Source of the DNA: Candidatus Electronema sp. JM
GTDB lineage: Bacteria > Desulfobacterota > Desulfobulbia > Desulfobulbales > Desulfobulbaceae
DNA length: 64,000 nucleotides
Direction: 5' to 3'
NCBI RefSeq assembly: GCF_048287415.1
Contig: NZ_JBLWEN010000001.1
Location: 88,790-152,789 of the forward strand
Shown: piece by piece, positions 1-64,000 of the stretch
Numbering within the stretch: position 1 is the first letter of the stretch
Layout of the letters: each line of letters opens with the position of its first letter
Program-made: the position numbers and the translations under genes
Notes under the pieces: model-generated
The model's input: the letters and a program-made list of their open reading frames with translations, nothing else
What the model was told of the DNA's origin: nothing
Database searches by the model: none

Positions 1-1486
1 CAATTTGGAAAACGGGGTGATCAAGGCTCGGAATATTTTCATCAAAATCGCGGCCACCGCCCTGACCATCGGCAGCGGCAATTCAGCGGGCGTGGAAGGC
101 CCCATTGCCCAGATCGGCGGCGCACTCGGCTCGCAATTCGGCCAGCGGCTGCGGGTTTCCGGGGCGAGGATGAAGGTTTATGTCGCCGCAGGCTGCGCGG
201 GCGGCGTGGCCGGAATTTTCAACGCTCCGCTGGCCGGGGTCTTTTTCGCGGCGGAGATCATCCTGCTCGGCACCTACGAGATCGCCGCTTTTTCCGCCTT
301 GGTCATTGCCTCAGCGATGGCCACCGTGATTTCGCGGGCTTGGTACGGCGAGGTGGCTGCCTTTCCCATCCCTGCGTATCACATGGTCAATCCGCTGGTG
401 GAATTGCCGCTCTACACCCTGCTGGCTGTCATTATCGGCATCTTGGCGGTGCTGCACATCCGTTTTTTTTATTTTGTCCGCGACCGCTTCGCCGCTCTGC
501 CGCTGCACAGCCAGCTCAAGCCGATTTGCGGGGCCTTTTTTGTCGGCTGCGTCGGCATTTTTTTTCCGCAGGTGATGGGCGACGGCTACGAATACATTGC
601 CGAAGTGCTCGACGGCAAGGGCGAGCTGGGCGTGATGGCCGCCCTCATCCTGCTCAAATCCGCCGCCACTGCTGTGACGCTCGGCTCCGGCGGCGCGGGC
701 GGCGTGTTCGCGCCCTCGCTCTTCATCGGCGCGGTGATCGGCGGTGCCTTCGGCAGTGTGGCTCATGCCTTGCTGCCGGAGCAGACCGCGACCGCAGGGG
801 CTTATGCCACCGTGGGCATCGGGGCCTTTCTCGCCGCCGCAACGCACGCGCCGATGACCGCAATTTTCCTGCTTTTTGAAATGACCGGCAATTATCTGAT
901 CATCATTCCGGTGATGCTCACCGCCATACTCGGCACCGTGGTTGCGGAAAAACTCTACGGCGATTCGATTGACACCGTGGATTTCACCCGCGAAGGCATA
1001 GACATCCACGAAGGACGGGAAGTGGCGGTGCTGAAATCGATCAAAGTCGGCAAAGCGATTACTGAAGATGTGGACTTCATCAGCGAGACAGCGAATATCA
1101 ATCATCTCCTCAATCTTTTTGCTATGGCCGATGATTCATTTTATTTCCCAGTGGTCAATCATGCTGGACACATGGTCGGCGTTGTCTCCATGCAAGATGT
1201 TAAAAATATTATTCATGACGATGAGCAGCGTTGCTGTCATCTTGTCGGCGCAATTTGCAGCCGCGAGGTCATCGCCCTGACTCCTGACCATAATCTCTAT
1301 GACGCAATTCAGCTTTTTGACATCAAAGGCATTGAGGAAATTCCGGTGGTCGAGAATATGGAGGACAAATGGGTGCTGGGCATGTTGAAACGCCGGGACG
1401 TGATCTCGGTGTACAACCGCGAGGTGCTGCGGCGCGGCATCCGCGAAAAAGCGGAGGAAATCAGAATCCTCTGCGCGTCCGCCTGA
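1..1486 (+). CDS. ClC-type chloride/proton channel with C-terminal CBS-domain pair. It is 5'-partial; the ORF runs off the window start.
   Basis: The protein has multiple hydrophobic helices with ClC signature segments (GSGNSAGVEGP, GCAGGVAGIFNAPLAG, GGAGGVFAPSLFIGA). The C-terminal ~140 aa have two CBS-like repeats (ITEDVDFISETANI... / VIALTPDHNLYDAIQLF...IEEIPVV). The tool starts the ORF at a non-ATG codon at position 5. Confidence 0.85.
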   Translation, partial: NLENGVIKARNIFIKIAATALTIGSGNSAGVEGPIAQIGGALGSQFGQRLRVSGARMKVYVAAGCAGGVAGIFNAPLAGVFFAAEIILLGTYEIAAFSALVIASAMATVISRAWYGEVAAFPIPAYHMVNPLVELPLYTLLAVIIGILAVLHIRFFYFVRDRFAALPLHSQLKPICGAFFVGCVGIFFPQVMGDGYEYIAEVLDGKGELGVMAALILLKSAATAVTLGSGGAGGVFAPSLFIGAVIGGAFGSVAHALLPEQTATAGAYATVGIGAFLAAATHAPMTAIFLLFEMTGNYLIIIPVMLTAILGTVVAEKLYGDSIDTVDFTREGIDIHEGREVAVLKSIKVGKAITEDVDFISETANINHLLNLFAMADDSFYFPVVNHAGHMVGVVSMQDVKNIIHDDEQRCCHLVGAICSREVIALTPDHNLYDAIQLFDIKGIEEIPVVENMEDKWVLGMLKRRDVISVYNREVLRRGIREKAEEIRILCASA

Positions 1487-1496
1487 GGAGGCCCGC

Positions 1497-1892
1497 ATGA
1501 AGATCAGGCTTTTTTCCTTCGGCTTCAAATATGGCCGCCCGGAAGCGGACACAGTCTTCGATGTCCGCTTTCTGCCAAATCCCTACTGGGTGCCGGAGCT
1601 GAAGGAGCGCAGCGGTCTCGACGCGGAGGTGGCCGCCTACGTGCTGGAAAGCCAGGCCGGACGGGAATTCCTCTCCCGCTTGGAACCGCTGCTGCTCTTC
1701 ATGCTCGACAGCCACCGGCAGGCTGGCCGCGAGGACTTCAGCTGCGCGGTGGGCTGCACCGGCGGCAGGCACCGCTCCGTGGCTGTGACCGAGCATCTGC
1801 GGCGGTTCTTAGCCGGAACGGCGGGCGATAAATTGGAGTTTTTTCACCGCGATATCGAGCGGACAGATGCACCATCAACTAATTTTCCCTAA
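1497..1892 (+). CDS. RapZ C-terminal-domain-like protein; the N-terminal P-loop half is absent
   Basis: The 131-aa ORF starts 11 nt after the ClC stop. Its sequence (KYGRPEADTVFDVRFLPNPYWVPELKERSGLD...DFSCAVGCTGGRHRSVAVTEHL) matches the C-terminal domain of RapZ/YhbJ-family proteins. No Walker A half is present. Confidence 0.5.
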   Translation: MKIRLFSFGFKYGRPEADTVFDVRFLPNPYWVPELKERSGLDAEVAAYVLESQAGREFLSRLEPLLLFMLDSHRQAGREDFSCAVGCTGGRHRSVAVTEHLRRFLAGTAGDKLEFFHRDIERTDAPSTNFP

Positions 1893-1904
1893 AGGAGAAC
1901 GAAG

Positions 1905-2960
1905 ATGACTCATGAAGAGCTGCTTCAGGCGATTCAAAGAGCTGCGGATAGCAAAGTGGCACGTTTCAATCTCATCGGCACCCAGCTCAAGGAGCTGCCG
2001 CAGGAACTCTTCGGGTTGAGCAATTTGACCGAACTGAACCTGCGCGGCAACTGCCTGACTGAGCTGCCGCCGGAAATCGGCAGGCTGACCAAGCTGAAAT
2101 CGCTCAACCTCGGCGGCTGCGGCCTGCGCTGTCTTCCTAAAGAAATAGCCAAGCTGAACGCGCTGGAGGAGCTGTATCTGCCCAACAATCTGCTGACGGA
2201 ATTGCCGCCGGAAATCGGCCAGCTCACCCACCTTACCGAACTGAATCTCAACGACAATCAGCTCGAAATGCTGCCGCCGGAGATCGGCAAGCTGACCCGC
2301 CTGCAAGAGCTGTCGCTCAACGGCAACCGCCTGAGCGGGCTGCCTGCGGAATTTTTCCAGCTGACCGAGCTATGCGAGCTGAATCTCGACAGCAACCGTT
2401 TGGCCAGCCTGCCGCCGGAAATTGGCACCTTGGACAAGCTGACTGATTTTTCTATTCTCGACAACCGATTGACCGATCTGCCCGCGACCATTGGCAAGCT
2501 GCGCAGCCTGATCCGCCTCTATCTTGGCGGCAATAAACTGCGCCAGTTGCCGTCGGAAATCACCCAACTGACGAACCTGACCGCCCTCTGTCTCGGCAAC
2601 AACGAGCTGACCGAGCTGCCGCCAGAAGTTTTCCAGCTCACCGGGCTGACTGAGCTGAATCTGCACAGCAACCATCTCAGCGAGCTGCCGCCGGAAATCG
2701 CTAAGTTGAGCGGGCTGGAATCGCTCTGCCTCTACGGCAATAAATTCAATTCCTTCTCGCCTGTGCTTTTCCGGCTGCCGGAACTGACTGAGCTGAATCT
2801 GCACAGCAATCATCTCAGCACGCTGCCGCCGGAAATCACCCAGCTCACCAATCTGGCCGAGCTGCTCGTGGACAACAACCCGCTGATCTCGCCTCCGCCG
2901 GAGATCGCCGAGCAGGGCATTGAGGCGGTGCGGGAGTATTTTGCGGAAACAGAGGCATGA
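1905..2960 (+). CDS. Leucine-rich-repeat protein. It is an LRR-only paralog of the ROCO gene at 53.4 kb and ends exactly where the Roc GTPase would begin.
   Basis: It has about 13 tandem 23-aa LRRs (LxxLxxLxLxxNxLxxLPPEIGxL). The C-terminus NPLISPPPEIAEQGIEAVREYFAETEA* parallels NPLVSPPYEIAIKGISAIREYFAEMEGESKE... of the ROCO ORF. An RBS-like GGAGAA precedes the ATG. Confidence 0.85.
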   Translation: MTHEELLQAIQRAADSKVARFNLIGTQLKELPQELFGLSNLTELNLRGNCLTELPPEIGRLTKLKSLNLGGCGLRCLPKEIAKLNALEELYLPNNLLTELPPEIGQLTHLTELNLNDNQLEMLPPEIGKLTRLQELSLNGNRLSGLPAEFFQLTELCELNLDSNRLASLPPEIGTLDKLTDFSILDNRLTDLPATIGKLRSLIRLYLGGNKLRQLPSEITQLTNLTALCLGNNELTELPPEVFQLTGLTELNLHSNHLSELPPEIAKLSGLESLCLYGNKFNSFSPVLFRLPELTELNLHSNHLSTLPPEITQLTNLAELLVDNNPLISPPPEIAEQGIEAVREYFAETEA

Positions 2961-2973
2961 ACGGATGCTACGG

Positions 2974-5124
2974 CTACGGTTTCGCTTTGGGCAGACTGAT
3001 GGCAAAGACCACGCCGCTTCTGCCGTCATCAAGGTTCCGCACGCTGGCCTTGCCGCCGTGATGCTCCAAAATGGTGCGGACGATATACAGCCCCAAGCCC
3101 ATGTGCGGCCGGTCGTCTTTCACGGGCCGATTTGTTGTCATGGAGTTGAATATCTGCTGCTGGACAGCAGGGTCAATAGTCGGCCCCTGATTGACCACCT
3201 GCATGACAATGAATTCCCCCTGCTCCTCCAGCAGCAGCTCGACCGGCGTTTCCGGCAGATGGAATGAAACCGCATTTTCAACTAATTTGTCGAGGGCCTG
3301 ATGCAGGCGGACTGGATCGCCCTCGACTGCCGCTTCCTGCTCCGGCTGCTGATAGAGAAACTTCACCTCGCTGAAAGCCAACTGCCAGCCATGCTCCAGC
3401 CACATGGAAACGGCCCGGCCCAGATCGAACTGCTCTTTGCTGTCGAGAACCAGGGCATTTTTTAAACTGGCTGCCTCGCGGATTGAGGTGAGCAGGCCTT
3501 CCAGCCGCTGCACATCGCGTTCGGCCCAGCGGATGTACTCCATGATCTGCTTGGGCGGATTTTCCTGCTGCCGCCGCTGCTCCTGCTTGAGATTTTTCAA
3601 CGAAGCGGCGACACCGGCCAGCGGCGTGCGCATTTCATGCTCCAGATTGTCGGCCATCTTCTCCCGATGCTCAATCTGCTGCTGAAGCTGCTCCAGCATG
3701 GAATCCAGAGTCCGGCCCAGATCACCGATCTCATCGTGTGACCGCCGCGCCGGACGGCTGCTGCGGAGATGGCCGTCCGAAGTGATGGCTGTCGCGGCCT
3801 GATCCCGGAGTTTTCTGATCCGGCCTGAGAGGCGGTAGGCGAAGAAGAAAAACACGCCGCCGCCGAAGAGGAAGGCCAAAACGGAAAGGGTGATCGTTTC
3901 CTCAATCATCTGGTTGCCGAGCGCGAGGATGGAGTTGGTGGTCTGCTCAACCACCACCGCAGCAATGACCTTGCCGTTTTCGTGCAGCGGGGCAATGGCG
4001 GCCATTACTTCGGTCTGGCCGTCCTCCATCAGGTATTTGGTGAGCGTGTGCCTTCCTTCCAGCCCTTCCCGGATGCCCTGCATGTCCAGCTCAGTCGGCT
4101 GCGAGGCCTGCTCTTGAATTTTCACATCAGGAGCAATGGTGAAAAAACGGTACAGAGGCCGGAGCAGTTCACCAGCTTGGCGCATGATTTCGGTAAATCG
4201 ATCTGCCTCCTCAGACAGATTTTCAGGATTGCGGAGACTGCCGACCTGCGCCCGGACCCGCTGATTTTGATCCACCACCCGGATGCGGGCATAAGGCCGG
4301 TCCAAGGAACGGAGGATATCCTCTATCGGCTTGGAGGTGCCAAGCAGCCAGCCCGGCTCCTGATTGGCAGAAATATTGGCGGTGCCGATCATGGTGCGGA
4401 CACTCCGCTCCTGCTCATCGTCCACATCAGCTACGATAAAGGCCAGCTTGCTGCCGAGCAGATCAAGGGGAATGCGCAGTTCCAGCACATAGCCTCCGCT
4501 TTTCTGCTTCCATACCCCCTGAATGCGCGGCTCGCTGACCGGAAATTTGATTGGATTGCTCGGCATGAGAAAGGGGCTGATCCAGCCTGGTTCATACGGA
4601 GAAATCAAATACCGCCGCTGGCCTTGCTCATCTTCAATCACCAACTGAAGATGGTCGGAACGATCAAGGCGGAGCGAGCTGCGGCTGCGGTAGATGACCT
4701 GGTCATCTTGCACATCAAAAAAAGCGTAGAGATATTTGTCCTGCTTGCCGGTCAGATGACGGAAGCTGAGGGTTTGCGGCAAATATCCCTCTTGCGGACT
4801 GAGCAGATGCTCTTGACCAAAGGTTTTCGCCTGCTCCAGTTCTGGCTGCCAGTCATCCACATTGCCGTCCAGCCGGATGGTGTTGGAAAGCTGAAACAGG
4901 TAGAGATCGCGGCTTTGGTTGAGTGAGCGGAACTGCTCGCGGTCAAACAGGTCGCTGCGGTTGGTGAGGGCGGCCGCGACGGCCTGCGCCGTGAAATTGA
5001 GGGTGTCTTTCTGGCTGATCATCAGGCTGCGCTTGAGCGTGCTGTTCAGCCGCATTCCCAGCAGCGGGAAGAGCAGCAGCAACAGCGAGAGCAGCGCCAG
5101 TTTAGAGCGGAGGGAAATGCGCAC
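2974..5124 (-). CDS. Sensor histidine kinase with a large periplasmic sensor between two TM segments, then HAMP-like, HisKA and HATPase_c domains
   Basis: There is an N-terminal signal/TM (LALLSLLLLLFPLL) and a second TM (LSVLAFLFGGGVFFFFAY). The H-box is EHEMRTPLAGV. The C-terminus has N/G1/G2 boxes (NAVSFH..., GLGLYIV). The gene sits immediately upstream of an OmpR-type regulator, separated by a 4-nt gap. Confidence 0.85.
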   Translation of the reverse strand: MRISLRSKLALLSLLLLLFPLLGMRLNSTLKRSLMISQKDTLNFTAQAVAAALTNRSDLFDREQFRSLNQSRDLYLFQLSNTIRLDGNVDDWQPELEQAKTFGQEHLLSPQEGYLPQTLSFRHLTGKQDKYLYAFFDVQDDQVIYRSRSSLRLDRSDHLQLVIEDEQGQRRYLISPYEPGWISPFLMPSNPIKFPVSEPRIQGVWKQKSGGYVLELRIPLDLLGSKLAFIVADVDDEQERSVRTMIGTANISANQEPGWLLGTSKPIEDILRSLDRPYARIRVVDQNQRVRAQVGSLRNPENLSEEADRFTEIMRQAGELLRPLYRFFTIAPDVKIQEQASQPTELDMQGIREGLEGRHTLTKYLMEDGQTEVMAAIAPLHENGKVIAAVVVEQTTNSILALGNQMIEETITLSVLAFLFGGGVFFFFAYRLSGRIRKLRDQAATAITSDGHLRSSRPARRSHDEIGDLGRTLDSMLEQLQQQIEHREKMADNLEHEMRTPLAGVAASLKNLKQEQRRQQENPPKQIMEYIRWAERDVQRLEGLLTSIREAASLKNALVLDSKEQFDLGRAVSMWLEHGWQLAFSEVKFLYQQPEQEAAVEGDPVRLHQALDKLVENAVSFHLPETPVELLLEEQGEFIVMQVVNQGPTIDPAVQQQIFNSMTTNRPVKDDRPHMGLGLYIVRTILEHHGGKASVRNLDDGRSGVVFAISLPKAKP

Positions 5125-5128
5125 CGAT

Positions 5129-5821
5129 TCAGGGCTGCCAGCGGTAGCCCATGCCGTATTCCGAACGGATGGCGTTGAATTCTGGGTCAGCTTCCCGGAA
5201 CTTGTCCCGGATGCGGCGGATATGGGCGGCGATGGCGTTGTTGGTCACGATCACGCTGGCCGCCTCCATGAGCTGATCATGATTTTTGACATGGCCGGGC
5301 CGCCGCGCCAGGCAAAGCAGTATCCAAAATTCCGTCAGAGTCAAGCTGACCGGCTCGCCTTTCCAGTGCACCTCTTTGCGGTCCTCGTCAATACGCAAAT
5401 CTTGATGCTCAATGATCCGGTTGTTGGCCGGACTGCTGCGCAGGGCTTCGACCGTGCGGAACAGGGCGGAAATGCGGGCCGGCAGAAAATCCAAGGTGGT
5501 GGTGTCCTTGGTCAGATAATCCCATGCGCCGAGCCGCAGGCCGGAAACCCGGTCCACATCTGAATTGCGGGCGGTGAGGAAAATGATCGGAATCACTGGC
5601 GAAAGCGAGCGCAGATGCTGGCACAGCTCGAAGCCGCCAGCCATCTCCTCGCCGAGCATGATGTCTAAAATGGCCAGATCAGGCAGCGAACGGCTGAAAG
5701 CGGTCATTGCCTCCTGTCTGCTGCTGTAGCTGCTGACTTCATAGCCTTCCCGGTGCAGGGCTTGGGCATAATTGGCCTGAAGCCGTGGGTCATCCTCAAC
5801 CAAGGCGATGCGGTAGGTCAT
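5129..5821 (-). CDS. OmpR-family response regulator (receiver plus winged-helix)
   Basis: The receiver has a conserved Asp pocket (VEDD...LAILDIML) and a C-terminal trans_reg_C-like winged helix (LTLTEFWILLCLARRPGHVKNHDQLMEA...). It is co-directional with the kinase, separated by 4 nt. Confidence 0.85.
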   Translation of the reverse strand: MTYRIALVEDDPRLQANYAQALHREGYEVSSYSSRQEAMTAFSRSLPDLAILDIMLGEEMAGGFELCQHLRSLSPVIPIIFLTARNSDVDRVSGLRLGAWDYLTKDTTTLDFLPARISALFRTVEALRSSPANNRIIEHQDLRIDEDRKEVHWKGEPVSLTLTEFWILLCLARRPGHVKNHDQLMEAASVIVTNNAIAAHIRRIRDKFREADPEFNAIRSEYGMGYRWQP

Positions 5822-6018
5822 GGCGGAATGTTGCGGGCGAAATAAGCGGTCATGCTGTTTTTTTAAAACGTTACCACAGATTTTTCTTTTCCGCCAGTTC
5901 GGAATGCGTTGTCATGATTCGTCACCTTTCTTCTCCGACGCGTCATGATTCAGCGGCGGAATGGTCATGGTCATTGATAAAAATACTGACAGGAAGAATT
6001 CTTAGATGGAGAACAATC

Positions 6019-6216
6019 ATGACCACAAAAAAAGCAAACAAACTTGGCAGCCTTCCTGCCGTTGACCCTGGCTCTCTGATGCTGGCTGTTTATGTTTTCG
6101 CGGTGAGTGCGCTGGTGCTGCTTGGCTGGCTTGGCTCCGCCGGCGCCGACGGCAAAACGGATATCGTCTTGGCAAAAACAGAAATTCCGGCGGTGACAGT
6201 TCAAATCCAGCGGTGA
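6019..6216 (+). CDS. Small single-TM protein of 65 aa, hypothetical
   Basis: An internal ATG with RBS-like GGAGAACAATC sits upstream. The product is MTTKKANKLGSLPAV...LMLAVYVFAVSALVLLGWLGS. It ends 3 nt before the next ATG. The call relies on ORF and RBS only. Confidence 0.3.
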   Translation: MTTKKANKLGSLPAVDPGSLMLAVYVFAVSALVLLGWLGSAGADGKTDIVLAKTEIPAVTVQIQR

Positions 6217-6219
6217 ATC

Positions 6220-6747
6220 ATGCGGCACCAGAACATATCACCTGAGTTGCAGTATTGTCCGCAGTGTGGTGACGAATACCGGGCGGACATAGTCCGCTGC
6301 GCCGCCTGCGTTGTTCCTTTGCTCAGTGGTAAAGAGCTGCTGGCACAGCAGCGAGGGCAAGCTGCTGCGCCCCGCCGACCGATCAGCCCGGATGATGAGT
6401 TGGTCACCATCCAGAAAGGGCCGGTGGTGCAGATGCAGATGGTGCAGGCGATGCTGAAGCGGGCGGGCATTCCTTCCTTGGCGGCAGGCGAGTCCTCATC
6501 ATCCTGCGCCAGCGGCGGCTGCGGCGGCCCTAACTTGCTGATTCAAATCAGAAGCAGCGATTATGAGGCTGCCGCTGCGGCACTTGCCGCAGAGTATGTC
6601 CGCAGCACCGGGCTGCGCGATCATGACGTTGCCGCCGCTGGCGCAGTTTTTGACGCGGAAGCCGAAACTGCCCTCTGTCCAGCCTGCGGCTGCCACTTTT
6701 CAACCACGCACGACTCCTGCCCTGACTGCGGCCTCTCCTTTGTCTGA
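6220..6747 (+). CDS. Double zinc-ribbon protein with a central DUF2007-like putative signal-transducing fold
   Basis: The N-terminus has CPQCG...CAAC and the C-terminus has CPACG...CPDCG. The middle segment (LVTIQKGPVVQMQMVQAMLKRAGIPS...LLIQIRSSDYEAA) resembles DUF2007. Confidence 0.4.
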   Translation: MRHQNISPELQYCPQCGDEYRADIVRCAACVVPLLSGKELLAQQRGQAAAPRRPISPDDELVTIQKGPVVQMQMVQAMLKRAGIPSLAAGESSSSCASGGCGGPNLLIQIRSSDYEAAAAALAAEYVRSTGLRDHDVAAAGAVFDAEAETALCPACGCHFSTTHDSCPDCGLSFV

Positions 6748-6901
6748 CTTTTTGTTTCCACCTTGATTTTCTCGGCGGAAACGAAAAGTTCTTTTTTTTT
6801 TCAGCCAGGATGATGTACAATTTCTTTTAAAAATCCTGCCAGGCAGCGGCGCGCCGCGCATTCCGCCTGGCTGCGGCAACATTTCAAGGAGAGACAGCAA
6901 C

Positions 6902-7660
6902 ATGAAAAAACTCGCAGCATATGCGGCAGCTGGTCTGATGCTGCTGGCCGTGCATCCGGCGGCAGCAGAGGTCAAATTGGAGACAGAAAGCCAGCGGTTC
7001 AGCTACGCCCTGGGCATGGATTTCGGCACCTATCTGAAAGGGCTGGGCGAGGAGTTTGATCTCAACATCATTGAGCAGGCGATGAAGGATGCCTACACTC
7101 CCGGATCCAAACTGCTGATGACTGCGGAAGAGGCGGCCAAGGCGCAGGAAAACTTCGGCAAGCGGCAGCAGCAGAAGTTCATGGCGATGTTGCAGGCCAA
7201 CAAAGAAGCGGCGAAAAAATTTCTTGATGAGAATAAAACGAAAGAAGGCGTGAAGACTACCGCTTCGGGTCTTCAGTACAAAATCATCAAGGAAGGCAGC
7301 GGAGCTAAACCGACCTCGTCCGACCTCGTCAAAGTGCAGTACAAGGGCACCCTGCTTGACGGCAAGGAATTCGACAGCTCGTACAAACGCAAGGAACCGG
7401 CCAAATTCCGCGTGGATCAGGTCATCCCCGGCTGGACCGAAGCCCTCCAGCTCATGCCGGTCGGCAGTTCTTTTGAGCTGTACATTCCGCCCTCGCTGGC
7501 CTATGGCGACCGGGGTGCGCCGCCGGTGATTCAGCCTGGCTGCCTGCTGAAATTTGAGGTGGAGCTGCTGGAAATCCTGAAGCAGGAGGAAAAGCCGAAG
7601 GCGGAACCGGCGGCAGAGGAGAACAAAGCGGACGACAAGAAGGACGAAGGTAAAAACTGA
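6902..7660 (+). CDS. fkpA: Periplasmic FKBP-type peptidyl-prolyl cis-trans isomerase (FkpA/Mip-like)
   Basis: It has a signal peptide ([22 protein letters not shown]), an N-terminal dimerisation helix, and an FKBP core ([19 protein letters not shown]...[34 protein letters not shown]). Confidence 0.85.
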
Positions 7661-7680
7661 GTTCGTTCTGACGACGGGCA

Positions 7681-7718
7681 GAGCCTGATCCTTTCCGGGA
7701 TCAGGCTTTTTTTTCTGT
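7681..7718. terminator. Bidirectional intrinsic terminator between convergent fkpA and the DUF134 gene
   Basis: GAGCCTGATCC-TTTCCG-GGATCAGGC is followed by T8 on the + strand and A-rich on the - strand. The DUF134 stop codon lies in the T/A tract. Confidence 0.7.
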
Positions 7719-8003
7719 CAGTTCATCCTCCTCGAAAATCAAGGCCGCGCCGGAGACCAGCGCATCAGCAGTTTTCTGGCGGGCGGAAGCAAGCAGCCGC
7801 TGCACTGTTCCTCGCGAAACCCCCATCCGCTCCCCAGCCTGTTCTTGAAACAGCCCTTCCAGATCGCAGAGCTTGAGCACCTCCAGCTCGTCGCGAAACA
7901 GCATGATCTGCCTCAGGCTGCGCAGCGGGATGCCGACCGGTTTGAATGCGCTGCTGGGGCAGCCGCCTTCACAGCAGCGTTGTTTCCGGGGGCGCGGCGA
8001 CAT
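7701..8003 (-). CDS. DUF134-family small putative DNA-binding protein
   Basis: It has an N-terminal Cys cluster (RCCEGGCP) and an HTH-like C-terminal half (EQAGERMGVSRGTVQRLLASARQK). It is adjacent to and co-directional with a NifX/NifB-like gene, which is a recurrent pairing. Confidence 0.6.
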   Translation of the reverse strand: MSPRPRKQRCCEGGCPSSAFKPVGIPLRSLRQIMLFRDELEVLKLCDLEGLFQEQAGERMGVSRGTVQRLLASARQKTADALVSGAALIFEEDELTEKKA

Positions 8004-8013
8004 GCGGGGCAGC

Positions 8014-8415
8014 TCAATGGTGGTGGCAGTTGCCGTCGCCTTTGCAGGTCTGCTCAGGCCGCATCAGGGCGAAGCTGCCTGCCAGCAGCCCGGCTGCGGC
8101 ATCCTTGACATGCTTCAGGCCAAGCAATTCAGCACGATAGACCGCAATGCCCACATCCGCGCAGGCCTGCATGGGCCGCGCTCCCATGCCGCCAACCACC
8201 AGTGCGCCGACACCTTTGTTGTGCAGCAATTTCACCGGCCCGACACAGCCGCCTGCGCCATGCTCCACATTGGCGACTGTGTCCACTGAGGCTATGGCCC
8301 CATCCTGAATTTGGATCAGGGTGAACAGATCGCAGTGGCCGAAATGTTCGGAAATTTCCGCATCTAAGCCGCCAGGATTATTGGACGGCACTGCCAGCGT
8401 CATCGTCGCTTCCAT
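8014..8415 (-). CDS. NifX/NifB-family (dinitrogenase FeMo-cofactor-binding fold) small protein
   Basis: The sequence is MEATMTLAVPSNNPGGLDAEISEHFGHCDLFTLIQI...GVGALVVGGMGARPMQ...GIAVY. The tool ORF extends to 8487, but the likely start is the internal MEATM. Confidence 0.6.
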   Translation of the reverse strand: MEATMTLAVPSNNPGGLDAEISEHFGHCDLFTLIQIQDGAIASVDTVANVEHGAGGCVGPVKLLHNKGVGALVVGGMGARPMQACADVGIAVYRAELLGLKHVKDAAAGLLAGSFALMRPEQTCKGDGNCHHH

Positions 8416-8627
8416 TTTTTTCGCTCTGCTGAAATTTTTTCTTCTGCGGCAGCCGATTGCTGCCGCACGTTTTGAACATATGCACATTACGCCGCCTGCG
8501 CCAGCATGTCAAGCACGAAAAATCACCGCCTGCCGGTGGACAAGAACAGCGGAATAGTGTACCTTGCAGCAGCTTATCCGCTTCAGAGCAGCGGCGTTCA
8601 GCCTGCTGCCAATTCCCGGAACATCGT

Positions 8628-9194
8628 ATGCGCAGACGTTTTTTTCTTTTTCTTTTTCTTTGTGTTGCCTTGCCCGCTGTCCTGTTTGCGGCAGGAGCTG
8701 AAGATGACAAGCCGACAGTTGCCGGCATCACGCTCACGGCCTCTGGCGGACGGCTGCTGCTGGCCGCCGCTGTCAAAAATTCTTTCACCAAAGAGATGCT
8801 GGAAGGGGTGCAGAACGGCATCCCTGTCATCTTCCGCTTCACCATGAAGCTGGAGCGCGTCCGCAGCTATTGGTTCAACAAGGAACTTGCCGCTCTTGAT
8901 ATCAGCCACACCCTGAGCTACGATCCTATCCGGCGGGAATATCAGATCGTTTTTTCGGAGAAAAAACAGCCGCACAGCACCCGTTCTCTGAGCGAGGCGC
9001 AGCGGCTGATGGCCGAGCTGAAAGGACTTGAAATCGCTAAACTGGATCAGCTTGCCGCTGGTTCAGGCTGCGCCCTGCATATCAAGGCCACGCTGGCGGA
9101 AAATACTTTTCCGCTTGGTCTGCACATGATTATCCCCTTCACTTCGCTGTGGAATATTGAAACCGACTGGCGCACTGTCGAATTCACCTACTGA
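8628..9194 (+). CDS. DUF4390-family periplasmic protein, the usual ntrY-upstream partner
   Basis: It starts with the signal peptide MRRRFFLFLFLCVALPAVLFAAGA. The rest of the sequence (LTASGGRLLLAAAVKNSF...VIFRFTMKLERVRSYWFNKELAALDISHTLSYDPIRREYQIV) looks like DUF4390. The tool ORF at 8457 has a probable over-extended N-terminus. Confidence 0.6.
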   Translation: MRRRFFLFLFLCVALPAVLFAAGAEDDKPTVAGITLTASGGRLLLAAAVKNSFTKEMLEGVQNGIPVIFRFTMKLERVRSYWFNKELAALDISHTLSYDPIRREYQIVFSEKKQPHSTRSLSEAQRLMAELKGLEIAKLDQLAAGSGCALHIKATLAENTFPLGLHMIIPFTSLWNIETDWRTVEFTY

Positions 9195-9206
9195 GCATGT
9201 GGACCG

Positions 9207-11447
9207 ATGCTGACCCCTGAGCAGCGCAGAAAAAAGCAGCGGCTGATCCGCTGGGTCATAGCCTTCTGCCTGCTGCTGATTCCCTGTCTGATCTGGATGC
9301 AGCGGCAGCTCCTGCAAGGCCAGCTCAACCTGCCGGTATCCAGCACGGTGCTGATCTTCGCCCTGATCAACATCAACGGCCTGCTGCTGCTGCTGCTGCT
9401 TTACCTGATACTCCGCAATCTGGTTGAGCTGCTGTTTGAATGCCGGAACCGAATTATCGGGGCGAGGCTGCGGGCCAAATTGGTGCTTGCCTTTGTCTCG
9501 CTTTCGATTATCCCGACAGCGGCCTTGTTTTTAGTCGCATTAGGATCAGTGTCCACCTCAATGGACTACTGGTTCAACAGCAATGTCGAGGACTCGCTGG
9601 AATCTTCTCTCAAGCTGGCTCAAGGCATATTTCAGGAAACCGAAAACCGGGCCGCCAATATGGGCAGGCAGATCAGTCTGCTGCTGGAAAACATTGATAT
9701 TCGTCTGGAGGACAGCGACGGTCTCCAGCAGCTCTTCAGCAACACCCTTGCTCTTGCCCCTTCCGGCGCGCCAGATGCCTTGGTGCTGATTGATCATCAA
9801 CTGCGGCTGCGGGCCTCTGCCAAAGGGGAGCGGTTGGCTGCAATCGCCCTGCCGGACATCCCCAGCGAGGCACTGCGCCGGGCAGAAAGCAGCCGCAGCC
9901 CGGAGATCGTCACCCGGCAGGTCGGCATCGGCGAGCTGGTGCAGGCTGCTGCGCCGATGCAGTTCAAAGACGGCAGCCGCGCCTTTCTGATCACCAGCCT
10001 GCTCATTCCGTCAGAGCAGTTAGCCCTGATGCAGTCGGTTTCGCAAGGCATCACTGGCTATAAGCAGCTTGTTCTGTTCAAGGCGCCGATCAAGCTGAGT
10101 TTAATCCTCATGCTGCTGATCATCACCCTGCTGATTCTCTTCGGGGCGATTTGGTTCGGTTTTTACATCGCCCGCTCAATGACCAGCTCCATCAACAAGC
10201 TGGCGATCGCCACCCAGCGCATTGCCGAAGGGGATTTGAATTTCACCATCGAGAAGGACTCGGACGACGAGCTGGGCCTGCTGGTGGATTCCTTCAACTC
10301 AATGACCGCCGACCTTTTGGCCAGCAACAGCCAGCTAGCTGAAGCGCATCAGGCCTTGCAGGAGTCAAATCAGATCTCGGAGCAGCGCCGCCGCTATCTG
10401 GAGGCCATCCTCCGCAACGTGGCCGCCGGGGTTATCGCCATCAACGAGCAGCATCAGGTCACGATCATCAATCCCTTTGCCGAAAAGCTGCTGCGCATAG
10501 ACCCCGCGCTCTTCCTGCAACGCGATTTCCATGAGGTGCTGCCCCTCTCGCACGCGGCGATGCTGGAGCAGTTTTTCAGCGACCTGCGCGAGTCCGGCCA
10601 GCGGAGCATTGAGCGGCATCTCAGCCTGACGGTGCGCAAGGGCGAGACCTACTCGCTCTTAGTCAACATCACCCGCCTGCTCGATGACCGCGAGCGGCCC
10701 ATCGGCTACGTCATTGTTTTTGATAATTTGACCAAGCTGGAGAAGGCCCAACGCATCGCAGCCTGGCAGGAAGTGGCCCGCCGCATCGCCCATGAGATCA
10801 AAAACCCGCTCACGCCGATCCAGCTTTCGGCGCAGCGGCTGCGCAAGCGGTATCTGGAAAGCATCAGCAAGGACCGGGAGATATTCGATCAGTGCACAGC
10901 GACCATCATTCAGCAGGTGGACGAGATCAAGCGGCTGGTGACTGAATTCTCCGACTTCGCCCGGATGCCGCGCATCAAGAAGCAGCAGGCGGATTTAACC
11001 GCGCTGGCCGCTGACACGCTGGTGCTCTACCGCGAGGGCTGCAAGCACATTGATTTTCAATTGGAGCGCGGCCAGGTTCCGCCCTTCTCCTTTGATCCGG
11101 TGCAGATCCGCCGCGTGCTGATCAATCTTTTAGACAACGCGGTCAGCGTCCTCAGCAGCGGCGGCGCGGTCAGCCTCGCCATCAGCCTTGACCAGAATGA
11201 GGAAACGGTCAGCGTCTCAGTCAGCGACAACGGCCCCGGCATCCCGGAGGAGGTCAAGCGGCGGCTCTTTGAACCCTACTTCTCCACCCGCAAATCCGGC
11301 ACCGGTCTTGGCTTGGCCATTGCCAACACCATCGTTTCCGAACACAACGGCTCCATCCGCGTGCAGGACAATGCCCCGACCGGCACGACGGTCATCGTGG
11401 AGCTGCCCTTTCTCCGCGAGGAGCCAGCATGTCCGCAAGCATCCTGA
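9207..11447 (+). CDS. ntrY: NtrY-like sensor histidine kinase (multi-TM, HAMP, PAS, HisKA, HATPase_c)
   Basis: It has four or so N-terminal TM helices. The HAMP region is IARSMTSSINKLAIATQRIAEGDLNF, followed by a PAS-like region, the H-box HEIKNPLTPIQLSAQRL, and G-boxes DNGPGIPEE / GTGLGLAI. Its 3' end overlaps the downstream sigma-54 regulator. Confidence 0.8.
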   Translation: MLTPEQRRKKQRLIRWVIAFCLLLIPCLIWMQRQLLQGQLNLPVSSTVLIFALININGLLLLLLLYLILRNLVELLFECRNRIIGARLRAKLVLAFVSLSIIPTAALFLVALGSVSTSMDYWFNSNVEDSLESSLKLAQGIFQETENRAANMGRQISLLLENIDIRLEDSDGLQQLFSNTLALAPSGAPDALVLIDHQLRLRASAKGERLAAIALPDIPSEALRRAESSRSPEIVTRQVGIGELVQAAAPMQFKDGSRAFLITSLLIPSEQLALMQSVSQGITGYKQLVLFKAPIKLSLILMLLIITLLILFGAIWFGFYIARSMTSSINKLAIATQRIAEGDLNFTIEKDSDDELGLLVDSFNSMTADLLASNSQLAEAHQALQESNQISEQRRRYLEAILRNVAAGVIAINEQHQVTIINPFAEKLLRIDPALFLQRDFHEVLPLSHAAMLEQFFSDLRESGQRSIERHLSLTVRKGETYSLLVNITRLLDDRERPIGYVIVFDNLTKLEKAQRIAAWQEVARRIAHEIKNPLTPIQLSAQRLRKRYLESISKDREIFDQCTATIIQQVDEIKRLVTEFSDFARMPRIKKQQADLTALAADTLVLYREGCKHIDFQLERGQVPPFSFDPVQIRRVLINLLDNAVSVLSSGGAVSLAISLDQNEETVSVSVSDNGPGIPEEVKRRLFEPYFSTRKSGTGLGLAIANTIVSEHNGSIRVQDNAPTGTTVIVELPFLREEPACPQAS

Positions 11448-12796
11448 TCATTGACGACGAAAGCGCCATCCGCGAGAGCCTCTCCGGCATTCTGGAGGAC
11501 GAGGGCTTTCAGCCGCTGACCGCCGCCTCCGCCGAAGAGGGGCTGAACCTGCTGGCGCGGCAGGACGTTGATTTGATTCTTTTAGACATCTGGCTGCCGG
11601 GCATGGACGGCATCGAAGCCCTCAAGCGCATCCGGCAGAACTGGAGCGAGGCCCCGGTGATCATGATTTCCGGTCATGGCAGCGTTGAGACCGCAGTGCA
11701 GACCACCCGCATCGGCGCCTTCGATTTCATAGAAAAGCCGCTCTCTTATGACAAGGTGGTGCTGGCGGTCAACCAGGGCCTGCGGCTGGCCCGCTTGGAG
11801 CGCGAGAACCGCCTTCTGCGCGAGGCCGCGCCTGCCGGAGCGGCGATTATCGGCGAATCCCAAGCCATCCGCCAGCTGCGGCGGCAGATCGAGCGGGTCG
11901 CGCCCACAGACGCTTCCGTGCTGATTCTCGGCGGCCACGGCACCGGCAAGGAGCTGGCCGCGCAGGCTGTGCACCGCCAGTCGTCCCGCGCCGCCAGCCC
12001 GATGGTCGCGGTCAACTGCGCCGCCATCCCAGAGGAGCTGATTGAGTCCGAACTTTTCGGCTATGAGAAAGGGGCCTTCACCGGCGCGGACAAGGCCAAG
12101 CAGGGCAAATTTGACCAGGCCGACGGCTCAACGCTCTTTCTCGATGAAATCGGCGACATGAGCCTGAAGAGTCAGGCCAAGGTGCTGCGCGTCCTGCAAG
12201 AGAAGAACTTCGAGCGGGTCGGCGGCGGCAGGATGATTGAGGTGGATGTGCGCATCCTGGCAGCCACCAACAAGGATTTGGAGCAGGAAATCAAAGCTGG
12301 AAATTTCCGCGCCGACCTTTTCTACCGCCTGAACGTCATCCCGCTGCGCATCCCGGATTTGAAGGAGCGGCTGGAGGACATCCCGCTCCTTGCGGCGGAA
12401 TTCCTCCGCCAGCTCCGCAGCCGGGGCTTGGGCGAGAAGCGTTTAGACGACGGTGCGCTGGCCCTGCTCATGCGCCACAGCTGGCCCGGCAACATCCGCG
12501 AGCTGCGCAACCTGATCGAGCGGTTGGTGATCATGACTCCCGGCCAGCTTATCACCGCCGAGGATGTGAGCTTCTTTCTTCAGCCCAGCGCGGCACGGCC
12601 CATTCAGTCTGTCAGCCTGCCGGATTGGTGCCGCTTCGGCTTCAAGGAGGCGCGGCGGCAATTTGAGCACGATTATCTCTGCAAAAAGCTGGAAGAATGC
12701 GGCGGCAACATTTCCAAGACGGCGGAGACAATCGGCCTGGAGCGCAGCCATCTGCACAAGAAGCTGAAGGCATTGGGCATCAAGGCCGAGGAATAG
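11429..12796 (+). CDS. ntrX: NtrX/NtrC-family sigma-54-dependent response regulator
   Basis: It has a receiver (ILIIDDE...LILLDIWLPGMDG), an AAA+ sigma-54 activation domain with Walker A GGHGTGKE, the GAFTGA motif (EKGAFTGADK), an ESELFGYEKG box, and a C-terminal Fis-type HTH. Confidence 0.88.
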   Translation: MSASILIIDDESAIRESLSGILEDEGFQPLTAASAEEGLNLLARQDVDLILLDIWLPGMDGIEALKRIRQNWSEAPVIMISGHGSVETAVQTTRIGAFDFIEKPLSYDKVVLAVNQGLRLARLERENRLLREAAPAGAAIIGESQAIRQLRRQIERVAPTDASVLILGGHGTGKELAAQAVHRQSSRAASPMVAVNCAAIPEELIESELFGYEKGAFTGADKAKQGKFDQADGSTLFLDEIGDMSLKSQAKVLRVLQEKNFERVGGGRMIEVDVRILAATNKDLEQEIKAGNFRADLFYRLNVIPLRIPDLKERLEDIPLLAAEFLRQLRSRGLGEKRLDDGALALLMRHSWPGNIRELRNLIERLVIMTPGQLITAEDVSFFLQPSAARPIQSVSLPDWCRFGFKEARRQFEHDYLCKKLEECGGNISKTAETIGLERSHLHKKLKALGIKAEE

Positions 12797-13061
12797 GGTG
12801 AAGGGCCGACTTGCGCAGGGAATTGCTATCGGCATAGAGCAAGGCATTGCGTGGAAGACTAAACTCGAACCCGCCAGAATCATGCTGTAACGGCATGCCT
12901 GCCGAGCTGATTTGCAGATACACCGTATCGGCAAAGAGACGATTGAACGCCTTCGGGCGGAGATGTAATATGAAATCAAGGATAAATTTGCAATGGCAGA
13001 AAAATTCTGACAGAAGATCAGGAATTGCAAGCATCTCTTTCACCTGAATTAACAAACGCCA

Positions 13062-14159
13062 ATGACTGAAATCACCACAACCATCCCCCACGTCCGCCAG
13101 CGGATTGACGAGATAGACAGCAATATCCTCCGCCTGCTTCAGGAGCGCCTGAGCTGCGCTAAGGAAATCGGCAGGCTCAAGGCGCAGTCCAATCTGCTGA
13201 CTTGGGATCCGCAGCGCGAACGCGCCATTTACGCCCGCCTCTTGGAAGAAAACAGCGGCATCTTCCCGGAAGACGCTGTGCGCAGCGTCTTTCATGAAAT
13301 CATCACCGCCTGCCGCTTGGCCCAGAAACAGGACGAAGTCGCCTTTCTGGGGCCGGAGGGCACCTTCACCCACCTTGCCGGGGTGCGGCATTTCGGCACG
13401 TCCGCCCTCTACCGCCCAGCGGAGTCCATCGAGGATGTCTTCAACGAGGTGGAGAAGGGCCGGGTGCAGCACGGCGTGGTGCCGGTGGAGAACTCCACCG
13501 AAGGCTCGGTCTTCTGGACGCTGGACTCGTTCATGAAGTACAAGGTCAAGATTTGCGGCGAGCTGCAACTGCCTATCCGCCACAATCTCGTGTGCAGCTC
13601 CGGCAGGATTGAGGACATTCAGGCTGTGGCCTCGCACGCCCAGCCGCTGGCGCAATGCCGCGAGTGGCTGCGCAAGCACCTGCCCGGTATTTCCACTCTG
13701 ACCATGCCTTCCACCGCCGCTGCGGCGCAGATGGCGGCGGAGAATCCGAACATCGGCGCAATCGTCAGCGACTTGGCGGTGAAGCTCTACGCGGTGCAGG
13801 TCGCGGTGCCGGGGATTGAGGACTATCAGGGCAACACCACGCGCTTTCTCATCATCAGCAATCACTCGCACTCGCGCAGCGGCAGCGACAAGACCTCGCT
13901 TCTGCTCGGCTTGGCGGACAAGCCCGGCGCGCTGAAGGAGGCGTTGACCATCCTGTCCGACAAAGGCATCAATCTGGCCAAGATTGAATCCAGGCCAATG
14001 AAGGGCAAACGCTGGCAGTACCTCTTCTTCATGGACCTGATCGGCCACATTGAAGACGCGGTGATTCAGGACGGCTGCGAGGCCTTGAAGCAGATATGCT
14101 CCTATTATGAATGGCTCGGCTCCTATCCCAAGGCCGTTGAGCCTGAGGCAGGAATTTGA
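13062..14159 (+). CDS. pheA: Bifunctional chorismate mutase / prephenate dehydratase (P-protein)
   Basis: There is an N-terminal chorismate mutase helix (IDEIDSNILRLLQERLSCAKEIGRLK), a PDT domain (VAFLGPEGTFTHLAG...TRFLII), and a C-terminal ACT domain (SLLLGLADKPGALKEALTILSDKGINLAKIESRP). Confidence 0.9.
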   Translation: MTEITTTIPHVRQRIDEIDSNILRLLQERLSCAKEIGRLKAQSNLLTWDPQRERAIYARLLEENSGIFPEDAVRSVFHEIITACRLAQKQDEVAFLGPEGTFTHLAGVRHFGTSALYRPAESIEDVFNEVEKGRVQHGVVPVENSTEGSVFWTLDSFMKYKVKICGELQLPIRHNLVCSSGRIEDIQAVASHAQPLAQCREWLRKHLPGISTLTMPSTAAAAQMAAENPNIGAIVSDLAVKLYAVQVAVPGIEDYQGNTTRFLIISNHSHSRSGSDKTSLLLGLADKPGALKEALTILSDKGINLAKIESRPMKGKRWQYLFFMDLIGHIEDAVIQDGCEALKQICSYYEWLGSYPKAVEPEAGI

Positions 14160-14301
14160 CCGCTGGGCTTGCCGCACTCCAAATTTAGCTGACCAATGCT
14201 ATGCTGCGAAGAGCATGATGTCAACTAAGCTGCATTTTTCTCAATGAAGCAGATTTGATGCCGAAGCCGCCGACACGCCGCCTCGTGTCCTGCATCCATT
14301 C

Positions 14302-14720
14302 TTGATGCTGTCAGCTTTCATGCAGCGTATATCAAGCGGCTCCAGCAGACGGTTGAGGATCAATGACCATATTGACAGTCATCCCGGCATGAAGCAGGAC
14401 ATGGAGCTGCTGGTCAACATTCCGGCGGTCGGGCCGCAGACCGGCAGCAAGATGCCCGCAGTCATGAAAGCCCGCCATTTTCAATCTGCCGAGCAGCTCG
14501 CCGCTTATTTGGGCCGGGCACCTCTCGAAGACAGGTCCGGCCAAACTTCGGGCTGTGCCGCACATGGCCGCTGTTGTGGCCGTTCGGCGTAATCCGAACA
14601 TCAAAGCCCCCTATGCACAACTGCTTTCGCGGCAAATCCACAATGTCGGCTTTGGGGGCTGCAATGCGCAAGCTCGCTCATTCTGCTTCGGCGTGGTGCT
14701 CACTTGCTATTCTGCTCCAG
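14302..14720 (+). pseudogene. IS110-family transposase C-terminal remnant. It is frameshifted and lacks the N-terminal DEDD catalytic domain.
   Basis: IS110-like C-terminal motifs are split across three frames: LLVNIPAVGPQTGSKMPA...FQSAEQLAAYLGRAPLEDRSGQTSG, then AVVAVRRNPNIKAPYAQLLSRQ, then AAMRKLAHSA. The fragment abuts the 3' end of gyrA. Confidence 0.6.
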
Positions 14721-17247
14721 CTCTATCACTCTCCCCGCTGTCCTCCGCGCCGTCTTCCTCTGCCTCCACATCGCCGGATGAGCGCGCCAAGATGGACATG
14801 TCCACTACCTTTTCGCCCTCGCCGAGATTGATCATCCGCACGCCCTGCGTGTTGCGGCCAATCACCCGGAAGGAGTCCATGGGCAGGCGGATCACCTTGG
14901 CCGAGTTGGCGATCAGCATGACCTGATCGCTGTCCTCCACTTGCAGTGCGCCGACCACCAAGCCATTGCGCTCGCTGGTCTTGATGGTGGAGACACCCTT
15001 GCCGCCACGGCTTTGCAGGCGGTACTCAGAGATGGCTGTGCGCTTGCCGTAACCATTCTCAGTCACAGTGAGGATGGACGTGGACTCGCAGTCGCTCTTC
15101 TTCAGCACCACCGCGCCGACCACCTCGTCCTCGTCCACCAGCGTGATGCCCTTGACCCCGCTGGCGACGCGGCCCATCTCGCGCACGTCATCCTCATGGA
15201 AGTGAATGGACTGGCCGTGCCGCGTGACAAGGAAGACCTCGTCCTCGCCGGAAGTGACAGCCGCGCAGAGTATCTCGTCGTCCTCGCGGATGGTCAGGCC
15301 GATCTTGCCCTTGCGCATGGGCCGCTTGTACTCAGCGATGCTGGTCTTCTTGACGATGCCTTTCTTGGTCACCGTGAGGATGGAGAGGGCCTCGTCAGCA
15401 TGGGCAAGATCAGCTATGGGCAGGATGGCCGCCACCTTCTCGCCCTCGGCCAGCTCCAGCAGATTGACTATTGCCCGGCCTTTCGCTGTACGCCCGCCTT
15501 CAGGCAGCTCATAGACCTTGCGCCAGAAGACGCGGCCCCGGTTGGTGAAGAAGAGGAAGGTGTCGAGCGTCGAGGCGGCATACAGGCCGGAGACAAAGTC
15601 GTCCTTGACATCGGCCATGCCCGCCACGCCCTTGCCGCCGCGCCGCTGCGCCCGGTAGAGACTGAGCGCGGCGCGTTTGATGTAGCCATTGTGCGAGACG
15701 GTGACCACCATCTCCTCGTCGGCGATCATGTCTTCCGGCAGTATCTCATCCGCCGCCTCGATGATCTCCGTGCGCCGCGCGTCGCCGTACTGCTCGCGGA
15801 TCTCGCGGAACTCGTCGCGGATGATCTGCATGACCAGCGCGTCGTCCGCCAGTACCTTCTTCAGCCAGGCGATGCGCTCAAGGATCTCCGCATACTCCTG
15901 CATGATCTTGTCGCGCTCCAAGCCGGTGAGGCGTTGCAGGCGCATGTCCAAGATCACTTGCGCTTGCAGCTCGGACAGAGCGAAGCGCTCCATCAGCCCG
16001 GCCTTGGCCTCCGGCGGGCCAGCAGCGGCGCGGATCATGTCCACCGCCGCGTCGAGATTGTCGAGAGCGATCTTCAGCCCTTCTAAGAGGTGGGCGCGCT
16101 CCTCAGCTTTGCCTAAGTCAAAGGCGGTGCGGCGGTACACCACCGTGCGCCGGTGCTCCAAGAAGTGAACGAGCAGCTGCTTGAGGTTAAGTATCTCTGG
16201 CCTGCCGTTGACGATGCAGAGCATGATCACGCCGAAGCTCTTTTGCAGCGGCGTGAGGCTGTAGAGCTGGTTGATGGTCACGTCCGGGTTCTCGTCCCGC
16301 TTCAGATCCATGACGATGCGCAGGCCGTCGCGGTCAGACTCGTCGCGCACCTCGGCAATGCCCGGCAGCCGCTTCTCCTTCATCAGCAGAGCGATGCGCT
16401 GCACAAGATCGGCCTTGTTCTGCTGATAGGGCACCTCAGTAACAACGATGGCCTCGCCTTCGCCCTTTTTGCGCCGCTCCACGTGCAGCCTGCCGCGCAT
16501 GACGATCCTGCCGCGTCCCGTCTCGTAGGCCTCGCGGATGCCCGCTCTGCCGCAGATGAAGCCGCCGGTGGGGAAGTCCGGGCCGCTGATCTGCTCCAGC
16601 AGCTCCAGCACGCTGATGCCGGGCCGGTCAATCAGCGCGAGCAGGCCGTCCATCAGCTCGCTCAGATTGTGCGGCGGAATCTTGGTGGCCATGCCCACCG
16701 CGATGCCTTCCGAGCCGTTGAGAAGCAGGTTCGGGATGCGCGAGGGCAGGACGGTCGGCTCCTGCTGCGAGCCGTCATAGTTGGGAATGAAATCCACCGT
16801 GTCCTTCTCGATGTCCGCCACCAGCTCCTGATCCAGCCTGCTCATGCGGGCCTCGGTGTAGCGCATGGCCGCCGCCGAGTCGCCGTCCATGGAGCCGAAG
16901 TTGCCCTGGCCGTCCACGAGCGGATAGCGCAGCGAGAAGTCCTGGGCCATGCGCACGATGGTGTCGTACACCGCCGTGTCGCCATGCGGGTGGTATTTGC
17001 CGATCACGTCGCCGACGATGCGGGCCGACTTGACGTAGGGCCGGTTGTGGAATGTGCCCAGCTCGCGCATGGCGTAGAGGCAGCGCCGGTGCACCGGCTT
17101 GAGGCCGTCGCGCACATCAGGCAGGGCGCGGCCGACAATCACGGACATGGCGTAGTCCAGATAGGACTTGCGCAGCTCCTTCTCTATGTCAACGGTCTGA
17201 ATCGCTTCGGGCAGGACTTCGTCCTGCGCTGCTTCTACTGTGGTCAT
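14707..17247 (-). CDS. gyrA: DNA gyrase subunit A
   Basis: The N-terminus is canonical ([28 protein letters not shown]...), the active-site region is AAMRYTE, and the C-terminus has beta-pinwheel repeats. Total length is 846 aa. Confidence 0.97.
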
Positions 17248-17280
17248 GCCTTGCCTTGTGTCGTGGTTGCCGGCCGCGGA

Positions 17281-17688
17281 TCAGCGCAGGCCGTTCTCAT
17301 TGAAGAATGCGCTGTACTTCTTGTCTGTGCCCTTGATGTGGCCTTGCAGCCAGTCGCGCAGGAAGTACAGGGTGTCTATGGAGACCGTCAGGCGGCCTCC
17401 CTCAAAGTCGATCTGGAACTCAGTCACCTTCTTGACAAAGGCGGCGTGCTCCTTCACATGCGCCGTTGTGTCCGGGTATTTGAACTGGGCGAAGTACTTC
17501 TCCTCCGCCTTGAAATGGGTGTCGGTGTAGCTGATCAGGCCGCTGAGGATCCTGCCCAGCACATCCTTCCCCTTGCCGCTCTTCATTGCGTCGTGCAGCT
17601 CGTTGATCATCGCCACCAGCTTGCGGTGCTGGCTGTCGATCTCCGCCACATTGACGCTCAAGCTCTCGTCCCACGCTATCAGGCTCAT
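17281..17688 (-). CDS. Hemerythrin-like (bacteriohemerythrin) metal-binding protein
   Basis: Key motifs are MSLIAWDESLSVNVAEIDSQHRKLV and H...HF..EE..F...YPD...H..EH. The internal Met with RBS GGGAGGG is the likely start; the tool ORF extends to 17730. Confidence 0.8.
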   Translation of the reverse strand: MSLIAWDESLSVNVAEIDSQHRKLVAMINELHDAMKSGKGKDVLGRILSGLISYTDTHFKAEEKYFAQFKYPDTTAHVKEHAAFVKKVTEFQIDFEGGRLTVSIDTLYFLRDWLQGHIKGTDKKYSAFFNENGLR

Positions 17689-17713
17689 TTTGGCACCCTC
17701 CCTGTTTGCTTGG

Positions 17714-18586
17714 TTATTGTGGTGTTGCATTCTTACTGAAATATTTTTTCATGAGAATGAACCGTTCAACAGCGCAATCATTTCTAAGTTTCATGTATTT
17801 GCCATCAAATGGAGTTGGTGCATGCAGGCAGGCGAATTTTTCATCATATACAGTAAGCAGAACACCTCTCGCCCGTGTGAAGAAATCAGCATGTTCTAAT
17901 TTTTTAAGCTTGTTGTCCCAGCCGACTTTTTTTATCCTGTCTGTTCTGCAGATAAAAAAATTTGGCACTTTATCGTAAACAGGAAGGCCTGAAATTTTGC
18001 TGCCGATTGGAGCCACAGGCTGAGAATCAGTCGGATACAAACCTATCTTGCTGTAAGCATGAATTGTAAAAAAAGGAAGGTCAATCACCTTTCCTCCTAA
18101 TATATCAATTCTTGAATCAGAATCTATCAAATAAAGACTATCCTCTATCTTTGTTTTTCTGAAAAAGACAAAATCGTCATCTAAAAAAAGCGTGTACTTT
18201 GTTGCAACGCAACCTAACGCCGCATTTCGTCCTGCGGATATGCCTGAATTATATGGCATGGTTATCTTCTCAACGCTCTTGACTTCTTCTGGATGCAGAC
18301 TGTCATCAACTACAATAATTTTAATAGATGGATAATATTTCCTTATACTCCGCAGAAGACGGACAAGTGCTTTGTAACGTTCAAATGTTTTTATAACAAT
18401 CGTTAGTTCATTCAGCAGCTCGCTGTTGCTTGGAGCGGCAGGTTTTAGTGAATCAAGAAAATTTTGCAGTGCCAATTCAAGATAAATAACAAAATCGTAA
18501 AAAAATTTAGCAACAAATTGAACCCTGCTGCCCATCAGAGCATATTTTATCTTTTTCAGATAAAAAAAAGCGATATTTTTATTCAT
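17714..18586 (-). CDS. Glycosyltransferase (GT2-like), AT-rich and likely horizontally acquired
   Basis: Motifs are LTIVIKTFERYKALVRLLRSIRKYYPSIKIIVVDDS and DDDFVF (a DxD-like motif). The gene is visibly AT-rich against a GC-rich background. Confidence 0.6.
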   Translation of the reverse strand: MNKNIAFFYLKKIKYALMGSRVQFVAKFFYDFVIYLELALQNFLDSLKPAAPSNSELLNELTIVIKTFERYKALVRLLRSIRKYYPSIKIIVVDDSLHPEEVKSVEKITMPYNSGISAGRNAALGCVATKYTLFLDDDFVFFRKTKIEDSLYLIDSDSRIDILGGKVIDLPFFTIHAYSKIGLYPTDSQPVAPIGSKISGLPVYDKVPNFFICRTDRIKKVGWDNKLKKLEHADFFTRARGVLLTVYDEKFACLHAPTPFDGKYMKLRNDCAVERFILMKKYFSKNATPQ

Positions 18587-19523
18587 GCGACTTGCTTTCC
18601 TTCATTAAATTTTGTTGTTTCTGCTCCTGTAAGCTGGCCAGTTCCTCGCCGGACAGGCCAGTGCTGGCAGCAATAACCTCCAGCGCGACACCGTGCGCCA
18701 GCAGGCTGCGGGCAACAGCGAGCTTCTCCTCACGTTTTCCCTGTTCCATGCCTTGTGCCATGCCCTTCGCCAAGCCATCCTTCTCCGCCTTGGCCAGCGC
18801 TCCCTGCTGGAGCATGATGAAGTCCCGGCGTTTGAACTGCATCTCCAGCTCCTCCTCGTTCAGGGCGGCAGTGTTGGCCAAATCAAAGGCATCAAGCAGC
18901 GGCGGCTCAGTGAAGGTCTTGGGGATGAAGTCAAGGCTGCCAGCGTGCTTGATGAAGTATATCCATTTATCGGTGACGGAATCCAGCTCAGTCTCGCTTT
19001 TGCTGAATTTTGGCAGCTCGATGAAGATCAGCTCAATGTCGCCATTGTACTGAACAAGCTGCTCTTTTTCTCTGAGATCCCAATACGAAATAGCCTTGCC
19101 GAACTCAGGGAACATCGCAAAGTCGGTGATGGTCAGGGCTATGACCGGCTCCAAGCTGGCGTAGTGCTGCGAGCGTTTGAGCTGAGATGAGTAAAGTTTG
19201 GCGGCGTTGTACAACACCCGCTTCTCAAAGCCCTCGACATTCAGCACCTGCATCTCGACGATCACCCTGCGCTGATTGGACAGCACCGCCTTCACGTCCA
19301 CATAGCTGTCTTTCATGCCTTTTAATAGCGGCACCTGATACGGATCAACTATGGTCAGGTCGGTAATTTGCGCATCTTCAAAGTCAATCACGGCATTGAG
19401 GAAGTCAATCAGGATGCCTTTTGACTGCTCGCTGCCGAAGTTTGGCAATCTCTTCTTCAGATAATCCCGTGCTGGCAGCGATGACCGCCGATGCAACGCC
19501 ATGCGCCAGCAGATTGCGGGCAA
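18579..19523 (-). CDS. Rpn-family recombination-promoting nuclease / putative transposase (PD-(D/E)XK, transposase_31-like), copy 1
   Basis: The N-terminus is ILIDFLNAVIDFEDAQITDLTIVDPYQ...VDVKAV...VIVEMQV. The C-terminal helix LLAHGVALEVIAASTGLSGEELASL is typical of Rpn/YhgA-like proteins. The exact start is uncertain because it overlaps copy 2 in another frame. Confidence 0.7.
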   Translation of the reverse strand: MPAICWRMALHRRSSLPARDYLKKRLPNFGSEQSKGILIDFLNAVIDFEDAQITDLTIVDPYQVPLLKGMKDSYVDVKAVLSNQRRVIVEMQVLNVEGFEKRVLYNAAKLYSSQLKRSQHYASLEPVIALTITDFAMFPEFGKAISYWDLREKEQLVQYNGDIELIFIELPKFSKSETELDSVTDKWIYFIKHAGSLDFIPKTFTEPPLLDAFDLANTAALNEEELEMQFKRRDFIMLQQGALAKAEKDGLAKGMAQGMEQGKREEKLAVARSLLAHGVALEVIAASTGLSGEELASLQEQKQQNLMKESKSHE

Positions 19524-20286
19524 TAGCGATTTTTTCTTCGTATTTCCCTTCGGTGCGTCCCTCTTCCTTTGAAGACCAGAGCATGGACTGCTGATACGAC
19601 ATATTTAGCATATATTCATCATAGGCTTTGCGCTGCGGCTCATCTAAATTCATCATCCGCAGCCGTGCCGAGGCTTCTTGGATATGCTTGGCCCTGAAAT
19701 CAGGGCGCACTTCGCTGTGCTTGAGCATGTAAATCCATTCATCCAATCCAGACTGCACTTTATCGGGGAAATCCTCAACGCGAATAAGGTAATGCTCAGG
19801 AAATATTTTGCGCACATCGCTGATGCCGAACAGCTCCTGCTGTCTGTTGCTCAGGCTGAGTATATCTTTGCTGTGAACGCCGACAAAATTGGTGGAGCCG
19901 TAATAGAGATAATCTGTGCCGATGCCAAGACTGAAATAGGTGATGCTGACCGAGATGATTTTTTTGATTTCCCGGTACGGCTGGCCTTTTTCTAAATATT
20001 CGGTCATCAGTTTGGCGACACCGTAGGCGATGCGGTGGAAGAAATCGTATTCCGATTTCACCTGCACTTCAATCAGCAGCAACTCGCCTTTGCTGTTTTC
20101 AACCAGCAAATCAACGCGGTTGAATTTATCGAGGCTGTCTTCCTGATTGCTTTCGCTCTCCAAGAGATTGACGACGGTGACATCTTCATCAAGCACGGCA
20201 GTGAGGAAGCCTTCCAGAACGGAAAAATTGGCTTTGTCGCGCAGCAGCTTTTTGATAGCCCAGTCAAAGCGGATGAGTTTTTCCAT
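19405..20286 (-). CDS. Rpn-family recombination-promoting nuclease / putative transposase, copy 2 (tandem paralog)
   Basis: Motifs are NFSVLEGFLTAVL...LLIEVQV and the C-terminal LLAHGVASAVIAASTGLSEEEIAKL. It is a paralog of the adjacent gene. Confidence 0.7.
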   Translation of the reverse strand: MEKLIRFDWAIKKLLRDKANFSVLEGFLTAVLDEDVTVVNLLESESNQEDSLDKFNRVDLLVENSKGELLLIEVQVKSEYDFFHRIAYGVAKLMTEYLEKGQPYREIKKIISVSITYFSLGIGTDYLYYGSTNFVGVHSKDILSLSNRQQELFGISDVRKIFPEHYLIRVEDFPDKVQSGLDEWIYMLKHSEVRPDFRAKHIQEASARLRMMNLDEPQRKAYDEYMLNMSYQQSMLWSSKEEGRTEGKYEEKIAIARNLLAHGVASAVIAASTGLSEEEIAKLRQRAVKRHPD

Positions 20287-20376
20287 GTTACGGTCTATTC
20301 AAAATCAATTACAAGGAAAATTTTTATGGTTATTCCGAGCACAACGAGGAATCTTTGCTGCTTCTGAAACATCCAT

Positions 20377-21864
20377 CTATCGGCTGACACCAGCTTTGCG
20401 CTGGGCTATATCATCCAGTGCTTGCTGAAGCAACTTGGCCTTAGGGTGTTTCATTTTCTGATACAGGTGCAGGCTCCTCTTCCAAGCTGCTTCCGCCTGA
20501 TCAAAATTACCGTATGTCACATACACGCTGCCCAAATTTCCGTATGTGCTCGCCGTTGCTTCTTTTAGCCCCAAGGCTTCGCTGATCTCAAGGCTCTTTC
20601 TGTACATCTCCTCCGCCTTGCCCAATTCGCCGTGTTTGAAGTGTATACTACCCAAATTAGCATACTGTATTGCTGATGTTTCCTTCAACCCCAAGGCTTC
20701 GCTGATCTCAATGCACATCTTGGACATTTTTTTCGCCTTGCCCATCTCGCCGCGTCTTGCATACATATTGCCCAGATTGCCATAATCTTGCGCCATGCAT
20801 TCCCTGCGCCCCAAGGTTTCGTGGATCGCAAGTGCTTTCATGTACATCTCCTCTGCCTCGTCCATCTCGCCGCGCGTAAAGTGTGTATTACCCAGATTGG
20901 CGTACTGGTTCGCTGTTGCTTCCGTCAGTTCCAAGGCTTCGCTGATCTCAAGGCTCTTTTTGTACATTTCCTCTGCCTTGCCCTGCTCGCCACGTATCCT
21001 ATACACATTACCCAGATTCCCGTAATCTTTCGCCATGCCTTCCTTGCGCCCCAAGGTTTCGTGGATCGCAAGTGCTTTTATGTACATCTCCTCCGCCTTA
21101 TATAGCTCACCGCGTGTGCGATACACATTGCCCAGATTACAAATAGCGATTCCCTGTAGCTCGTTGTCCTGATTTGCCTCGCCCAAGGCCAGCACCTTGT
21201 AGTATGCCTCTTCGGCCTGCGCAAATTCCCCTGTGCGGAGGAGTAAGGTGGCAAGCATATTCCAGCCCTCCGCATTGTCCGGGTCAAGCTCCACAGCCTT
21301 CTGATATGCAGTTAGGGCTGCCTTGGTATCGCTCATAAAGGCCAATGCGCCCAAATGCCGGGCGGCGGCGGCTGCTTCCTTGTTCGCCTTCCTTCCTTCT
21401 GCCTCCTTGGTCTTCAGCACTTCAGCAAAGATGGCTTGAGCCAGTTCGGTACGCCCCTGCTCCAAAGCCTTCAAGGCTTCGTTGATGCTCTTTGGTGGCG
21501 CATCCGTCTTGGACAGAGCAGCAATTGCTTCCGTTAATGCCTTGATCTGCTCGTCTTTGGCCTCCAACTGCCCTTGCAATAGCTTTACGGCCAGCTTTCC
21601 CGCATCAACTGCCGGTGCCTTGTCCATGTATTTGTTCCAAACCGCAAGGAAAAAGCCAAGCACCGTCACACTCATCCCAAGCTGGAAGCCATAGGCGAGC
21701 ATCAACTTGATGATCATGCCTGACTCCTCTGGTGAAGGCGGTTGCAGCAGCTTAGAGTCAATGAGCTTAGTGTGGATGCCAAAGACAAGCATCAGGACAA
21801 AGCCCACTAGCACCAGCGGGACAGCCAGATACTTGGCAATCTTCTCAAAGTCTGTGAAGTTCAT
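20377..21864 (-). CDS. Membrane-anchored tetratricopeptide-repeat protein
   Basis: It has an N-terminal TM (VPLVLVGFVLMLVFGI) and about 10 TPR units with recurring G(N)LGNVY...G...KAEEMY..(K)ALAI/EISEALG. The repeat structure is also visible at the DNA level. Confidence 0.8.
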   Translation of the reverse strand: MNFTDFEKIAKYLAVPLVLVGFVLMLVFGIHTKLIDSKLLQPPSPEESGMIIKLMLAYGFQLGMSVTVLGFFLAVWNKYMDKAPAVDAGKLAVKLLQGQLEAKDEQIKALTEAIAALSKTDAPPKSINEALKALEQGRTELAQAIFAEVLKTKEAEGRKANKEAAAAARHLGALAFMSDTKAALTAYQKAVELDPDNAEGWNMLATLLLRTGEFAQAEEAYYKVLALGEANQDNELQGIAICNLGNVYRTRGELYKAEEMYIKALAIHETLGRKEGMAKDYGNLGNVYRIRGEQGKAEEMYKKSLEISEALELTEATANQYANLGNTHFTRGEMDEAEEMYMKALAIHETLGRRECMAQDYGNLGNMYARRGEMGKAKKMSKMCIEISEALGLKETSAIQYANLGSIHFKHGELGKAEEMYRKSLEISEALGLKEATASTYGNLGSVYVTYGNFDQAEAAWKRSLHLYQKMKHPKAKLLQQALDDIAQRKAGVSR

Positions 21865-22029
21865 GTGTGCTCGTGGTGTATTGCAAGAAACGATGCAGGC
21901 AGGCTGCGGGGACAGTCGCCGCAGCGCCTTTACACATTCGATTCTAAAACTTCCTCATCGCCAACCTACGCTTGGCTGCGCAACTGCTTCGGATAAGGCT
22001 GTATCAACGTTGGCAGGCCAGCTCCGATC

Positions 22030-22290
22030 TTTTCAAGGCAGCCTCCTTTTCTTCCGCGCTCAAGCCCTCTTTTAAAAAGGACAGGCCCTTTTCTTAAAAG
22101 GGCGCATCCTTTCAACGAAAGAGTATCTCCTTTTTTAAATAGGGCTTCCGCTTTTAACAAAAGTGCGCGTTCTTTTCTTAAAAAGAACGCCTCTCTTAAC
22201 GAAAGAGACCTCCCTCTTTAAAAGAGGACACGTCCTATCGAAAAATTAGGGCTTCATTTTCTTAAAAGGACAGCCTCTTTCGTCCAACGG
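22030..22290. repeat. Degenerate tandem array of about 11 units with a 21-bp period. Each unit is a GC-rich 9-mer plus a short AT-rich palindrome (ttttcttaaaag or similar).
   Basis: Direct reading gives units such as ...gacaggccc ttttcttaaaag / ggcgcatcc tttcaacgaaag / agtatctcc ttttttaaatag / ggcttccgc ttttaacaaaag / tgcgcgttc ttttcttaaaaag... The array lies between the 3' end of gyrB and the 5' side of the TPR gene. Confidence 0.8.
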
Positions 22291-22336
22291 GGCCGTGCAT
22301 TTGTTCCGCAGCCCCGGTTGTTCGCCGAAGTTCCCT

Positions 22337-25300
22337 TCACACATCCAGCTCAGAAACCTCCAGCGCGTGGTTCTGGATGAACTCGCGCCGTGGCTCGACC
22401 TTGTCGCCCATCAAGGTGACGAACAAATCATCCGCAGCCTCGGCATCCTCAATCCTGACGCGCAGCAGGGTGCGGTTGGCCGGGTTCATGGTCGTCTCCC
22501 AAAGCTGCTCCGGGTTCATCTCGCCCAAACCTTTATACCGCTGCAAATGACTGCCCCGGAAGGTCTCCTCGCGGACAACACGAATCAGCTCGCGCCAATT
22601 TTTAGCCGGAATTTCCTTCTCCTGACCAGAGGCCGCATTCTTGCAGAGGGTGAAACTGCTGCCGATGTGCTCCCTGATTTCAGGATAGAGATCAAGACCG
22701 AGCCGGTATTCGGGAATCAGCGGAATATGCGGCCCGATGACCGCACGGGTGTGGGCCAAACCTTGAAAGGCCGCCTCCGCCTCAAAGCAACTGGGCCGGG
22801 ACGCGCAAACGCGAATGCCGCTGGTGACGGCATTGATGCTGGCGAGCTTATCCAGCAGCCCGTGCAGGAACGCCTCCTCCTTGAATTGATCCGCAGAATG
22901 GACATCGTTTTCAAGCAGGAAGAGGGTGAGCTGCTCCTGAATGTTCATCCGTTCCAAGAAGGTGCTGATGCGCTCAAACAGGGTGAGCTTCTTCAGCAAA
23001 CTGACCAGTTCCTGCCCGGCCAGCACGCTGCCGTTCTCCAAGCGGACTTGCACAAACTGGGCCGCCTGATCGTAAAGGTGGTTGTTGAGCGCGTCCTCAT
23101 CCAGGAAATATTGCTCCTTCTTGCCCCGGCCCAAGCGATAAAGCGGCGGCTGGCCGATATAAACATAGCCTTGCTCGACCAGCGGCAGCATCTGGCGATA
23201 GAAGAAGGTGAGCAGCAAGGTGCGGATGTGCGCGCCGTCCACGTCCGCGTCGGTCATGATGATGATCTTGTGGTAGCGCAGCTTGCTCGCATCAAACTCC
23301 TCCCGCCCGATGCCGGTGCCCATTGCGGCGATCAATTGCTTGATCTCCTCCGAGTCGAGAATCTTGTCGAAACGTGCCTTCTCCACATTCATGATCTTGC
23401 CGCGCAACGGCAGGATGGCTTGGATGGAGCGGTCGCGGCCTTGCTTGGCACTGTTGTGAACAAACACGCCGCTGGCTAAAGCAAAATTGTGCGTGTTCGG
23501 CACTTCGATGTCGTACACATCAATACGCTCGGTCAGCTTCTCCACTGAGACAACGCGGTGGTTGTAATTGCTCACCGCTTCCAGAGCGCGTTCGGTGTTG
23601 TTATCAAAATACCGCTGGCAGAAGGTGTCAAAGCGCAGCAATGATTTGTCCTTTGTGGCAATGCGGTGCTGGCGGTAGCCTTCAAGATCAACTGCGCCGG
23701 GCCGCAGCTCGTGCCGCTTGAGCACGGCCAAAGTTTTCCGGTAATACGTCTGCTGCAACGCAGCTTGGCGGCGGGCGCGGAACTCTGCTGTCCATTGCTG
23801 CTGAGTTTTCTGACTGCGCCACGCCAGCAGCTCGGCATCGCTCCATTGCTCTTTCGCCTTTCGTGACTGCTCCGCACGGGCTTCCGGGTGCTCTTCAAAA
23901 TAGGAACGCACCCGTTCAGCTTGGGCCAAGCGGTTTTCCTCATCCTGCCAGTAGATTTTCTGCGCCTCATTCAACAAAGCGGCATTTTGCTGGCGATATT
24001 CTGCGTTGCTGCGGTAGAACTCCCGCCATTTGTCGGCCATGAAGGCTTTGTACGCCGCATCGTCCCATTGCACTTGAGCGCGTTCAGAGAGCTGCTGCCG
24101 CAACTGCATCATGCGTTGGCTCATCTTGGTGCGGAATTCAGGACTCTGCCGGACAGCCCGACTCTTTTCGATCACATCGGGCCGACGCAGGGTTCGGTCA
24201 GCGTGCTGCCGATGCAGGCGCAAATGCTCTTCCGCCGGAAGCCGCCGGATGTTGGAGGGATTGTTGTTGCGCTTATTGAAATCAAGGTGATGCCGATGTT
24301 CGCCATCTTCAGCCTGATAACCACCTGCCTTGCAGTTATATTTATCGGCAAGGACATGTGTGAATTTCCAGCGGCTGGCATTTGGTTCCCAAACCATTTC
24401 ATAGCCGTCAATGGTGATGCCCGGTTCATTCATATCCGAGAGCTTGCGATACAGCGGCATCAAAGAAGTGCCGACAGTCAGCCGTTCTGCCGGGCAATAG
24501 CTGCCATCGCGAAGCAGGAAGCGGTGATCCGGGGTGCAGACAATCTGCTCGCCATTGTCCAGCGTCACCTGCACAACTTCCTGCTGCCGCTTAGTCAGGC
24601 GCGGATGCAAAATCCGTTCGAGGCCAATCTTGCCGTCTGCTTGAATGGTGTAGCAGAAATGCTCTTTGCCCTGCTCCTGCTCGGCGATCAGCTCCAAAAA
24701 GCTGAGGGCGCGGCCATCGGCCAAAGCCACTTTGGTCTCGCCAGAAAAGCAGCCGCCCGCTGAATCGCCCTCCACGAGAAACAGCTCGCGCTCTGCCGGA
24801 TTCTTCGACTGGCATTCAGCCAGCTTGCCTGCCATCAGCAGAGAAATGCCGTCCTTCTTGCGTGACAAATCACGCGCCTTCCGCGCCGCTTCTCTGGCCC
24901 GCGCCGCCTCGACCGCCTTGCTGAGTATCTGCCGCGCCACCTGCGGGTTGCGCTCCAAGTAATCGCCAAGCTGCTCGGTGCAGATGGAAGCGACGATGCC
25001 CTTCACCTCGGAGTTGCCCAGCTTGGTCTTGGTCTGACCCTCGAACTGCGGATTCGGCACCCGCACTGAAATGATTGCAGTCAGGCCCTCGCGCACATCA
25101 TCGCCCTCCATTTTCTCCTTCATGTGCTTGGGCACAATGTCATCAGTGGCGTATTTGTTGATGCACTTGGTCAGCGCGGCGCGGAAACCCGCCACATGCG
25201 AGCCGCCTTCGCGGGTGTTGATGTTGTTGACAAAGGAAGCCAGCCGCTCAGTGTAGCTGTCCACATATTGCAGACAGACCTCGACCTGCACCTGCTCCTG

Positions 25301-26110
25301 CTCGCCTTCCAGAAAGATCGGCTGCGGATGAATCGGGGTGCGGTTGCGGTTCAGGTGCTCGACATATTCAACCACGCCGCCTTCATAATGAAACACATCC
25401 TCAGCCCCGCTTTGCTCATCCTTCAGGGTGATGTGAACGCCCCGATTGAGAAAAGCCAGCTCGCGCAGCCGGTTGAGGACGATCTCGTATTTGAACACAA
25501 CCGTCTGGGTGAATATCTCCGGGTCTGGCTTGAAAGTAATCGTGGTGCCGGTGTGCTCGCTGGTGCCAACCACCTCCAGCTCGCTGGTCTTTGCGCCGTA
25601 AGAGAAGGTCTGCCGGTAGAGCTTGCCGTTGCGCCGCACCTCAGCGGTGACATGGGTGGAGAGCGCATTGACCACCGACACGCCCACGCCGTGCAATCCG
25701 CCGGAAACTTTATAGGACGAATGATCGAACTTGCCGCCCGCGTGCAAGGTGGTCAGCACCAGCTCAAGAGCGGTCATGTTTTCCGTCGGATGCTTGTCCA
25801 CCGGAATGCCGCGTCCGTTGTCTTCGACCGAGCAGGAACCGTCCTCCAGCAGGATCACCTTAATCTGGTTGCAGTATCCGGCCAGAGCCTCGTCAATCGA
25901 GTTGTCCACCACCTCGTAAATCAGATGATGCAGCCCTTCTTCCGCCGTGTTGCCGATATACATGGACGGACGCTTGCGCACCGCCTCAAGCCCGTCAAGA
26001 ACCTTGATCTGATCCGCCCCGTAGGACGTGTTCTGCTGTTCGCTCACTTGCTTGCCTTCTCTGAAGAATTTATACGGAAAACGGCATGGTTGCGATGCGG
26101 CGCGCCGCAT
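22337..26110 (-). CDS. gyrB: DNA gyrase subunit B carrying an in-frame intein of about 433 aa. The real start is probably near 26035-26050 at [17 protein letters not shown].
   Basis: GHKL ATPase motifs are present ([38 protein letters not shown]). A TOPRIM domain with EGDSAGG is interrupted by [10 protein letters not shown]...GVFVHN. The sequence then resumes [27 protein letters not shown] and continues to the C-terminus ...[11 protein letters not shown]. Confidence 0.95.
23453..24751 (-). mobile_element. Intein inserted in GyrB TOPRIM, between EGDSAGG and SAKQGRD, with an HNH-type endonuclease module
   Basis: The first intein residue is Cys (block [14 protein letters not shown]). The intein ends VHN followed by Ser(+1). 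The internal HNH-like motif is [31 protein letters not shown]. The extein-only length is about 800 aa, normal for GyrB. Confidence 0.8.
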
Positions 26111-26352
26111 CCTGCCGGAAGCGGCTCATCATACCATAGTTCCGGCAAAAACGGGGAAAAATCTGCGGTTTGCAAGGAATTTTATCCAGATGGCCGCGCC
26201 GCCGCCAAGGAGCATTCCAGCGCGGAGCACTGCTGGCAAAATATGCAATAACGAAGAAAACAGGAACAGCCTGAATACAGTGGCATTTTTTCGCTACGAC
26301 TGGTATGATGGGCGGAGCTTGCCATTTTTATTTTTCATTGAGGAGAAGCGTT

Positions 26353-27045
26353 ATGGAATATTCCCACGAAGTCAAAGAGATGTGCTGCGTCACCAAGGGG
26401 CCGGATCACGGACCTTCGCCCATCCCGCAGGAAGGGCAGTGGAATCAGGTGCGGCAGATCAGCGAAATCAACGGCCTGAGCCATGCGGTCGGCTGGTGCG
26501 CTCCGCATCAGGGGGCCTGCAAGCTGACCTTGAACGTCAAGGGCGGCATTATTGAAGAAGCCTTGGTTGAAACCGTCGGCTGCACCGGCATGACCCATTC
26601 CGCAGCGATGGCGGCGGAAATCCTGCCCGGCAAGACCATTCTGGAAGCCCTGAACACCGACTTGGTCTGCGACGCGATCAACGTGGCCATGCGCGAGTTC
26701 TTCAAGCAGATCAGCTATGGCCGCACACAATCCGCCTTCTCGGAAGGCGGCCTGCCTATCGGCGCGGGCTTGGAGGATTTGGGCAAGGGGCTGCGCACCG
26801 TCACCGGCACCACCTACGGCACCCGCCTGAAAGGGCCGCGCTACTTGGAGCTGGCCGAGGGCTACATCATGGAGCTGGGGCTGGATGCCAACGACGAGAT
26901 CATCGGCTACAAATTCCTCAGAATCGGGCCTATGCTCGACGCGATCAAAAAGGGCGTTGATCCGGCAGAGGCGATGGCCAAGGCCACCGGCACCTACGGA
27001 CGCTTCGCCGAGGCCGTCAAAACAATTGATCCCCGGAAGGAGTAA
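26353..27045 (+). CDS. NifU/IscU-like N-terminal-domain protein, partner of the GGGtGRT protein
   Basis: Three conserved Cys lie in an IscU-like context (MCCVTKGP...VGWCAPHQGACKLTLNVKGGIIEE...VGCTGMTHSAAMAAE). The start is at MEYSHEV, preceded by GAGGAG. Confidence 0.6.
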   Translation: MEYSHEVKEMCCVTKGPDHGPSPIPQEGQWNQVRQISEINGLSHAVGWCAPHQGACKLTLNVKGGIIEEALVETVGCTGMTHSAAMAAEILPGKTILEALNTDLVCDAINVAMREFFKQISYGRTQSAFSEGGLPIGAGLEDLGKGLRTVTGTTYGTRLKGPRYLELAEGYIMELGLDANDEIIGYKFLRIGPMLDAIKKGVDPAEAMAKATGTYGRFAEAVKTIDPRKE

Positions 27046-27050
27046 CTATC

Positions 27051-28052
27051 ATGGCGCTTTTTGAAGGATACGAACGGAGAATCAGCAAGATCAACGCGGT
27101 GCTGGCCGAACACGGGATCAAGGATTTGGATGCGGCCAAGCAGCTCTGTTTAGATGCGGGCGTGGATGTCTATGCCATTGTCAAGGGCGTGCAGCCGATC
27201 TGCTTTGAGAACGCCTGCTGGGCCTACATCGCCGGTGCGGCCATTGCTTTGAAAAAAAGGCAGAAAAAGGCGGTGGAAATTGCCTCCACTTTGGGCATCG
27301 GCTTGCAGGCCTTTTGCATTCCCGGCTCAGTGGCCGAAAACCGCAAAGTGGGCATTGGTCACGGCAACTTGGCCGCCCGGCTCCTTAGCGAGGAAACAAA
27401 GTGCTTCGCCTTTCTCGCCGGGCATGAGTCCTTTGCCGCTGCGGAAGGCGCCATCGGCATTGCCAGATCCGCCAACCGGGTGCGCACTGAGCCGCTGCGG
27501 GTCATCCTCAACGGCCTCGGCAAAGACGCGGCCTATATCATCTCGCGCATCAATGGCTTCACCTATGTGAAGACACAGTACGACTACTACAGCGGCGCAC
27601 TCAACATTGTTGAGGAAAAGGCGTTTTCCAGCGGCGAGCGGGCCAAAGTGCGCTGCTACGGCGCGGATGACGTGCGCGAGGGCGTGGCCATCAACCACTT
27701 GGAGCTGGTCGATGTGTCCATCACAGGCAACTCGACCAACCCGACCCGCTTCCAGCATCCGGTGGCCGGAACGTACAAGAAGGAATGCCTTGAGCAGGGC
27801 CGGAAGTATTTCTCGGTGGCTTCCGGCGGCGGCACAGGCCGGACGTTGCACCCAGACAACATGGCCGCTGGTCCGGCTTCTTACGGCATGACCGACACCA
27901 TGGGCCGGATGCACAGCGACGCGCAGTTCGCCGGCTCGTCCTCCGTGCCTGCGCATGTCGAAATGATGGGCTTTATCGGCATGGGCAACAATCCGATGGT
28001 TGGCGCATCAGTGGCGGTGGCAGTGGCCTTGCAGCAGGCGGCGGGGCAGTAA
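27051..28052 (+). CDS. GGGtGRT-family protein
   Basis: It contains the eponymous motif (FSVASGGGTGRTLHPDNMA). It starts 6 nt after the upstream NifU-like gene. Confidence 0.75.
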   Translation: MALFEGYERRISKINAVLAEHGIKDLDAAKQLCLDAGVDVYAIVKGVQPICFENACWAYIAGAAIALKKRQKKAVEIASTLGIGLQAFCIPGSVAENRKVGIGHGNLAARLLSEETKCFAFLAGHESFAAAEGAIGIARSANRVRTEPLRVILNGLGKDAAYIISRINGFTYVKTQYDYYSGALNIVEEKAFSSGERAKVRCYGADDVREGVAINHLELVDVSITGNSTNPTRFQHPVAGTYKKECLEQGRKYFSVASGGGTGRTLHPDNMAAGPASYGMTDTMGRMHSDAQFAGSSSVPAHVEMMGFIGMGNNPMVGASVAVAVALQQAAGQ

Positions 28053-28272
28053 AACAACAGCAGGTCTGCATCACAAATTGGTGCAGACCATGCACAGTTT
28101 ACGGCTCTCGGTAATCAAACAGCAATGAGGACAGGTTCAATTCTGTCCTCAATATCTTTAGTTCATCCGTCAATTGCATCGGCTTTTTCCGAGCGCAGAC
28201 CGGCTGTGATTGGAAATCCGGGAAGATGAATCAATGTGAACGGCCTGAACTGCCACTCTGAACCCGCCTGTC

Positions 28273-31200
28273 ATGCGCATCCTCAAACTCCGCCTGCGCA
28301 ACCTCAACTCCCTTGTCGGCGGGTGGGAGATTGACTTCACCCACCCGGCCTTTGCCGACGGCATCTTCGCTATCACCGGCCCAACCGGCGCAGGCAAGAC
28401 CACTATTCTCGATGCGCTCTGCCTCGCGCTGTATGGCCGCACGCCGCGCTTGGATAAAGTGACGAAGCGCGGCAATGAGATTATGTCTCGGCAGAGCGGC
28501 GAATGCTTTGCCGAGGTGGAATTCTCGGTCGGCAAGGAGGCCCGCCGCTGCTCCTGGAGCCAAGGCCGCAGCCGGAAAAAGGCGGACGGAGAACTTCAGC
28601 AGCCGAAGCGCGAGCTGTCGCTGCTCAACGGCGAGATTCTTGCCAGCAGCGTCAGCAGCGTGGAACAGCTTGTTGAGGAATGCACCGGCATGGATTTCGA
28701 CCGCTTCACCCGCTCCATGCTGCTCGCGCAGGGCGGTTTCGCCGCCTTTCTCCAAGCCTCGCCGGATGAGCGTTCGCCGATTTTGGAGCAGATCACCGGC
28801 AGCACAATTTACAGCGAGATATCCATCCGTGCGCATGAACGCTGGAAACGCGAAAACGACCGCCAGAAGCAGCTTGAGGAACAGGCGGCGGCCTTCCAGC
28901 TTCTCAGCTTGGAAGAAGAGGACGTGCTGCGGCAGGAGCTGGACAGGCTGCGCGGCGAGGTGCGCGTTCAGGGCGACAGGCTGACGCAGCTTGATGCCGC
29001 TCTGAAATGGCTGAAGCGACTTGCTGATCTACGCCAAGACGTGGCAGCGGTCAGCAGGGAGCAGGCCGGGCTGGCTGCGGCGCAAGAGCAGTTTGCCGCC
29101 AGCGAGCAGCGGCTGCGTCTGGACGGACTGGCCCTGCTTGTAGCTGGGGAGCACGCCGCCTTGGCCGCCCGGCGTAAGCAGCAGGCGGATGATCTCAGTG
29201 CAGCGGCAATCTTACGCCGCAGCCTGCCGGAGCTGGAAGCCGCGCTCAAGGCGGCAGACGGGCGGTTGGTCAGCAGCGGCGATGCGCTTGCAGCAGCCAA
29301 AGCAGCGCAGGAGACAGGCCGCGTCCTTATCACCAAAGTGCGCGAGCTGGATTTTCGCTTGCAAGAGAAGCGGGCCGCGCTGCGCAAGCAGGACGAAGCC
29401 TGCGCCGAATTGCGCCGGAAAAATGCTGCTGATCTCGCCGCCTGCGGGAAGCTGGAGCAGGAGCTGCGGCGTGTTCAGGATAGTCAGCAGCAGAGTGCGG
29501 CTTATCTGGCGAAACATGCGGCAGACGAGCGGCTGCTGACAGACTTGACCGGTCTCGGTCAGCAATTGAAGCAGCTTGGCGAGCTGGCCTGGCGGCATGA
29601 GGATGTCAGGCTCGCAGCGGCACTTGCTGAGAAAACCGCTGCCGAGGCGGCGCAGTTCTGGCAGGGCAAAGCTGCGGCGCGGCGCAAGGCGGATGAGCTG
29701 CTTGCCGAAGTGCAAGAGGCACGGGCGGCGGCGGACAACGAATTTGCTCAGCTCCTGCAAGGCCGCCGGGCTGAGGAGCTGTGGCACGAGCAGAACGCCT
29801 TGATCACGCTGACCAAGCTGCTGGCCCAAGCAGATATGCTGGCCAAGGAGCGGGCTGATCTGCATGAGCAGCAGGTTGCGAACAGCGTGGCCAAACAGGT
29901 GCTGGCAGAGACGCTGCGCACGCTGCGGCAGCACTGCAATGCGGCACGGCAGGAGGAGGAAGTCCGGCGGATTGAAGCGGACTTTGCCAAGCGCGTGCTC
30001 AGTCTGGAGGAGCAGCGGGCGCGGCTTCAGGCCGGACAGCCGTGTCCGCTCTGCGGCTCGCCGGAGCATCCCTACGCACAGGGCGGTTTACCTTTGCTGC
30101 ATCAGGCCGAATTGGCCGCGCAGGCAGCCGCTGCGGCCTTGCGGCAGGCTGAGGAAGCTCTGAACAAGGCGGACAAAGAGCAGGCGCGGTTAGATCAGGC
30201 TGCCCAGCATCTCGATGAGCGTCTGACTGAGAAGAACACGGCCATGCAGGCACTTCAGCAGCAGACAGCCAACTGCTGCGCCGAGCTGGCTCTGGTGCCG
30301 GAGCAGCAGCTGTCGGAAATTGAGCAGCGGCTGCATGAGAATCGGCAGACCGTGCAGGCCGCTGAGGCATTGACCAAGAAAATCAGCCAGCTTGGCAAAA
30401 CGCTGGAGCAGCGGCAGGCCGCCTGCATCCAAACTGCGCAGGATGAAAGCAAGGCCGCTGCTGCGCGGGATAAGGCGCAGGAGGCGCGGCAGCGTCTGGC
30501 TGAGGAAGAGCGCAATTTAGCAGAAGATGTGGCGGTAAAGCTGCGGGCGGCGCAAACTGAGCTAGCGGTGTACGGCTGCGCTGAGTTCTCGCTGCGGGAG
30601 ATTGACCAAACCGCCATTGCGTTGACCACCCGCCGCGACACATGGCAGCGGCATCAGCAGCAGCGTATTGCGGCGGAGCAGAAGATTGCCGGGCTTGATA
30701 CAGACGTAAAGGTGCTGCGGGCGGGCATTGAGCAGCGGAACAGGCAGCTTGAGCACGAGGAGCCGCTGCTGCAAGCAGGACGGCAGGAGGCGGAACGGTT
30801 GGCCGCTGAACGGGCCGCGCTCTTTGCCGACAAGCAGCCGGAAGCGGAAGAAAAGCGGCTGGCTGAGGCGGTCAAAGCGGCGGAGCAGGCCGTTGAGCAG
30901 GCGCAGGCGGCGCAGCAGCGACAAGAGAAAACGCTGCATCAGCAACACGCCCTGATCAGCAGCCGGGAGCGTGCCGCTGCGGACAGGATGCCGGAGCTGG
31001 CGCGGCAGGAGGCAGCCTTTGCCGAACGGCTGCGGGCGGGCGGTTTTGCCGATGAAGCGGCTTGGCAGACGGCGCAGCTTGCTGAGGCGGAGCGGGCGGC
31101 CTTGCGGCGGCAGGCGGAAGAGCTGCGTGACCGCCGGACACAGCTTGACGAGCGGCGGCGCGACCGCGAAGCCCGCTTGGCCGAGGAGGAGCAATTAGCC

Positions 31201-31884
31201 CTCACCGACTTGGATCAAGCGCGGCTGGAGGAGGAGCAGGCCGGGCTGACGCTCGCCAGCCGCCGGACAGCGGAGCAGATCGGCTCGCTGACGCAGCGGC
31301 TTGCTGACAACCAGGAGCGGCGCGGCCAGCAGAGCGGCCTGCTCCGTGAGCTGGCGGCGCAGAAAACAGAATGCCTGCGCTGGAAAAGCCTGCATGACCT
31401 GATCGGCTCGGCGGACGGCAAAAAGTACCGCAACTTTGCTCAAGGACTGACCTTTGAGCAGATGGTGCTGCACTCCAACCGCGAGCTGGCCCGCATCCAC
31501 AGCCGCTATCTGCTCCTCCGCGATCCGCAGCAGCCGCTGGAGCTGAGTGTGGCTGATTTCGAGCAGGCGGGCGAAGTCCGCTCCGTCAAAAATCTTTCCG
31601 GCGGCGAGAGCTTCATGGTCAGCCTCGCTCTGGCCCTCGGTTTATCAAGCATGGTCGGCGGCAAGGTGGAATCCCTCTTTCTTGATGAGGGCTTCGGCAC
31701 CTTGGACGACGACGCGCTGGACTCCGCCTTGGCCCGGCTGGCCGAGCTGCGCGGCGAAGGGCGGCTGATCGGGGTGATCTCGCATGTGGCCGCGCTCAAG
31801 GAGCGGATTGCCTGCCAGATTGAGGCCCTGCCCGGCAGCGGCGGGCGGAGTGTGCTGAAAGGGCCGGGCGTGCGGCGGCTGTGA
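28273..31884 (+). CDS. sbcC: SbcC/Rad50-family ATPase with zinc hook. No sbcD is adjacent.
   Basis: There is an N-terminal Walker A (ITGPTGAGKTTILDALCLALYG). A 900-aa coiled coil carries a CxxC hook (GQPCPLCGSPEHPY). The C-terminus has the signature and Walker B / D-loop (LSGGESFMVSLALALGL...LFLDEGFGTLDD). Confidence 0.9.
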   Translation: MRILKLRLRNLNSLVGGWEIDFTHPAFADGIFAITGPTGAGKTTILDALCLALYGRTPRLDKVTKRGNEIMSRQSGECFAEVEFSVGKEARRCSWSQGRSRKKADGELQQPKRELSLLNGEILASSVSSVEQLVEECTGMDFDRFTRSMLLAQGGFAAFLQASPDERSPILEQITGSTIYSEISIRAHERWKRENDRQKQLEEQAAAFQLLSLEEEDVLRQELDRLRGEVRVQGDRLTQLDAALKWLKRLADLRQDVAAVSREQAGLAAAQEQFAASEQRLRLDGLALLVAGEHAALAARRKQQADDLSAAAILRRSLPELEAALKAADGRLVSSGDALAAAKAAQETGRVLITKVRELDFRLQEKRAALRKQDEACAELRRKNAADLAACGKLEQELRRVQDSQQQSAAYLAKHAADERLLTDLTGLGQQLKQLGELAWRHEDVRLAAALAEKTAAEAAQFWQGKAAARRKADELLAEVQEARAAADNEFAQLLQGRRAEELWHEQNALITLTKLLAQADMLAKERADLHEQQVANSVAKQVLAETLRTLRQHCNAARQEEEVRRIEADFAKRVLSLEEQRARLQAGQPCPLCGSPEHPYAQGGLPLLHQAELAAQAAAAALRQAEEALNKADKEQARLDQAAQHLDERLTEKNTAMQALQQQTANCCAELALVPEQQLSEIEQRLHENRQTVQAAEALTKKISQLGKTLEQRQAACIQTAQDESKAAAARDKAQEARQRLAEEERNLAEDVAVKLRAAQTELAVYGCAEFSLREIDQTAIALTTRRDTWQRHQQQRIAAEQKIAGLDTDVKVLRAGIEQRNRQLEHEEPLLQAGRQEAERLAAERAALFADKQPEAEEKRLAEAVKAAEQAVEQAQAAQQRQEKTLHQQHALISSRERAAADRMPELARQEAAFAERLRAGGFADEAAWQTAQLAEAERAALRRQAEELRDRRTQLDERRRDREARLAEEEQLALTDLDQARLEEEQAGLTLASRRTAEQIGSLTQRLADNQERRGQQSGLLRELAAQKTECLRWKSLHDLIGSADGKKYRNFAQGLTFEQMVLHSNRELARIHSRYLLLRDPQQPLELSVADFEQAGEVRSVKNLSGGESFMVSLALALGLSSMVGGKVESLFLDEGFGTLDDDALDSALARLAELRGEGRLIGVISHVAALKERIACQIEALPGSGGRSVLKGPGVRRL

Positions 31885-32000
31885 AAGCCTGCCCGGCACT
31901 TCTTTCTTGACAAATGCGGCCCGCCGAAATAAAGTCGGTGTTTATGACCTGTTGCGTAACTGCCCTGCGTTGAGGAGCCGCAAAGCATGTGCTTGATGTA

Positions 32001-32022
32001 GGGGCGAAAAATTTTTCGCCCC
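32001..32022. repeat. Copy 1 of a 22-bp perfect-palindrome hairpin element, GGGGCGAAAAATTTTTCGCCCC
   Basis: An exact palindrome is seen with flank tgta...tgctgc. The same element recurs at 60482 and, degenerate and inverted, at about 63749. Confidence 0.85.
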
Positions 32023-32120
32023 TGCTGCTTATGCAAGAGGTCTGCTGACTGAGGATAAGTTTGCAACAAAACTGGCGGGAACATCCTGCCAAACAAGAAC
32101 TGACATCGGGAGGAGCGGAA

Positions 32121-32246
32121 AATGGGAGATAAAGGCGGCAAGAAGGATAAAGAAAAGAACAAGAAGCAGCAGGCCCAGAAGCATGACCAGAAGGGCAAGG
32201 CTGCGCCCGCCGCGCAGGAAAAGCCGCCGAAGAAGGCGGAGAAGTA
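32121..32246 (+). CDS. 41-aa lysine-rich basic peptide (MGDKGGKKDKEKNKKQQAQKHDQKGKAAPAAQEKPPKKAEK)
   Basis: An ATG is preceded by GGGAGGAGCGGAAA. The composition is very biased. It is below the ORF-track length cutoff, so the call relies on RBS and ORF only. Confidence 0.35.
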
Positions 32247-32291
32247 GGAGGACAGCTCCCGCCGAGCTGCTGTCTGCGGCTTGGCGGGAGA

Positions 32292-32900
32292 TTGAATCGG
32301 GCAATGATGAAGGACTGCAATGCGATGAAACGGCCAGCAGTTTTTCTTGATCGTGACGGCACCATCAACGAGCAGATGGGCTATGTCAATCATATCAGCC
32401 GCTTTGTCCTTTTGCCCGGCGTGGCGCAGGCAATCCGCAGGCTGAACGAGCATGACATTCCGGCGGTGGTGGTGACAAATCAGTCCGGGCTGGCGCGGGG
32501 CTATTTTCCCGCCTCCCTGCTGGATGAGGTTCACGCGGAGCTGGTGCGGCTGCTGGCAGCGGAAGGGGCGCGGCTGGATGGCATTTATGTTTGTCCGCAT
32601 CACCCGGAGGCGAAAGTGGAGCAGTACCGCCAAGCCTGCCGCTGCCGCAAACCGCAGACCGGGCTGCTGGAGCAGGCCGCCGCCGAGCTTGATCTGGACC
32701 TTGCCCGCTCGTTCATGGTCGGTGACCGCTGGTCAGATTTGGAATGCGGAGTCCGGGCTGGCGCGGCGCCGGTGCTGGTGCTGACGGGCTATGGACGCGG
32801 CGAGCTGGAGTTTATCGGGCCACACAAAAAAATCCAGCCCGCGCTGGTCGCAGCTAATCTGTTGGATGCGGTGGAACAGATTATTCGGCTGAATACTTAG
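32292..32900 (+). CDS. gmhB: HAD-IIIA phosphatase, D,D-heptose 1,7-bisphosphate phosphatase-like (GmhB / histidinol-phosphatase family)
   Basis: Motif I is DRDGT (VFLDRDGTIN). The gene also has NQSG and GDRWSD motifs and a CxHx...CxC zinc site (CPHH...CRCRKP). The real start may be the internal MKRPAVF. Confidence 0.75.
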   Translation: MNRAMMKDCNAMKRPAVFLDRDGTINEQMGYVNHISRFVLLPGVAQAIRRLNEHDIPAVVVTNQSGLARGYFPASLLDEVHAELVRLLAAEGARLDGIYVCPHHPEAKVEQYRQACRCRKPQTGLLEQAAAELDLDLARSFMVGDRWSDLECGVRAGAAPVLVLTGYGRGELEFIGPHKKIQPALVAANLLDAVEQIIRLNT

Positions 32901-33006
32901 TTTCCAAAAAAAATCGGCATGTTGCACAGGACACTTCCTTTCGGAAGGACATATCCTGCTAATTCCTCTGCACACTGGTGAGGAGGATGGAACATGGATA
33001 GTGAGC

Positions 33007-35025
33007 TTACAGGCCGCGAACTGGCGGCAAGGAAAGGGCAAGCCGGAAGCCCAAGTCGTCGCTGCGGTTGTCCGGCGAGTACCAGTAGCGGAACGCCGCC
33101 CGCACGAACAAGGGTGAGTCGCCCCAGCTACCGCCGCGAAACACGCGGCTCGAGCCTTTCTCAGGGCCAATCGGATTGCCCTTAGGACTGACAGCGTAAT
33201 AACCACTGTTGTACCAATCCGCGCACCACTCCCAGACATTGCCGTGCATGTCGTGAAGGCCCCAAGCGTTGGCCTTCTTTTCACCAACTGGATGGGTTGT
33301 ATTGCCGGAATTTTTGCCGTACCAAGCATAGTCCTGAAGCTGCGCCTCATCATCACCAAAGCACCAAGCCGACTCACTGCCTGCCCGGCAGGCATATTCC
33401 CACTCCGCTTCGGTGGGGAGGCGATAGGTGTGACCTGTTTCCTGACTCAGCCATTGACAGTAGGCAACCGCATCGTCCCAGCTTACATTGATCACCGACC
33501 GCTGCCCTCTGCCCCAGCCCCTGTTTTCTTTACCTGTGGCCTCACAGAAAACATCGTACTCGGCAAAGGTGACTGGATAGCGGCCAATGGCAAAGCTGTC
33601 CAGTTCCACCTCATGCACCGGTCGTGCATCGTCACTGCCATTGCCCTGAATATCTCCCATGCGGAAACGACCGCCGCGTATAAGCATCATCTTTATTCCG
33701 AGTCCACCGCCAAAAGACTCCGGCAAAAGACAAGGTAAGGCAATCTGATCAACGTGCCTGAATATCCCATCAGCAAGATCAACAAAGCGCACGAGCTGAT
33801 CCGTGGCCCGCAGCGGTGTTTGTTCAGCCAACTGCTTCTGCACGATGCCCCAAGCTAAGAGGAACTCCTGCACCGTGTAATGGCTGAAGCGGAAGGCGCG
33901 GTCAGAGTTGCGGTTGAGCAAAGATCGTCCGCCCAGCTCGAACTGCTCCAGCCAGGCTATGTTCGCGTCCGCACGGATGAGCTGCTTCAGCTCATCCTCT
34001 GAGAGTACCCGCGTGCCCTGCCGCTGCATCCGCTCCGCAATCCGCAGGCAGGCCAGAAAGAGTTCCTTGCGCTCAGGCACCTGCTCGCCTTGATGCTGCT
34101 CCCGCAGCTTGCGCACTTCCCGGTCAAGCCATTCCTCCACCGTGTAGGTGTTCCAGTCTTGGCGGCGGCAGTCCTTGGCCAGCAGCTTGTCAATATGCTG
34201 AAGGAGCATGGGCCGCATCCGCAAATCCTGCATGTGCTTGAGCAGACAGTCCGCCTTGGCCCGCTCATCCCTGATCTTCCCAGCCTGAAAGCACAGACGA
34301 TGGTGCCAATGCAAGGGCAGCTTGCGCTCAATGAAGTCCTGCACTTGGGCATCGGTGAAGGGGGAAAGATACAGCACCGGGCAGTGATAGCCGGACAGCA
34401 CCCTGATCTCCGGGCGGCCAAAGCGGTCTGGCTCCATCTCCGGGAAGAACTGCGTCCGGCTGGAGATGAGCACCCGGCGGAAATCCTCGCTGGCGCGCAG
34501 CAGCTCCAGCAGGCGGTCGCGGATGCGCTTCCATGCCTGCGGGTCTTCGTCCAAGGCATCGAGCAGCAGGACGGTCCCGCCCTTGTTCGGCAGAGCCTGC
34601 ACGCGCTCCAAGGTGTCTTTCCCCAGCTTGAACAGGGCGCAGCCATGCCCCTTGGGCCAGAAGCTGGTCAGGTGCATGAGCTTGATCATCAGCAGCAGCG
34701 AGGTCTTGCCCATCCCAGCATCAGAGAGGATGAACATCTGGTGGCGGCCATCCTTCTCCAAAGGCAGACCGCCCTGAAAGAACTCGTTGATCCGCTCAAA
34801 GGCAGGCTGCCGGGCCGCAGAGAGCAGGTCGTCCTGCTGCACATCCGCCGGGTTGCGGTCTTGCAGGAACGGCTCAATGTAGAGGCCGCGCAGGGTTTCA
34901 GGATCAACGAACTCGTCCCGCAGACGGTCAAGCTCCTGCTTCCGCTCGCCGGTCAGTTGCGTGAGCCGCTTCCAAAGATCCTTAATCCACGCTGGCTTGA
35001 CAAAGCTCAGGACTTCCAAGGCCAT
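33007..35025 (-). CDS. STAND NTPase with an N-terminal NACHT-like P-loop domain fused to a C-terminal formylglycine-generating-enzyme (FGE-sulfatase/SUMF1) fold
   Basis: Walker A is LSDAGMGKTSLLLM and Walker B is VLLLDALDED. The C-terminal approximately 250 aa have FGE hallmarks (RGGRFRMGD...RPVHEVELDSFAIGRYPVT..EY, WDDAVAYCQWLS, RLPTEAEWEYACRAG, HGNVWEWC, RGGSW). Confidence 0.8.
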   Translation of the reverse strand: MALEVLSFVKPAWIKDLWKRLTQLTGERKQELDRLRDEFVDPETLRGLYIEPFLQDRNPADVQQDDLLSAARQPAFERINEFFQGGLPLEKDGRHQMFILSDAGMGKTSLLLMIKLMHLTSFWPKGHGCALFKLGKDTLERVQALPNKGGTVLLLDALDEDPQAWKRIRDRLLELLRASEDFRRVLISSRTQFFPEMEPDRFGRPEIRVLSGYHCPVLYLSPFTDAQVQDFIERKLPLHWHHRLCFQAGKIRDERAKADCLLKHMQDLRMRPMLLQHIDKLLAKDCRRQDWNTYTVEEWLDREVRKLREQHQGEQVPERKELFLACLRIAERMQRQGTRVLSEDELKQLIRADANIAWLEQFELGGRSLLNRNSDRAFRFSHYTVQEFLLAWGIVQKQLAEQTPLRATDQLVRFVDLADGIFRHVDQIALPCLLPESFGGGLGIKMMLIRGGRFRMGDIQGNGSDDARPVHEVELDSFAIGRYPVTFAEYDVFCEATGKENRGWGRGQRSVINVSWDDAVAYCQWLSQETGHTYRLPTEAEWEYACRAGSESAWCFGDDEAQLQDYAWYGKNSGNTTHPVGEKKANAWGLHDMHGNVWEWCADWYNSGYYAVSPKGNPIGPEKGSSRVFRGGSWGDSPLFVRAAFRYWYSPDNRSDDLGFRLALSLPPVRGL

Positions 35026-35193
35026 GCTTCCCTCCTTTTTTACTGTTCCTCACCTGCACGACTGTAAATCAGTTCCCAGCCGCAAGCAAGCCGAAAAGCC
35101 CTCTTCGCCTGCCGCAGTTGCAAATTGGCGGCAAGCTGCGTAATATGCTGCGGATGACAATTCTCTCCCGTAACCGCAGCAGACAAGGCCAGC

Positions 35194-38100
35194 ATGAATA
35201 CTACCCAGCCGCCGCCCATCGCCTCCAAGGCTCTTGAAGCCAACTTCCAGCAGACCGCCAGTGCCGTTGCAATTTCTCCCCGCTACGCCCCGCTGCGGGA
35301 GGCCGTGGCCCGCTATCAGGGCTTGTCCGCCCGGCTGGAGCACCTGCTCTACGAAATCAGCCACCCGTTCCGCAACTGGCAGCTCATCATCGCCGAGCTG
35401 CGGCCCTTTGTCCTCAAGAATCTCAATCATTACCTCAGCCATGCGCAGGGGCCGGACTGCTTCGCCCTCTTCAGCTCGATCTTCCTGGACGCGCTGAAGG
35501 ACTCGCGCAAAAACAGCAAGGTCATCGCCCTGACCATGGAGGCCATGCTCGCCTATGCGGACAAAGTCGTCGCCTCGCTCAAGCCGGACATGCTGCCGCT
35601 CTACGGCCCGCAGCTCAACGCTTTTTTCGAGCAGCTCGCCCGCTTGGACGAGATAGACAGCAGCCTGATGGCGCACATGGTGCAGGGCCATCATCCGATG
35701 AAGAAGATGGCGGCCCAGCTCATCAGCCTGAGCCGCAGCGCGGGCGCGGAAACCTTCTCCTGCGCTGCGGCGGCCAAGCTGCTGCGGAAAATCCTCGAAA
35801 TCAACTATGCCTGCTGGCTGGGCGAAGAGGATCCGCAGCCTTGGTTCGAGTCGCAGTGCGGCGGCGGCAGCTGCTGCGGTCAGGCCGGAACCGACTTGGC
35901 GGCGATCTCTCACAGCCGGATGCGCGAGCATCTGACCGCGCTGGAGCAGATCAGCATTGACGAGGATCCGCAGGAGGCCCTCAGCCGCATCTTGGAGCTG
36001 CCCGCGCATATCGACATCGTCCGCCTCTACCGGGAAATCCCCGGCAAATTAGGCGAACATGCTGCGGACACCGACCCGGCGGCGGTGGAGAACCGGAAGC
36101 TCTTCTTCCTCTTCCGCATCATGGAGACCTCCGGCCTCTCGCTCATTCATGAGGAAACCCTGCGCGAGATCAACCGTTCTTTGGTGCAGCTCATCCGCCG
36201 TCAGAGCTTTGACGAGATTGCCGAGTTTTTCACCACCGCCTTTCACTTGCTCAAGGCCAATGTGCGCAAATATCCGCACACTTCGCTGCAATGTATTCAG
36301 GTCATCGGCGGTGAAGTCTTCCAGCGCGGCAACTCGCGTTTAGTTGAAGCCTTCCTCTTCGAGACCGTGCGCTTCGGCTTCCAGCACGCCAATGTCATGG
36401 GCGTGGACGAGGACTGGCAGCCGATCAGCAACCCGGCGCATTTGGCCAACATCCGGGTCTGGCTGAACTTGATCATGCAGGAGCCGAAATGGTGCTCGAC
36501 GCTCTTCTCGGCCCTGATCATCAACCTGCGTCTCTCCGGCACCTGCGTCAAAGACACCGACCTCTTCCAGCGCGACATCACCCAGCTCCTCAATCATCCC
36601 ATCGGCCCGATCTATAACTTGGCCAAGCAGTTCAGCAAGCTGATGCCGGTCTTCTTCAATGAGATCGGCGCGGAAGGCGAGCTGCGCGATGTCTCCACCG
36701 AATTGGATGAACTGCACAAGCGGCACGACGTGCTCATTCATTTTCTCCGCAAGCAGTCGCACGTCGAGTCGTCGAACCTGATTGTCGGCTTCATCCGGGC
36801 CATCTACAGCTTCTGGCTGACCTTGGACAAGAAACCGCTGGCCGCCTATCTGCCGGAAGAAATCCTCAGTCAGGTGGCGAGCAGCGGCCCTTATGTGGAC
36901 GAGCTGCATCTGCTCGCTCAACAGGTGCGCGAGGAATTGGAATACAGCACAGTGGACGAGCTGCTGACCTGGGACGAGGCGGAGCGGAAAGACTGGCTGC
37001 TGCGCCAGAGCGACATTTCCGCTGGCGAGCGCAAACGCTTTGACCTGCTGGTGCGGATGTTCAAGCTGCTCCACCACAAATACAGCTTGGGCATGGATGA
37101 GCTGCGCGGTCAGCTCGAGCACGCGGTGCAGAACGGCTTCCCGGAAATGACCGAGCTGCTGGAGGTTTTGGAGCACGGCGACACCTGGACCTGCTTGGAC
37201 GCAGTGCTGACGCAATTAGAGCAGCTTAAAGAGACCATCCTCAGCGACAAGAAATTTGCGCCGAAGGAGGAAATTTACTACAAGCGGCACATCGCGGTGG
37301 ATATTCCTTCCGTCTATGGCCGCTATTCGGAGCGCAAATTTGACGCGCTCGGCCTGACCTTCCGCTTGGAGAGCCTGGCCAATATTTATTTGGAACGGCT
37401 GAACCGCTCGATCAATCTCGGCTTCATCACCCAAGCCACCTTCATCGGCATCGCCAAAAGCCTCAGCCTCTCTCTCCGCGCCCTGAAGATTGACGGCATC
37501 AGCAGCCGCCGCTTGGACACCTACACCAGCCTGCTCAACTCCTCGATCAGCATCAAACGCTTCACCTACACCCAGCACTTGGACATCTTCCGTGGGTTGT
37601 CAGAAGGGGTGAAGGATGTGATTTATGCCTATTACACCAATATTCATCAGAACAATCTCTCGGTCATCATTCCCCAGATCGGCGGCGAGAATCTGCTGAC
37701 CAAAAACCGGACGCTCTGGGACGAGAAGGACATGTCCTCGACCGTGCACCGCCTTTCCGAGTCCTTCTTCCGCGACCTGATCGCAGCCACCTTCGGCCTC
37801 CAGCATTTGGACAACTTCATCACCCGCATCATCCACACGCTGGAGGCGCAGCGCGACATTCTCGACGAGCAGACCCTCGACCTGCTCATGACCTACAACC
37901 CGGAAATCGCCATCTCCTCGCTCTACAACGAGAATCCGCTCACGCACAACCTGATTCATCTCGGCAACAAGGGCTTCAACCTCATGCTCTTGGCCAACGA
38001 CGGCAAGCCGGTGCCGCCCGCCTTCATCATCACCACTGAAATATTCCGCTGCTGGCAGGCGGTGCAGGGCTTCACCAAGGCGCGGGAGGAGTTTATGCAG

Positions 38101-39444
38101 CGGCTGCACACCTCCATCACCGGCTTGGAGGAGCGCACAGGCCGCCGCTTCGGCTCGCCGGAAAACCCGCTGCTGCTTTCGGTGCGTTCCGGCGCGGCGA
38201 TTTCCATGCCCGGCATGATGACTACGATCCACAACGTCGGCCTGAACGAGGATTTGCTGGAGGAGCTGTGCGTCAAGCACCCGGAGCAGGAGTATTTTCT
38301 CTGGGACACCTACCGCCGCTTCCTGCAATCTTGGGCGATGGGCGAAGGCATGGGCCGCGAGGAGTTCGGCGCGCTGATGAACGCGCACAAGAAACGCTAC
38401 GGCAAGCGGCTGAAACGCGAATTCAGCCCGGCGCAGATGCGCGAGCTGGCTCTTGAATACCGCAACGCCATGCGGCGGCACGGATGCAGCGCGCCGGAAG
38501 ATCCTTGGCTTCAGCTGGTGCGGGCGGTGGAGATGGTGCTGGATTCGTGGAGCACCCATAAAGCCCGCCAGTACCGCCACCTGATGGCCGTCTCCGACGA
38601 CTGGGGCACAGCAGTGATTGTCCAGACGATGGTCTATGGCAACCGCAATCAGCAGTCCGGCAGCGGCGTGCTCTTCACCGCCCATCCCTACCGCAAGGTG
38701 CGGCGGGTCGCGCTCTGGGGCGATTACGCCTCCGGTGATCAGGGCGAGGACATCGTCTCCGGCCTTGTCACCAGCTATCCGATCTCGGTCGAGCAGGCGG
38801 AGCTGGACGGGCGTTCGGTCGAGCAGAGCCTCGAACGCCGCTTCCCGGAGATCTACGAGCAGCTCCTCAGCATCTCCCGCGACTTGGTGTACACTAAAGA
38901 ATGGAACCCGCAGGAGATTGAGTTCACCTTTGAAAGCCCTGACCCGGACGATCTCTACGTGCTCCAGACCCGCGACATGATCACCATCAAGAAGAAGGAG
39001 CATTTCCGGGTCTTCGAGGAAAGCGAGGCGCAGCAGGCGGCGGTGCTCGGCAAGGGCATCGGCGTGAGCGGCTCCGCCATCTCCGGCCTGGCTGTCTTCA
39101 CCGACGAAAACATCCGCCAGCTCCGCCACGAGCAGCCGGACATGCCGCTCATCCTCCTCCGCCAGGACACGGTGCCGGAGGACATCCGGGAAATCTCCAT
39201 GTGCGACGGCCTGCTCACCGCGCGCGGCGGCCAGACCTCGCACGCTTCCGTGGTCGCAACGCGCTTGGAGAAAACCTGTGTGGTCGGCTGCCGCGACTTG
39301 CAGGTCTTCGAGGACAAGGAGCAGGCGGCCATCAACGGCCTTGTGATAAAATTCGGCGACCCGGTCTCCATTGACGGGCGCAGCGGCCTCTTCCTGCGCG
39401 GCATCCATCCGACGCGAGAAGAGGTGCATATTTTGCCGCTGTAG
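35194..39444 (+). CDS. Giant 1416-aa protein. An unknown approximately 900-aa N-terminal region is followed by PPDK-type ATP-grasp (PPDK_N) and PEP-utilizing phosphohistidine (swivel) domains. It lacks a PEP/pyruvate-binding TIM barrel.
   Basis: The C-terminal third reads LGNKGFNLMLLANDGKPVPPAFIITTEIF...NPLLLSVRSGAAISMPGMM...HLMAVSDDWGTAVIVQTMVYGN...RGGQTSHASVVATRLEKTCVVGC, the conserved His motif. The ORF ends 60 aa later. The N-terminal 900 aa have no motif I recognise. Confidence 0.75.
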   Translation: MNTTQPPPIASKALEANFQQTASAVAISPRYAPLREAVARYQGLSARLEHLLYEISHPFRNWQLIIAELRPFVLKNLNHYLSHAQGPDCFALFSSIFLDALKDSRKNSKVIALTMEAMLAYADKVVASLKPDMLPLYGPQLNAFFEQLARLDEIDSSLMAHMVQGHHPMKKMAAQLISLSRSAGAETFSCAAAAKLLRKILEINYACWLGEEDPQPWFESQCGGGSCCGQAGTDLAAISHSRMREHLTALEQISIDEDPQEALSRILELPAHIDIVRLYREIPGKLGEHAADTDPAAVENRKLFFLFRIMETSGLSLIHEETLREINRSLVQLIRRQSFDEIAEFFTTAFHLLKANVRKYPHTSLQCIQVIGGEVFQRGNSRLVEAFLFETVRFGFQHANVMGVDEDWQPISNPAHLANIRVWLNLIMQEPKWCSTLFSALIINLRLSGTCVKDTDLFQRDITQLLNHPIGPIYNLAKQFSKLMPVFFNEIGAEGELRDVSTELDELHKRHDVLIHFLRKQSHVESSNLIVGFIRAIYSFWLTLDKKPLAAYLPEEILSQVASSGPYVDELHLLAQQVREELEYSTVDELLTWDEAERKDWLLRQSDISAGERKRFDLLVRMFKLLHHKYSLGMDELRGQLEHAVQNGFPEMTELLEVLEHGDTWTCLDAVLTQLEQLKETILSDKKFAPKEEIYYKRHIAVDIPSVYGRYSERKFDALGLTFRLESLANIYLERLNRSINLGFITQATFIGIAKSLSLSLRALKIDGISSRRLDTYTSLLNSSISIKRFTYTQHLDIFRGLSEGVKDVIYAYYTNIHQNNLSVIIPQIGGENLLTKNRTLWDEKDMSSTVHRLSESFFRDLIAATFGLQHLDNFITRIIHTLEAQRDILDEQTLDLLMTYNPEIAISSLYNENPLTHNLIHLGNKGFNLMLLANDGKPVPPAFIITTEIFRCWQAVQGFTKAREEFMQRLHTSITGLEERTGRRFGSPENPLLLSVRSGAAISMPGMMTTIHNVGLNEDLLEELCVKHPEQEYFLWDTYRRFLQSWAMGEGMGREEFGALMNAHKKRYGKRLKREFSPAQMRELALEYRNAMRRHGCSAPEDPWLQLVRAVEMVLDSWSTHKARQYRHLMAVSDDWGTAVIVQTMVYGNRNQQSGSGVLFTAHPYRKVRRVALWGDYASGDQGEDIVSGLVTSYPISVEQAELDGRSVEQSLERRFPEIYEQLLSISRDLVYTKEWNPQEIEFTFESPDPDDLYVLQTRDMITIKKKEHFRVFEESEAQQAAVLGKGIGVSGSAISGLAVFTDENIRQLRHEQPDMPLILLRQDTVPEDIREISMCDGLLTARGGQTSHASVVATRLEKTCVVGCRDLQVFEDKEQAAINGLVIKFGDPVSIDGRSGLFLRGIHPTREEVHILPL

Positions 39445-39495
39445 CTGATGGCGAAAAAGGGGCGAAGAAAATCGCCCCAGTAGAATCAGCGCAAA

Positions 39496-40212
39496 CTATT
39501 GAGCAGTGCCTTTTCGAGGAATCTTCAGCCGTAGTCTTGGATAAATTAAGTTTGGGTTATCCATCAACTGAGGATGCTTCTCTTTATTTGCCAAAATAAT
39601 TTCTTGAACAGAAACGTGGTGTCGTTCAGCGATCTTTCCTAAACAATCGCCTTCCATTACTTGATAGCAGTCTTTGCCTAAATAGCAATCAACAGTCTCC
39701 TTTAGTTCTGTGATATTTTCTGGATTGGCATAGAATATGTAGACTGGCGCGAAAATCAAAGAAACAGCGTACCATCTTTTTTTACGAAATATCCATCTAA
39801 TGTTTATTGTTTTTTCATAAATTTTTTTTATTTTGCTTTTGCAATTTTCAATAAAAATTATGCCGCCGCTCAAGATGCCATCTATTTTATAGACAAAAAC
39901 AGGCAGATTCGACCTGTATTTCCGTATCAATCTATTTCCATATCCTTCCATGTAAAGAAGGATAAAAAACAATGTAAAAACACAGAATGCTATTATTTTA
40001 AATAAAATCATTAAAATCCAAGGAAGCACCCGGAGCGCAAGCCAAGGAATCAACAACATCAATACGAAAAGAATAACAAACGGGAGTGCAACGGATAGCC
40101 ATTCTGATCTTGATGCAGAAAATAGCTGTTCGGAAATAACTTGGAAGAAAAGAATACCTTTTATAAGGTATTCATCTTGAATTTGGTTTAACAGGCTATT
40201 CAGGCGTTCCAT
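39496..40212 (-). CDS. Membrane protein with a C-terminal LysM domain (last gene of the AT-rich operon)
   Basis: It has 2-3 TM helices (LPFVILFVLMLLIPWLALRVLPWILMILFKIIAFCVFTLFFILL). The C-terminal LysM is CYQVMEGDCLGKIAERHHVSVQEIILANK...NLIYPRLRLKIP. The gene is visibly AT-rich. Its start overlaps the upstream gene by 17 nt. Confidence 0.7.
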   Translation of the reverse strand: MERLNSLLNQIQDEYLIKGILFFQVISEQLFSASRSEWLSVALPFVILFVLMLLIPWLALRVLPWILMILFKIIAFCVFTLFFILLYMEGYGNRLIRKYRSNLPVFVYKIDGILSGGIIFIENCKSKIKKIYEKTINIRWIFRKKRWYAVSLIFAPVYIFYANPENITELKETVDCYLGKDCYQVMEGDCLGKIAERHHVSVQEIILANKEKHPQLMDNPNLIYPRLRLKIPRKGTAQ

Positions 40213-41437
40213 CTCTCCTTATTGATTCAGGGTGTATATTAATATCCGCACTTTCTTCTTGTTGATCCTGTTGTTTTTCCTCGCTGGATGACTTTTCTCC
40301 AATAAGAGCAGCTCCTTGGTCTGACAATCTTCCTACCTTCTGCACAAGTGATTTGGCAATATCCTCAAACCTCCATTCGCCGATCACACCTTTTTCAACG
40401 AAAATTTTTAATATTTCTATACAAGTTGAATTCTCTTCAACACGCATCTTCTCTTCCCTGTCTATTTGCTGTTTGACAAATGAAAGCAATTCTCTGTCGT
40501 TTGGATTTTCTGGATTGCATATTGCAATAATTCCGCGCCAATTACCAATTGACAGGAGCGGCGACAGCAGCGTTTCCCTATTTAGCCTATGATTGAATTC
40601 AATTCGCTGCATTTCAAGCTGCTTCTCAAATTCAATCTGCTTGATTCGCATCTCTGCTTCCATTTTCTTCAATTCAAAATTCATACTTTGTTCCAGCAGG
40701 ATAGTTTGCCTATAAAGCTCAATTTTCCTATCCTTAAATAGCAGCTCCTGTCTCATGGACTCTATCTCCATTTTCTGCTGCATCAGCCGTTTTTCCATTT
40801 CAGCCTTTATGGCATCTACCGAGAATTGCTCCTGAATGATTTTTTCTTGATTTTTTGCATCTATCGTCCCCAGCTTTCCATCAATCAGCCTTTTGCTGAT
40901 GGATTCATGTGGCGACAGCGTAACGAATGGAGGACGGCTTAACTTGAATCCTAAGTCATGAATTTTATTGCCATATATCAATTGACTTTTAAGCTCCTCA
41001 ACAACAGCTCGTTCTGCCTGCGATGCCTGCTCGTTCGCATAGTTTCGACAGATAGGCCGGATTATATCAAGAGCTGACTCTTTTAAAAAATCCCGAATGT
41101 CTCTCCTTCCATTCTGCACAATAAGCAATGGATTATCTATGCAATAAGTCAATGTGACTTCAGCTTGAAAAGGGAGTTCGTCAGCACAAGGAATACTTAC
41201 TGAAAAAAGAATTGAATATTCCGACAGATCAACTTCATAATACACCTTATATGTGCCGATGAGAATGTCGCCAGCTGTCGGCCCGCCATTTTTTCCTGCG
41301 TAAACAACAATTGGCGGACAATTTTCTCCAAGAAAGACATGTGCCTTTCCGAATTTCGGCGATTCAGGCCGTTTGAAGGAAAATTTTTCCAGTTTTCTCT
41401 CAATAACAAGCGGATATTCTTCAGGAGCGAAATCCAT
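40196..41437 (-). CDS. SPFH/band-7 (flotillin-like) domain protein with a long coiled coil and a C-terminal unknown domain
   Basis: The segment AEVTLTYCIDNPLLIVQNGRRDIRDFLKESALDIIRPICRNYANEQASQAERAVVEELKSQLIYGNKIHDLGFKLSRPPFVTLSP matches the SPFH-core consensus pattern. It is followed by an approximately 100-aa heptad-rich E/K/Q coiled coil. No TM segment is present. Confidence 0.5.
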   Translation of the reverse strand: MDFAPEEYPLVIERKLEKFSFKRPESPKFGKAHVFLGENCPPIVVYAGKNGGPTAGDILIGTYKVYYEVDLSEYSILFSVSIPCADELPFQAEVTLTYCIDNPLLIVQNGRRDIRDFLKESALDIIRPICRNYANEQASQAERAVVEELKSQLIYGNKIHDLGFKLSRPPFVTLSPHESISKRLIDGKLGTIDAKNQEKIIQEQFSVDAIKAEMEKRLMQQKMEIESMRQELLFKDRKIELYRQTILLEQSMNFELKKMEAEMRIKQIEFEKQLEMQRIEFNHRLNRETLLSPLLSIGNWRGIIAICNPENPNDRELLSFVKQQIDREEKMRVEENSTCIEILKIFVEKGVIGEWRFEDIAKSLVQKVGRLSDQGAALIGEKSSSEEKQQDQQEESADINIHPESIRRDGTPE

Positions 41438-42929
41438 TTTTTATCTCTGTTAAAATTTTCAAGGAAGTTTCAGATTCATCAGACCATTTTTCTAAGTACG
41501 CGCAAATGCAATTGCGATTTCTTGGAATACGAGAGACATCATATAAAATTCTTGCGAGAGTTTTCCAGAATTTTCCGTGCATGTCAATATGTTTCAGCCA
41601 CTTGAATATTTCAGTAAGAGCAAGTCGTCTGATTGGCTCCGAATCAAAAACTCTTTGCAGCAGACGGACAATGAGTTCTTCCGTCTTTGCTTTCTCTTCC
41701 GCAAGAATAAGAAGGCTCGGATGCTGGGAGCCGTCTTTAATTGACCAAGAAATACGCATCAAATCTGAAAATATAAGCAGAGACAAGCGATGAAGCGAGG
41801 ATTTTTTCTCCTGCCGTCCCCATTGGTTAAGAGATTGCAGAACGAGAACCGACGAACTTGATTGCTTGAAGAGCCATTTGACAGCATAAGCTATATCTTT
41901 AAAGAGTATTCCGTTGCCTGAATTTGCAATATTTCTTAAATCTTCGAGAGCTTGTTCAGGAAAATGCTGACCAAGACAAGAGCAATATGCGAAAATTGCA
42001 GTTTGATTCAATTTGACTGAATTTTTCAGACTACTCCAATAATGAATACTATTTAAAGAAAGTTGAGCAACATCTTCGTTTTCATCATATAAAACAACTG
42101 CAAGCGCAAATCCAACTAATTTTTGGATAGATTGACTTTCTGATTTTGCCCAAGGCAACAATATTTGGTCACGAACCGGTTGAAATTCATACCGTGCCAG
42201 CCGACCCGCTGTTGCTGCTGCTCTCAGTCTGATTTGAGAATTTTCATGTTTCCCTAACTCAAACAACCATTGCAGCATTGCTTTTGCATAAACATCACGT
42301 TCATGCCAGATGTGATGCAAAACAGTTTCTGGAGTTTCTTGGTCATCAAATGCAACTTTCTTGACAGGACTTTTGCCGCATTCGGTAACTTCGCAATCAT
42401 TTTCAAGATGCGCTGATATGTCTTTAAGCCACTGACTCCTTTTCTTTTCCTCTATCTCTTCGTCCAGATTAGAAGTATTTTCTATCTCCGCTTCCTTCCG
42501 CGACTGCAACCGAATGATATTTTGCAAATACTGGCTCGCCTCATCAACTAATCGGTAATTGCAGCCATTAAACACTGACAGTGAAATGATAAAACTGCGC
42601 CTGCTTTTGCAGCTATCAAATATAGATTCGATAGAAGAATCAAACGATTTATCTTTGTCCGCTTGCGTTTTTTGGCCAGAATAATTGCTCTGATCTCCGG
42701 CGATTATCGAGCCAGTATTATTTATATTGCTGTTTGATGCATGAAACCCTCCAGTGTAATTATAATTTTTAATTATTTGAATAATAGTTCTGCTGTTCTC
42801 TGTAAAATCATCTGTTTCGTTCGTATGTATTTTATTGTATTTTATAGATTCTTCAACAGATTTTATACCGTCATCTTCAGAAAGATGATCAATTTTTTCA
42901 AAGAAATTTTCTTCGTCGCCTTGTTCCAT
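41421..42929 (-). CDS. Hypothetical 502-aa protein with a C-terminal HEAT/ARM-like helical repeat region and an acidic N-terminus
   Basis: It is tightly coupled to its neighbours (a 14-nt gap upstream and a 17-nt overlap downstream). It carries no family motif I recognise. The C-terminal half is predicted all-alpha with periodic L/A/W patterns. Confidence 0.45.
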   Translation of the reverse strand: MEQGDEENFFEKIDHLSEDDGIKSVEESIKYNKIHTNETDDFTENSRTIIQIIKNYNYTGGFHASNSNINNTGSIIAGDQSNYSGQKTQADKDKSFDSSIESIFDSCKSRRSFIISLSVFNGCNYRLVDEASQYLQNIIRLQSRKEAEIENTSNLDEEIEEKKRSQWLKDISAHLENDCEVTECGKSPVKKVAFDDQETPETVLHHIWHERDVYAKAMLQWLFELGKHENSQIRLRAAATAGRLARYEFQPVRDQILLPWAKSESQSIQKLVGFALAVVLYDENEDVAQLSLNSIHYWSSLKNSVKLNQTAIFAYCSCLGQHFPEQALEDLRNIANSGNGILFKDIAYAVKWLFKQSSSSVLVLQSLNQWGRQEKKSSLHRLSLLIFSDLMRISWSIKDGSQHPSLLILAEEKAKTEELIVRLLQRVFDSEPIRRLALTEIFKWLKHIDMHGKFWKTLARILYDVSRIPRNRNCICAYLEKWSDESETSLKILTEIKNGFRS

Positions 42930-42942
42930 TTTTGATCTCTCT

Positions 42943-43353
42943 TCATTTTTTATTTATTTGATCCCTGCCTATAAAAGTCCCTTCATTGACAAAGGTGGAA
43001 TTTTTGATAAGCACACCTCCTGTTTGCACAATTCTTTCTACCTTTACCCCATAAAGCCGTGCGATATCTAACGCTAATTCCTGATCTTCTTGGAGCAGCT
43101 TTTTCACTTGAAAGTGCAGAGTCTTCTGCGCATCTTCTTCTGAAGGATCCCGTACCACATCTTCTGCCGCCATTTTCACACCTTCAACTCTTGCAGAAGA
43201 ACGGGAAGAAATTTTTGTCCAGACAGCCTTGGCCGTCTCCCATCCGTCAGAACCTATTTTTTCTAACGCTCCTCCCAGTATCTGTCCCCCACCGCTCAAC
43301 AGATAAGGAAGTACTGGCACTAAAGAAGAAACAACCATTTCAGCAAGTTCCAT
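42943..43353 (-). CDS. Hypothetical 136-aa protein, first gene of the AT-rich operon
   Basis: The ORF has a Gly-rich N-terminus (LLSGGGQILGGALEKIGSDGWE). It is followed within 14 nt by the next gene. No homology is recognised. Confidence 0.4.
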   Translation of the reverse strand: MELAEMVVSSLVPVLPYLLSGGGQILGGALEKIGSDGWETAKAVWTKISSRSSARVEGVKMAAEDVVRDPSEEDAQKTLHFQVKKLLQEDQELALDIARLYGVKVERIVQTGGVLIKNSTFVNEGTFIGRDQINKK

Positions 43354-43534
43354 AGTTTTTTCTCAATGTCTCAAGTTGTTCCAGCAGCCAGAGCAATTCA
43401 GGCTTGACAAGGGCAGGCTGCCGATGAATACTGCGCTGCTCAGTATGTGATCACCTGCAATAAATTTCAAGTATTTTAAAAGGGCTTTTGAGCTGCCTTG
43501 CTGCCTGTCTCGGCGGTGCAACAGCGGAGGCCGT

Positions 43535-43592
43535 CACATCGTTTACATTGAAAAAACAAGGCTACAGGTCACAGCTTGGATTGAGCATTTAC
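43535..43592. promoter_or_regulatory. Conserved ~55-bp boundary element, copy A: ATTGAAAAAACAAGGCTACAGGTCACAGCTTGGATTGAGCATTTAC
   Basis: It is near-identical to 48998..49056 (ATTGAAAAAGCAATGTTATAGATCACAACTTGGATTGAGTGTATTG). Both copies lie 3' of a GC-rich minus-strand gene and 5' of an AT-rich minus-strand cassette. Confidence 0.6.
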
Positions 43593-43653
43593 GTCGAGGA
43601 AGTTTTCAAATTATCTAAAAACTGAAATACTACAGCTTGCATGTCCGGCAGCT

Positions 43654-45081
43654 TTAATACGCCCCCTTGCCGCTGATCATGCAGCCGACCGTTTTGAGGA
43701 TGATCTTCAGATCGCCGACAAGGGAGTGATTGAGGACATACCAGTCATCCAGCTCAATTCGCTCCTGATAATTTTCCGTATCGCTGCGTTTGCTCACCTG
43801 CCACAGCCCGGTGATGCCCGGCTTCATCGAGACATAGCGGCCCGCGCTCGGCCCGCCGCTGCCCTTGTAGTATTCCTCCAGCTCTCTGCCGACGATAGGC
43901 CGTGCCCCGACCACGCTCATTTCGCCTTTCAGGACGTTGATAAACTGGGGGAATTCATCCAAGCTGCTGCGGCGGAGAAAACGGCCCATCCGCGTCACAC
44001 GGGGGTCATGCTTGAGTTTGAAGGTGCTGCGCCATTCCTCGGCCAAGGCAGAATCACGTTCCAGCAGCTCGTGCAGCTTCTTATCTGCGTCCACCACCAT
44101 CGTGCGAAACTTCAGGCATTCAAATTCCCGGCCTGTCGCGGTGATCCGCCGATGGCGGTAGATCACCGGCCCTCTGCTGTCCAATTTAATCAGCAGCATG
44201 ATCAAGAACATCAGCGGCGCGGTCAGGATGAGGATAAGTAGTGAAAAAACGATATCAAAGCTGCGCTTCCAGCTATGATCTGGGTTGAAGCTGAGAACCA
44301 GCATTTCGCCGATGGACTGTATCTCCGCGTGATGTAAACCGAAAATATAGAGATCAGGCACCAGATAGAGCTGTGCGCCGAGGTCGCGGCATTCGCGCAG
44401 GATCCAGAAGATTTTCCGCTCCGCCCGCATCGGCAAGGCGATATACACGTAGTCAATGTCGTTGACCATCAGATATTCGCGCAAATCACGGATTCTGCCG
44501 AGCAAGGGTTTGTTGACCGCAAGATGGCCTTTTTGCTCCAGCTTGTCGTCAAAAAAACCCAGCACTTCGATGCCCGCCCACGGAATGGCCTCGGTCTGCT
44601 GGGCCATCCGCACCCCCAGTTCGCCCGCGCCGATGACCACCGCATGGCGGATGTTTTTGCCCTGCGCCCGGTAATGGCGCAGAAGCTGACGCACTGCCAA
44701 ATGGGAAAGGAAAAGCAGCAGCGGCGTGGTCAATGACCAGACGATGAAGATTGCCCGCGAGTAGCCTTCCGAAACTTTGCAGATGAAGAAATAGAAAAGC
44801 AGGATGCCGACAACTGCCGCCCAGGCCTTCAGGATGACGAAAAATTCCAGATAGAGCTTCCAGCCCCGCCACGAGCGGTAAAGCTGAAAATAATGAAAGC
44901 TGATAAAACTGGCGACAAAAACGACAGCCTCAAGCCAGGTGTAGTATTGGCTCCACGGCACCTGATGCCAATCCACCAGCAAGCTGAGATAGCCGCAGAC
45001 CAGCAGGCAATCGAGAATATGCAGCAGTTTGTAGATGGACGAGGTGCGCTGACGCAGGTTCCACGACAGGGCAGGGGACAT
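43654..45081 (-). CDS. Polyprenyl-phosphate hexose-1-phosphate transferase (WbaP/EpsB-type bacterial sugar transferase)
   Basis: It has N-terminal TM helices, a Rossmann-like segment (VVIGAGELGVRMA), and the C-terminal Bac_transf domain (KRSFDIVFSLLILILTAPLMF...DSRGPVIYRHRRI...DEFPQFINVLKGEMSVVGARP). Confidence 0.85.
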   Translation of the reverse strand: MSPALSWNLRQRTSSIYKLLHILDCLLVCGYLSLLVDWHQVPWSQYYTWLEAVVFVASFISFHYFQLYRSWRGWKLYLEFFVILKAWAAVVGILLFYFFICKVSEGYSRAIFIVWSLTTPLLLFLSHLAVRQLLRHYRAQGKNIRHAVVIGAGELGVRMAQQTEAIPWAGIEVLGFFDDKLEQKGHLAVNKPLLGRIRDLREYLMVNDIDYVYIALPMRAERKIFWILRECRDLGAQLYLVPDLYIFGLHHAEIQSIGEMLVLSFNPDHSWKRSFDIVFSLLILILTAPLMFLIMLLIKLDSRGPVIYRHRRITATGREFECLKFRTMVVDADKKLHELLERDSALAEEWRSTFKLKHDPRVTRMGRFLRRSSLDEFPQFINVLKGEMSVVGARPIVGRELEEYYKGSGGPSAGRYVSMKPGITGLWQVSKRSDTENYQERIELDDWYVLNHSLVGDLKIILKTVGCMISGKGAY

Positions 45082-45084
45082 GGA

Positions 45085-46020
45085 TTAACGTGCCCAGCCT
45101 TGCCAGCCGGGATTCATGCTGAGTGTTTTCGCCCAAGACCGGGGCAGCAGGCGGTGCCGTCTGCCGAGCTGATAGGCGATGAATTTGCCTGCATTGCGGC
45201 AAAACCATTCCGGCAGGAGCTGGTATTTTTTCCGGGCCAACAGCAAGGCCAGCTCGGAACGCACATACTGCCTGCCTGCGCCGCCAGCCCCGCCGAACTG
45301 CCGCAGCAGAGCCTGCTCTTCGGCATGAAGCACGCCAATGTCGAAATACCGCCGCGCTTCCTGCATGATAGAGTAATTATGAGAATGCCAGACAAGGGCC
45401 TCGCTGACGTAGAGCACATCATAGCCGTTTTCAAGCAGTTTGGCCAAGGTCAAGGTGTCTTCGCCAAAAAGAAGCCGCTGCGGGAAATAACCAGCAGTAG
45501 CCAGCGGCTCCCGTCGCCATGCGGCAAAGGAATTGGAGATGAAAATGGTTTTGAAGCCGAATTTGGCTCGATCGTTCCAGCGGCGGCATTGCGCCTGCTC
45601 TGGATAATTGAAACGGCGCAGATGCTCGCTGAACAGCGTGGCATCTTGGGCCGGAAGCTGGCGGCCATAGGTGGCGGCCAGCCTGTCTTTATCGTGAAAA
45701 GGCCGGACTAATCGCTCCAGCGCGTCATCTGCCGCCGGAATTGCGTCTTGGCTCATGCAGATGAGAATTTCGCCGGAGGTCTGCTGGGCAGCCCAAGTGC
45801 GAGTGCCGCCGTGATCAAAATCCTGCTGAGGAATTTCCAGCAGGCGGATGGCCGGATTGGTGGTCTGATGCCGCCGGATGATGCTCAAACTGTTGTCAGT
45901 GGAGCCGGAATCCACCAGCAGAATTTCGTCGGGCAGCAAGGTCTGCCGGGCCAGCGCAGTGAGCAGCTCGTCCAGCCAGTACCCGCCGTTCCAAACAGGA
46001 ATAATGAGCGAGACGGTCAT
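45085..46020 (-). CDS. Family-2 glycosyltransferase
   Basis: Key motifs are VSLIIPVWNGGYWLDELLTALARQT...EILLVDSGSTDNS and DxD-like D..QDA...FGEDTL. Confidence 0.8.
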   Translation of the reverse strand: MTVSLIIPVWNGGYWLDELLTALARQTLLPDEILLVDSGSTDNSLSIIRRHQTTNPAIRLLEIPQQDFDHGGTRTWAAQQTSGEILICMSQDAIPAADDALERLVRPFHDKDRLAATYGRQLPAQDATLFSEHLRRFNYPEQAQCRRWNDRAKFGFKTIFISNSFAAWRREPLATAGYFPQRLLFGEDTLTLAKLLENGYDVLYVSEALVWHSHNYSIMQEARRYFDIGVLHAEEQALLRQFGGAGGAGRQYVRSELALLLARKKYQLLPEWFCRNAGKFIAYQLGRRHRLLPRSWAKTLSMNPGWQGWAR

Positions 46021-46023
46021 GCG

Positions 46024-47334
46024 TCACAGCTCGTTCTGCCACTCAGCCAGCAGTCGCAAGGCCAGCTCGGCCCGCTGGCCGCCTCGGTCTTTTTTGCGCA
46101 CTCGGCCCGACAGCGGCGGGAAGAGGCCGAAGTTGACATTCGAGGGTTGAAAATGGGCCGGATCGGTTTCAGTGAGATGACGGATAAGTGCGCCAAGAGC
46201 AGTGCCTGCGGGCGGCGCGGCCATTGTTTGCCCCTGCGCCAAGCGGGCGGCGTTGATACCTGCCAGCAGACCCATCGCCGTTGACTCCACATAGCCCTCG
46301 ACCCCGGAAAGCTGTCCGGCAAGGAAGAGGCCGGGCCGCTTTTTCATCTGTAAAAATGGATCAAGCAAGACCGGGGCGCAGATGAAGGTGTTGCGGTGAA
46401 TGGAGCCGAGACGGACGAACTCCGCCTGCTCCAAGCCGGGAATAGTGCGGAAAACCCGCTGCTGCTCGGCATAGGTGAGCTTGGTCTGGAAGCCGACGAG
46501 ATTGTACGAAGTGCCGTCGAGGTTCTCGGCCCGCAGCTGGACAACCGCGTGCGGCTCCCTGCCGGTGCGCGGATCAGCCAAGCCGACCGGCTTCATCGGC
46601 CCGAAACGCAGGGTGTCCTTGCCGCGTGCGCACATCACCTCAATCGGCAGGCAGCCCTCAAAATACTTCGGCTCCTCGAACGCCTTCAGCGGCACGGTTT
46701 GGGCATTGCCGAGCAAGTCAATGAAGGCGTTGTACTCCGCCTCATCCATCGGGCAGTTGAGGTAATCGCCCGGCGTGTCGTCATCCCAGCGCGATTTGCG
46801 GTAGATACGCTTCATGTTGAGCGAGTCTGCGGCCACAATCGGGGCGATGGCATCGTAGAAAGCGAGATGCTGTTCTCCGGTCAGAGCGATCAAGCTGGCG
46901 GTCATGGCCTCGGAGGTCAGCGGCCCGGTGGCGAGAATCACCGGCCTGTCCGTCTCCGGCAGGGCTGTGACTTCCTCGCGGATGACGGTGATGCGCGGAT
47001 GCGCGTCCATAACTCTGGTCAGATATTCAGCAAACTGCTGCCGGTCAACCGCCAGTGCTGTGCCTGCCGGAACCGCGCTGGCCTCCGCCGCCCGGATGAC
47101 CAATGAATACAGCCGCCGCATTTCCTCTTTCAGCAGGCCGACCGCCGAATCCGGCGCATTGGAGCGCAGCGAGTTCGAGCAGACTAATTCGCCGAGCAGC
47201 TCGGATTCGTGCGCCGGGCTGAAGCGCGTCGGCTTCATCTCGTATAATTCGACGGAGCAGCCGCGCTGCGCAGCCTGCCAAGCGGCCTCGCAGCCCGCTA
47301 AGCCGCCGCCGATGATTTTAATGGATGCGGTCAT
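46024..47334 (-). CDS. trmFO: Methylenetetrahydrofolate--tRNA-(uracil54-C5)-methyltransferase, FAD-dependent (TrmFO/Gid)
   Basis: The FAD dinucleotide fold is [18 protein letters not shown]. Typical TrmFO internal blocks follow ([29 protein letters not shown]). Confidence 0.88.
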
Positions 47335-47340
47335 GAAAAA

Positions 47341-48318
47341 TCAGTCCTTGCGCCTGCTGATGCTGACGCGTTGCAGCAGGCGGTTCTGGTCTTTGGCACC
47401 GTCATAGGCAATGACAAGCTGCCAGCTGTCCTGCCGCTCCTCAAGCACAGCCAAGCCCTCAGCCTTGGAGTCCTCGTCCGGCGGCGCAATTTCACCAAGC
47501 AGACACAGCCTGCCCATATCCTCCGGCCTGCGGTCTTTGCCCGGCACCGTGTCTTTGCCGTTCCAATGATAAATTTGATACGAATCTGTCCCGTCGCCCA
47601 CCGGCCCGGCCAAGATCAAAAAACCGTCAGCAACAGTGGCGAGATCGCGGATACCCCGCCCGCCGAGCCGGACATACAGCAGCTCGTATTGTTCCGGCTC
47701 CTCCCAACGCAGCCGCAGCACCGGGACGTAATTGTCCCGGAAGACCGGTCCCCGGAAACCGACATGCAGCCAGCCGTCCTTGACAGCAAGGCCTTCAATG
47801 TCAACGCCGTTCTCTTTGCTGGGAATGCCGCAGAAGGCTTTCAAGGCCGGATCATTATAAATGATGCCGCGCAGACTGATTCTGTCCTTCGCCAGCTCCT
47901 TGCCGTCTTCATTCAGCCGCAGGCGGAAGAGCCAGTCCCGGCTGACCTCGTCTTCAATTTTGTCCTGATGAAAAGTCTCCCGGTTTTCCTTCCAGTTGCG
48001 TTCTTTCTTGATCTTCTTCCGTTTGGAGGAGTGCGAGCCGATGACGTAAGCAAGATCGCCTTCAACGCAGATGCCTTCAATATCCAGCTCCTTGCCTTGC
48101 GTTACGAGGATACTGTGCGCCGCCACGCAGCTGCCGTCGCTGTTTATCGTAAGAAACTGAATGCGATTCTCGTCTCCGTCATGGCCTGATGCCTCGTCTG
48201 CGCCGATGATTAAAAAGGAGCGGAACTTTGCGACCGCGCTCACATTCTCAAGGGCCAAAATTTCGCCTGATATGCTTATAAAGCAAGCAGGTGCCATATC
48301 CTCATTTCTCCATAACAT
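47341..48318 (-). CDS. Hypothetical protein of 325 aa
   Basis: This is an ORF with no motif I can name. Its GC level is close to the background. Confidence 0.4.
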   Translation of the reverse strand: MLWRNEDMAPACFISISGEILALENVSAVAKFRSFLIIGADEASGHDGDENRIQFLTINSDGSCVAAHSILVTQGKELDIEGICVEGDLAYVIGSHSSKRKKIKKERNWKENRETFHQDKIEDEVSRDWLFRLRLNEDGKELAKDRISLRGIIYNDPALKAFCGIPSKENGVDIEGLAVKDGWLHVGFRGPVFRDNYVPVLRLRWEEPEQYELLYVRLGGRGIRDLATVADGFLILAGPVGDGTDSYQIYHWNGKDTVPGKDRRPEDMGRLCLLGEIAPPDEDSKAEGLAVLEERQDSWQLVIAYDGAKDQNRLLQRVSISRRKD

Positions 48319-48967
48319 TATATTTCTTAATATGCCTGAAAGCGGTCAACGCATCAAGGATGAAATCAAGCGATCCGGCTGGGCCATTGTAATGATAGAC
48401 ATTCTTCTTAGCCATGACCAATTCTCCGATATGCACTGGTGAAAAATCAGGATCAGCGCATGAAAGCTGGAACCATTCTCCTTCTTTTTTTTGAAACTTC
48501 CCCTGCATGGCTTCGATATCATAATTTGCCACCTGGTCATCTGTCGCCCGCCACATATTGTAGCTGCCATGCCCGACAAGCACGATGCTTTGATATTTTG
48601 GATCAGTGAGAACGTTCATGAAATCCGCTTTGGTAGCCGCAAAAAAATAGTCTATTTTTTCTCCTCTTGCATTAAAATACCACGTCCATGCCGGGTAGCT
48701 TCCCAAAAAGCCGAACGGCGGCGCCCAATAATCATAATCTGAAAAGGCATGTGCGGACAGCAGAATTGCGGCGTTCTTATCTGTTTTTGTAAGTAAATTT
48801 GAAGTGAATGCAATCGCCGCTATTGGTATATAAACTGCGATAAGAATAACAACATATTTTATCAGAGGCTTAATGCTGATAGTTCCAAATTTTTTCTTAA
48901 ATATAACGTGATATAAGCTCATGGGTGTCGTGCATGTTGAAATGATATAGCTTTTTCTTATGATCAA
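48302..48967 (-). CDS. Hypothetical membrane-anchored protein of 221 aa; an AT-rich single-gene cassette
   Basis: It has an N-terminal TM (VVILIAVYIPIAAIAF). The gene is visibly AT-rich. The conserved 55-bp element lies about 40-100 bp upstream on its strand. Confidence 0.4.
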   Translation of the reverse strand: MIIRKSYIISTCTTPMSLYHVIFKKKFGTISIKPLIKYVVILIAVYIPIAAIAFTSNLLTKTDKNAAILLSAHAFSDYDYWAPPFGFLGSYPAWTWYFNARGEKIDYFFAATKADFMNVLTDPKYQSIVLVGHGSYNMWRATDDQVANYDIEAMQGKFQKKEGEWFQLSCADPDFSPVHIGELVMAKKNVYHYNGPAGSLDFILDALTAFRHIKKYNVMEK

Positions 48968-48997
48968 AACTCTCAGCGTATATCCATGTCGTCACCT

Positions 48998-49056
48998 GAC
49001 ATGGCTTTAAATTGAAAAAGCAATGTTATAGATCACAACTTGGATTGAGTGTATTG
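48998..49056. promoter_or_regulatory. Conserved ~55-bp boundary element, copy B
   Basis: See copy A. It overlaps the last approximately 10 codons of the histidine kinase ORF (...KDNTLNPSCDL*). Confidence 0.6.
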
Positions 49057-50525
49057 TCCTTCATTTTTTTCACCGGCAGGCTGATGAAAAACGCCGCGCC
49101 CTGCCCCTGCGCACTCTCAACCGTGATTGCGCCACCGTGCTTGGTGATGATCTCGCGGGTCACAGCCAAACCAAGGCCGCTGCCCTTGCCAACTTCCTTG
49201 GTGGTGTAGAAAGGATCAAAGATTTTCTCCATATCCACTGCCGCGATGCCGGGGCCGTTGTCGCGCACTTCAATACGGAGCAGCCCTTCCTCTGCCGCGA
49301 TGCCTGCTTTGAGCAAAATCTGCCCTGCGCCGTCCAAGGCTTGCGCTGCATTGCGGAGAATATTGATCAGAGCCTGCTGGAGCTGCCGCTTGTCAGCGCA
49401 GAAGAGGCCGTCCTGCGTGATTTCAGTGCGGAACTCAAGCGTGTCCGGGATGTCGCCTTTGACCAATTTGCAGGTCTCGCGGATGAACGCGCCCAGCTCC
49501 AGCTCTTTGGGCCGCACTTCGCGGTCATGGGCGAACTCCAGCAGAGAGCGGATGATGTTCCGCGCCCGGTCTGTTTCCTCGTCTATCTGCGCGGCCATTT
49601 CAAGCAGAAAGTCGCTGTCCGGCAGGTTTGCCTCCTGCAATTCTTCCAGCAGTATCTGCGCCGAGGTGCTGGCGTTGGAAAGCGGGTTGTTCAGCTCATG
49701 CGCCACGCCCGCCACCAAAGTGCCGACCGCCGCCATCTTTTCGCTCTGGACGAGCTGCTTCTCGCGCTTGTCTAAAATCTCCATCATGTGACAAATCGCC
49801 TTGCTCACCGCCTGGATTTCCACCGGATCAGCAGCATCTTCCCAGCAGGTGAAATTGCCTGCGGCGATGCTGTGGGTGTAATCCACAATATGCTGAAGCG
49901 GCTGCACAATCAAATTGCGCATCTGCCTGCCAAGAAGCAGGGCCATGCCAGCCACAGCAGCGACAAGGAGCAGTCCGGCAACTTTCAGGCGGGCCAGCTT
50001 CCGGTCTATCGCCTCGCGGATGTTCCGGTTCATCGCCCCAGACAGATTCACCAGCTCCTTGCCTGCGCTGCGGATGGCCTCCTCATTCAGATGACGGCGA
50101 TTCGTCTGAAAGAAGGCGAATTCCGCATCCATGAGCTGGCGATAGCGGAACAGCTCGTCCTGCAAGCGCACCTTAGCCTTGCGGTCTTCCCCAACCTGCT
50201 TTTCCCGAAGCAGCATGAAGGCATTCTCAATCTGCGCTTGGTTCTCAAGGAACTCCTGCTGCTCGCGGTACAGGAGCCAGTTCTTCTCATAACGGCGGAT
50301 TTCCAGCACGGTGTCAGTCAGGGCGGCGACAGACTCCAAGGTGGAGACGCGCTGGCGGATGTCGGCAAGGCCCACAGCCACCATGAGGGTGATCGTGGCG
50401 GCCAGCAGCACCATCAGGCAGTAGCCAAGCTGGATGCGCCGGACAAGGCTGTTCGGTAGACGGCTGATAATGGATTGCATAATGCAATAGTGCTCTCTGA
50501 AATGCAACAGCCCTTGCAGGCCCAA
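49026..50525 (-). CDS. Sensor histidine kinase (two TM segments, HAMP, HisKA, HATPase_c)
   Basis: The H-box is VAHELNNPLSNASTSAQIL and the G-boxes are DNGPGIAAVDMEKIFDPFYTTK...GSGLGLAV. It is a paralog of the kinase at 58536. Confidence 0.85.
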   Translation of the reverse strand: MGLQGLLHFREHYCIMQSIISRLPNSLVRRIQLGYCLMVLLAATITLMVAVGLADIRQRVSTLESVAALTDTVLEIRRYEKNWLLYREQQEFLENQAQIENAFMLLREKQVGEDRKAKVRLQDELFRYRQLMDAEFAFFQTNRRHLNEEAIRSAGKELVNLSGAMNRNIREAIDRKLARLKVAGLLLVAAVAGMALLLGRQMRNLIVQPLQHIVDYTHSIAAGNFTCWEDAADPVEIQAVSKAICHMMEILDKREKQLVQSEKMAAVGTLVAGVAHELNNPLSNASTSAQILLEELQEANLPDSDFLLEMAAQIDEETDRARNIIRSLLEFAHDREVRPKELELGAFIRETCKLVKGDIPDTLEFRTEITQDGLFCADKRQLQQALINILRNAAQALDGAGQILLKAGIAAEEGLLRIEVRDNGPGIAAVDMEKIFDPFYTTKEVGKGSGLGLAVTREIITKHGGAITVESAQGQGAAFFISLPVKKMKDNTLNPSCDL

Positions 50526-50726
50526 GCAGTCTGACCTTTTCTATGCAATCGGGCCAGACTGTTGCCTCTTGCAGCAGCGGCAGGCTGACAGGCTGAATCC
50601 GCACCTGCGCTTGTCAGCGTATATCAAGGCATTGCTGGCGTTTTTCTCAACTGGCACAGACCTTGCATTAATTAAACCAAGTGTACTCGGAACTTCCGCT
50701 TTTCACCACATACAAGGAGAAAAATC

Positions 50727-50912
50727 ATGAAACTCGCCTGCACGCTCCGCTGTCTGCTTGAAGAAACCTTTGCCGCCGCCGCTTTTGCTGAAGAAGGCCA
50801 GCATGAAACCGCACGGGAGCTGCTCCGCAAGGAGGAGGCCGAGCGGGCCGCCCGCCGGGCTGCGTCAGTCGGCGGCGACTGCTGCCTGACAGCGGCAGCC
50901 CCTGCCGCATGA
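50727..50912 (+). CDS. Small 61-aa protein with an ETFAAAAFAEEGQHETAREL motif. A second 30-aa paralogous ORF follows at 50910..51002 (MKSAVKGIKMQLNSLLRLLAKTFAEEGGHK).
   Basis: The two adjacent small ORFs share the core LL..TFA(A)EEG.H and sit upstream of the TauE/TIGR02186 pair. RBS-like GGAGAAAAATC precedes the first. Confidence 0.3.
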   Translation: MKLACTLRCLLEETFAAAAFAEEGQHETARELLRKEEAERAARRAASVGGDCCLTAAAPAA

Positions 50913-51341
50913 AGTCAGCAGTCAAAGGAATAAAAATGCAGCTCAACAGCCTGCTCCGCCTGCTGGCAAAGACTTTTGCCGAGGAGGGCGGGCATAAATG
51001 AAGGGGAGCAAAGCACGTGCTGCAGCTGCTCCGCCAGCAAAAGAAAGCAGCCTGCCACTCTCGCCGCCGCCATCTGACACCAGCGCGGCTCAACTCGGCA
51101 CTCTTCTGTTTTTTTCTCGCAGCATCCTAAAAATACGGCTGTTTCAGCCTGCCGTGTTATTTCAGCGTTCTTCCTGCTGAAATAATGTGTCAGGCTGCTG
51201 TTTTCCTCTTTGCTTCCGCCGCAGAATTGAGTAAATAACTCCCGCTGAAGCTGCGTGCGCAGCACTGTCTGCCAGTCTGCGCCGCAACCTGCTCTGCCTG
51301 CAAACAAATTGAACCACTTCAACATAAAGGAGAGACCAACG

Positions 51342-52265
51342 ATGTACATGTACCTGCCTGTCGCCCTCACCAGCGTGAACTTCCTGCTGGTGTCGGGCAT
51401 CGGATTCACGGTCGGAATGCTGTCCGGCCTTTTCGGCGTGGGAGGTGGCTGGCTGATGACCCCCCTGCTGATGATGATCGGCATTCCGCCCACCATTGCT
51501 GCGGGCACGGACGCGAACCAGATTGTGGCCGCCTCCACCTCCGGCATGTACACCCACTGGCGGCTGGGCAATGTGGACTACAAGATGGGCATCTGTCTGC
51601 TCATCGGCAGCTTCCTCGGCGGCGCTTTCGGCGTGCAGGTCATCAAAGTGCTCACCGCCACTGGCGGCGCGGACTTCCTGATCAAGATCACCTACGTGCT
51701 CATGCTGGGCATAGTCGGCTCCTTCATGTTTGTCGAGAGCCTGACAGCGATGAAGAAGGCCAAGAGCGGCGAGGCCAAGCCTGCCGCGCCAAAGGACAAT
51801 GCCAAGAAGAGCCTGATCATGCGTCTGCCCTTGCAGACCACCTTTGAGAAGTCCGGCGTGTCCTTCTCCGCGCTGGTGCCGGTGGGCCTTGGCGCCTTTG
51901 TCGGCCTGCTGGCGGCGATCATGGGCGTGGGCGGCGGCTTCCTCATGGTGCCGGTGATGATCTACATGCTGCGCATTCCGATGCACGTGGTGGTCGGCAC
52001 CAGCCTGTTCCAGATCCTCTTCACCTGCATTGAGGTGACCTTCCTGCAAGCCTACTACAACCGGACTGTTGACTTCCTCCTCGCCCTGCTCCTCCTGATC
52101 GGCTCGGTCTTCGGCGCACAGATCGGAGCGAAGCTGGGCCGCAAGCTGCACGGCGACCAGCTCAAGATCCTCCTTTCCGTCATCGTCCTGTCCGTGACCG
52201 TGAAGCTGGTTTTCGACTTGATACTCCAGCCTGCCAACCTGCTTTCCTACGCTGGAGGACATTGA
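51342..52265 (+). CDS. TauE/SafE (DUF81, TSUP) family anion exporter
   Basis: It has two internal repeats with GxGGG motifs (LFGVGGGWLMTPLLMMIGIPP ; IMGVGGGFLMVPVMIYMLRIP). The start is at MYMYLPV, preceded by AAGGAG. Confidence 0.8.
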   Translation: MYMYLPVALTSVNFLLVSGIGFTVGMLSGLFGVGGGWLMTPLLMMIGIPPTIAAGTDANQIVAASTSGMYTHWRLGNVDYKMGICLLIGSFLGGAFGVQVIKVLTATGGADFLIKITYVLMLGIVGSFMFVESLTAMKKAKSGEAKPAAPKDNAKKSLIMRLPLQTTFEKSGVSFSALVPVGLGAFVGLLAAIMGVGGGFLMVPVMIYMLRIPMHVVVGTSLFQILFTCIEVTFLQAYYNRTVDFLLALLLLIGSVFGAQIGAKLGRKLHGDQLKILLSVIVLSVTVKLVFDLILQPANLLSYAGGH

Positions 52266-53029
52266 TCATGCGCATGATGAAAACAGCCCTGCTCGCAGCC
52301 GCCGCGCTCGCGCTCTCCGTTCATGCCGCCGCTGCGGCAAGCATTCAGGCCGCTCCGTCGGACATCAAAATATCCCTGTTCTACCACGGCGCGGCTGTGG
52401 AGGTCAAAGGACAGGCTGCGCCGGGCGAGGACGTGCTGGTCAAAGTCACGCCCTCCGAGCAGCATGAGTTCCACCTCAAATACAAGGGCAAGGCCGCAGG
52501 CATCTTCTGGATGAAGCTCGGCACCTTGGTGTTTGAGAACCTGCCCAGCACCTATCTGCTCGCCTCCTCCGGCCCGGTTGACAAGGTGCTGGACGCGGAG
52601 GCGCGGACTGCCGAGAACGCGGGCTTGGACGCTTTGCAGAAGAAGGCGGTGATCAAGGCGGAGAAAGGCGCGATGCCTGCTGGCGACTGGTTCGGCCAGT
52701 TCCTTGATTTCAAGAAGAAGGAGAAGCTCTACAATGTTGAGGAAGGCACGGTGAAGGTCGGCGCGGACGGCAGCTACAGCTACACGCTGGCCTGGCCGTT
52801 CCAGGCTCCTCCGGGCAGCTACAAGATTGAGGCTGTCACCGCCAAAAACGGCAAGGTGACAGGCCACGCCGAGACAGCGCTCACGGTTGAGCTGACCGGC
52901 ATTGTCGCCCTGCTGGCTAAGATGTCCGCTGACAACCGCACGCTGTACGGCATCATCTCCATTGTCGTGGCTGTCGCCGCCGGTTTCGGCGTGGGCATGA
53001 TCTTCAAGAAGGGCGGCGGCTCGCACTGA
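52262..53029 (+). CDS. TIGR02186-like periplasmic/TM protein, the usual DUF81 partner
   Basis: It has a signal peptide and then a soluble domain. The C-terminal TM is IISIVVAVAAGFGVGMIF. It overlaps the TauE stop by 4 nt. Confidence 0.5.
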   Translation: MIMRMMKTALLAAAALALSVHAAAAASIQAAPSDIKISLFYHGAAVEVKGQAAPGEDVLVKVTPSEQHEFHLKYKGKAAGIFWMKLGTLVFENLPSTYLLASSGPVDKVLDAEARTAENAGLDALQKKAVIKAEKGAMPAGDWFGQFLDFKKKEKLYNVEEGTVKVGADGSYSYTLAWPFQAPPGSYKIEAVTAKNGKVTGHAETALTVELTGIVALLAKMSADNRTLYGIISIVVAVAAGFGVGMIFKKGGGSH

Positions 53030-53060
53030 GCATTTCGTTCGGGACGACGCAGCATGTTCA

Positions 53061-53094
53061 GGGGCAGGCCGCTGGTCTGCCCTGTTTTTATTTG
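53061..53094 (+). terminator. Intrinsic terminator after the TIGR02186-like gene
   Basis: The hairpin GGGCAG-gccgctggt-CTGCCC is followed by TGTTTTTATTT. Confidence 0.75.
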
Positions 53095-53208
53095 CGCACC
53101 GCCGTGCTTGCAGGGTGATTGCGGAACAGGCGGAAAATTGGTTGAATGGGCAGCGTGGCCACGTAGGGGCGGCTCGCGAACCGCCTCCTACTATGCTGTG
53201 AATCATGC

Positions 53209-53293
53209 TTGCACTATAGTGGAAGCAGCCATTGCACTACAGTGGAAACCTCGGTTGCACCATAGTGCAAACATCGGTTGCACTATAGTGCAA
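53209..53293. promoter_or_regulatory. Array of four 16-bp palindromic sites (TTGCAC-NATA-GTGCAA) at exact 23-bp spacing, about 120 bp upstream of the ROCO start
   Basis: Units start at 53209, 53232, 53255 and 53278. Units 3 and 4 are perfect palindromes. Units 1 and 2 have the half-site variant GTGGAA. Confidence 0.8.
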
Positions 53294-53412
53294 CCGCAAG
53301 CCACAGCCTGCTGGCCGCTTGGCTGCGAGGAAGCTGCAAGTATCCGAGCCATGCTCGAAGGCATTGCAGGGGCACCCTTAGCACAACCACACACCCACGG
53401 AGGAACGAGGCG

Positions 53413-55434
53413 ATGAGCAAAGAAGAAGCCTTGCAGCTAATTAAAGAGGCTGCGGAGACAGGGGCAACGTGGCTTAATCTCTTTAATCAAGGATTGAGTG
53501 AAATACCACCTGAGGTGTTTGCGCTTAAGCAGCTCACCTATCTTGGTCTCACTCATAATCGTCTCGCCTTTCTACCGCCAGAACTGTTTGAGATGAAGCA
53601 GCTCACCCAGCTTGAACTCAGCGACAATTGCCTTATCTCATTACCGCCTGAGGTGTTTACACTCAAACAATTAACCTTGCTTAACCTCATTCGCAACCAC
53701 CTTGTCACCCTACCGCCAGAGATTAATCAACTACCCAAGTTAAAAGATATTTGGTCTTTCGATAACCCCCTCGTCTCTCCTCCTTACGAAATAGCTATCA
53801 AAGGCATCTCAGCCATACGCGAATACTTCGCTGAAATGGAAGGCGAGAGCAAGGAGCTGGCCGAGGTCAAGATCATCCTTGTGGGCGAAGGCGCATCGGG
53901 CAAGACCTCATTAGTCAGGCGGCTGCGCGGGGAGCAGTTCGACCCGCACGAGCCAATGACGCACGGCATCAGCATCAACAAATGGCGGCCCGCAAGCGCA
54001 GGCCAGCTGCCCTGCTGCAATGTCTGGGACTTCGGCGGCCAAGAGATCATGCACGCCACGCACCAGTTTTTCCTTTCCCGCCGCAGCCTGTACGTCCTTG
54101 TCCTCGACAACCGGCGCGACGAGCGGCCCGAATACTGGCTGCGCTACATCGAAACCTTCGGCGGCGATTCGCCGGTCTTAGTGGTGCTCAACAAGCAGGA
54201 CATCAATCCCGGCTTTGATCTCAACCGGCCTTTTCTGCACGAGAAATACCCGTTCATCAAGGGCTTTTGGCCGCTTTCCTGCCACAGCGGACAGGGCATG
54301 GCGGCATTCACGCAAGCCTTGCACGAGGAGTTAGACAAGGTGCCCTTGAGCAAGAACCGCTGACCCGCAACCTGGTTCCGGGCAAAGGAAAAGCTGGAGC
54401 AGCTGCACGAGCCGCGCATCAACTACGAACGCTTCGAGCAAATCTGCCTTGAAGCCGGGGTGAAGGGCGCGACCACGCAGCAGGTCTTGGTGGATTTCCT
54501 CAACGATCTGGGCACGGTCATTCACTTTGATCAATTTGAGCTGAACGATCATCACGTCCTTAATCCGCAATGGGTGACAGAGGCGGTGTACAAGATCATC
54601 AACGCGCCGTCGGTGGCACATGCCAAGGGCCTGCTGCACGTGGATGCGCTGGCGGACATCTTAGCAAAGAAGAAGGACAGCGAGCATCGTTATTATCCCG
54701 CTGATCACCATTACATCATCGAGCTGATGAAGAAGTTCGAGCTGTGCTATCAAGTGGGTGAGAGCGAGGTGCTGATACCGCAGCTTTTGGCCGTGCCTGA
54801 GCCTTCCTTCACCTTTTATTACAGCAATGCCCTGCGTTTTGTTCTCCATTATGAGGACTTCCTGCCGCCGTCTGTCATGCCCCGCTTTATTGTCAATCGG
54901 CATAAAGAGATTCAAGGCGAACTGCGCTGGCGCAGCGGCGTTGTCCTGAAGAATGCGCAGCTTGATGCCAGCGCGGTGGTGCGGGCGGATGACGAGGCCC
55001 GCCGCATTCATATCGCTGTGACCGGCAAGGAGCGCAAAATCTTCCTCGCCCTGATTTGGCTCACTCTGCGGGAAATCAATGCGGGCTTTGAAGGCTTGAA
55101 GGTCAGCGAGCGCGTGCCCATGCCGGATGAGCCGGAACGCAGCGTGGATTACGAGACACTTCTCAGCTATGCGGAACAGGGCTTGGAAAAGATTATCCCC
55201 GAAGGCACGAAAAAGGCATATAGTGTGAAAGAGCTGCTGGAACGGGTGCATTTCGCCAATGAAAGCGAGGGCAGGCAGATGCTGGCTTTGGCTGAGGGTG
55301 AACGGAAAGGCGGAGCAGTGAACAAAACAGGCGCCGCATTGAACACCATGTTCAAGCTGGAGCCTTCAGTTTTTGGCGTGGGAATCAACCTCAATGCGAT
55401 GTTTGACGCTCTGCTGAAATGGCAGAGGAAGTAA
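53413..55434 (+). pseudogene. ROCO-type signalling GTPase (LRR - Roc/Ras-like GTPase - COR) interrupted by a single in-frame TGA at 54361..54363
   Basis: There are LRRs at 53413 onwards. The Roc P-loop is ILVGEGASGKTSL, with DFGGQE and NKQD motifs. After the stop, the same frame continues (PATWFRAKEKLEQLHEPRINYERFEQICLEAG...) into a COR-like approximately 320 aa. The tool ORFs 53278..54363 and 54460..55434 are in the same frame. Confidence 0.8.
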
Positions 55435-55545
55435 GCCCGCAACCGCTTGGGCCTGAGAATCCTAAGTGCTTGGGATTTTGGCCGAGGCGTTGCTTTGAAT
55501 AACTCGCGCAGCTTATTGGCTGCTCTGAAGATAAAGAAATCTGCA

Positions 55546-55785
55546 ATGAGATGCGTATGCTGCGGAGGGCCGCTCAAAAGCGGCACAGTGACATTCAGCT
55601 ATGAGGATGAGGAAGCATACATCTTTGTTGAGCATGTTCCGGCTGATGTATGCAGTCATTGCGGCGAGAAAGTGTATTCCCCGGCTGTTGCGGACATGCT
55701 GCTGGATATCGCTCAAAGGAAGAGCGAGCCAGTCAAGATGCTCCATATCCCTGTTTATGATTTTGCTCAAACGAAGAGAACATGA
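55546..55785 (+). CDS. YgiT-type zinc-finger protein (MqsA N-terminal-domain-like, no HTH)
   Basis: It has two CxxC pairs (CVCCGG...CSHCGE) spaced as in the YgiT/MqsA zinc ribbon. Its stop overlaps the next start (ATGA). Confidence 0.55.
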   Translation: MRCVCCGGPLKSGTVTFSYEDEEAYIFVEHVPADVCSHCGEKVYSPAVADMLLDIAQRKSEPVKMLHIPVYDFAQTKRT

Positions 55786-57314
55786 CTCCACCTGTCGGCC
55801 TGGCCAAGCACGAGCAGCTGCAAGCGCTTGCAGCTCAATACGGCTGCCCTGTCCTGGAATACAGCGAGAAGGTCAGCGTGCCGTTCCTCATCCTCATTCA
55901 GCTCAATGCGGAGCAGCTGCGGCAGGAAGGCTGGCTGCCGCTACACGTCACGGAAGAGAAGGTGAAAATCCTCACGCACCGCGCCCCGGACGAGGTCGCC
56001 GCCGCTGTCCGCCAGACGCTGGGCGAGGTGGAGCTTGATTTTGTCCTCACTGTGCCGCATGACTTTATCCGGGTCTTTGAGCACAGCTGCGATCTCAACC
56101 CCAGATTCCCCATGCCCGCAGGCCGCACGCCGCTGGCCAGAGTGCGCACTTACTTCGCAGGCCGCCGCTCGCTTTTCGCGCACTACCGCACCTTGATGGC
56201 CAAAAGCCGCACCGATCTGGCCACCGTCCGCACCGCGCTGTCCTTCATGACCATCGCCCTGCTCGGCGTGCGGGTCTTCGGCCTGGGCACGCTGGCAGTG
56301 CTGGAGCTGCCGCTCTTTCTCCTCGGCGCATGGGTCTGCGTTGACAGCATCGTCAGCTACCTGCCTGCCCGCCGGGTGAAAAGCCGTCTGCCCGCCTGCT
56401 CCGGCACCACGCCGACCAACGGCACCACAGTCTTGGCGGCCTCGAACGCGGAGGATTTCCCGCTCTTCCGCCGCCTGCCTGAGACACCGGGCGCAGCCGC
56501 CTTGCGGGCAGGCTGGACCAAGCTCACCCCGCTGATGCGCCGCCGCTTTCTCGCCAGCGACCGCACCGACATGGCCGAGGAGCGGACAACGCTGGCCTGC
56601 CTCCGCACCAAAATGGCGAAGGCGCGCACCGGCCTGGCTTTTGTCCGCACCGGCCTGGCCTTTTTCTCCCTCGGCTTCGGCCTGATGCGGGCCTTTCCCG
56701 AAGTCATTTATTGGCACATCTTAGATGTGAGTTTGATGGCCGCCGGAATCCTCATGGCACTGGAAGGCTTCTTCTGGTATAAAAAAGGTCGGCCTGCGGG
56801 CGAGGAAGGGCAGGCTTCGGTGGAGAAAGCGAACAAGGCGGGCACGATCTGGGATTTCTTCTTCCCGCATGTCGCGGCCTGCCCCAGCCCCAATCCCCTG
56901 CAAACCCCGCCAGTGCGCCGCTCGCACGCGCCGGGCCTCTGGGCGACCACAGGTCTAGCTTTGGAGCGCACCGTCTTAGCTGACCGCCGCAATGTCATGG
57001 CGCGGCTACGGACGGTCATGGCCCGCTCGCGCACGGGCATGGCCTTCATCCGCACCGGCCTGAGCATCCTGCTGATCGGTGTCACCTTCTTGGTCTCCTT
57101 CCCGGATGCGGGCCTGCTCTGGCAGCTGCTCGACTGGTGCCTGATCCTCGGCGGCTCCGTCTTAGTTGCGGACGGCTTTTACTGGACGGTGCCTGCGGAG
57201 CGGAAACGGACGGAGTTCCCCTACTGCTTCGCGGATTTGGAAATAGCTCTGGCGGATTACGGCATTCCCTCCCGCCATTGGCGGAAGACGGTGTTTTATC
57301 GTGCAAGCAAGTAA
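55782..57314 (+). CDS. T2SS-E N-terminal (GspE_N/MshEN-like) domain fused to three DUF202 (YidH-like) membrane repeats
   Basis: The N-terminal approximately 110 aa resemble the GspE N-domain (AAQYGCPVLEYSEKVSVPFLILIQLNAEQLRQEGWLPLHVTEEKVKILTHRAPDEVAAAVRQTLG). Three blocks follow, each [RT.LA..RT.[LM]A..RT.LA..RTGL + hydrophobic helix]. Confidence 0.65.
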   Translation: MTPPVGLAKHEQLQALAAQYGCPVLEYSEKVSVPFLILIQLNAEQLRQEGWLPLHVTEEKVKILTHRAPDEVAAAVRQTLGEVELDFVLTVPHDFIRVFEHSCDLNPRFPMPAGRTPLARVRTYFAGRRSLFAHYRTLMAKSRTDLATVRTALSFMTIALLGVRVFGLGTLAVLELPLFLLGAWVCVDSIVSYLPARRVKSRLPACSGTTPTNGTTVLAASNAEDFPLFRRLPETPGAAALRAGWTKLTPLMRRRFLASDRTDMAEERTTLACLRTKMAKARTGLAFVRTGLAFFSLGFGLMRAFPEVIYWHILDVSLMAAGILMALEGFFWYKKGRPAGEEGQASVEKANKAGTIWDFFFPHVAACPSPNPLQTPPVRRSHAPGLWATTGLALERTVLADRRNVMARLRTVMARSRTGMAFIRTGLSILLIGVTFLVSFPDAGLLWQLLDWCLILGGSVLVADGFYWTVPAERKRTEFPYCFADLEIALADYGIPSRHWRKTVFYRASK

Positions 57315-58539
57315 CGAGACGCTCCTGACGGCCTTGGCCCGGAAGGGCGTTCTGCCGGCAGAGACGCTGGCGGAGATTGAGCAGGCCGCCACGCTGCGCG
57401 GGCTGGCGCCTGCGACGCTGCTGGTCTATGAGTACAATGTGCCGCGCGTCACGCTGCTGGAGGCCTTGGCTGAGATTCACGCCTGCCAGCCGGTGGAGTA
57501 TGATGAGCGGCTGCCCATCCCGCCGGACTTCCTGCCCAAGCTCTCCGGTCCGGCCTTGCTGAAGGAAGGCTGGTTCCCCATCTTCTTGGAGGAGGACGGC
57601 ACTGTGACGGTCGCCGCCTCCAACCCTGCCGCGCCGGGCCTGTGCGCTTCGGTGCGGCAGACGCTCGGATGCAGCAATGTGGTCTGCATGGTCACCCTGC
57701 CGGAGGACGTGCAGTGGTTCATTCAGGATTATCTGCACGCGCCGCCCGGCCTGCTTATCGGCACTGAGCGCACTGGCCTGGCCTATTGGCGCAACACCAT
57801 GGCCCAGTGGCGGACGCTGCTCGCCTGCTGCCGCACCGACATGGCCAAGGCGCGCACAGCACTGGCCTTTGGCCGCTTTGGCCTCTCGCTGATCACGGTC
57901 GCCATGACCTTGCTGCGCCTGACTCCGCCGCGCCTGCCCAAGCCTGCGGCCTTCCTCCTCCTGGCTTTGGGCCTGCTCTGCAACGGACTGGGCGTGGCGG
58001 TGTATCTGCGGATCCGCCGCTCGCAGCTACGCCCGCCCGGCAGCCAGACGATCATGGAAGTGACTGCGGCCACCATCTCGTTCTTGGAGCAGTACCATTT
58101 CCCGGAAGAGCTGAAGGGCAGCCTGCCGCCGCCGCAGACCGGCGCATCCATGCTCGCCCGCCTGGGAGAGCTGCTCGCCGACTACTCGACCATCCTTTTC
58201 CCGGCTCCGCCCAGCCGCGAGCGCACGCATCTGGCCCGTGAGCGCAACGTGCTGGCGGCCCAGCGCACGGTGGCTGCTTGTTACCGCACCATCTATGCCC
58301 GCGCCCGCACTGGGCTGGCCTTCACCCGCACTGGCGTGAGCTTCTTCAGCTTTGGCGTGGGCCTGATCCTCTATTTCGGCCTCGGCCTGAACACCATCTT
58401 TGATGCGCTGCTGATTGCCGCAGGCCTGCTGATGATCACCGACGGCCTGCTCTGGTATCTGCCGGTGCGCAAAGAGCAGGCCGAGCTGCCGCGCTCGCGC
58501 AGCGGTGCCCTGGCTGGCTGGGAGGATGACGACGAATGA
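57301..58539 (+). CDS. GspE_N/MshEN-like domain fused to two DUF202 membrane repeats (paralog of the upstream gene)
   Basis: The N-terminal region (LLTALARKGVLPAETLAEIEQAATLRGLAPATLLVYEYNVPRVTLLEALAEIH...WFPIFLEEDGTVTVAASNP) is followed by ERTGLAYWRNTMAQWRTLLACCRTDMAKARTALAF and RERTHLARERNVLAAQRTVAACYRTIYARARTGLAFTRTG. It has a GTG start that overlaps the upstream gene by 14 nt. Its stop overlaps the kinase ATG. Confidence 0.6.
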   Translation: MQASNETLLTALARKGVLPAETLAEIEQAATLRGLAPATLLVYEYNVPRVTLLEALAEIHACQPVEYDERLPIPPDFLPKLSGPALLKEGWFPIFLEEDGTVTVAASNPAAPGLCASVRQTLGCSNVVCMVTLPEDVQWFIQDYLHAPPGLLIGTERTGLAYWRNTMAQWRTLLACCRTDMAKARTALAFGRFGLSLITVAMTLLRLTPPRLPKPAAFLLLALGLLCNGLGVAVYLRIRRSQLRPPGSQTIMEVTAATISFLEQYHFPEELKGSLPPPQTGASMLARLGELLADYSTILFPAPPSRERTHLARERNVLAAQRTVAACYRTIYARARTGLAFTRTGVSFFSFGVGLILYFGLGLNTIFDALLIAAGLLMITDGLLWYLPVRKEQAELPRSRSGALAGWEDDDE

Positions 58540-59942
58540 AGATCCTGCACCGCATCTGCCTGTCTGACGCGATCAACATCTGCCTTTTGGTGCTGATCGG
58601 CCTCTTTGCGATCCACTCCTTTGACGAGCTGCTGGCCAAGTTCCGCTTCACCACGATTGCTGACGGCCTCAACGCGGCCTTTTTGGAAATGCGCATCGCC
58701 GAGAAGAACTATCTTCTTTACGGCGACAAGGAGGCCCTGAACTCCATTTCCACCCGCATTGCTGAGACTGTCCCGGTCTTGGAGAAAGAGCGGGAGAACA
58801 TCGAGCAGGTCACGGGCGGCAGCGACTACAAGTACCTTGTCCAGCTGCTGGCCGAGTACCGCAGCGATGTCCTTGCCCTGCGAGACGGGCATGGCGCGGA
58901 CAAGCGGGTGCGGGAGTCCGGCCACAGCCTGCGCGCCTTCTCCGAACATCTCACCGCCATGGAGCGGGACAAGGTGGCGCAGATCATCGAGCGCTCGAAA
59001 GCCGTGCTCCGTCATTCCTTCTGGGCGGTGATCTTCTTCGCCTTTGTCTTCACCCAGTGGAATGCGCGGAGCATCCGCCGTTCCCTTCGGCAGGTGGAGC
59101 AGCTGACACGCTCGATTGCCAAGGGCGAGTTCTCCCTTATCCAAGAGAAGCCAGCGGCAGATGAGCTGGGTTCCATCGTCCAGGCGATCAGCACGATGTC
59201 GGACGAACTGAACCGGCGCGAAGAGGAGATTGTCCGCTCCAAGCGCCTGGCTTCCATTGGTGTGTTGGTGGCCGGTGTGGCCCATGAGCTGAACAATCCG
59301 CTCAACAACATCTCCATGATTGCGCAGACCTTCACAGAGCTGCACGACAAGCTGAACAGCGGGCAGCAGCTGGAGTTCATGGCCCAGATTGATGAGGAGA
59401 CCGAACGCCTGCGGGTGACAATCAAGAACCTGCTTGATTTCTCCAAGCCCAAGGAGAAGGAAATGGAGCCGCGCTGCCTGAACGAGGTGGCGCAGAAATG
59501 CATTGGCTTAGTGCAGAACATGCTGACCATCGGCAACATCCGCACCAAGCTGGCCTTGGCCGAAAACCTGCCCCAGCTCTGCTTGGACGAGCACCAGATT
59601 CAGCAGGTGCTGGTGAACATGCTGATCAACGCCATTCAGGCCATGCCGCCCGGCGGCGTGCTCAGTGTCAGCACCCGCCTGCTGCCTGAGCAGCACATGG
59701 CGGAAATAGAAATCAGCGACACCGGCAAGGGCATTCCGCCGGAGCTGATCAACCACATCTTCGACCCCTTCTTCACGACTAAAGACGAGGGCGGCACCGG
59801 CCTTGGTCTCTGGGTCAGCTACGGAATCATCAAAAACCACGGCGGGGAGATTCACGTCAAGAGCACAGTGAACAAGGGCACGACCTTCACTGTCACCCTG
59901 CCGACAGACTTGGAGCGATGTCAGCTATGCACAGCATCATGA
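58536..59942 (+). CDS. Sensor histidine kinase (two TM segments, HAMP, HisKA, HATPase_c)
   Basis: The H-box is VAHELNNPLNNISMIAQTF. The G-boxes are DTGKGIPPELINHIFDPFFTTK and GGTGLGLWV. Confidence 0.85.
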   Translation: MKILHRICLSDAINICLLVLIGLFAIHSFDELLAKFRFTTIADGLNAAFLEMRIAEKNYLLYGDKEALNSISTRIAETVPVLEKERENIEQVTGGSDYKYLVQLLAEYRSDVLALRDGHGADKRVRESGHSLRAFSEHLTAMERDKVAQIIERSKAVLRHSFWAVIFFAFVFTQWNARSIRRSLRQVEQLTRSIAKGEFSLIQEKPAADELGSIVQAISTMSDELNRREEEIVRSKRLASIGVLVAGVAHELNNPLNNISMIAQTFTELHDKLNSGQQLEFMAQIDEETERLRVTIKNLLDFSKPKEKEMEPRCLNEVAQKCIGLVQNMLTIGNIRTKLALAENLPQLCLDEHQIQQVLVNMLINAIQAMPPGGVLSVSTRLLPEQHMAEIEISDTGKGIPPELINHIFDPFFTTKDEGGTGLGLWVSYGIIKNHGGEIHVKSTVNKGTTFTVTLPTDLERCQLCTAS

Positions 59943-60307
59943 TTATTGACGACGAACGGATAGTGGGCGACATGGCCAAACTGTCCCTCAGTCAGGATGG
60001 CTACGATGTGGAAACGTTTCTCGACGGCGAGAGCGCGCTGAGGCGGCTCAAGGAGAAGAGCTTCGCTGTCGTGGTCACGGATTTGAAGATGAAAGGCGTG
60101 GACGGGCTGGAAGTCTTGCGCAACGTCAAGCAGCTTTATCCGGCAACAGCGGTGATCATGATCACTGCCTTCGCCAATCTTGATGTGGCCATCGAGGCTC
60201 TGCGCGACGATGTTTTTGATTTCTTCCCCAAGCCGGTGAAGATCAAAGACCTGAAAGCGTCGGTCAAGCGGGCAGTGGAAAAGGGAAACATGCCGCAGGC
60301 AGGCTGA
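59918..60307 (+). CDS. Single-domain response-regulator receiver (CheY-like)
   Basis: Key motifs are IMIIDDE...VVVTDLKMKGVDG...ITAF...K. It overlaps the kinase 3' end. Confidence 0.8.
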   Translation: MSAMHSIMIIDDERIVGDMAKLSLSQDGYDVETFLDGESALRRLKEKSFAVVVTDLKMKGVDGLEVLRNVKQLYPATAVIMITAFANLDVAIEALRDDVFDFFPKPVKIKDLKASVKRAVEKGNMPQAG

Positions 60308-60481
60308 GTCTGTGGCTGCTGTCGGCGATGGAGTTCTTCCTGGCAGCTTATGCTCTGGCAGAGGACACCATTATGCTTGACAAGAGGACAACGTTATCCT
60401 CTTGCGGAGCATAACATTATGCTCTTTGGCTGCATAGTGCTATGCAGCGGCAGCAGCAAATATGGTCGTGGCAATGGTGTA

Positions 60482-60503
60482 GGGGCGAAAAATTTTTCGC
60501 CCC
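60482..60503. repeat. Copy 2 of the GGGGCGAAAAATTTTTCGCCCC palindrome
   Basis: It is identical to copy 1 and has similar flanks (gtgta...tgcagc). Confidence 0.85.
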
Positions 60504-60542
60504 TGCAGCATTGCGGAAAACATGCAAAGGAGGAACGAGGCG

Positions 60543-60674
60543 ATGAACAAAGAAGAAGCCTTGCGGCGGATTAAACACGTGGAGGAGACAGGAGCAACGA
60601 GGCTTGATCTGAGCTTTCAAAGATTGACTGAACTGCCGCCTGAACTCTTTCAAATAAAAAATGAACCAACTTGA
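60543..60674 (+). pseudogene. 43-codon stub of a ROCO/LRR-family N-terminus with a conserved RBS region
   Basis: MNKEEALRRIKHVEETGATRLDLSFQRLTELPPELFQ... parallels MSKEEALQLIKEAAETGATWLNLFNQGLSEIPPEVFA... at 53413. The upstream GGAGGAACGAGGCGATGA is shared with the ROCO gene. Confidence 0.6.
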
Positions 60675-63261
60675 TAGTTCTGCCGACAAAGGAGCAACTC
60701 TCCGCAGCCTGTGGACTGCCTTGCTCAAGCTGCTGCCGGGCCGCAGCGCGCCGCCAGTCAGCCCGCGTCTGGTCTTTGAACGCTTTCAGAAGGTGCTGGC
60801 CAGCAACAATCAGGCTTTGGAGATCATTGCCGATCTGGGCGAGAAGCTGGGCGGCGACTACCTCTTTGACATGCGCTATGTTGAGTCCTCGGTTGAGGAG
60901 CTGATTGCGGCGGTGCACAGCTCAGTGCTGGCGGTGAATGAGCTGTGCGGCGACCGTCACGCCAAGCTGCATCAGGTGCATGAGCGTCTGAGCGAGGACT
61001 TGCGCCTGACCCTGGCTGGCCGTGAAGACCGCGAGGGGCCGCTGATCTTCACGCTGGATGAGATCCGCCCGCGCAACTGGGCCTTGGTCGGCGGCAAGGC
61101 CGCGCACTTGGCGGTGATGCGGCATGATCCGCAGCTGCGCGTGCCGGACGGCTTTGTCATCACCGCCCGCGCCTACAACGATCTGATTGACCATAACGGC
61201 CTGCGGCAGCAGCTCACTGCTTTTGAGGAGCTGATGTCCGCCACTGAGCCGGATGCCGACCTGCTGGAGGAGCAGCGCAGCTTGATTGAACAGGCCGTGC
61301 TCGCTGCCGCGCCGCCGCCGGGCCTGTTGGACGCGCTTGCCCAAGCAGCAGGCCGTCTGCCGCAGACCAGCAAGCCGCTCTTCTTGGCGGTGCGCAGCTC
61401 GGCGCAGGAGGAAGACATGGACTTCTCCTTTGCCGGCCAGTTCACGTCGGTGCTCAACGTGCCTGCCCAGCCGGATGCGCTCTTTGCTGCTGCCCGCGAG
61501 GTGATGGCCAGTCTGTTCTGCGCCGGGGCTGTGTCGTACCGCCGCCGCGTCTTCCCGGATGAAGGCAAGATGGCTATTGCCGTGGTCTGCCAGCGGATGG
61601 TGGATTCCCGCAGCAGCGGCATCGTCTTTTCGGTGGACACCATGCAGCTCGCTCACGACACGATGGTGGTGGTGGCCGCGTGGGGCCAAGGCGAGGCGGT
61701 GGTGGAAGGCGGCACAGCCACTGACACCTTCCAGCTCCACAAGGGGCCGCCGCTGCGCATCGCTGCCCGGCAGGTGGCGGACAAAGAGCAAGGCCTCTTT
61801 GCCGGAGCCGAGAGCGGCCTGACCAGCCGGGCCATCGCCAAGGAGCTGCGCACTGCGTCCTGTCTCTCAGACGATGAGCTGCTCCAGCTTGGCAGCACAG
61901 CCCTGCACTTGGAAACGCTCTTCAAGCGGCCGCAGGACATCGAATGGGCCTTTGACAGCAGCGGCCAGCTCTACATTCTCCAAGCCCGGCCCTTGGTGCT
62001 CAACACCCCGGCGCGGGAAAAGGCCCTGCCAGTCCGTGTGGAGCAGCACGAGGTCATCTGCGCCGGACAAGGCAAAGTGGCCCAGCAAGGCATTGCCGCC
62101 GGGCCAGTGCATTTGGTCAATTTTGCTGAGGAGACCGGCGAGTTCACGGAAGGCTCAGTGCTGGTCACGCACCACGATTCCTCCCGCCTCGTCACCTACA
62201 TCCAGCGGGCCGCCGGTGTCATCACCGAGACCGGCACGCCGGTCAGCCACATGGCCACCATCTGCCGCGAGTTCCAAGTGCCCTGCTTGGTCAATGTGGG
62301 CAGCATCCTCGGCAAGGTGCGCGAAGGCGAGCTGATCACCGTGGACGCGGAAGACCGCCGCATCTATCGAGGCTTAGTTGACGAGCTGCTGGTCTATCGC
62401 GCCACCTCCTGCATCAACCTGATGTCCAGCCGCGAGTTCCGCCTGCTCCGCCGCATTCTCAAGAAGGTCTCTGAGCTGCATCTGGTGGATCCGATGATGC
62501 AGGACTTCAGCATAGACGGCTGCCGCACCTATCACGACATTCTCCGCTTCTCGCATGAGTCAGCAGTGCAGGAGATGGTCAACCTTGGCCGCGATGAGCG
62601 GCGGCTGATCAAGGGCAGCATCGTCCGGCCGATGAAGCTGCCCATTCCCACCGGCATTCTGGTGATTGACATCGGCGGCGGCCTTGCCTCTGACGCGCCT
62701 GAGCGCGATGTGCCGTTTCAGGCCATTGCTTCCGTGCCCTTCCGTGCTGTGCTGCAAGGGATGCTCTTCCCGGAGATATGGCACAACAATCCTATGCCGG
62801 TAGGCATCCGCGACCTGATGAACAGCATGTTCAGTCCGATCCGCGAAGAGGCGGCGGAGCAGTACAGCGGCCACAACATCGCCATCATCGGCGGAAATTA
62901 TGTCAATCTTTGCTTTCGTCTGGGCTATCATTATAATATTATAGACGCGCACTGCGGCGAGGCGGAGCAGAACAACCATCTTTACTACCGCTTTCTGGGC
63001 GGCGTGACGGACATGACCAAACGCTCGCGCAGGGCGGCGATGATCGCGCAGATACTCAAGGAGTTCGAGTTCAATGTCCAGACCAAAGGCGACCTGGTCA
63101 CAGCCCGGCTCTCGCGCCTGCCGCAGCGGGAGGCCGAGCGCGCGCTGGACATCCTTGGCAGACTGGTGGGCTACACCCGCCAGCTGGATGTGCGCATGGA
63201 GAGCGACAATGATCCGGGCAGATATGCCGAAGCGTTCCTGAACGGGGAATACAGGGTTTGA
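60661..63261 (+). CDS. PEP-synthase/PPDK-like protein. It has PPDK_N ATP-grasp and PEP-utilizing phosphohistidine domains. The approximately 290-aa C-terminal region does not resemble the canonical PEP-binding barrel.
   Basis: Motifs include NWALVGGKAAHLAVM, FVITARAY, LFLAVRSSAQEEDMDFSFAGQFTSVLNV, AVVCQRMVDSRSSGIVFSVD, and the His domain TGTPVSHMATICREFQVPCLVNVG...GELITVDAEDRRIY. Confidence 0.8.
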   Translation: MNQLDSSADKGATLRSLWTALLKLLPGRSAPPVSPRLVFERFQKVLASNNQALEIIADLGEKLGGDYLFDMRYVESSVEELIAAVHSSVLAVNELCGDRHAKLHQVHERLSEDLRLTLAGREDREGPLIFTLDEIRPRNWALVGGKAAHLAVMRHDPQLRVPDGFVITARAYNDLIDHNGLRQQLTAFEELMSATEPDADLLEEQRSLIEQAVLAAAPPPGLLDALAQAAGRLPQTSKPLFLAVRSSAQEEDMDFSFAGQFTSVLNVPAQPDALFAAAREVMASLFCAGAVSYRRRVFPDEGKMAIAVVCQRMVDSRSSGIVFSVDTMQLAHDTMVVVAAWGQGEAVVEGGTATDTFQLHKGPPLRIAARQVADKEQGLFAGAESGLTSRAIAKELRTASCLSDDELLQLGSTALHLETLFKRPQDIEWAFDSSGQLYILQARPLVLNTPAREKALPVRVEQHEVICAGQGKVAQQGIAAGPVHLVNFAEETGEFTEGSVLVTHHDSSRLVTYIQRAAGVITETGTPVSHMATICREFQVPCLVNVGSILGKVREGELITVDAEDRRIYRGLVDELLVYRATSCINLMSSREFRLLRRILKKVSELHLVDPMMQDFSIDGCRTYHDILRFSHESAVQEMVNLGRDERRLIKGSIVRPMKLPIPTGILVIDIGGGLASDAPERDVPFQAIASVPFRAVLQGMLFPEIWHNNPMPVGIRDLMNSMFSPIREEAAEQYSGHNIAIIGGNYVNLCFRLGYHYNIIDAHCGEAEQNNHLYYRFLGGVTDMTKRSRRAAMIAQILKEFEFNVQTKGDLVTARLSRLPQREAERALDILGRLVGYTRQLDVRMESDNDPGRYAEAFLNGEYRV

Positions 63262-63273
63262 CAAGGAGACGGA

Positions 63274-63717
63274 ATGCAGCTTACAACCACGGCCAGCGAC
63301 AGCTCTGACCTGCTCATTATTGATGACGAGCCGATCATCGGCAAGCGGCTGCAACACACCTTCAGCAAAATTGGACTGAACGCGCAGGCCTTCACCAGCC
63401 CGCAGGCGGCGATGGAGCGTATCAGCAGTGCGCCGGTCCATGTGGTGATCACCGATTTCCGCATGAAGGGCATGGACGGCCTGGAGGTCTTCCGCCAGGT
63501 CAAAAAATTGAGTCCGCGCAGCAAGGTGATCATCATCAGCGGCTACGCCAGCCCGGAGACGGTGGACATCGCTTTTCAGGAAGGGGTGTTCGATTTTCTC
63601 GTCAAGCCGTTCCGCTTGGACGAACTGAAGGAGGCGGTGCGTCGGGCGCTGGAGGAGATCAGCAGGGAGCGGAAAGCAGAAGCGTCAGCCGCGCCATCTC
63701 CAGTGTATGGCATGTAG
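63274..63717 (+). CDS. Single-domain response-regulator receiver
   Basis: Key motifs are LLIIDDE...VVITDFRMKGMDG...IISGY...K. It starts 12 nt after the PPDK-like stop. Confidence 0.8.
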   Translation: MQLTTTASDSSDLLIIDDEPIIGKRLQHTFSKIGLNAQAFTSPQAAMERISSAPVHVVITDFRMKGMDGLEVFRQVKKLSPRSKVIIISGYASPETVDIAFQEGVFDFLVKPFRLDELKEAVRRALEEISRERKAEASAAPSPVYGM

Positions 63718-63748
63718 AATTGTCCCCTGCGTTGAGTGGCTACGTGAT

Positions 63749-63776
63749 GCAGCAGGGGCGAAAAATTTTTCACACC
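63749..63776. repeat. Degenerate, inverted copy 3 of the palindromic hairpin element (GCAGCAGGGGCGAAAAATTTTTCACACC)
   Basis: Its reverse complement matches ggtgt-GAAAAATTTTTCGCCCC-tgctgc of copies 1 and 2, with 6 nt of the left arm deleted. Confidence 0.6.
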
Positions 63777-64000
63777 TTATATTAGAGCCTGTTACTGTTA
63801 ACACTAGACCTCTTGCGTAAGTCACAACTTATTGATAAAAGAAGCTATGACCTGTTAGCATTATTTGATTGCAATCACGATCAAGGCAAAAACGACAAAC
63901 CCGATGAACATGACATCCAGTTTGTCAAACCGGGTGAAGATGCGGCGGAATCCCTTCAGCCTTCTGAACAGCCGCCCGACTTCATTCCGTTTTTCATACA

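Follow-up and report, generated by a model that had tools for sequence, protein, structure and literature searches.

Pyruvate, water dikinase (PEP synthase, PpsA; EC 2.7.9.2) and PPDK are built from, in order, a PPDK_N ATP-grasp domain, a swivel PEP-utilizers His domain and a C-terminal TIM barrel (PF02896). In rifampin phosphotransferase the acceptor domain sits in the middle instead, flanked by the ATP-grasp and His domains. PTS enzyme I and EI-Ntr share the swivel phosphohistidine domain and are a precedent for phosphate donation to a protein, but enzyme I takes PEP through a TIM barrel, has no ATP-grasp domain, and passes the phosphate to the acceptor His of HPr/NPr, not to a receiver Asp. 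On the signalling side, enzymatic-output response regulators and hybrid histidine kinases tie a receiver to an enzyme or kinase, split or fused, with the receiver D-D-D-T/S-K residues intact. The locus described here has the same arrangement, except that the partner module is a dikinase rather than GGDEF, CheB, HD-GYP or HisKA-HATPase, and that the receiver, where fused, is C-terminal. Literature searches (on the family, Alph_Pro_TM, cable bacteria with TauE, and PEP-utilizing enzymes with Desulfurivibrio) returned no study of this dikinase-like family and no characterised member.

The window (the whole stretch of DNA analysed, 64 kb) carries four genes on the + strand in the order HK1, RR1, PPDKL and RR2. 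This order and the conserved swivel His had been noticed in the first-pass annotation, and both were borne out.

58536..59942, + strand: HK1, membrane sensor histidine kinase (HAMP-HisKA-HATPase_c; domain search)
59918..60307, + strand: RR1, single-domain receiver, D54 (Pfam 1.8e-26)
60482..60503, no strand: perfect 22-nt palindrome GGGGCGAAAAATTTTTCGCCCC, inside the 353-bp RR1-PPDKL spacer
60661-63261, + strand: PPDKL, PPDK_N plus PEP-utilizers protein, 866 aa
63274..63717, + strand: RR2, single-domain receiver, D61 (Pfam 5.3e-26)
63755..63776, no strand: second copy of the palindrome, 2 mismatches, 38 nt past RR2

HK1 has the features of a two-component kinase (HisKA H-box and HATPase_c), and because the end of its gene overlaps the start of RR1 by 25 nt, they probably form a cognate pair. 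RR2 starts 12 nt past the PPDKL stop codon. The receiver residues are intact in both RR1 (D11/D12/D54/T83/K105) and RR2 (D17/D18/D61/S89/K111). PPDKL is single in the 64-kb window, where neither further paralogues nor an HK2 were found. The 353-bp spacer between RR1 and PPDKL holds no riboswitch or leader by Rfam (55000-64000, E<=1; two chance snoRNA-like matches and nothing else), and a simple sigma-70 scan of it gave no promoter.

PPDKL divides into four regions:

60661..61035, + strand: N-terminal helical bundle, residues 1-125, with motif ADLGEKLGGDYLFD (AF2 model)
61084..62040, + strand: ATP-grasp nucleotide-binding domain, residues 142-460 (PF01326, PPDK_N, 4e-74)
62143..62352, + strand: swivel phosphohistidine domain, residues 495-564 (PF00391, PEP-utilizers, 4.2e-17)
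62383..63258, + strand: C-terminal domain, residues 575-866, presumed acceptor-binding (1136 family representatives)

The ATP-grasp motifs are intact, and the motifs shared with PpsA and PPDK comprise VRSSA-EED, SFAGQ, QDIEW and T-x-x-G-x-x-x-x-H. The catalytic His is His530 in GTPVSHMATICREF (codon 62248-62250), and T522, G525 and H530 of the swivel domain are invariant across the family alignments. These features place PPDKL, as judged from its sequence, in the PEP synthase / rifampin phosphotransferase superfamily, and the same AMP-forming mechanism via a phosphohistidine is predicted. It has the three parts that broadly characterise an ATP-grasp/swivel-His dikinase, namely the ATP-grasp domain, the phosphohistidine swivel and a separate, presumed acceptor domain. 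PPDKL differs from PpsA and PPDK in having V-S-H in place of T-S/C-H, without the regulatory Thr two residues before the His, in its additional N-terminal helical bundle, and in its context of two-component and membrane-protein genes with several paralogues. The bundle (helices at 35-62, 71-95 and 103-119 in the AF2 model) has no Pfam match; its ADLGEKLGGDYLFD motif occurs in 58/62 receiver-adjacent copies and is missing from 67/75 others, a correlation that comes from a few clades.

PpsA models (NF005057 / TIGR01418) score below their curated equivalog cutoffs (312 vs 598 bits; 297.7 vs 739.75), and the match ends at residue ~575 of 866. The models for rifampin phosphotransferase (RPH, NF041857; 202 bits vs a cutoff of 999) and PigC (NF052631; 197 vs 1300) align just the ATP-grasp domain and a second matched stretch. 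PPDKL has its presumed acceptor domain at the C-terminus, with a sequence and a fold unlike those of the rifampin phosphotransferase acceptor domain, and neither rifampin phosphotransferase nor HpeHI/CreHI, phenylphosphate synthase or PigC/RedH is linked to a receiver, unlike PPDKL.

That the last ~290 aa do not resemble the PEP-binding barrel had been suspected from the sequence, and profile and structure checks agreed. The final 292 aa gave no Pfam, NCBIfam or PDB sequence match; Pfam searches relaxed to E<=10, covering both terminal regions of the protein and 12 diverse C-terminal domains, returned nothing consistent, sequence and profile searches of the domain against PDB found no match, and nor did tblastn against 72,556 plasmids. 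The AlphaFold model of the region is an alpha/beta domain lacking a TIM barrel and unrelated to that of PpsA/PPDK, with moderate confidence when modelled alone (pLDDT 73.8) and values mostly of 75-95 in the full-length model. No convincing fold match was obtained, the weak ones including T3S-chaperone/YbjN-like protein-binding folds, and DHHA1-fold phosphoesterase/C-Ala proteins, including their GGGH motif, showed no significant similarity in sequence or fold. On this modelling the region is a new domain standing in place of the PEP/pyruvate barrel. Its family has 1136 representatives at E<=1e-3, or ~1100 clusters at 50% identity, and nearly always ends dikinase-like proteins of ~850 aa. Across four paralogue classes and two phyla 25 positions are invariant (24 of them also in the full-length alignment), including H625, D626, R629, H632, E633, D670, N749, H757, D762, N772, R788, R791, D811, R840 and D843.

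The proposed tie to stand-alone receivers is real and old, with conserved synteny and fusions. A single receiver of the RR2 type lies directly downstream of A-type PPDKL orthologues in 57-59/62 loci, RR1 lies directly upstream of D/Nitrospirota-type paralogues in 9/12, and a sister subfamily carries a receiver fused at the C-terminus of the PPDKL architecture (at least 45 clusters at 90% identity, receiver D-D-D-T-K conserved). The receiver-PPDKL-receiver sandwich itself is restricted to this lineage and is not conserved beyond it; in most Desulfobulbales the A-type gene comes after Alph_Pro_TM and not after a receiver. In Ca. Electronema sp., RR1 is split from PPDKL by a 4.2-kb insert with PIN, NB-ARC/TPR and YhcG genes. 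Compared across genomes, the sandwich is best described as two conserved modules joined, HK-RR1 and PPDKL-RR2. The palindrome GGGGCGAAAAATTTTTCGCCCC in the spacer marks the junction between them; further copies are found at 32001 and 63755 (0 expected by chance), and in form it resembles a REP or terminator element.

The four genes belong to a longer locus, whose upstream part contains the following:

50652..50667, + strand: sigma-54 type promoter consensus TGGCACAGACCTTGCA, 603 bp upstream of TauE
50727..50912, + strand: putative 61-aa ORF with motif AAFAEEGQHETARELL, past the promoter
51255..52265, + strand: TauE/SafE-family anion permease (Pfam TauE 3.7e-49)
52262..53029, + strand: Alph_Pro_TM membrane protein, TauE partner (PF09608 2.9e-44), overlapping the TauE stop codon
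55782..57314, + strand: DUF202a, membrane protein with an MshEN-like N-terminus and two DUF202 (DUF202 2.3e-12)
57301..58539, + strand: DUF202b, paralogous MshEN plus 2x DUF202 membrane protein (MshEN 4.4e-08, DUF202 1.3e-11)

TGGCACAGACCTTGCA is the sole perfect match to TGGCAC-N5-TTGCW in the 64 kb. In 18 related loci, Nitrospirota included, the relaxed form TGGC[AC][CT]-N5-TTGC[AT] precedes TauE by 546-948 bp; within 1200 bp upstream of the other scored locus genes it was not found, except at two Alph_Pro_TM sites. No locus-type sigma-54 regulator was found in the window, the nearest NtrC-type gene being 40 kb off (11429-12796). The AAFAEEGQHETARELL motif is seen again in the Nitrospirota loci, within their first ORF, and two PPDKLs carry it as an insert. 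Alph_Pro_TM comes right after TauE, and directly upstream of A-type PPDKL in 56/60 scorable loci. DUF202a, the MshEN match of which (1e-4) is slightly below the Pfam cutoff, has orthologues upstream of HK-RR1 in Desulfobulbales and Nitrospirota; DUF202b overlaps DUF202a by 14 nt and the HK1 gene by 4 nt. The conserved contents (sigma-54 promoter, TauE, Alph_Pro_TM, two MshEN/DUF202 proteins, HKs, receivers and 1-4 PPDKL paralogues) are found in Desulfobulbales, Dissulfuribacterales, Thermodesulfatator and Nitrospirota. A probable member of the PPDKL family is induced during thiosulfate disproportionation; DITHS69_1988 is inferred to be a member from gene order alone.

The explanation that we favour, at a probability of about one half, is that PPDKL is an ATP-dependent, AMP-forming swivel-His dikinase that would phosphorylate an acceptor held by the new domain, gated by a receiver and serving as a two-component output. 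It draws on the domain content, the catalytic residues, the lack of a barrel, the synteny, the receiver fusions and the conserved promoter, and from these we infer catalysis, the direction of control, the site of receiver contact and the nature of the acceptor. The ATP-grasp domain would pyrophosphorylate or phosphorylate His530, and the loaded His domain would swing over to the C-terminal domain and hand the phosphoryl group to the acceptor bound there. Phosphorylation driven by PEP or ATP had been proposed; ATP is the donor predicted here, and PEP is unlikely to be one, since the protein has intact ATP-grasp motifs but no PEP-binding domain. A D-I-G-G-G loop and numerous invariant Arg, His, Asp and Asn residues make a small molecule, anionic or phosphate-bearing, the probable acceptor. 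A canonical HK would phosphorylate the stand-alone receiver (RR2 here, RR1 for the D/Nitrospirota paralogue, the fused one in the sister subfamily), and the phosphorylated receiver would switch the dikinase on or off, probably via the N-terminal helical bundle. This would make PPDKL the output of a two-component pathway that is part of a sigma-54-controlled locus with TauE/Alph_Pro_TM and MshEN-DUF202 proteins. Against this model, the locus has no metabolic gene that would hint at an acceptor.

A non-canonical phosphorelay, the idea of the first-pass annotation, which we consider unlikely, would make PPDKL an alternative, AMP-forming 'histidine kinase', His530~P giving to or taking from the Asp of RR2 or RR1, possibly via H625/H632 in an H-D-x-x-R-x-x-H-E helix, with the C-terminal domain docking or relaying. 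Phosphohistidine is a chemically competent donor to receivers, and the swivel His domain of PTS enzyme I does donate to proteins. The kinase-like protein and its receiver form a conserved minimal pair, and the fused PPDKL::REC, followed by a further, stand-alone receiver, resembles a hybrid HK with its RR. RR1 is 73-79% identical to the RR1 of Desulfobulbales and Nitrospirota loci while its neighbours reach just 38-50%, as expected with several partners, and the protein-binding folds among the weak matches of the C-terminal domain point the same way. However, canonical HKs adjoin both receiver types in most loci, and because the relatives' receivers each have such an HK of their own, control of the enzyme by the receiver is the more economical reading. 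Paralogues B and C have no receiver of their own yet keep the invariant C-domain residues, a docking surface would not usually hold ~25 invariant positions that are charged or polar, the domain has no HPt or DHp match, and we know of no ATP-grasp dikinase that phosphorylates a protein. In Ca. E. halotolerans the PPDKL-RR2 pair lies between a peptidase gene and murG as an isolated unit without an adjacent HK; this HK-less pair and the hybrid-kinase-like fusion also fit direct receiver phosphorylation by PPDKL.

Bolder, and likewise unlikely, is the proposal that PPDKLs form a second class of receiver kinase that evolved independently: ATP would load the swivel His in an AMP-forming reaction, and the His would phosphorylate the adjacent or fused receiver Asp, possibly via the same helix, bypassing or cross-wiring the canonical HKs. 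A nucleotide or another phospho-compound (AMP/pAp/APS-type, polyphosphate) is an improbable acceptor, and on that reading the locus would be a stress or second-messenger system, not a sulfur-anion one. An ordinary PEP synthase (a gluconeogenic pyruvate, water dikinase, adjacent to receivers by coincidence) would agree with the database names 'pyruvate, water dikinase' and 'PEP/pyruvate-binding domain-containing protein', with the label in one proteomics paper and with PpsA as the best NCBIfam match, but was rejected as extremely improbable because the PEP/pyruvate TIM barrel is absent and the PpsA score is below cutoff, and the missing PEP-utilizers_C domain, the up to four paralogues per locus and the conserved receiver linkage also count against it.

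As a receiver-gated dikinase, PPDKL would be a member of a large, unstudied family of predicted ATP-driven phosphohistidine enzymes, almost always receiver-adjacent or receiver-fused. If so, more than 1000 sequence clusters labelled 'PEP synthase' or 'PEP/pyruvate-binding protein' would be misannotated, which would already have misled at least one proteomics interpretation, read as gluconeogenesis. With the new acceptor domain, the superfamily of swivel-His dikinases would reach a further substrate, and two-component signalling would acquire another kind of enzymatic output or, if the bolder reading is right, a new receiver kinase. The locus, with its membrane-transport and signalling genes, is conserved among sulfur-cycling anaerobes; its hosts are relatives of cable bacteria, sulfur disproportionators and sulfate-reducing Nitrospirota, those in culture including Dissulfurimicrobium hydrothermale (orthologue WP_237888495.1), Thiovibrio sp. 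JS02 and Hydrosulfovibrio ferrireducens. Given this host range and the probable member induced in thiosulfate disproportionation, a so far unrecognised step in the sulfur or stress physiology of anaerobes may be marked by the locus.

The gene order noted in the first-pass annotation, a histidine kinase followed by a receiver, a PPDK-like protein with a swivel histidine and a second receiver, proved right in every particular by gene calls, Pfam and the position of the swivel-His peptide (coding positions 62233-62277; codon of His530 at 62248-62250). The feature is real and statistically solid.

Genes of the locus in the window (Pfam E-values in brackets)
51255-52265, + strand, TauE
52262-53029, + strand, Alph_Pro_TM
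55782-57314, + strand, DUF202a, membrane protein with an MshEN-like N-terminus and two DUF202 domains (Pfam)
57301-58539, + strand, DUF202b, paralogous membrane protein with the same domains (Pfam)
58536-59942, + strand, HK1, membrane sensor kinase (HAMP 1e-07, HisKA 4.8e-12, HATPase_c 3.6e-28)
59918-60307, + strand, RR1, receiver domain alone (1.8e-26)
60661-63261, + strand, PPDKL, PPDK-like protein of 866 aa (PPDK_N, residues 142-460, 4e-74; PEP-utilizers, residues 495-564, 4.2e-17)
63274-63717, + strand, RR2, receiver domain alone (5.3e-26)

The six genes from DUF202a to RR2 are co-oriented. The first four overlap successively by 14, 4 and 25 nt, a 353 bp spacer separates RR1 from PPDKL, and RR2 starts 12 nt after the PPDKL stop codon. 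By inspection, the phospho-acceptor residue set is complete in both receivers. The tandem DUF202a/DUF202b pair (55782-58539, + strand) is kept upstream of HK1-RR1 across phyla; MshEN domains are of a c-di-GMP-binding type, and DUF202 is a membrane domain of the eukaryotic VTC polyphosphate polymerase subunits.

The C-terminal ~290 aa of PPDKL had been described as unlike the PEP-binding barrel, and the searches bear this out. NCBIfam PpsA models stop aligning at about residue 575 and reach 312 bits, the cutoff being 598, while those for rifampin phosphotransferase and PigC fall still further under their own cutoffs. The PDB sequences of PpsA, RPH and HpeI match PPDKL only within residues ~125-577. 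For the C-domain (residues 575-866) no match was found in Pfam at E ≤ 10, nor in the PDB with either the sequence or a profile of 12 members as query. AlphaFold2 (pLDDT 73.8 for the C-domain alone; pLDDT 83.7 and pTM 0.74 for full-length PPDKL) predicts a fold other than an alpha/beta barrel, with a helical segment (574-651) followed by a helix-packed antiparallel sheet (655-860). Foldseek matches were all sub-threshold and serve as leads only, mostly to DHHA1-fold proteins (AlaRS C-Ala, RecJ/Cdc45, a PAP phosphatase) and T3S-chaperone/YbjN-like folds. The N-terminus contains a three-helix bundle (residues 35-119) without family assignment.

PPDKL is a member of a large unnamed family. The best 120 of thousands of PPDK_N proteins in a word-indexed search are full-length relatives (~860 aa, 49-98% identity), named, where at all, only 'PEP/pyruvate-binding domain-containing protein', 'PEP-utilizing enzyme' or 'pyruvate, water dikinase'. 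An exhaustive HMMER search, for which only the C-domain served as query, recovered 1136 cluster representatives (50% identity) at E ≤ 1e-3 (445 at E ≤ 1e-30), nearly all carrying it at the C-terminus of ~830-900-aa proteins. A literature search found no paper treating the family. When four paralogue classes from Desulfobulbales and Nitrospirota were aligned, His530, T522/G525 and the ATP-grasp motifs were invariant outside the C-domain, as were 25 positions within it. Among them are H625-D626-x-x-R629-x-x-H632-E633, all on a single helix; D670 and G674, which belong to a D-I-G-G-G loop; and N749, H757, D762, N772, R788, R791, D811, R840 and D843. Such a density of invariant polar residues common to all paralogues looks like an active site.

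GTDB species genomes were scanned and yielded 80 PPDKL loci, which were annotated against the window proteins and with the help of pre-computed gene calls; the closest are in Desulfobulbaceae UBA5173 (86%) and Candidatus Electronema (74% and 72%), which places the window in a relative of the cable bacteria. A super-locus is kept in Desulfurivibrionaceae, Desulfocapsaceae, Desulfobulbaceae, Dissulfuribacterales and Thermodesulfatator. It runs from a sigma-54 response regulator through small ORF, TauE, Alph_Pro_TM; PPDKL-A (the orthologue type of the window, 49-57% identity), RR2-type receiver, a second kinase (HK2); PPDKL-B (~34%), PPDKL-C (~31%); DUF202a, MshEN-DUF202b, HK1, RR1 to PPDKL-D (~36%). 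Nitrospirota loci begin with a sigma-54 promoter, followed by small ORF, TauE, Alph_Pro_TM, Usp genes, DUF202a, DUF202b, HK1, RR1, a single PPDKL (38-40%) and finally another HK and a regulator of the sigma-54 type. Alph_Pro_TM lies immediately 5′ of the A-type gene in 56 of 60 scorable loci and an RR2-type single-domain receiver immediately 3′ in 57 of 62 (two more are ORF-calling artefacts), while RR1 immediately precedes the D- or Nitrospirota-type gene in 9/12. When the window is compared with loci L033, L068 and L074, RR1 is 73-79% identical to that of Nitrospirota, the adjoining HK 45-50% and PPDKL 38-40%, as if this single-domain receiver were under unusual constraint or had been transferred recently.

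The receiver-PPDKL-receiver sandwich itself is lineage-specific. The window has neither PPDKL-B, -C, -D nor HK2; its A-type PPDKL-RR2 pair is placed after HK1-RR1, and Alph_Pro_TM is followed by a Roco gene and an MqsA-like ORF (53278-55785). In Ca. Electronema sp. the RR1/PPDKL junction is interrupted by 4.2 kb of inserted DNA carrying PIN-like, NB-ARC/TPR and YhcG nuclease genes, and in Ca. E. halotolerans the PPDKL-RR2 pair is isolated, flanked by an M16 peptidase gene and by murG-murC-murB. Because the junction differs in close relatives, the deeply conserved units are PPDKL-RR2 and HK1-RR1(-PPDKL) rather than the sandwich. A 22-nt palindrome occurs three times in the window, against zero expected by chance, and two copies bracket PPDKL-RR2.

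Copies of the 22-nt palindrome
32001-32022, third copy, elsewhere in the window
60482-60503, perfect copy, GGGGCGAAAAATTTTTCGCCCC, in the RR1-PPDKL spacer
63755-63776, slightly degenerate copy, just after RR2

The palindrome may act as a bidirectional terminator or be an element of the REP type, and may mark a rearrangement junction. The Roco gene (53278-55434, + strand; LRR and Roc GTPase 53278-54363, COR-A/COR-B 54460-55434) is a single reading frame interrupted by one in-frame TGA (54361-54363), which could reflect a pseudogene, a sequencing error or recoding. With the MqsA-like ORF (55447-55785), it occupies a position held in relatives by PPDKL paralogues or Usp genes. GC content falls from a background of ~0.58-0.62 to 0.40-0.51 at 18000-22000, 40000-44000 and 48000-50000, a drop suggestive of islands gained by horizontal transfer.

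The only perfect match to the sigma-54 promoter consensus in the 64 kb is 603 bp upstream of TauE. In 18 related loci a relaxed motif is found 546-948 bp upstream of TauE; it is absent within 1200 bp upstream of the other scored locus genes except for two sites before Alph_Pro_TM. Just after the promoter, a small ORF (50727-50912, + strand) encodes M-x-A-x-x-F-A-E-[AE]-G-[EQ]-[FH]-x-T-A-[KR]-E-[IL], a motif also present in matching first ORFs of Nitrospirota loci and inserted within the ATP-grasp region of PPDKLs at two other loci (L072, L074, L078, L068:10571 and L071:3534 share it with the window). A 746-aa HK and an NtrC-type sigma-54 regulator (9207-12796, + strand; the regulator shares 37% identity with its locus-type counterpart in Thiovibrio) are encoded 40 kb upstream, and a divergent HisKA/HATPase kinase (49026-50525, - strand) lies just upstream of the promoter. 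The regulator or kinase that the locus lacks could be either of these.

One C-domain match, P0188 (987 aa), ends in a Response_reg domain, and a search with it found at least 45 90%-identity clusters combining PPDK_N, PEP-utilizers, C-domain and receiver (44-100% identity). Among 27 diverse members of this fused subfamily (PPDKL::REC), the catalytic His is invariant, as are all the C-domain invariants, and in the receiver D861, D862, D905 and K955 are invariant and T933 nearly so. Two of the fused genes lie in the order HK, TauE, Alph_Pro_TM, PPDKL::REC, stand-alone REC, near further PPDKL paralogues and Cytidylate_kin2/BON proteins. At L082 and L083, loci of this subfamily, Cytidylate_kin2 and Cytidylate_kin2+BON proteins adjoin HK, TauE, Alph_Pro_TM and PPDKL::REC, a place similar to that of the tandem Usp proteins of Nitrospirota loci; both are nucleotide-binding families. 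The functional coupling that the first-pass annotation had read from linkage to stand-alone receivers is strongly supported by synteny and by these fusions, which as Rosetta-stone evidence show receiver and dikinase to act together.

As to the direction of signalling, we favour, at a probability of roughly 0.5, a model in which the receiver would control the PPDKL enzyme. Both receiver types have canonical HKs beside them; in Nitrospirota the sigma-54 regulator is paired with one HK, so that PPDKL is the sole obvious effector left for HK1-RR1; and paralogues B and C retain the C-domain invariants without a receiver of their own. Receiver adjacency is also tracked by an N-terminal motif, D[ML]GEKLxGxYxFD, present in 58/62 receiver-adjacent copies and missing from 67/75 others (a clade-level correlation with non-independent counts), and found in the fused-subfamily consensus. 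The phosphorelay proposed earlier, with direct His-to-Asp transfer between PPDKL and receiver, is unlikely by comparison, though the pair is retained without an adjoining HK, the fused protein looks like a hybrid kinase, and the identity of RR1 across phyla suggests multiple partners. PEP as the phosphoryl source is not supported, since the C-terminal PEP barrel is absent.

The locus is carried by sulfur disproportionators, sulfide oxidisers and sulfate reducers (Dissulfurimicrobium, Thiovibrio, Desulfurivibrio, Ca. Sulfobium, Thermodesulfatator and cable bacteria). In 2026 proteomics of Dissulfuribacter thermophilus, DITHS69_1988, listed as 'PEP synthase' and read by the authors as gluconeogenesis, is numbered beside a 'transmembrane protein co-occurring with TauE' (1989) and TauE (1990); the three are up 3.40, 1.79 and 1.56 log2, respectively, under thiosulfate disproportionation (PMC13490349). 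DITHS69_1988 is very probably a PPDKL family member, as its gene order fits TauE, Alph_Pro_TM, PPDKL-A. With the mechanism of known small-molecule dikinases (summarised in PMC12167813) as template, PPDKL would be a dikinase of the swivel-His type with a new putative acceptor domain and a two-component connection, inside a conserved, uncharacterised locus.
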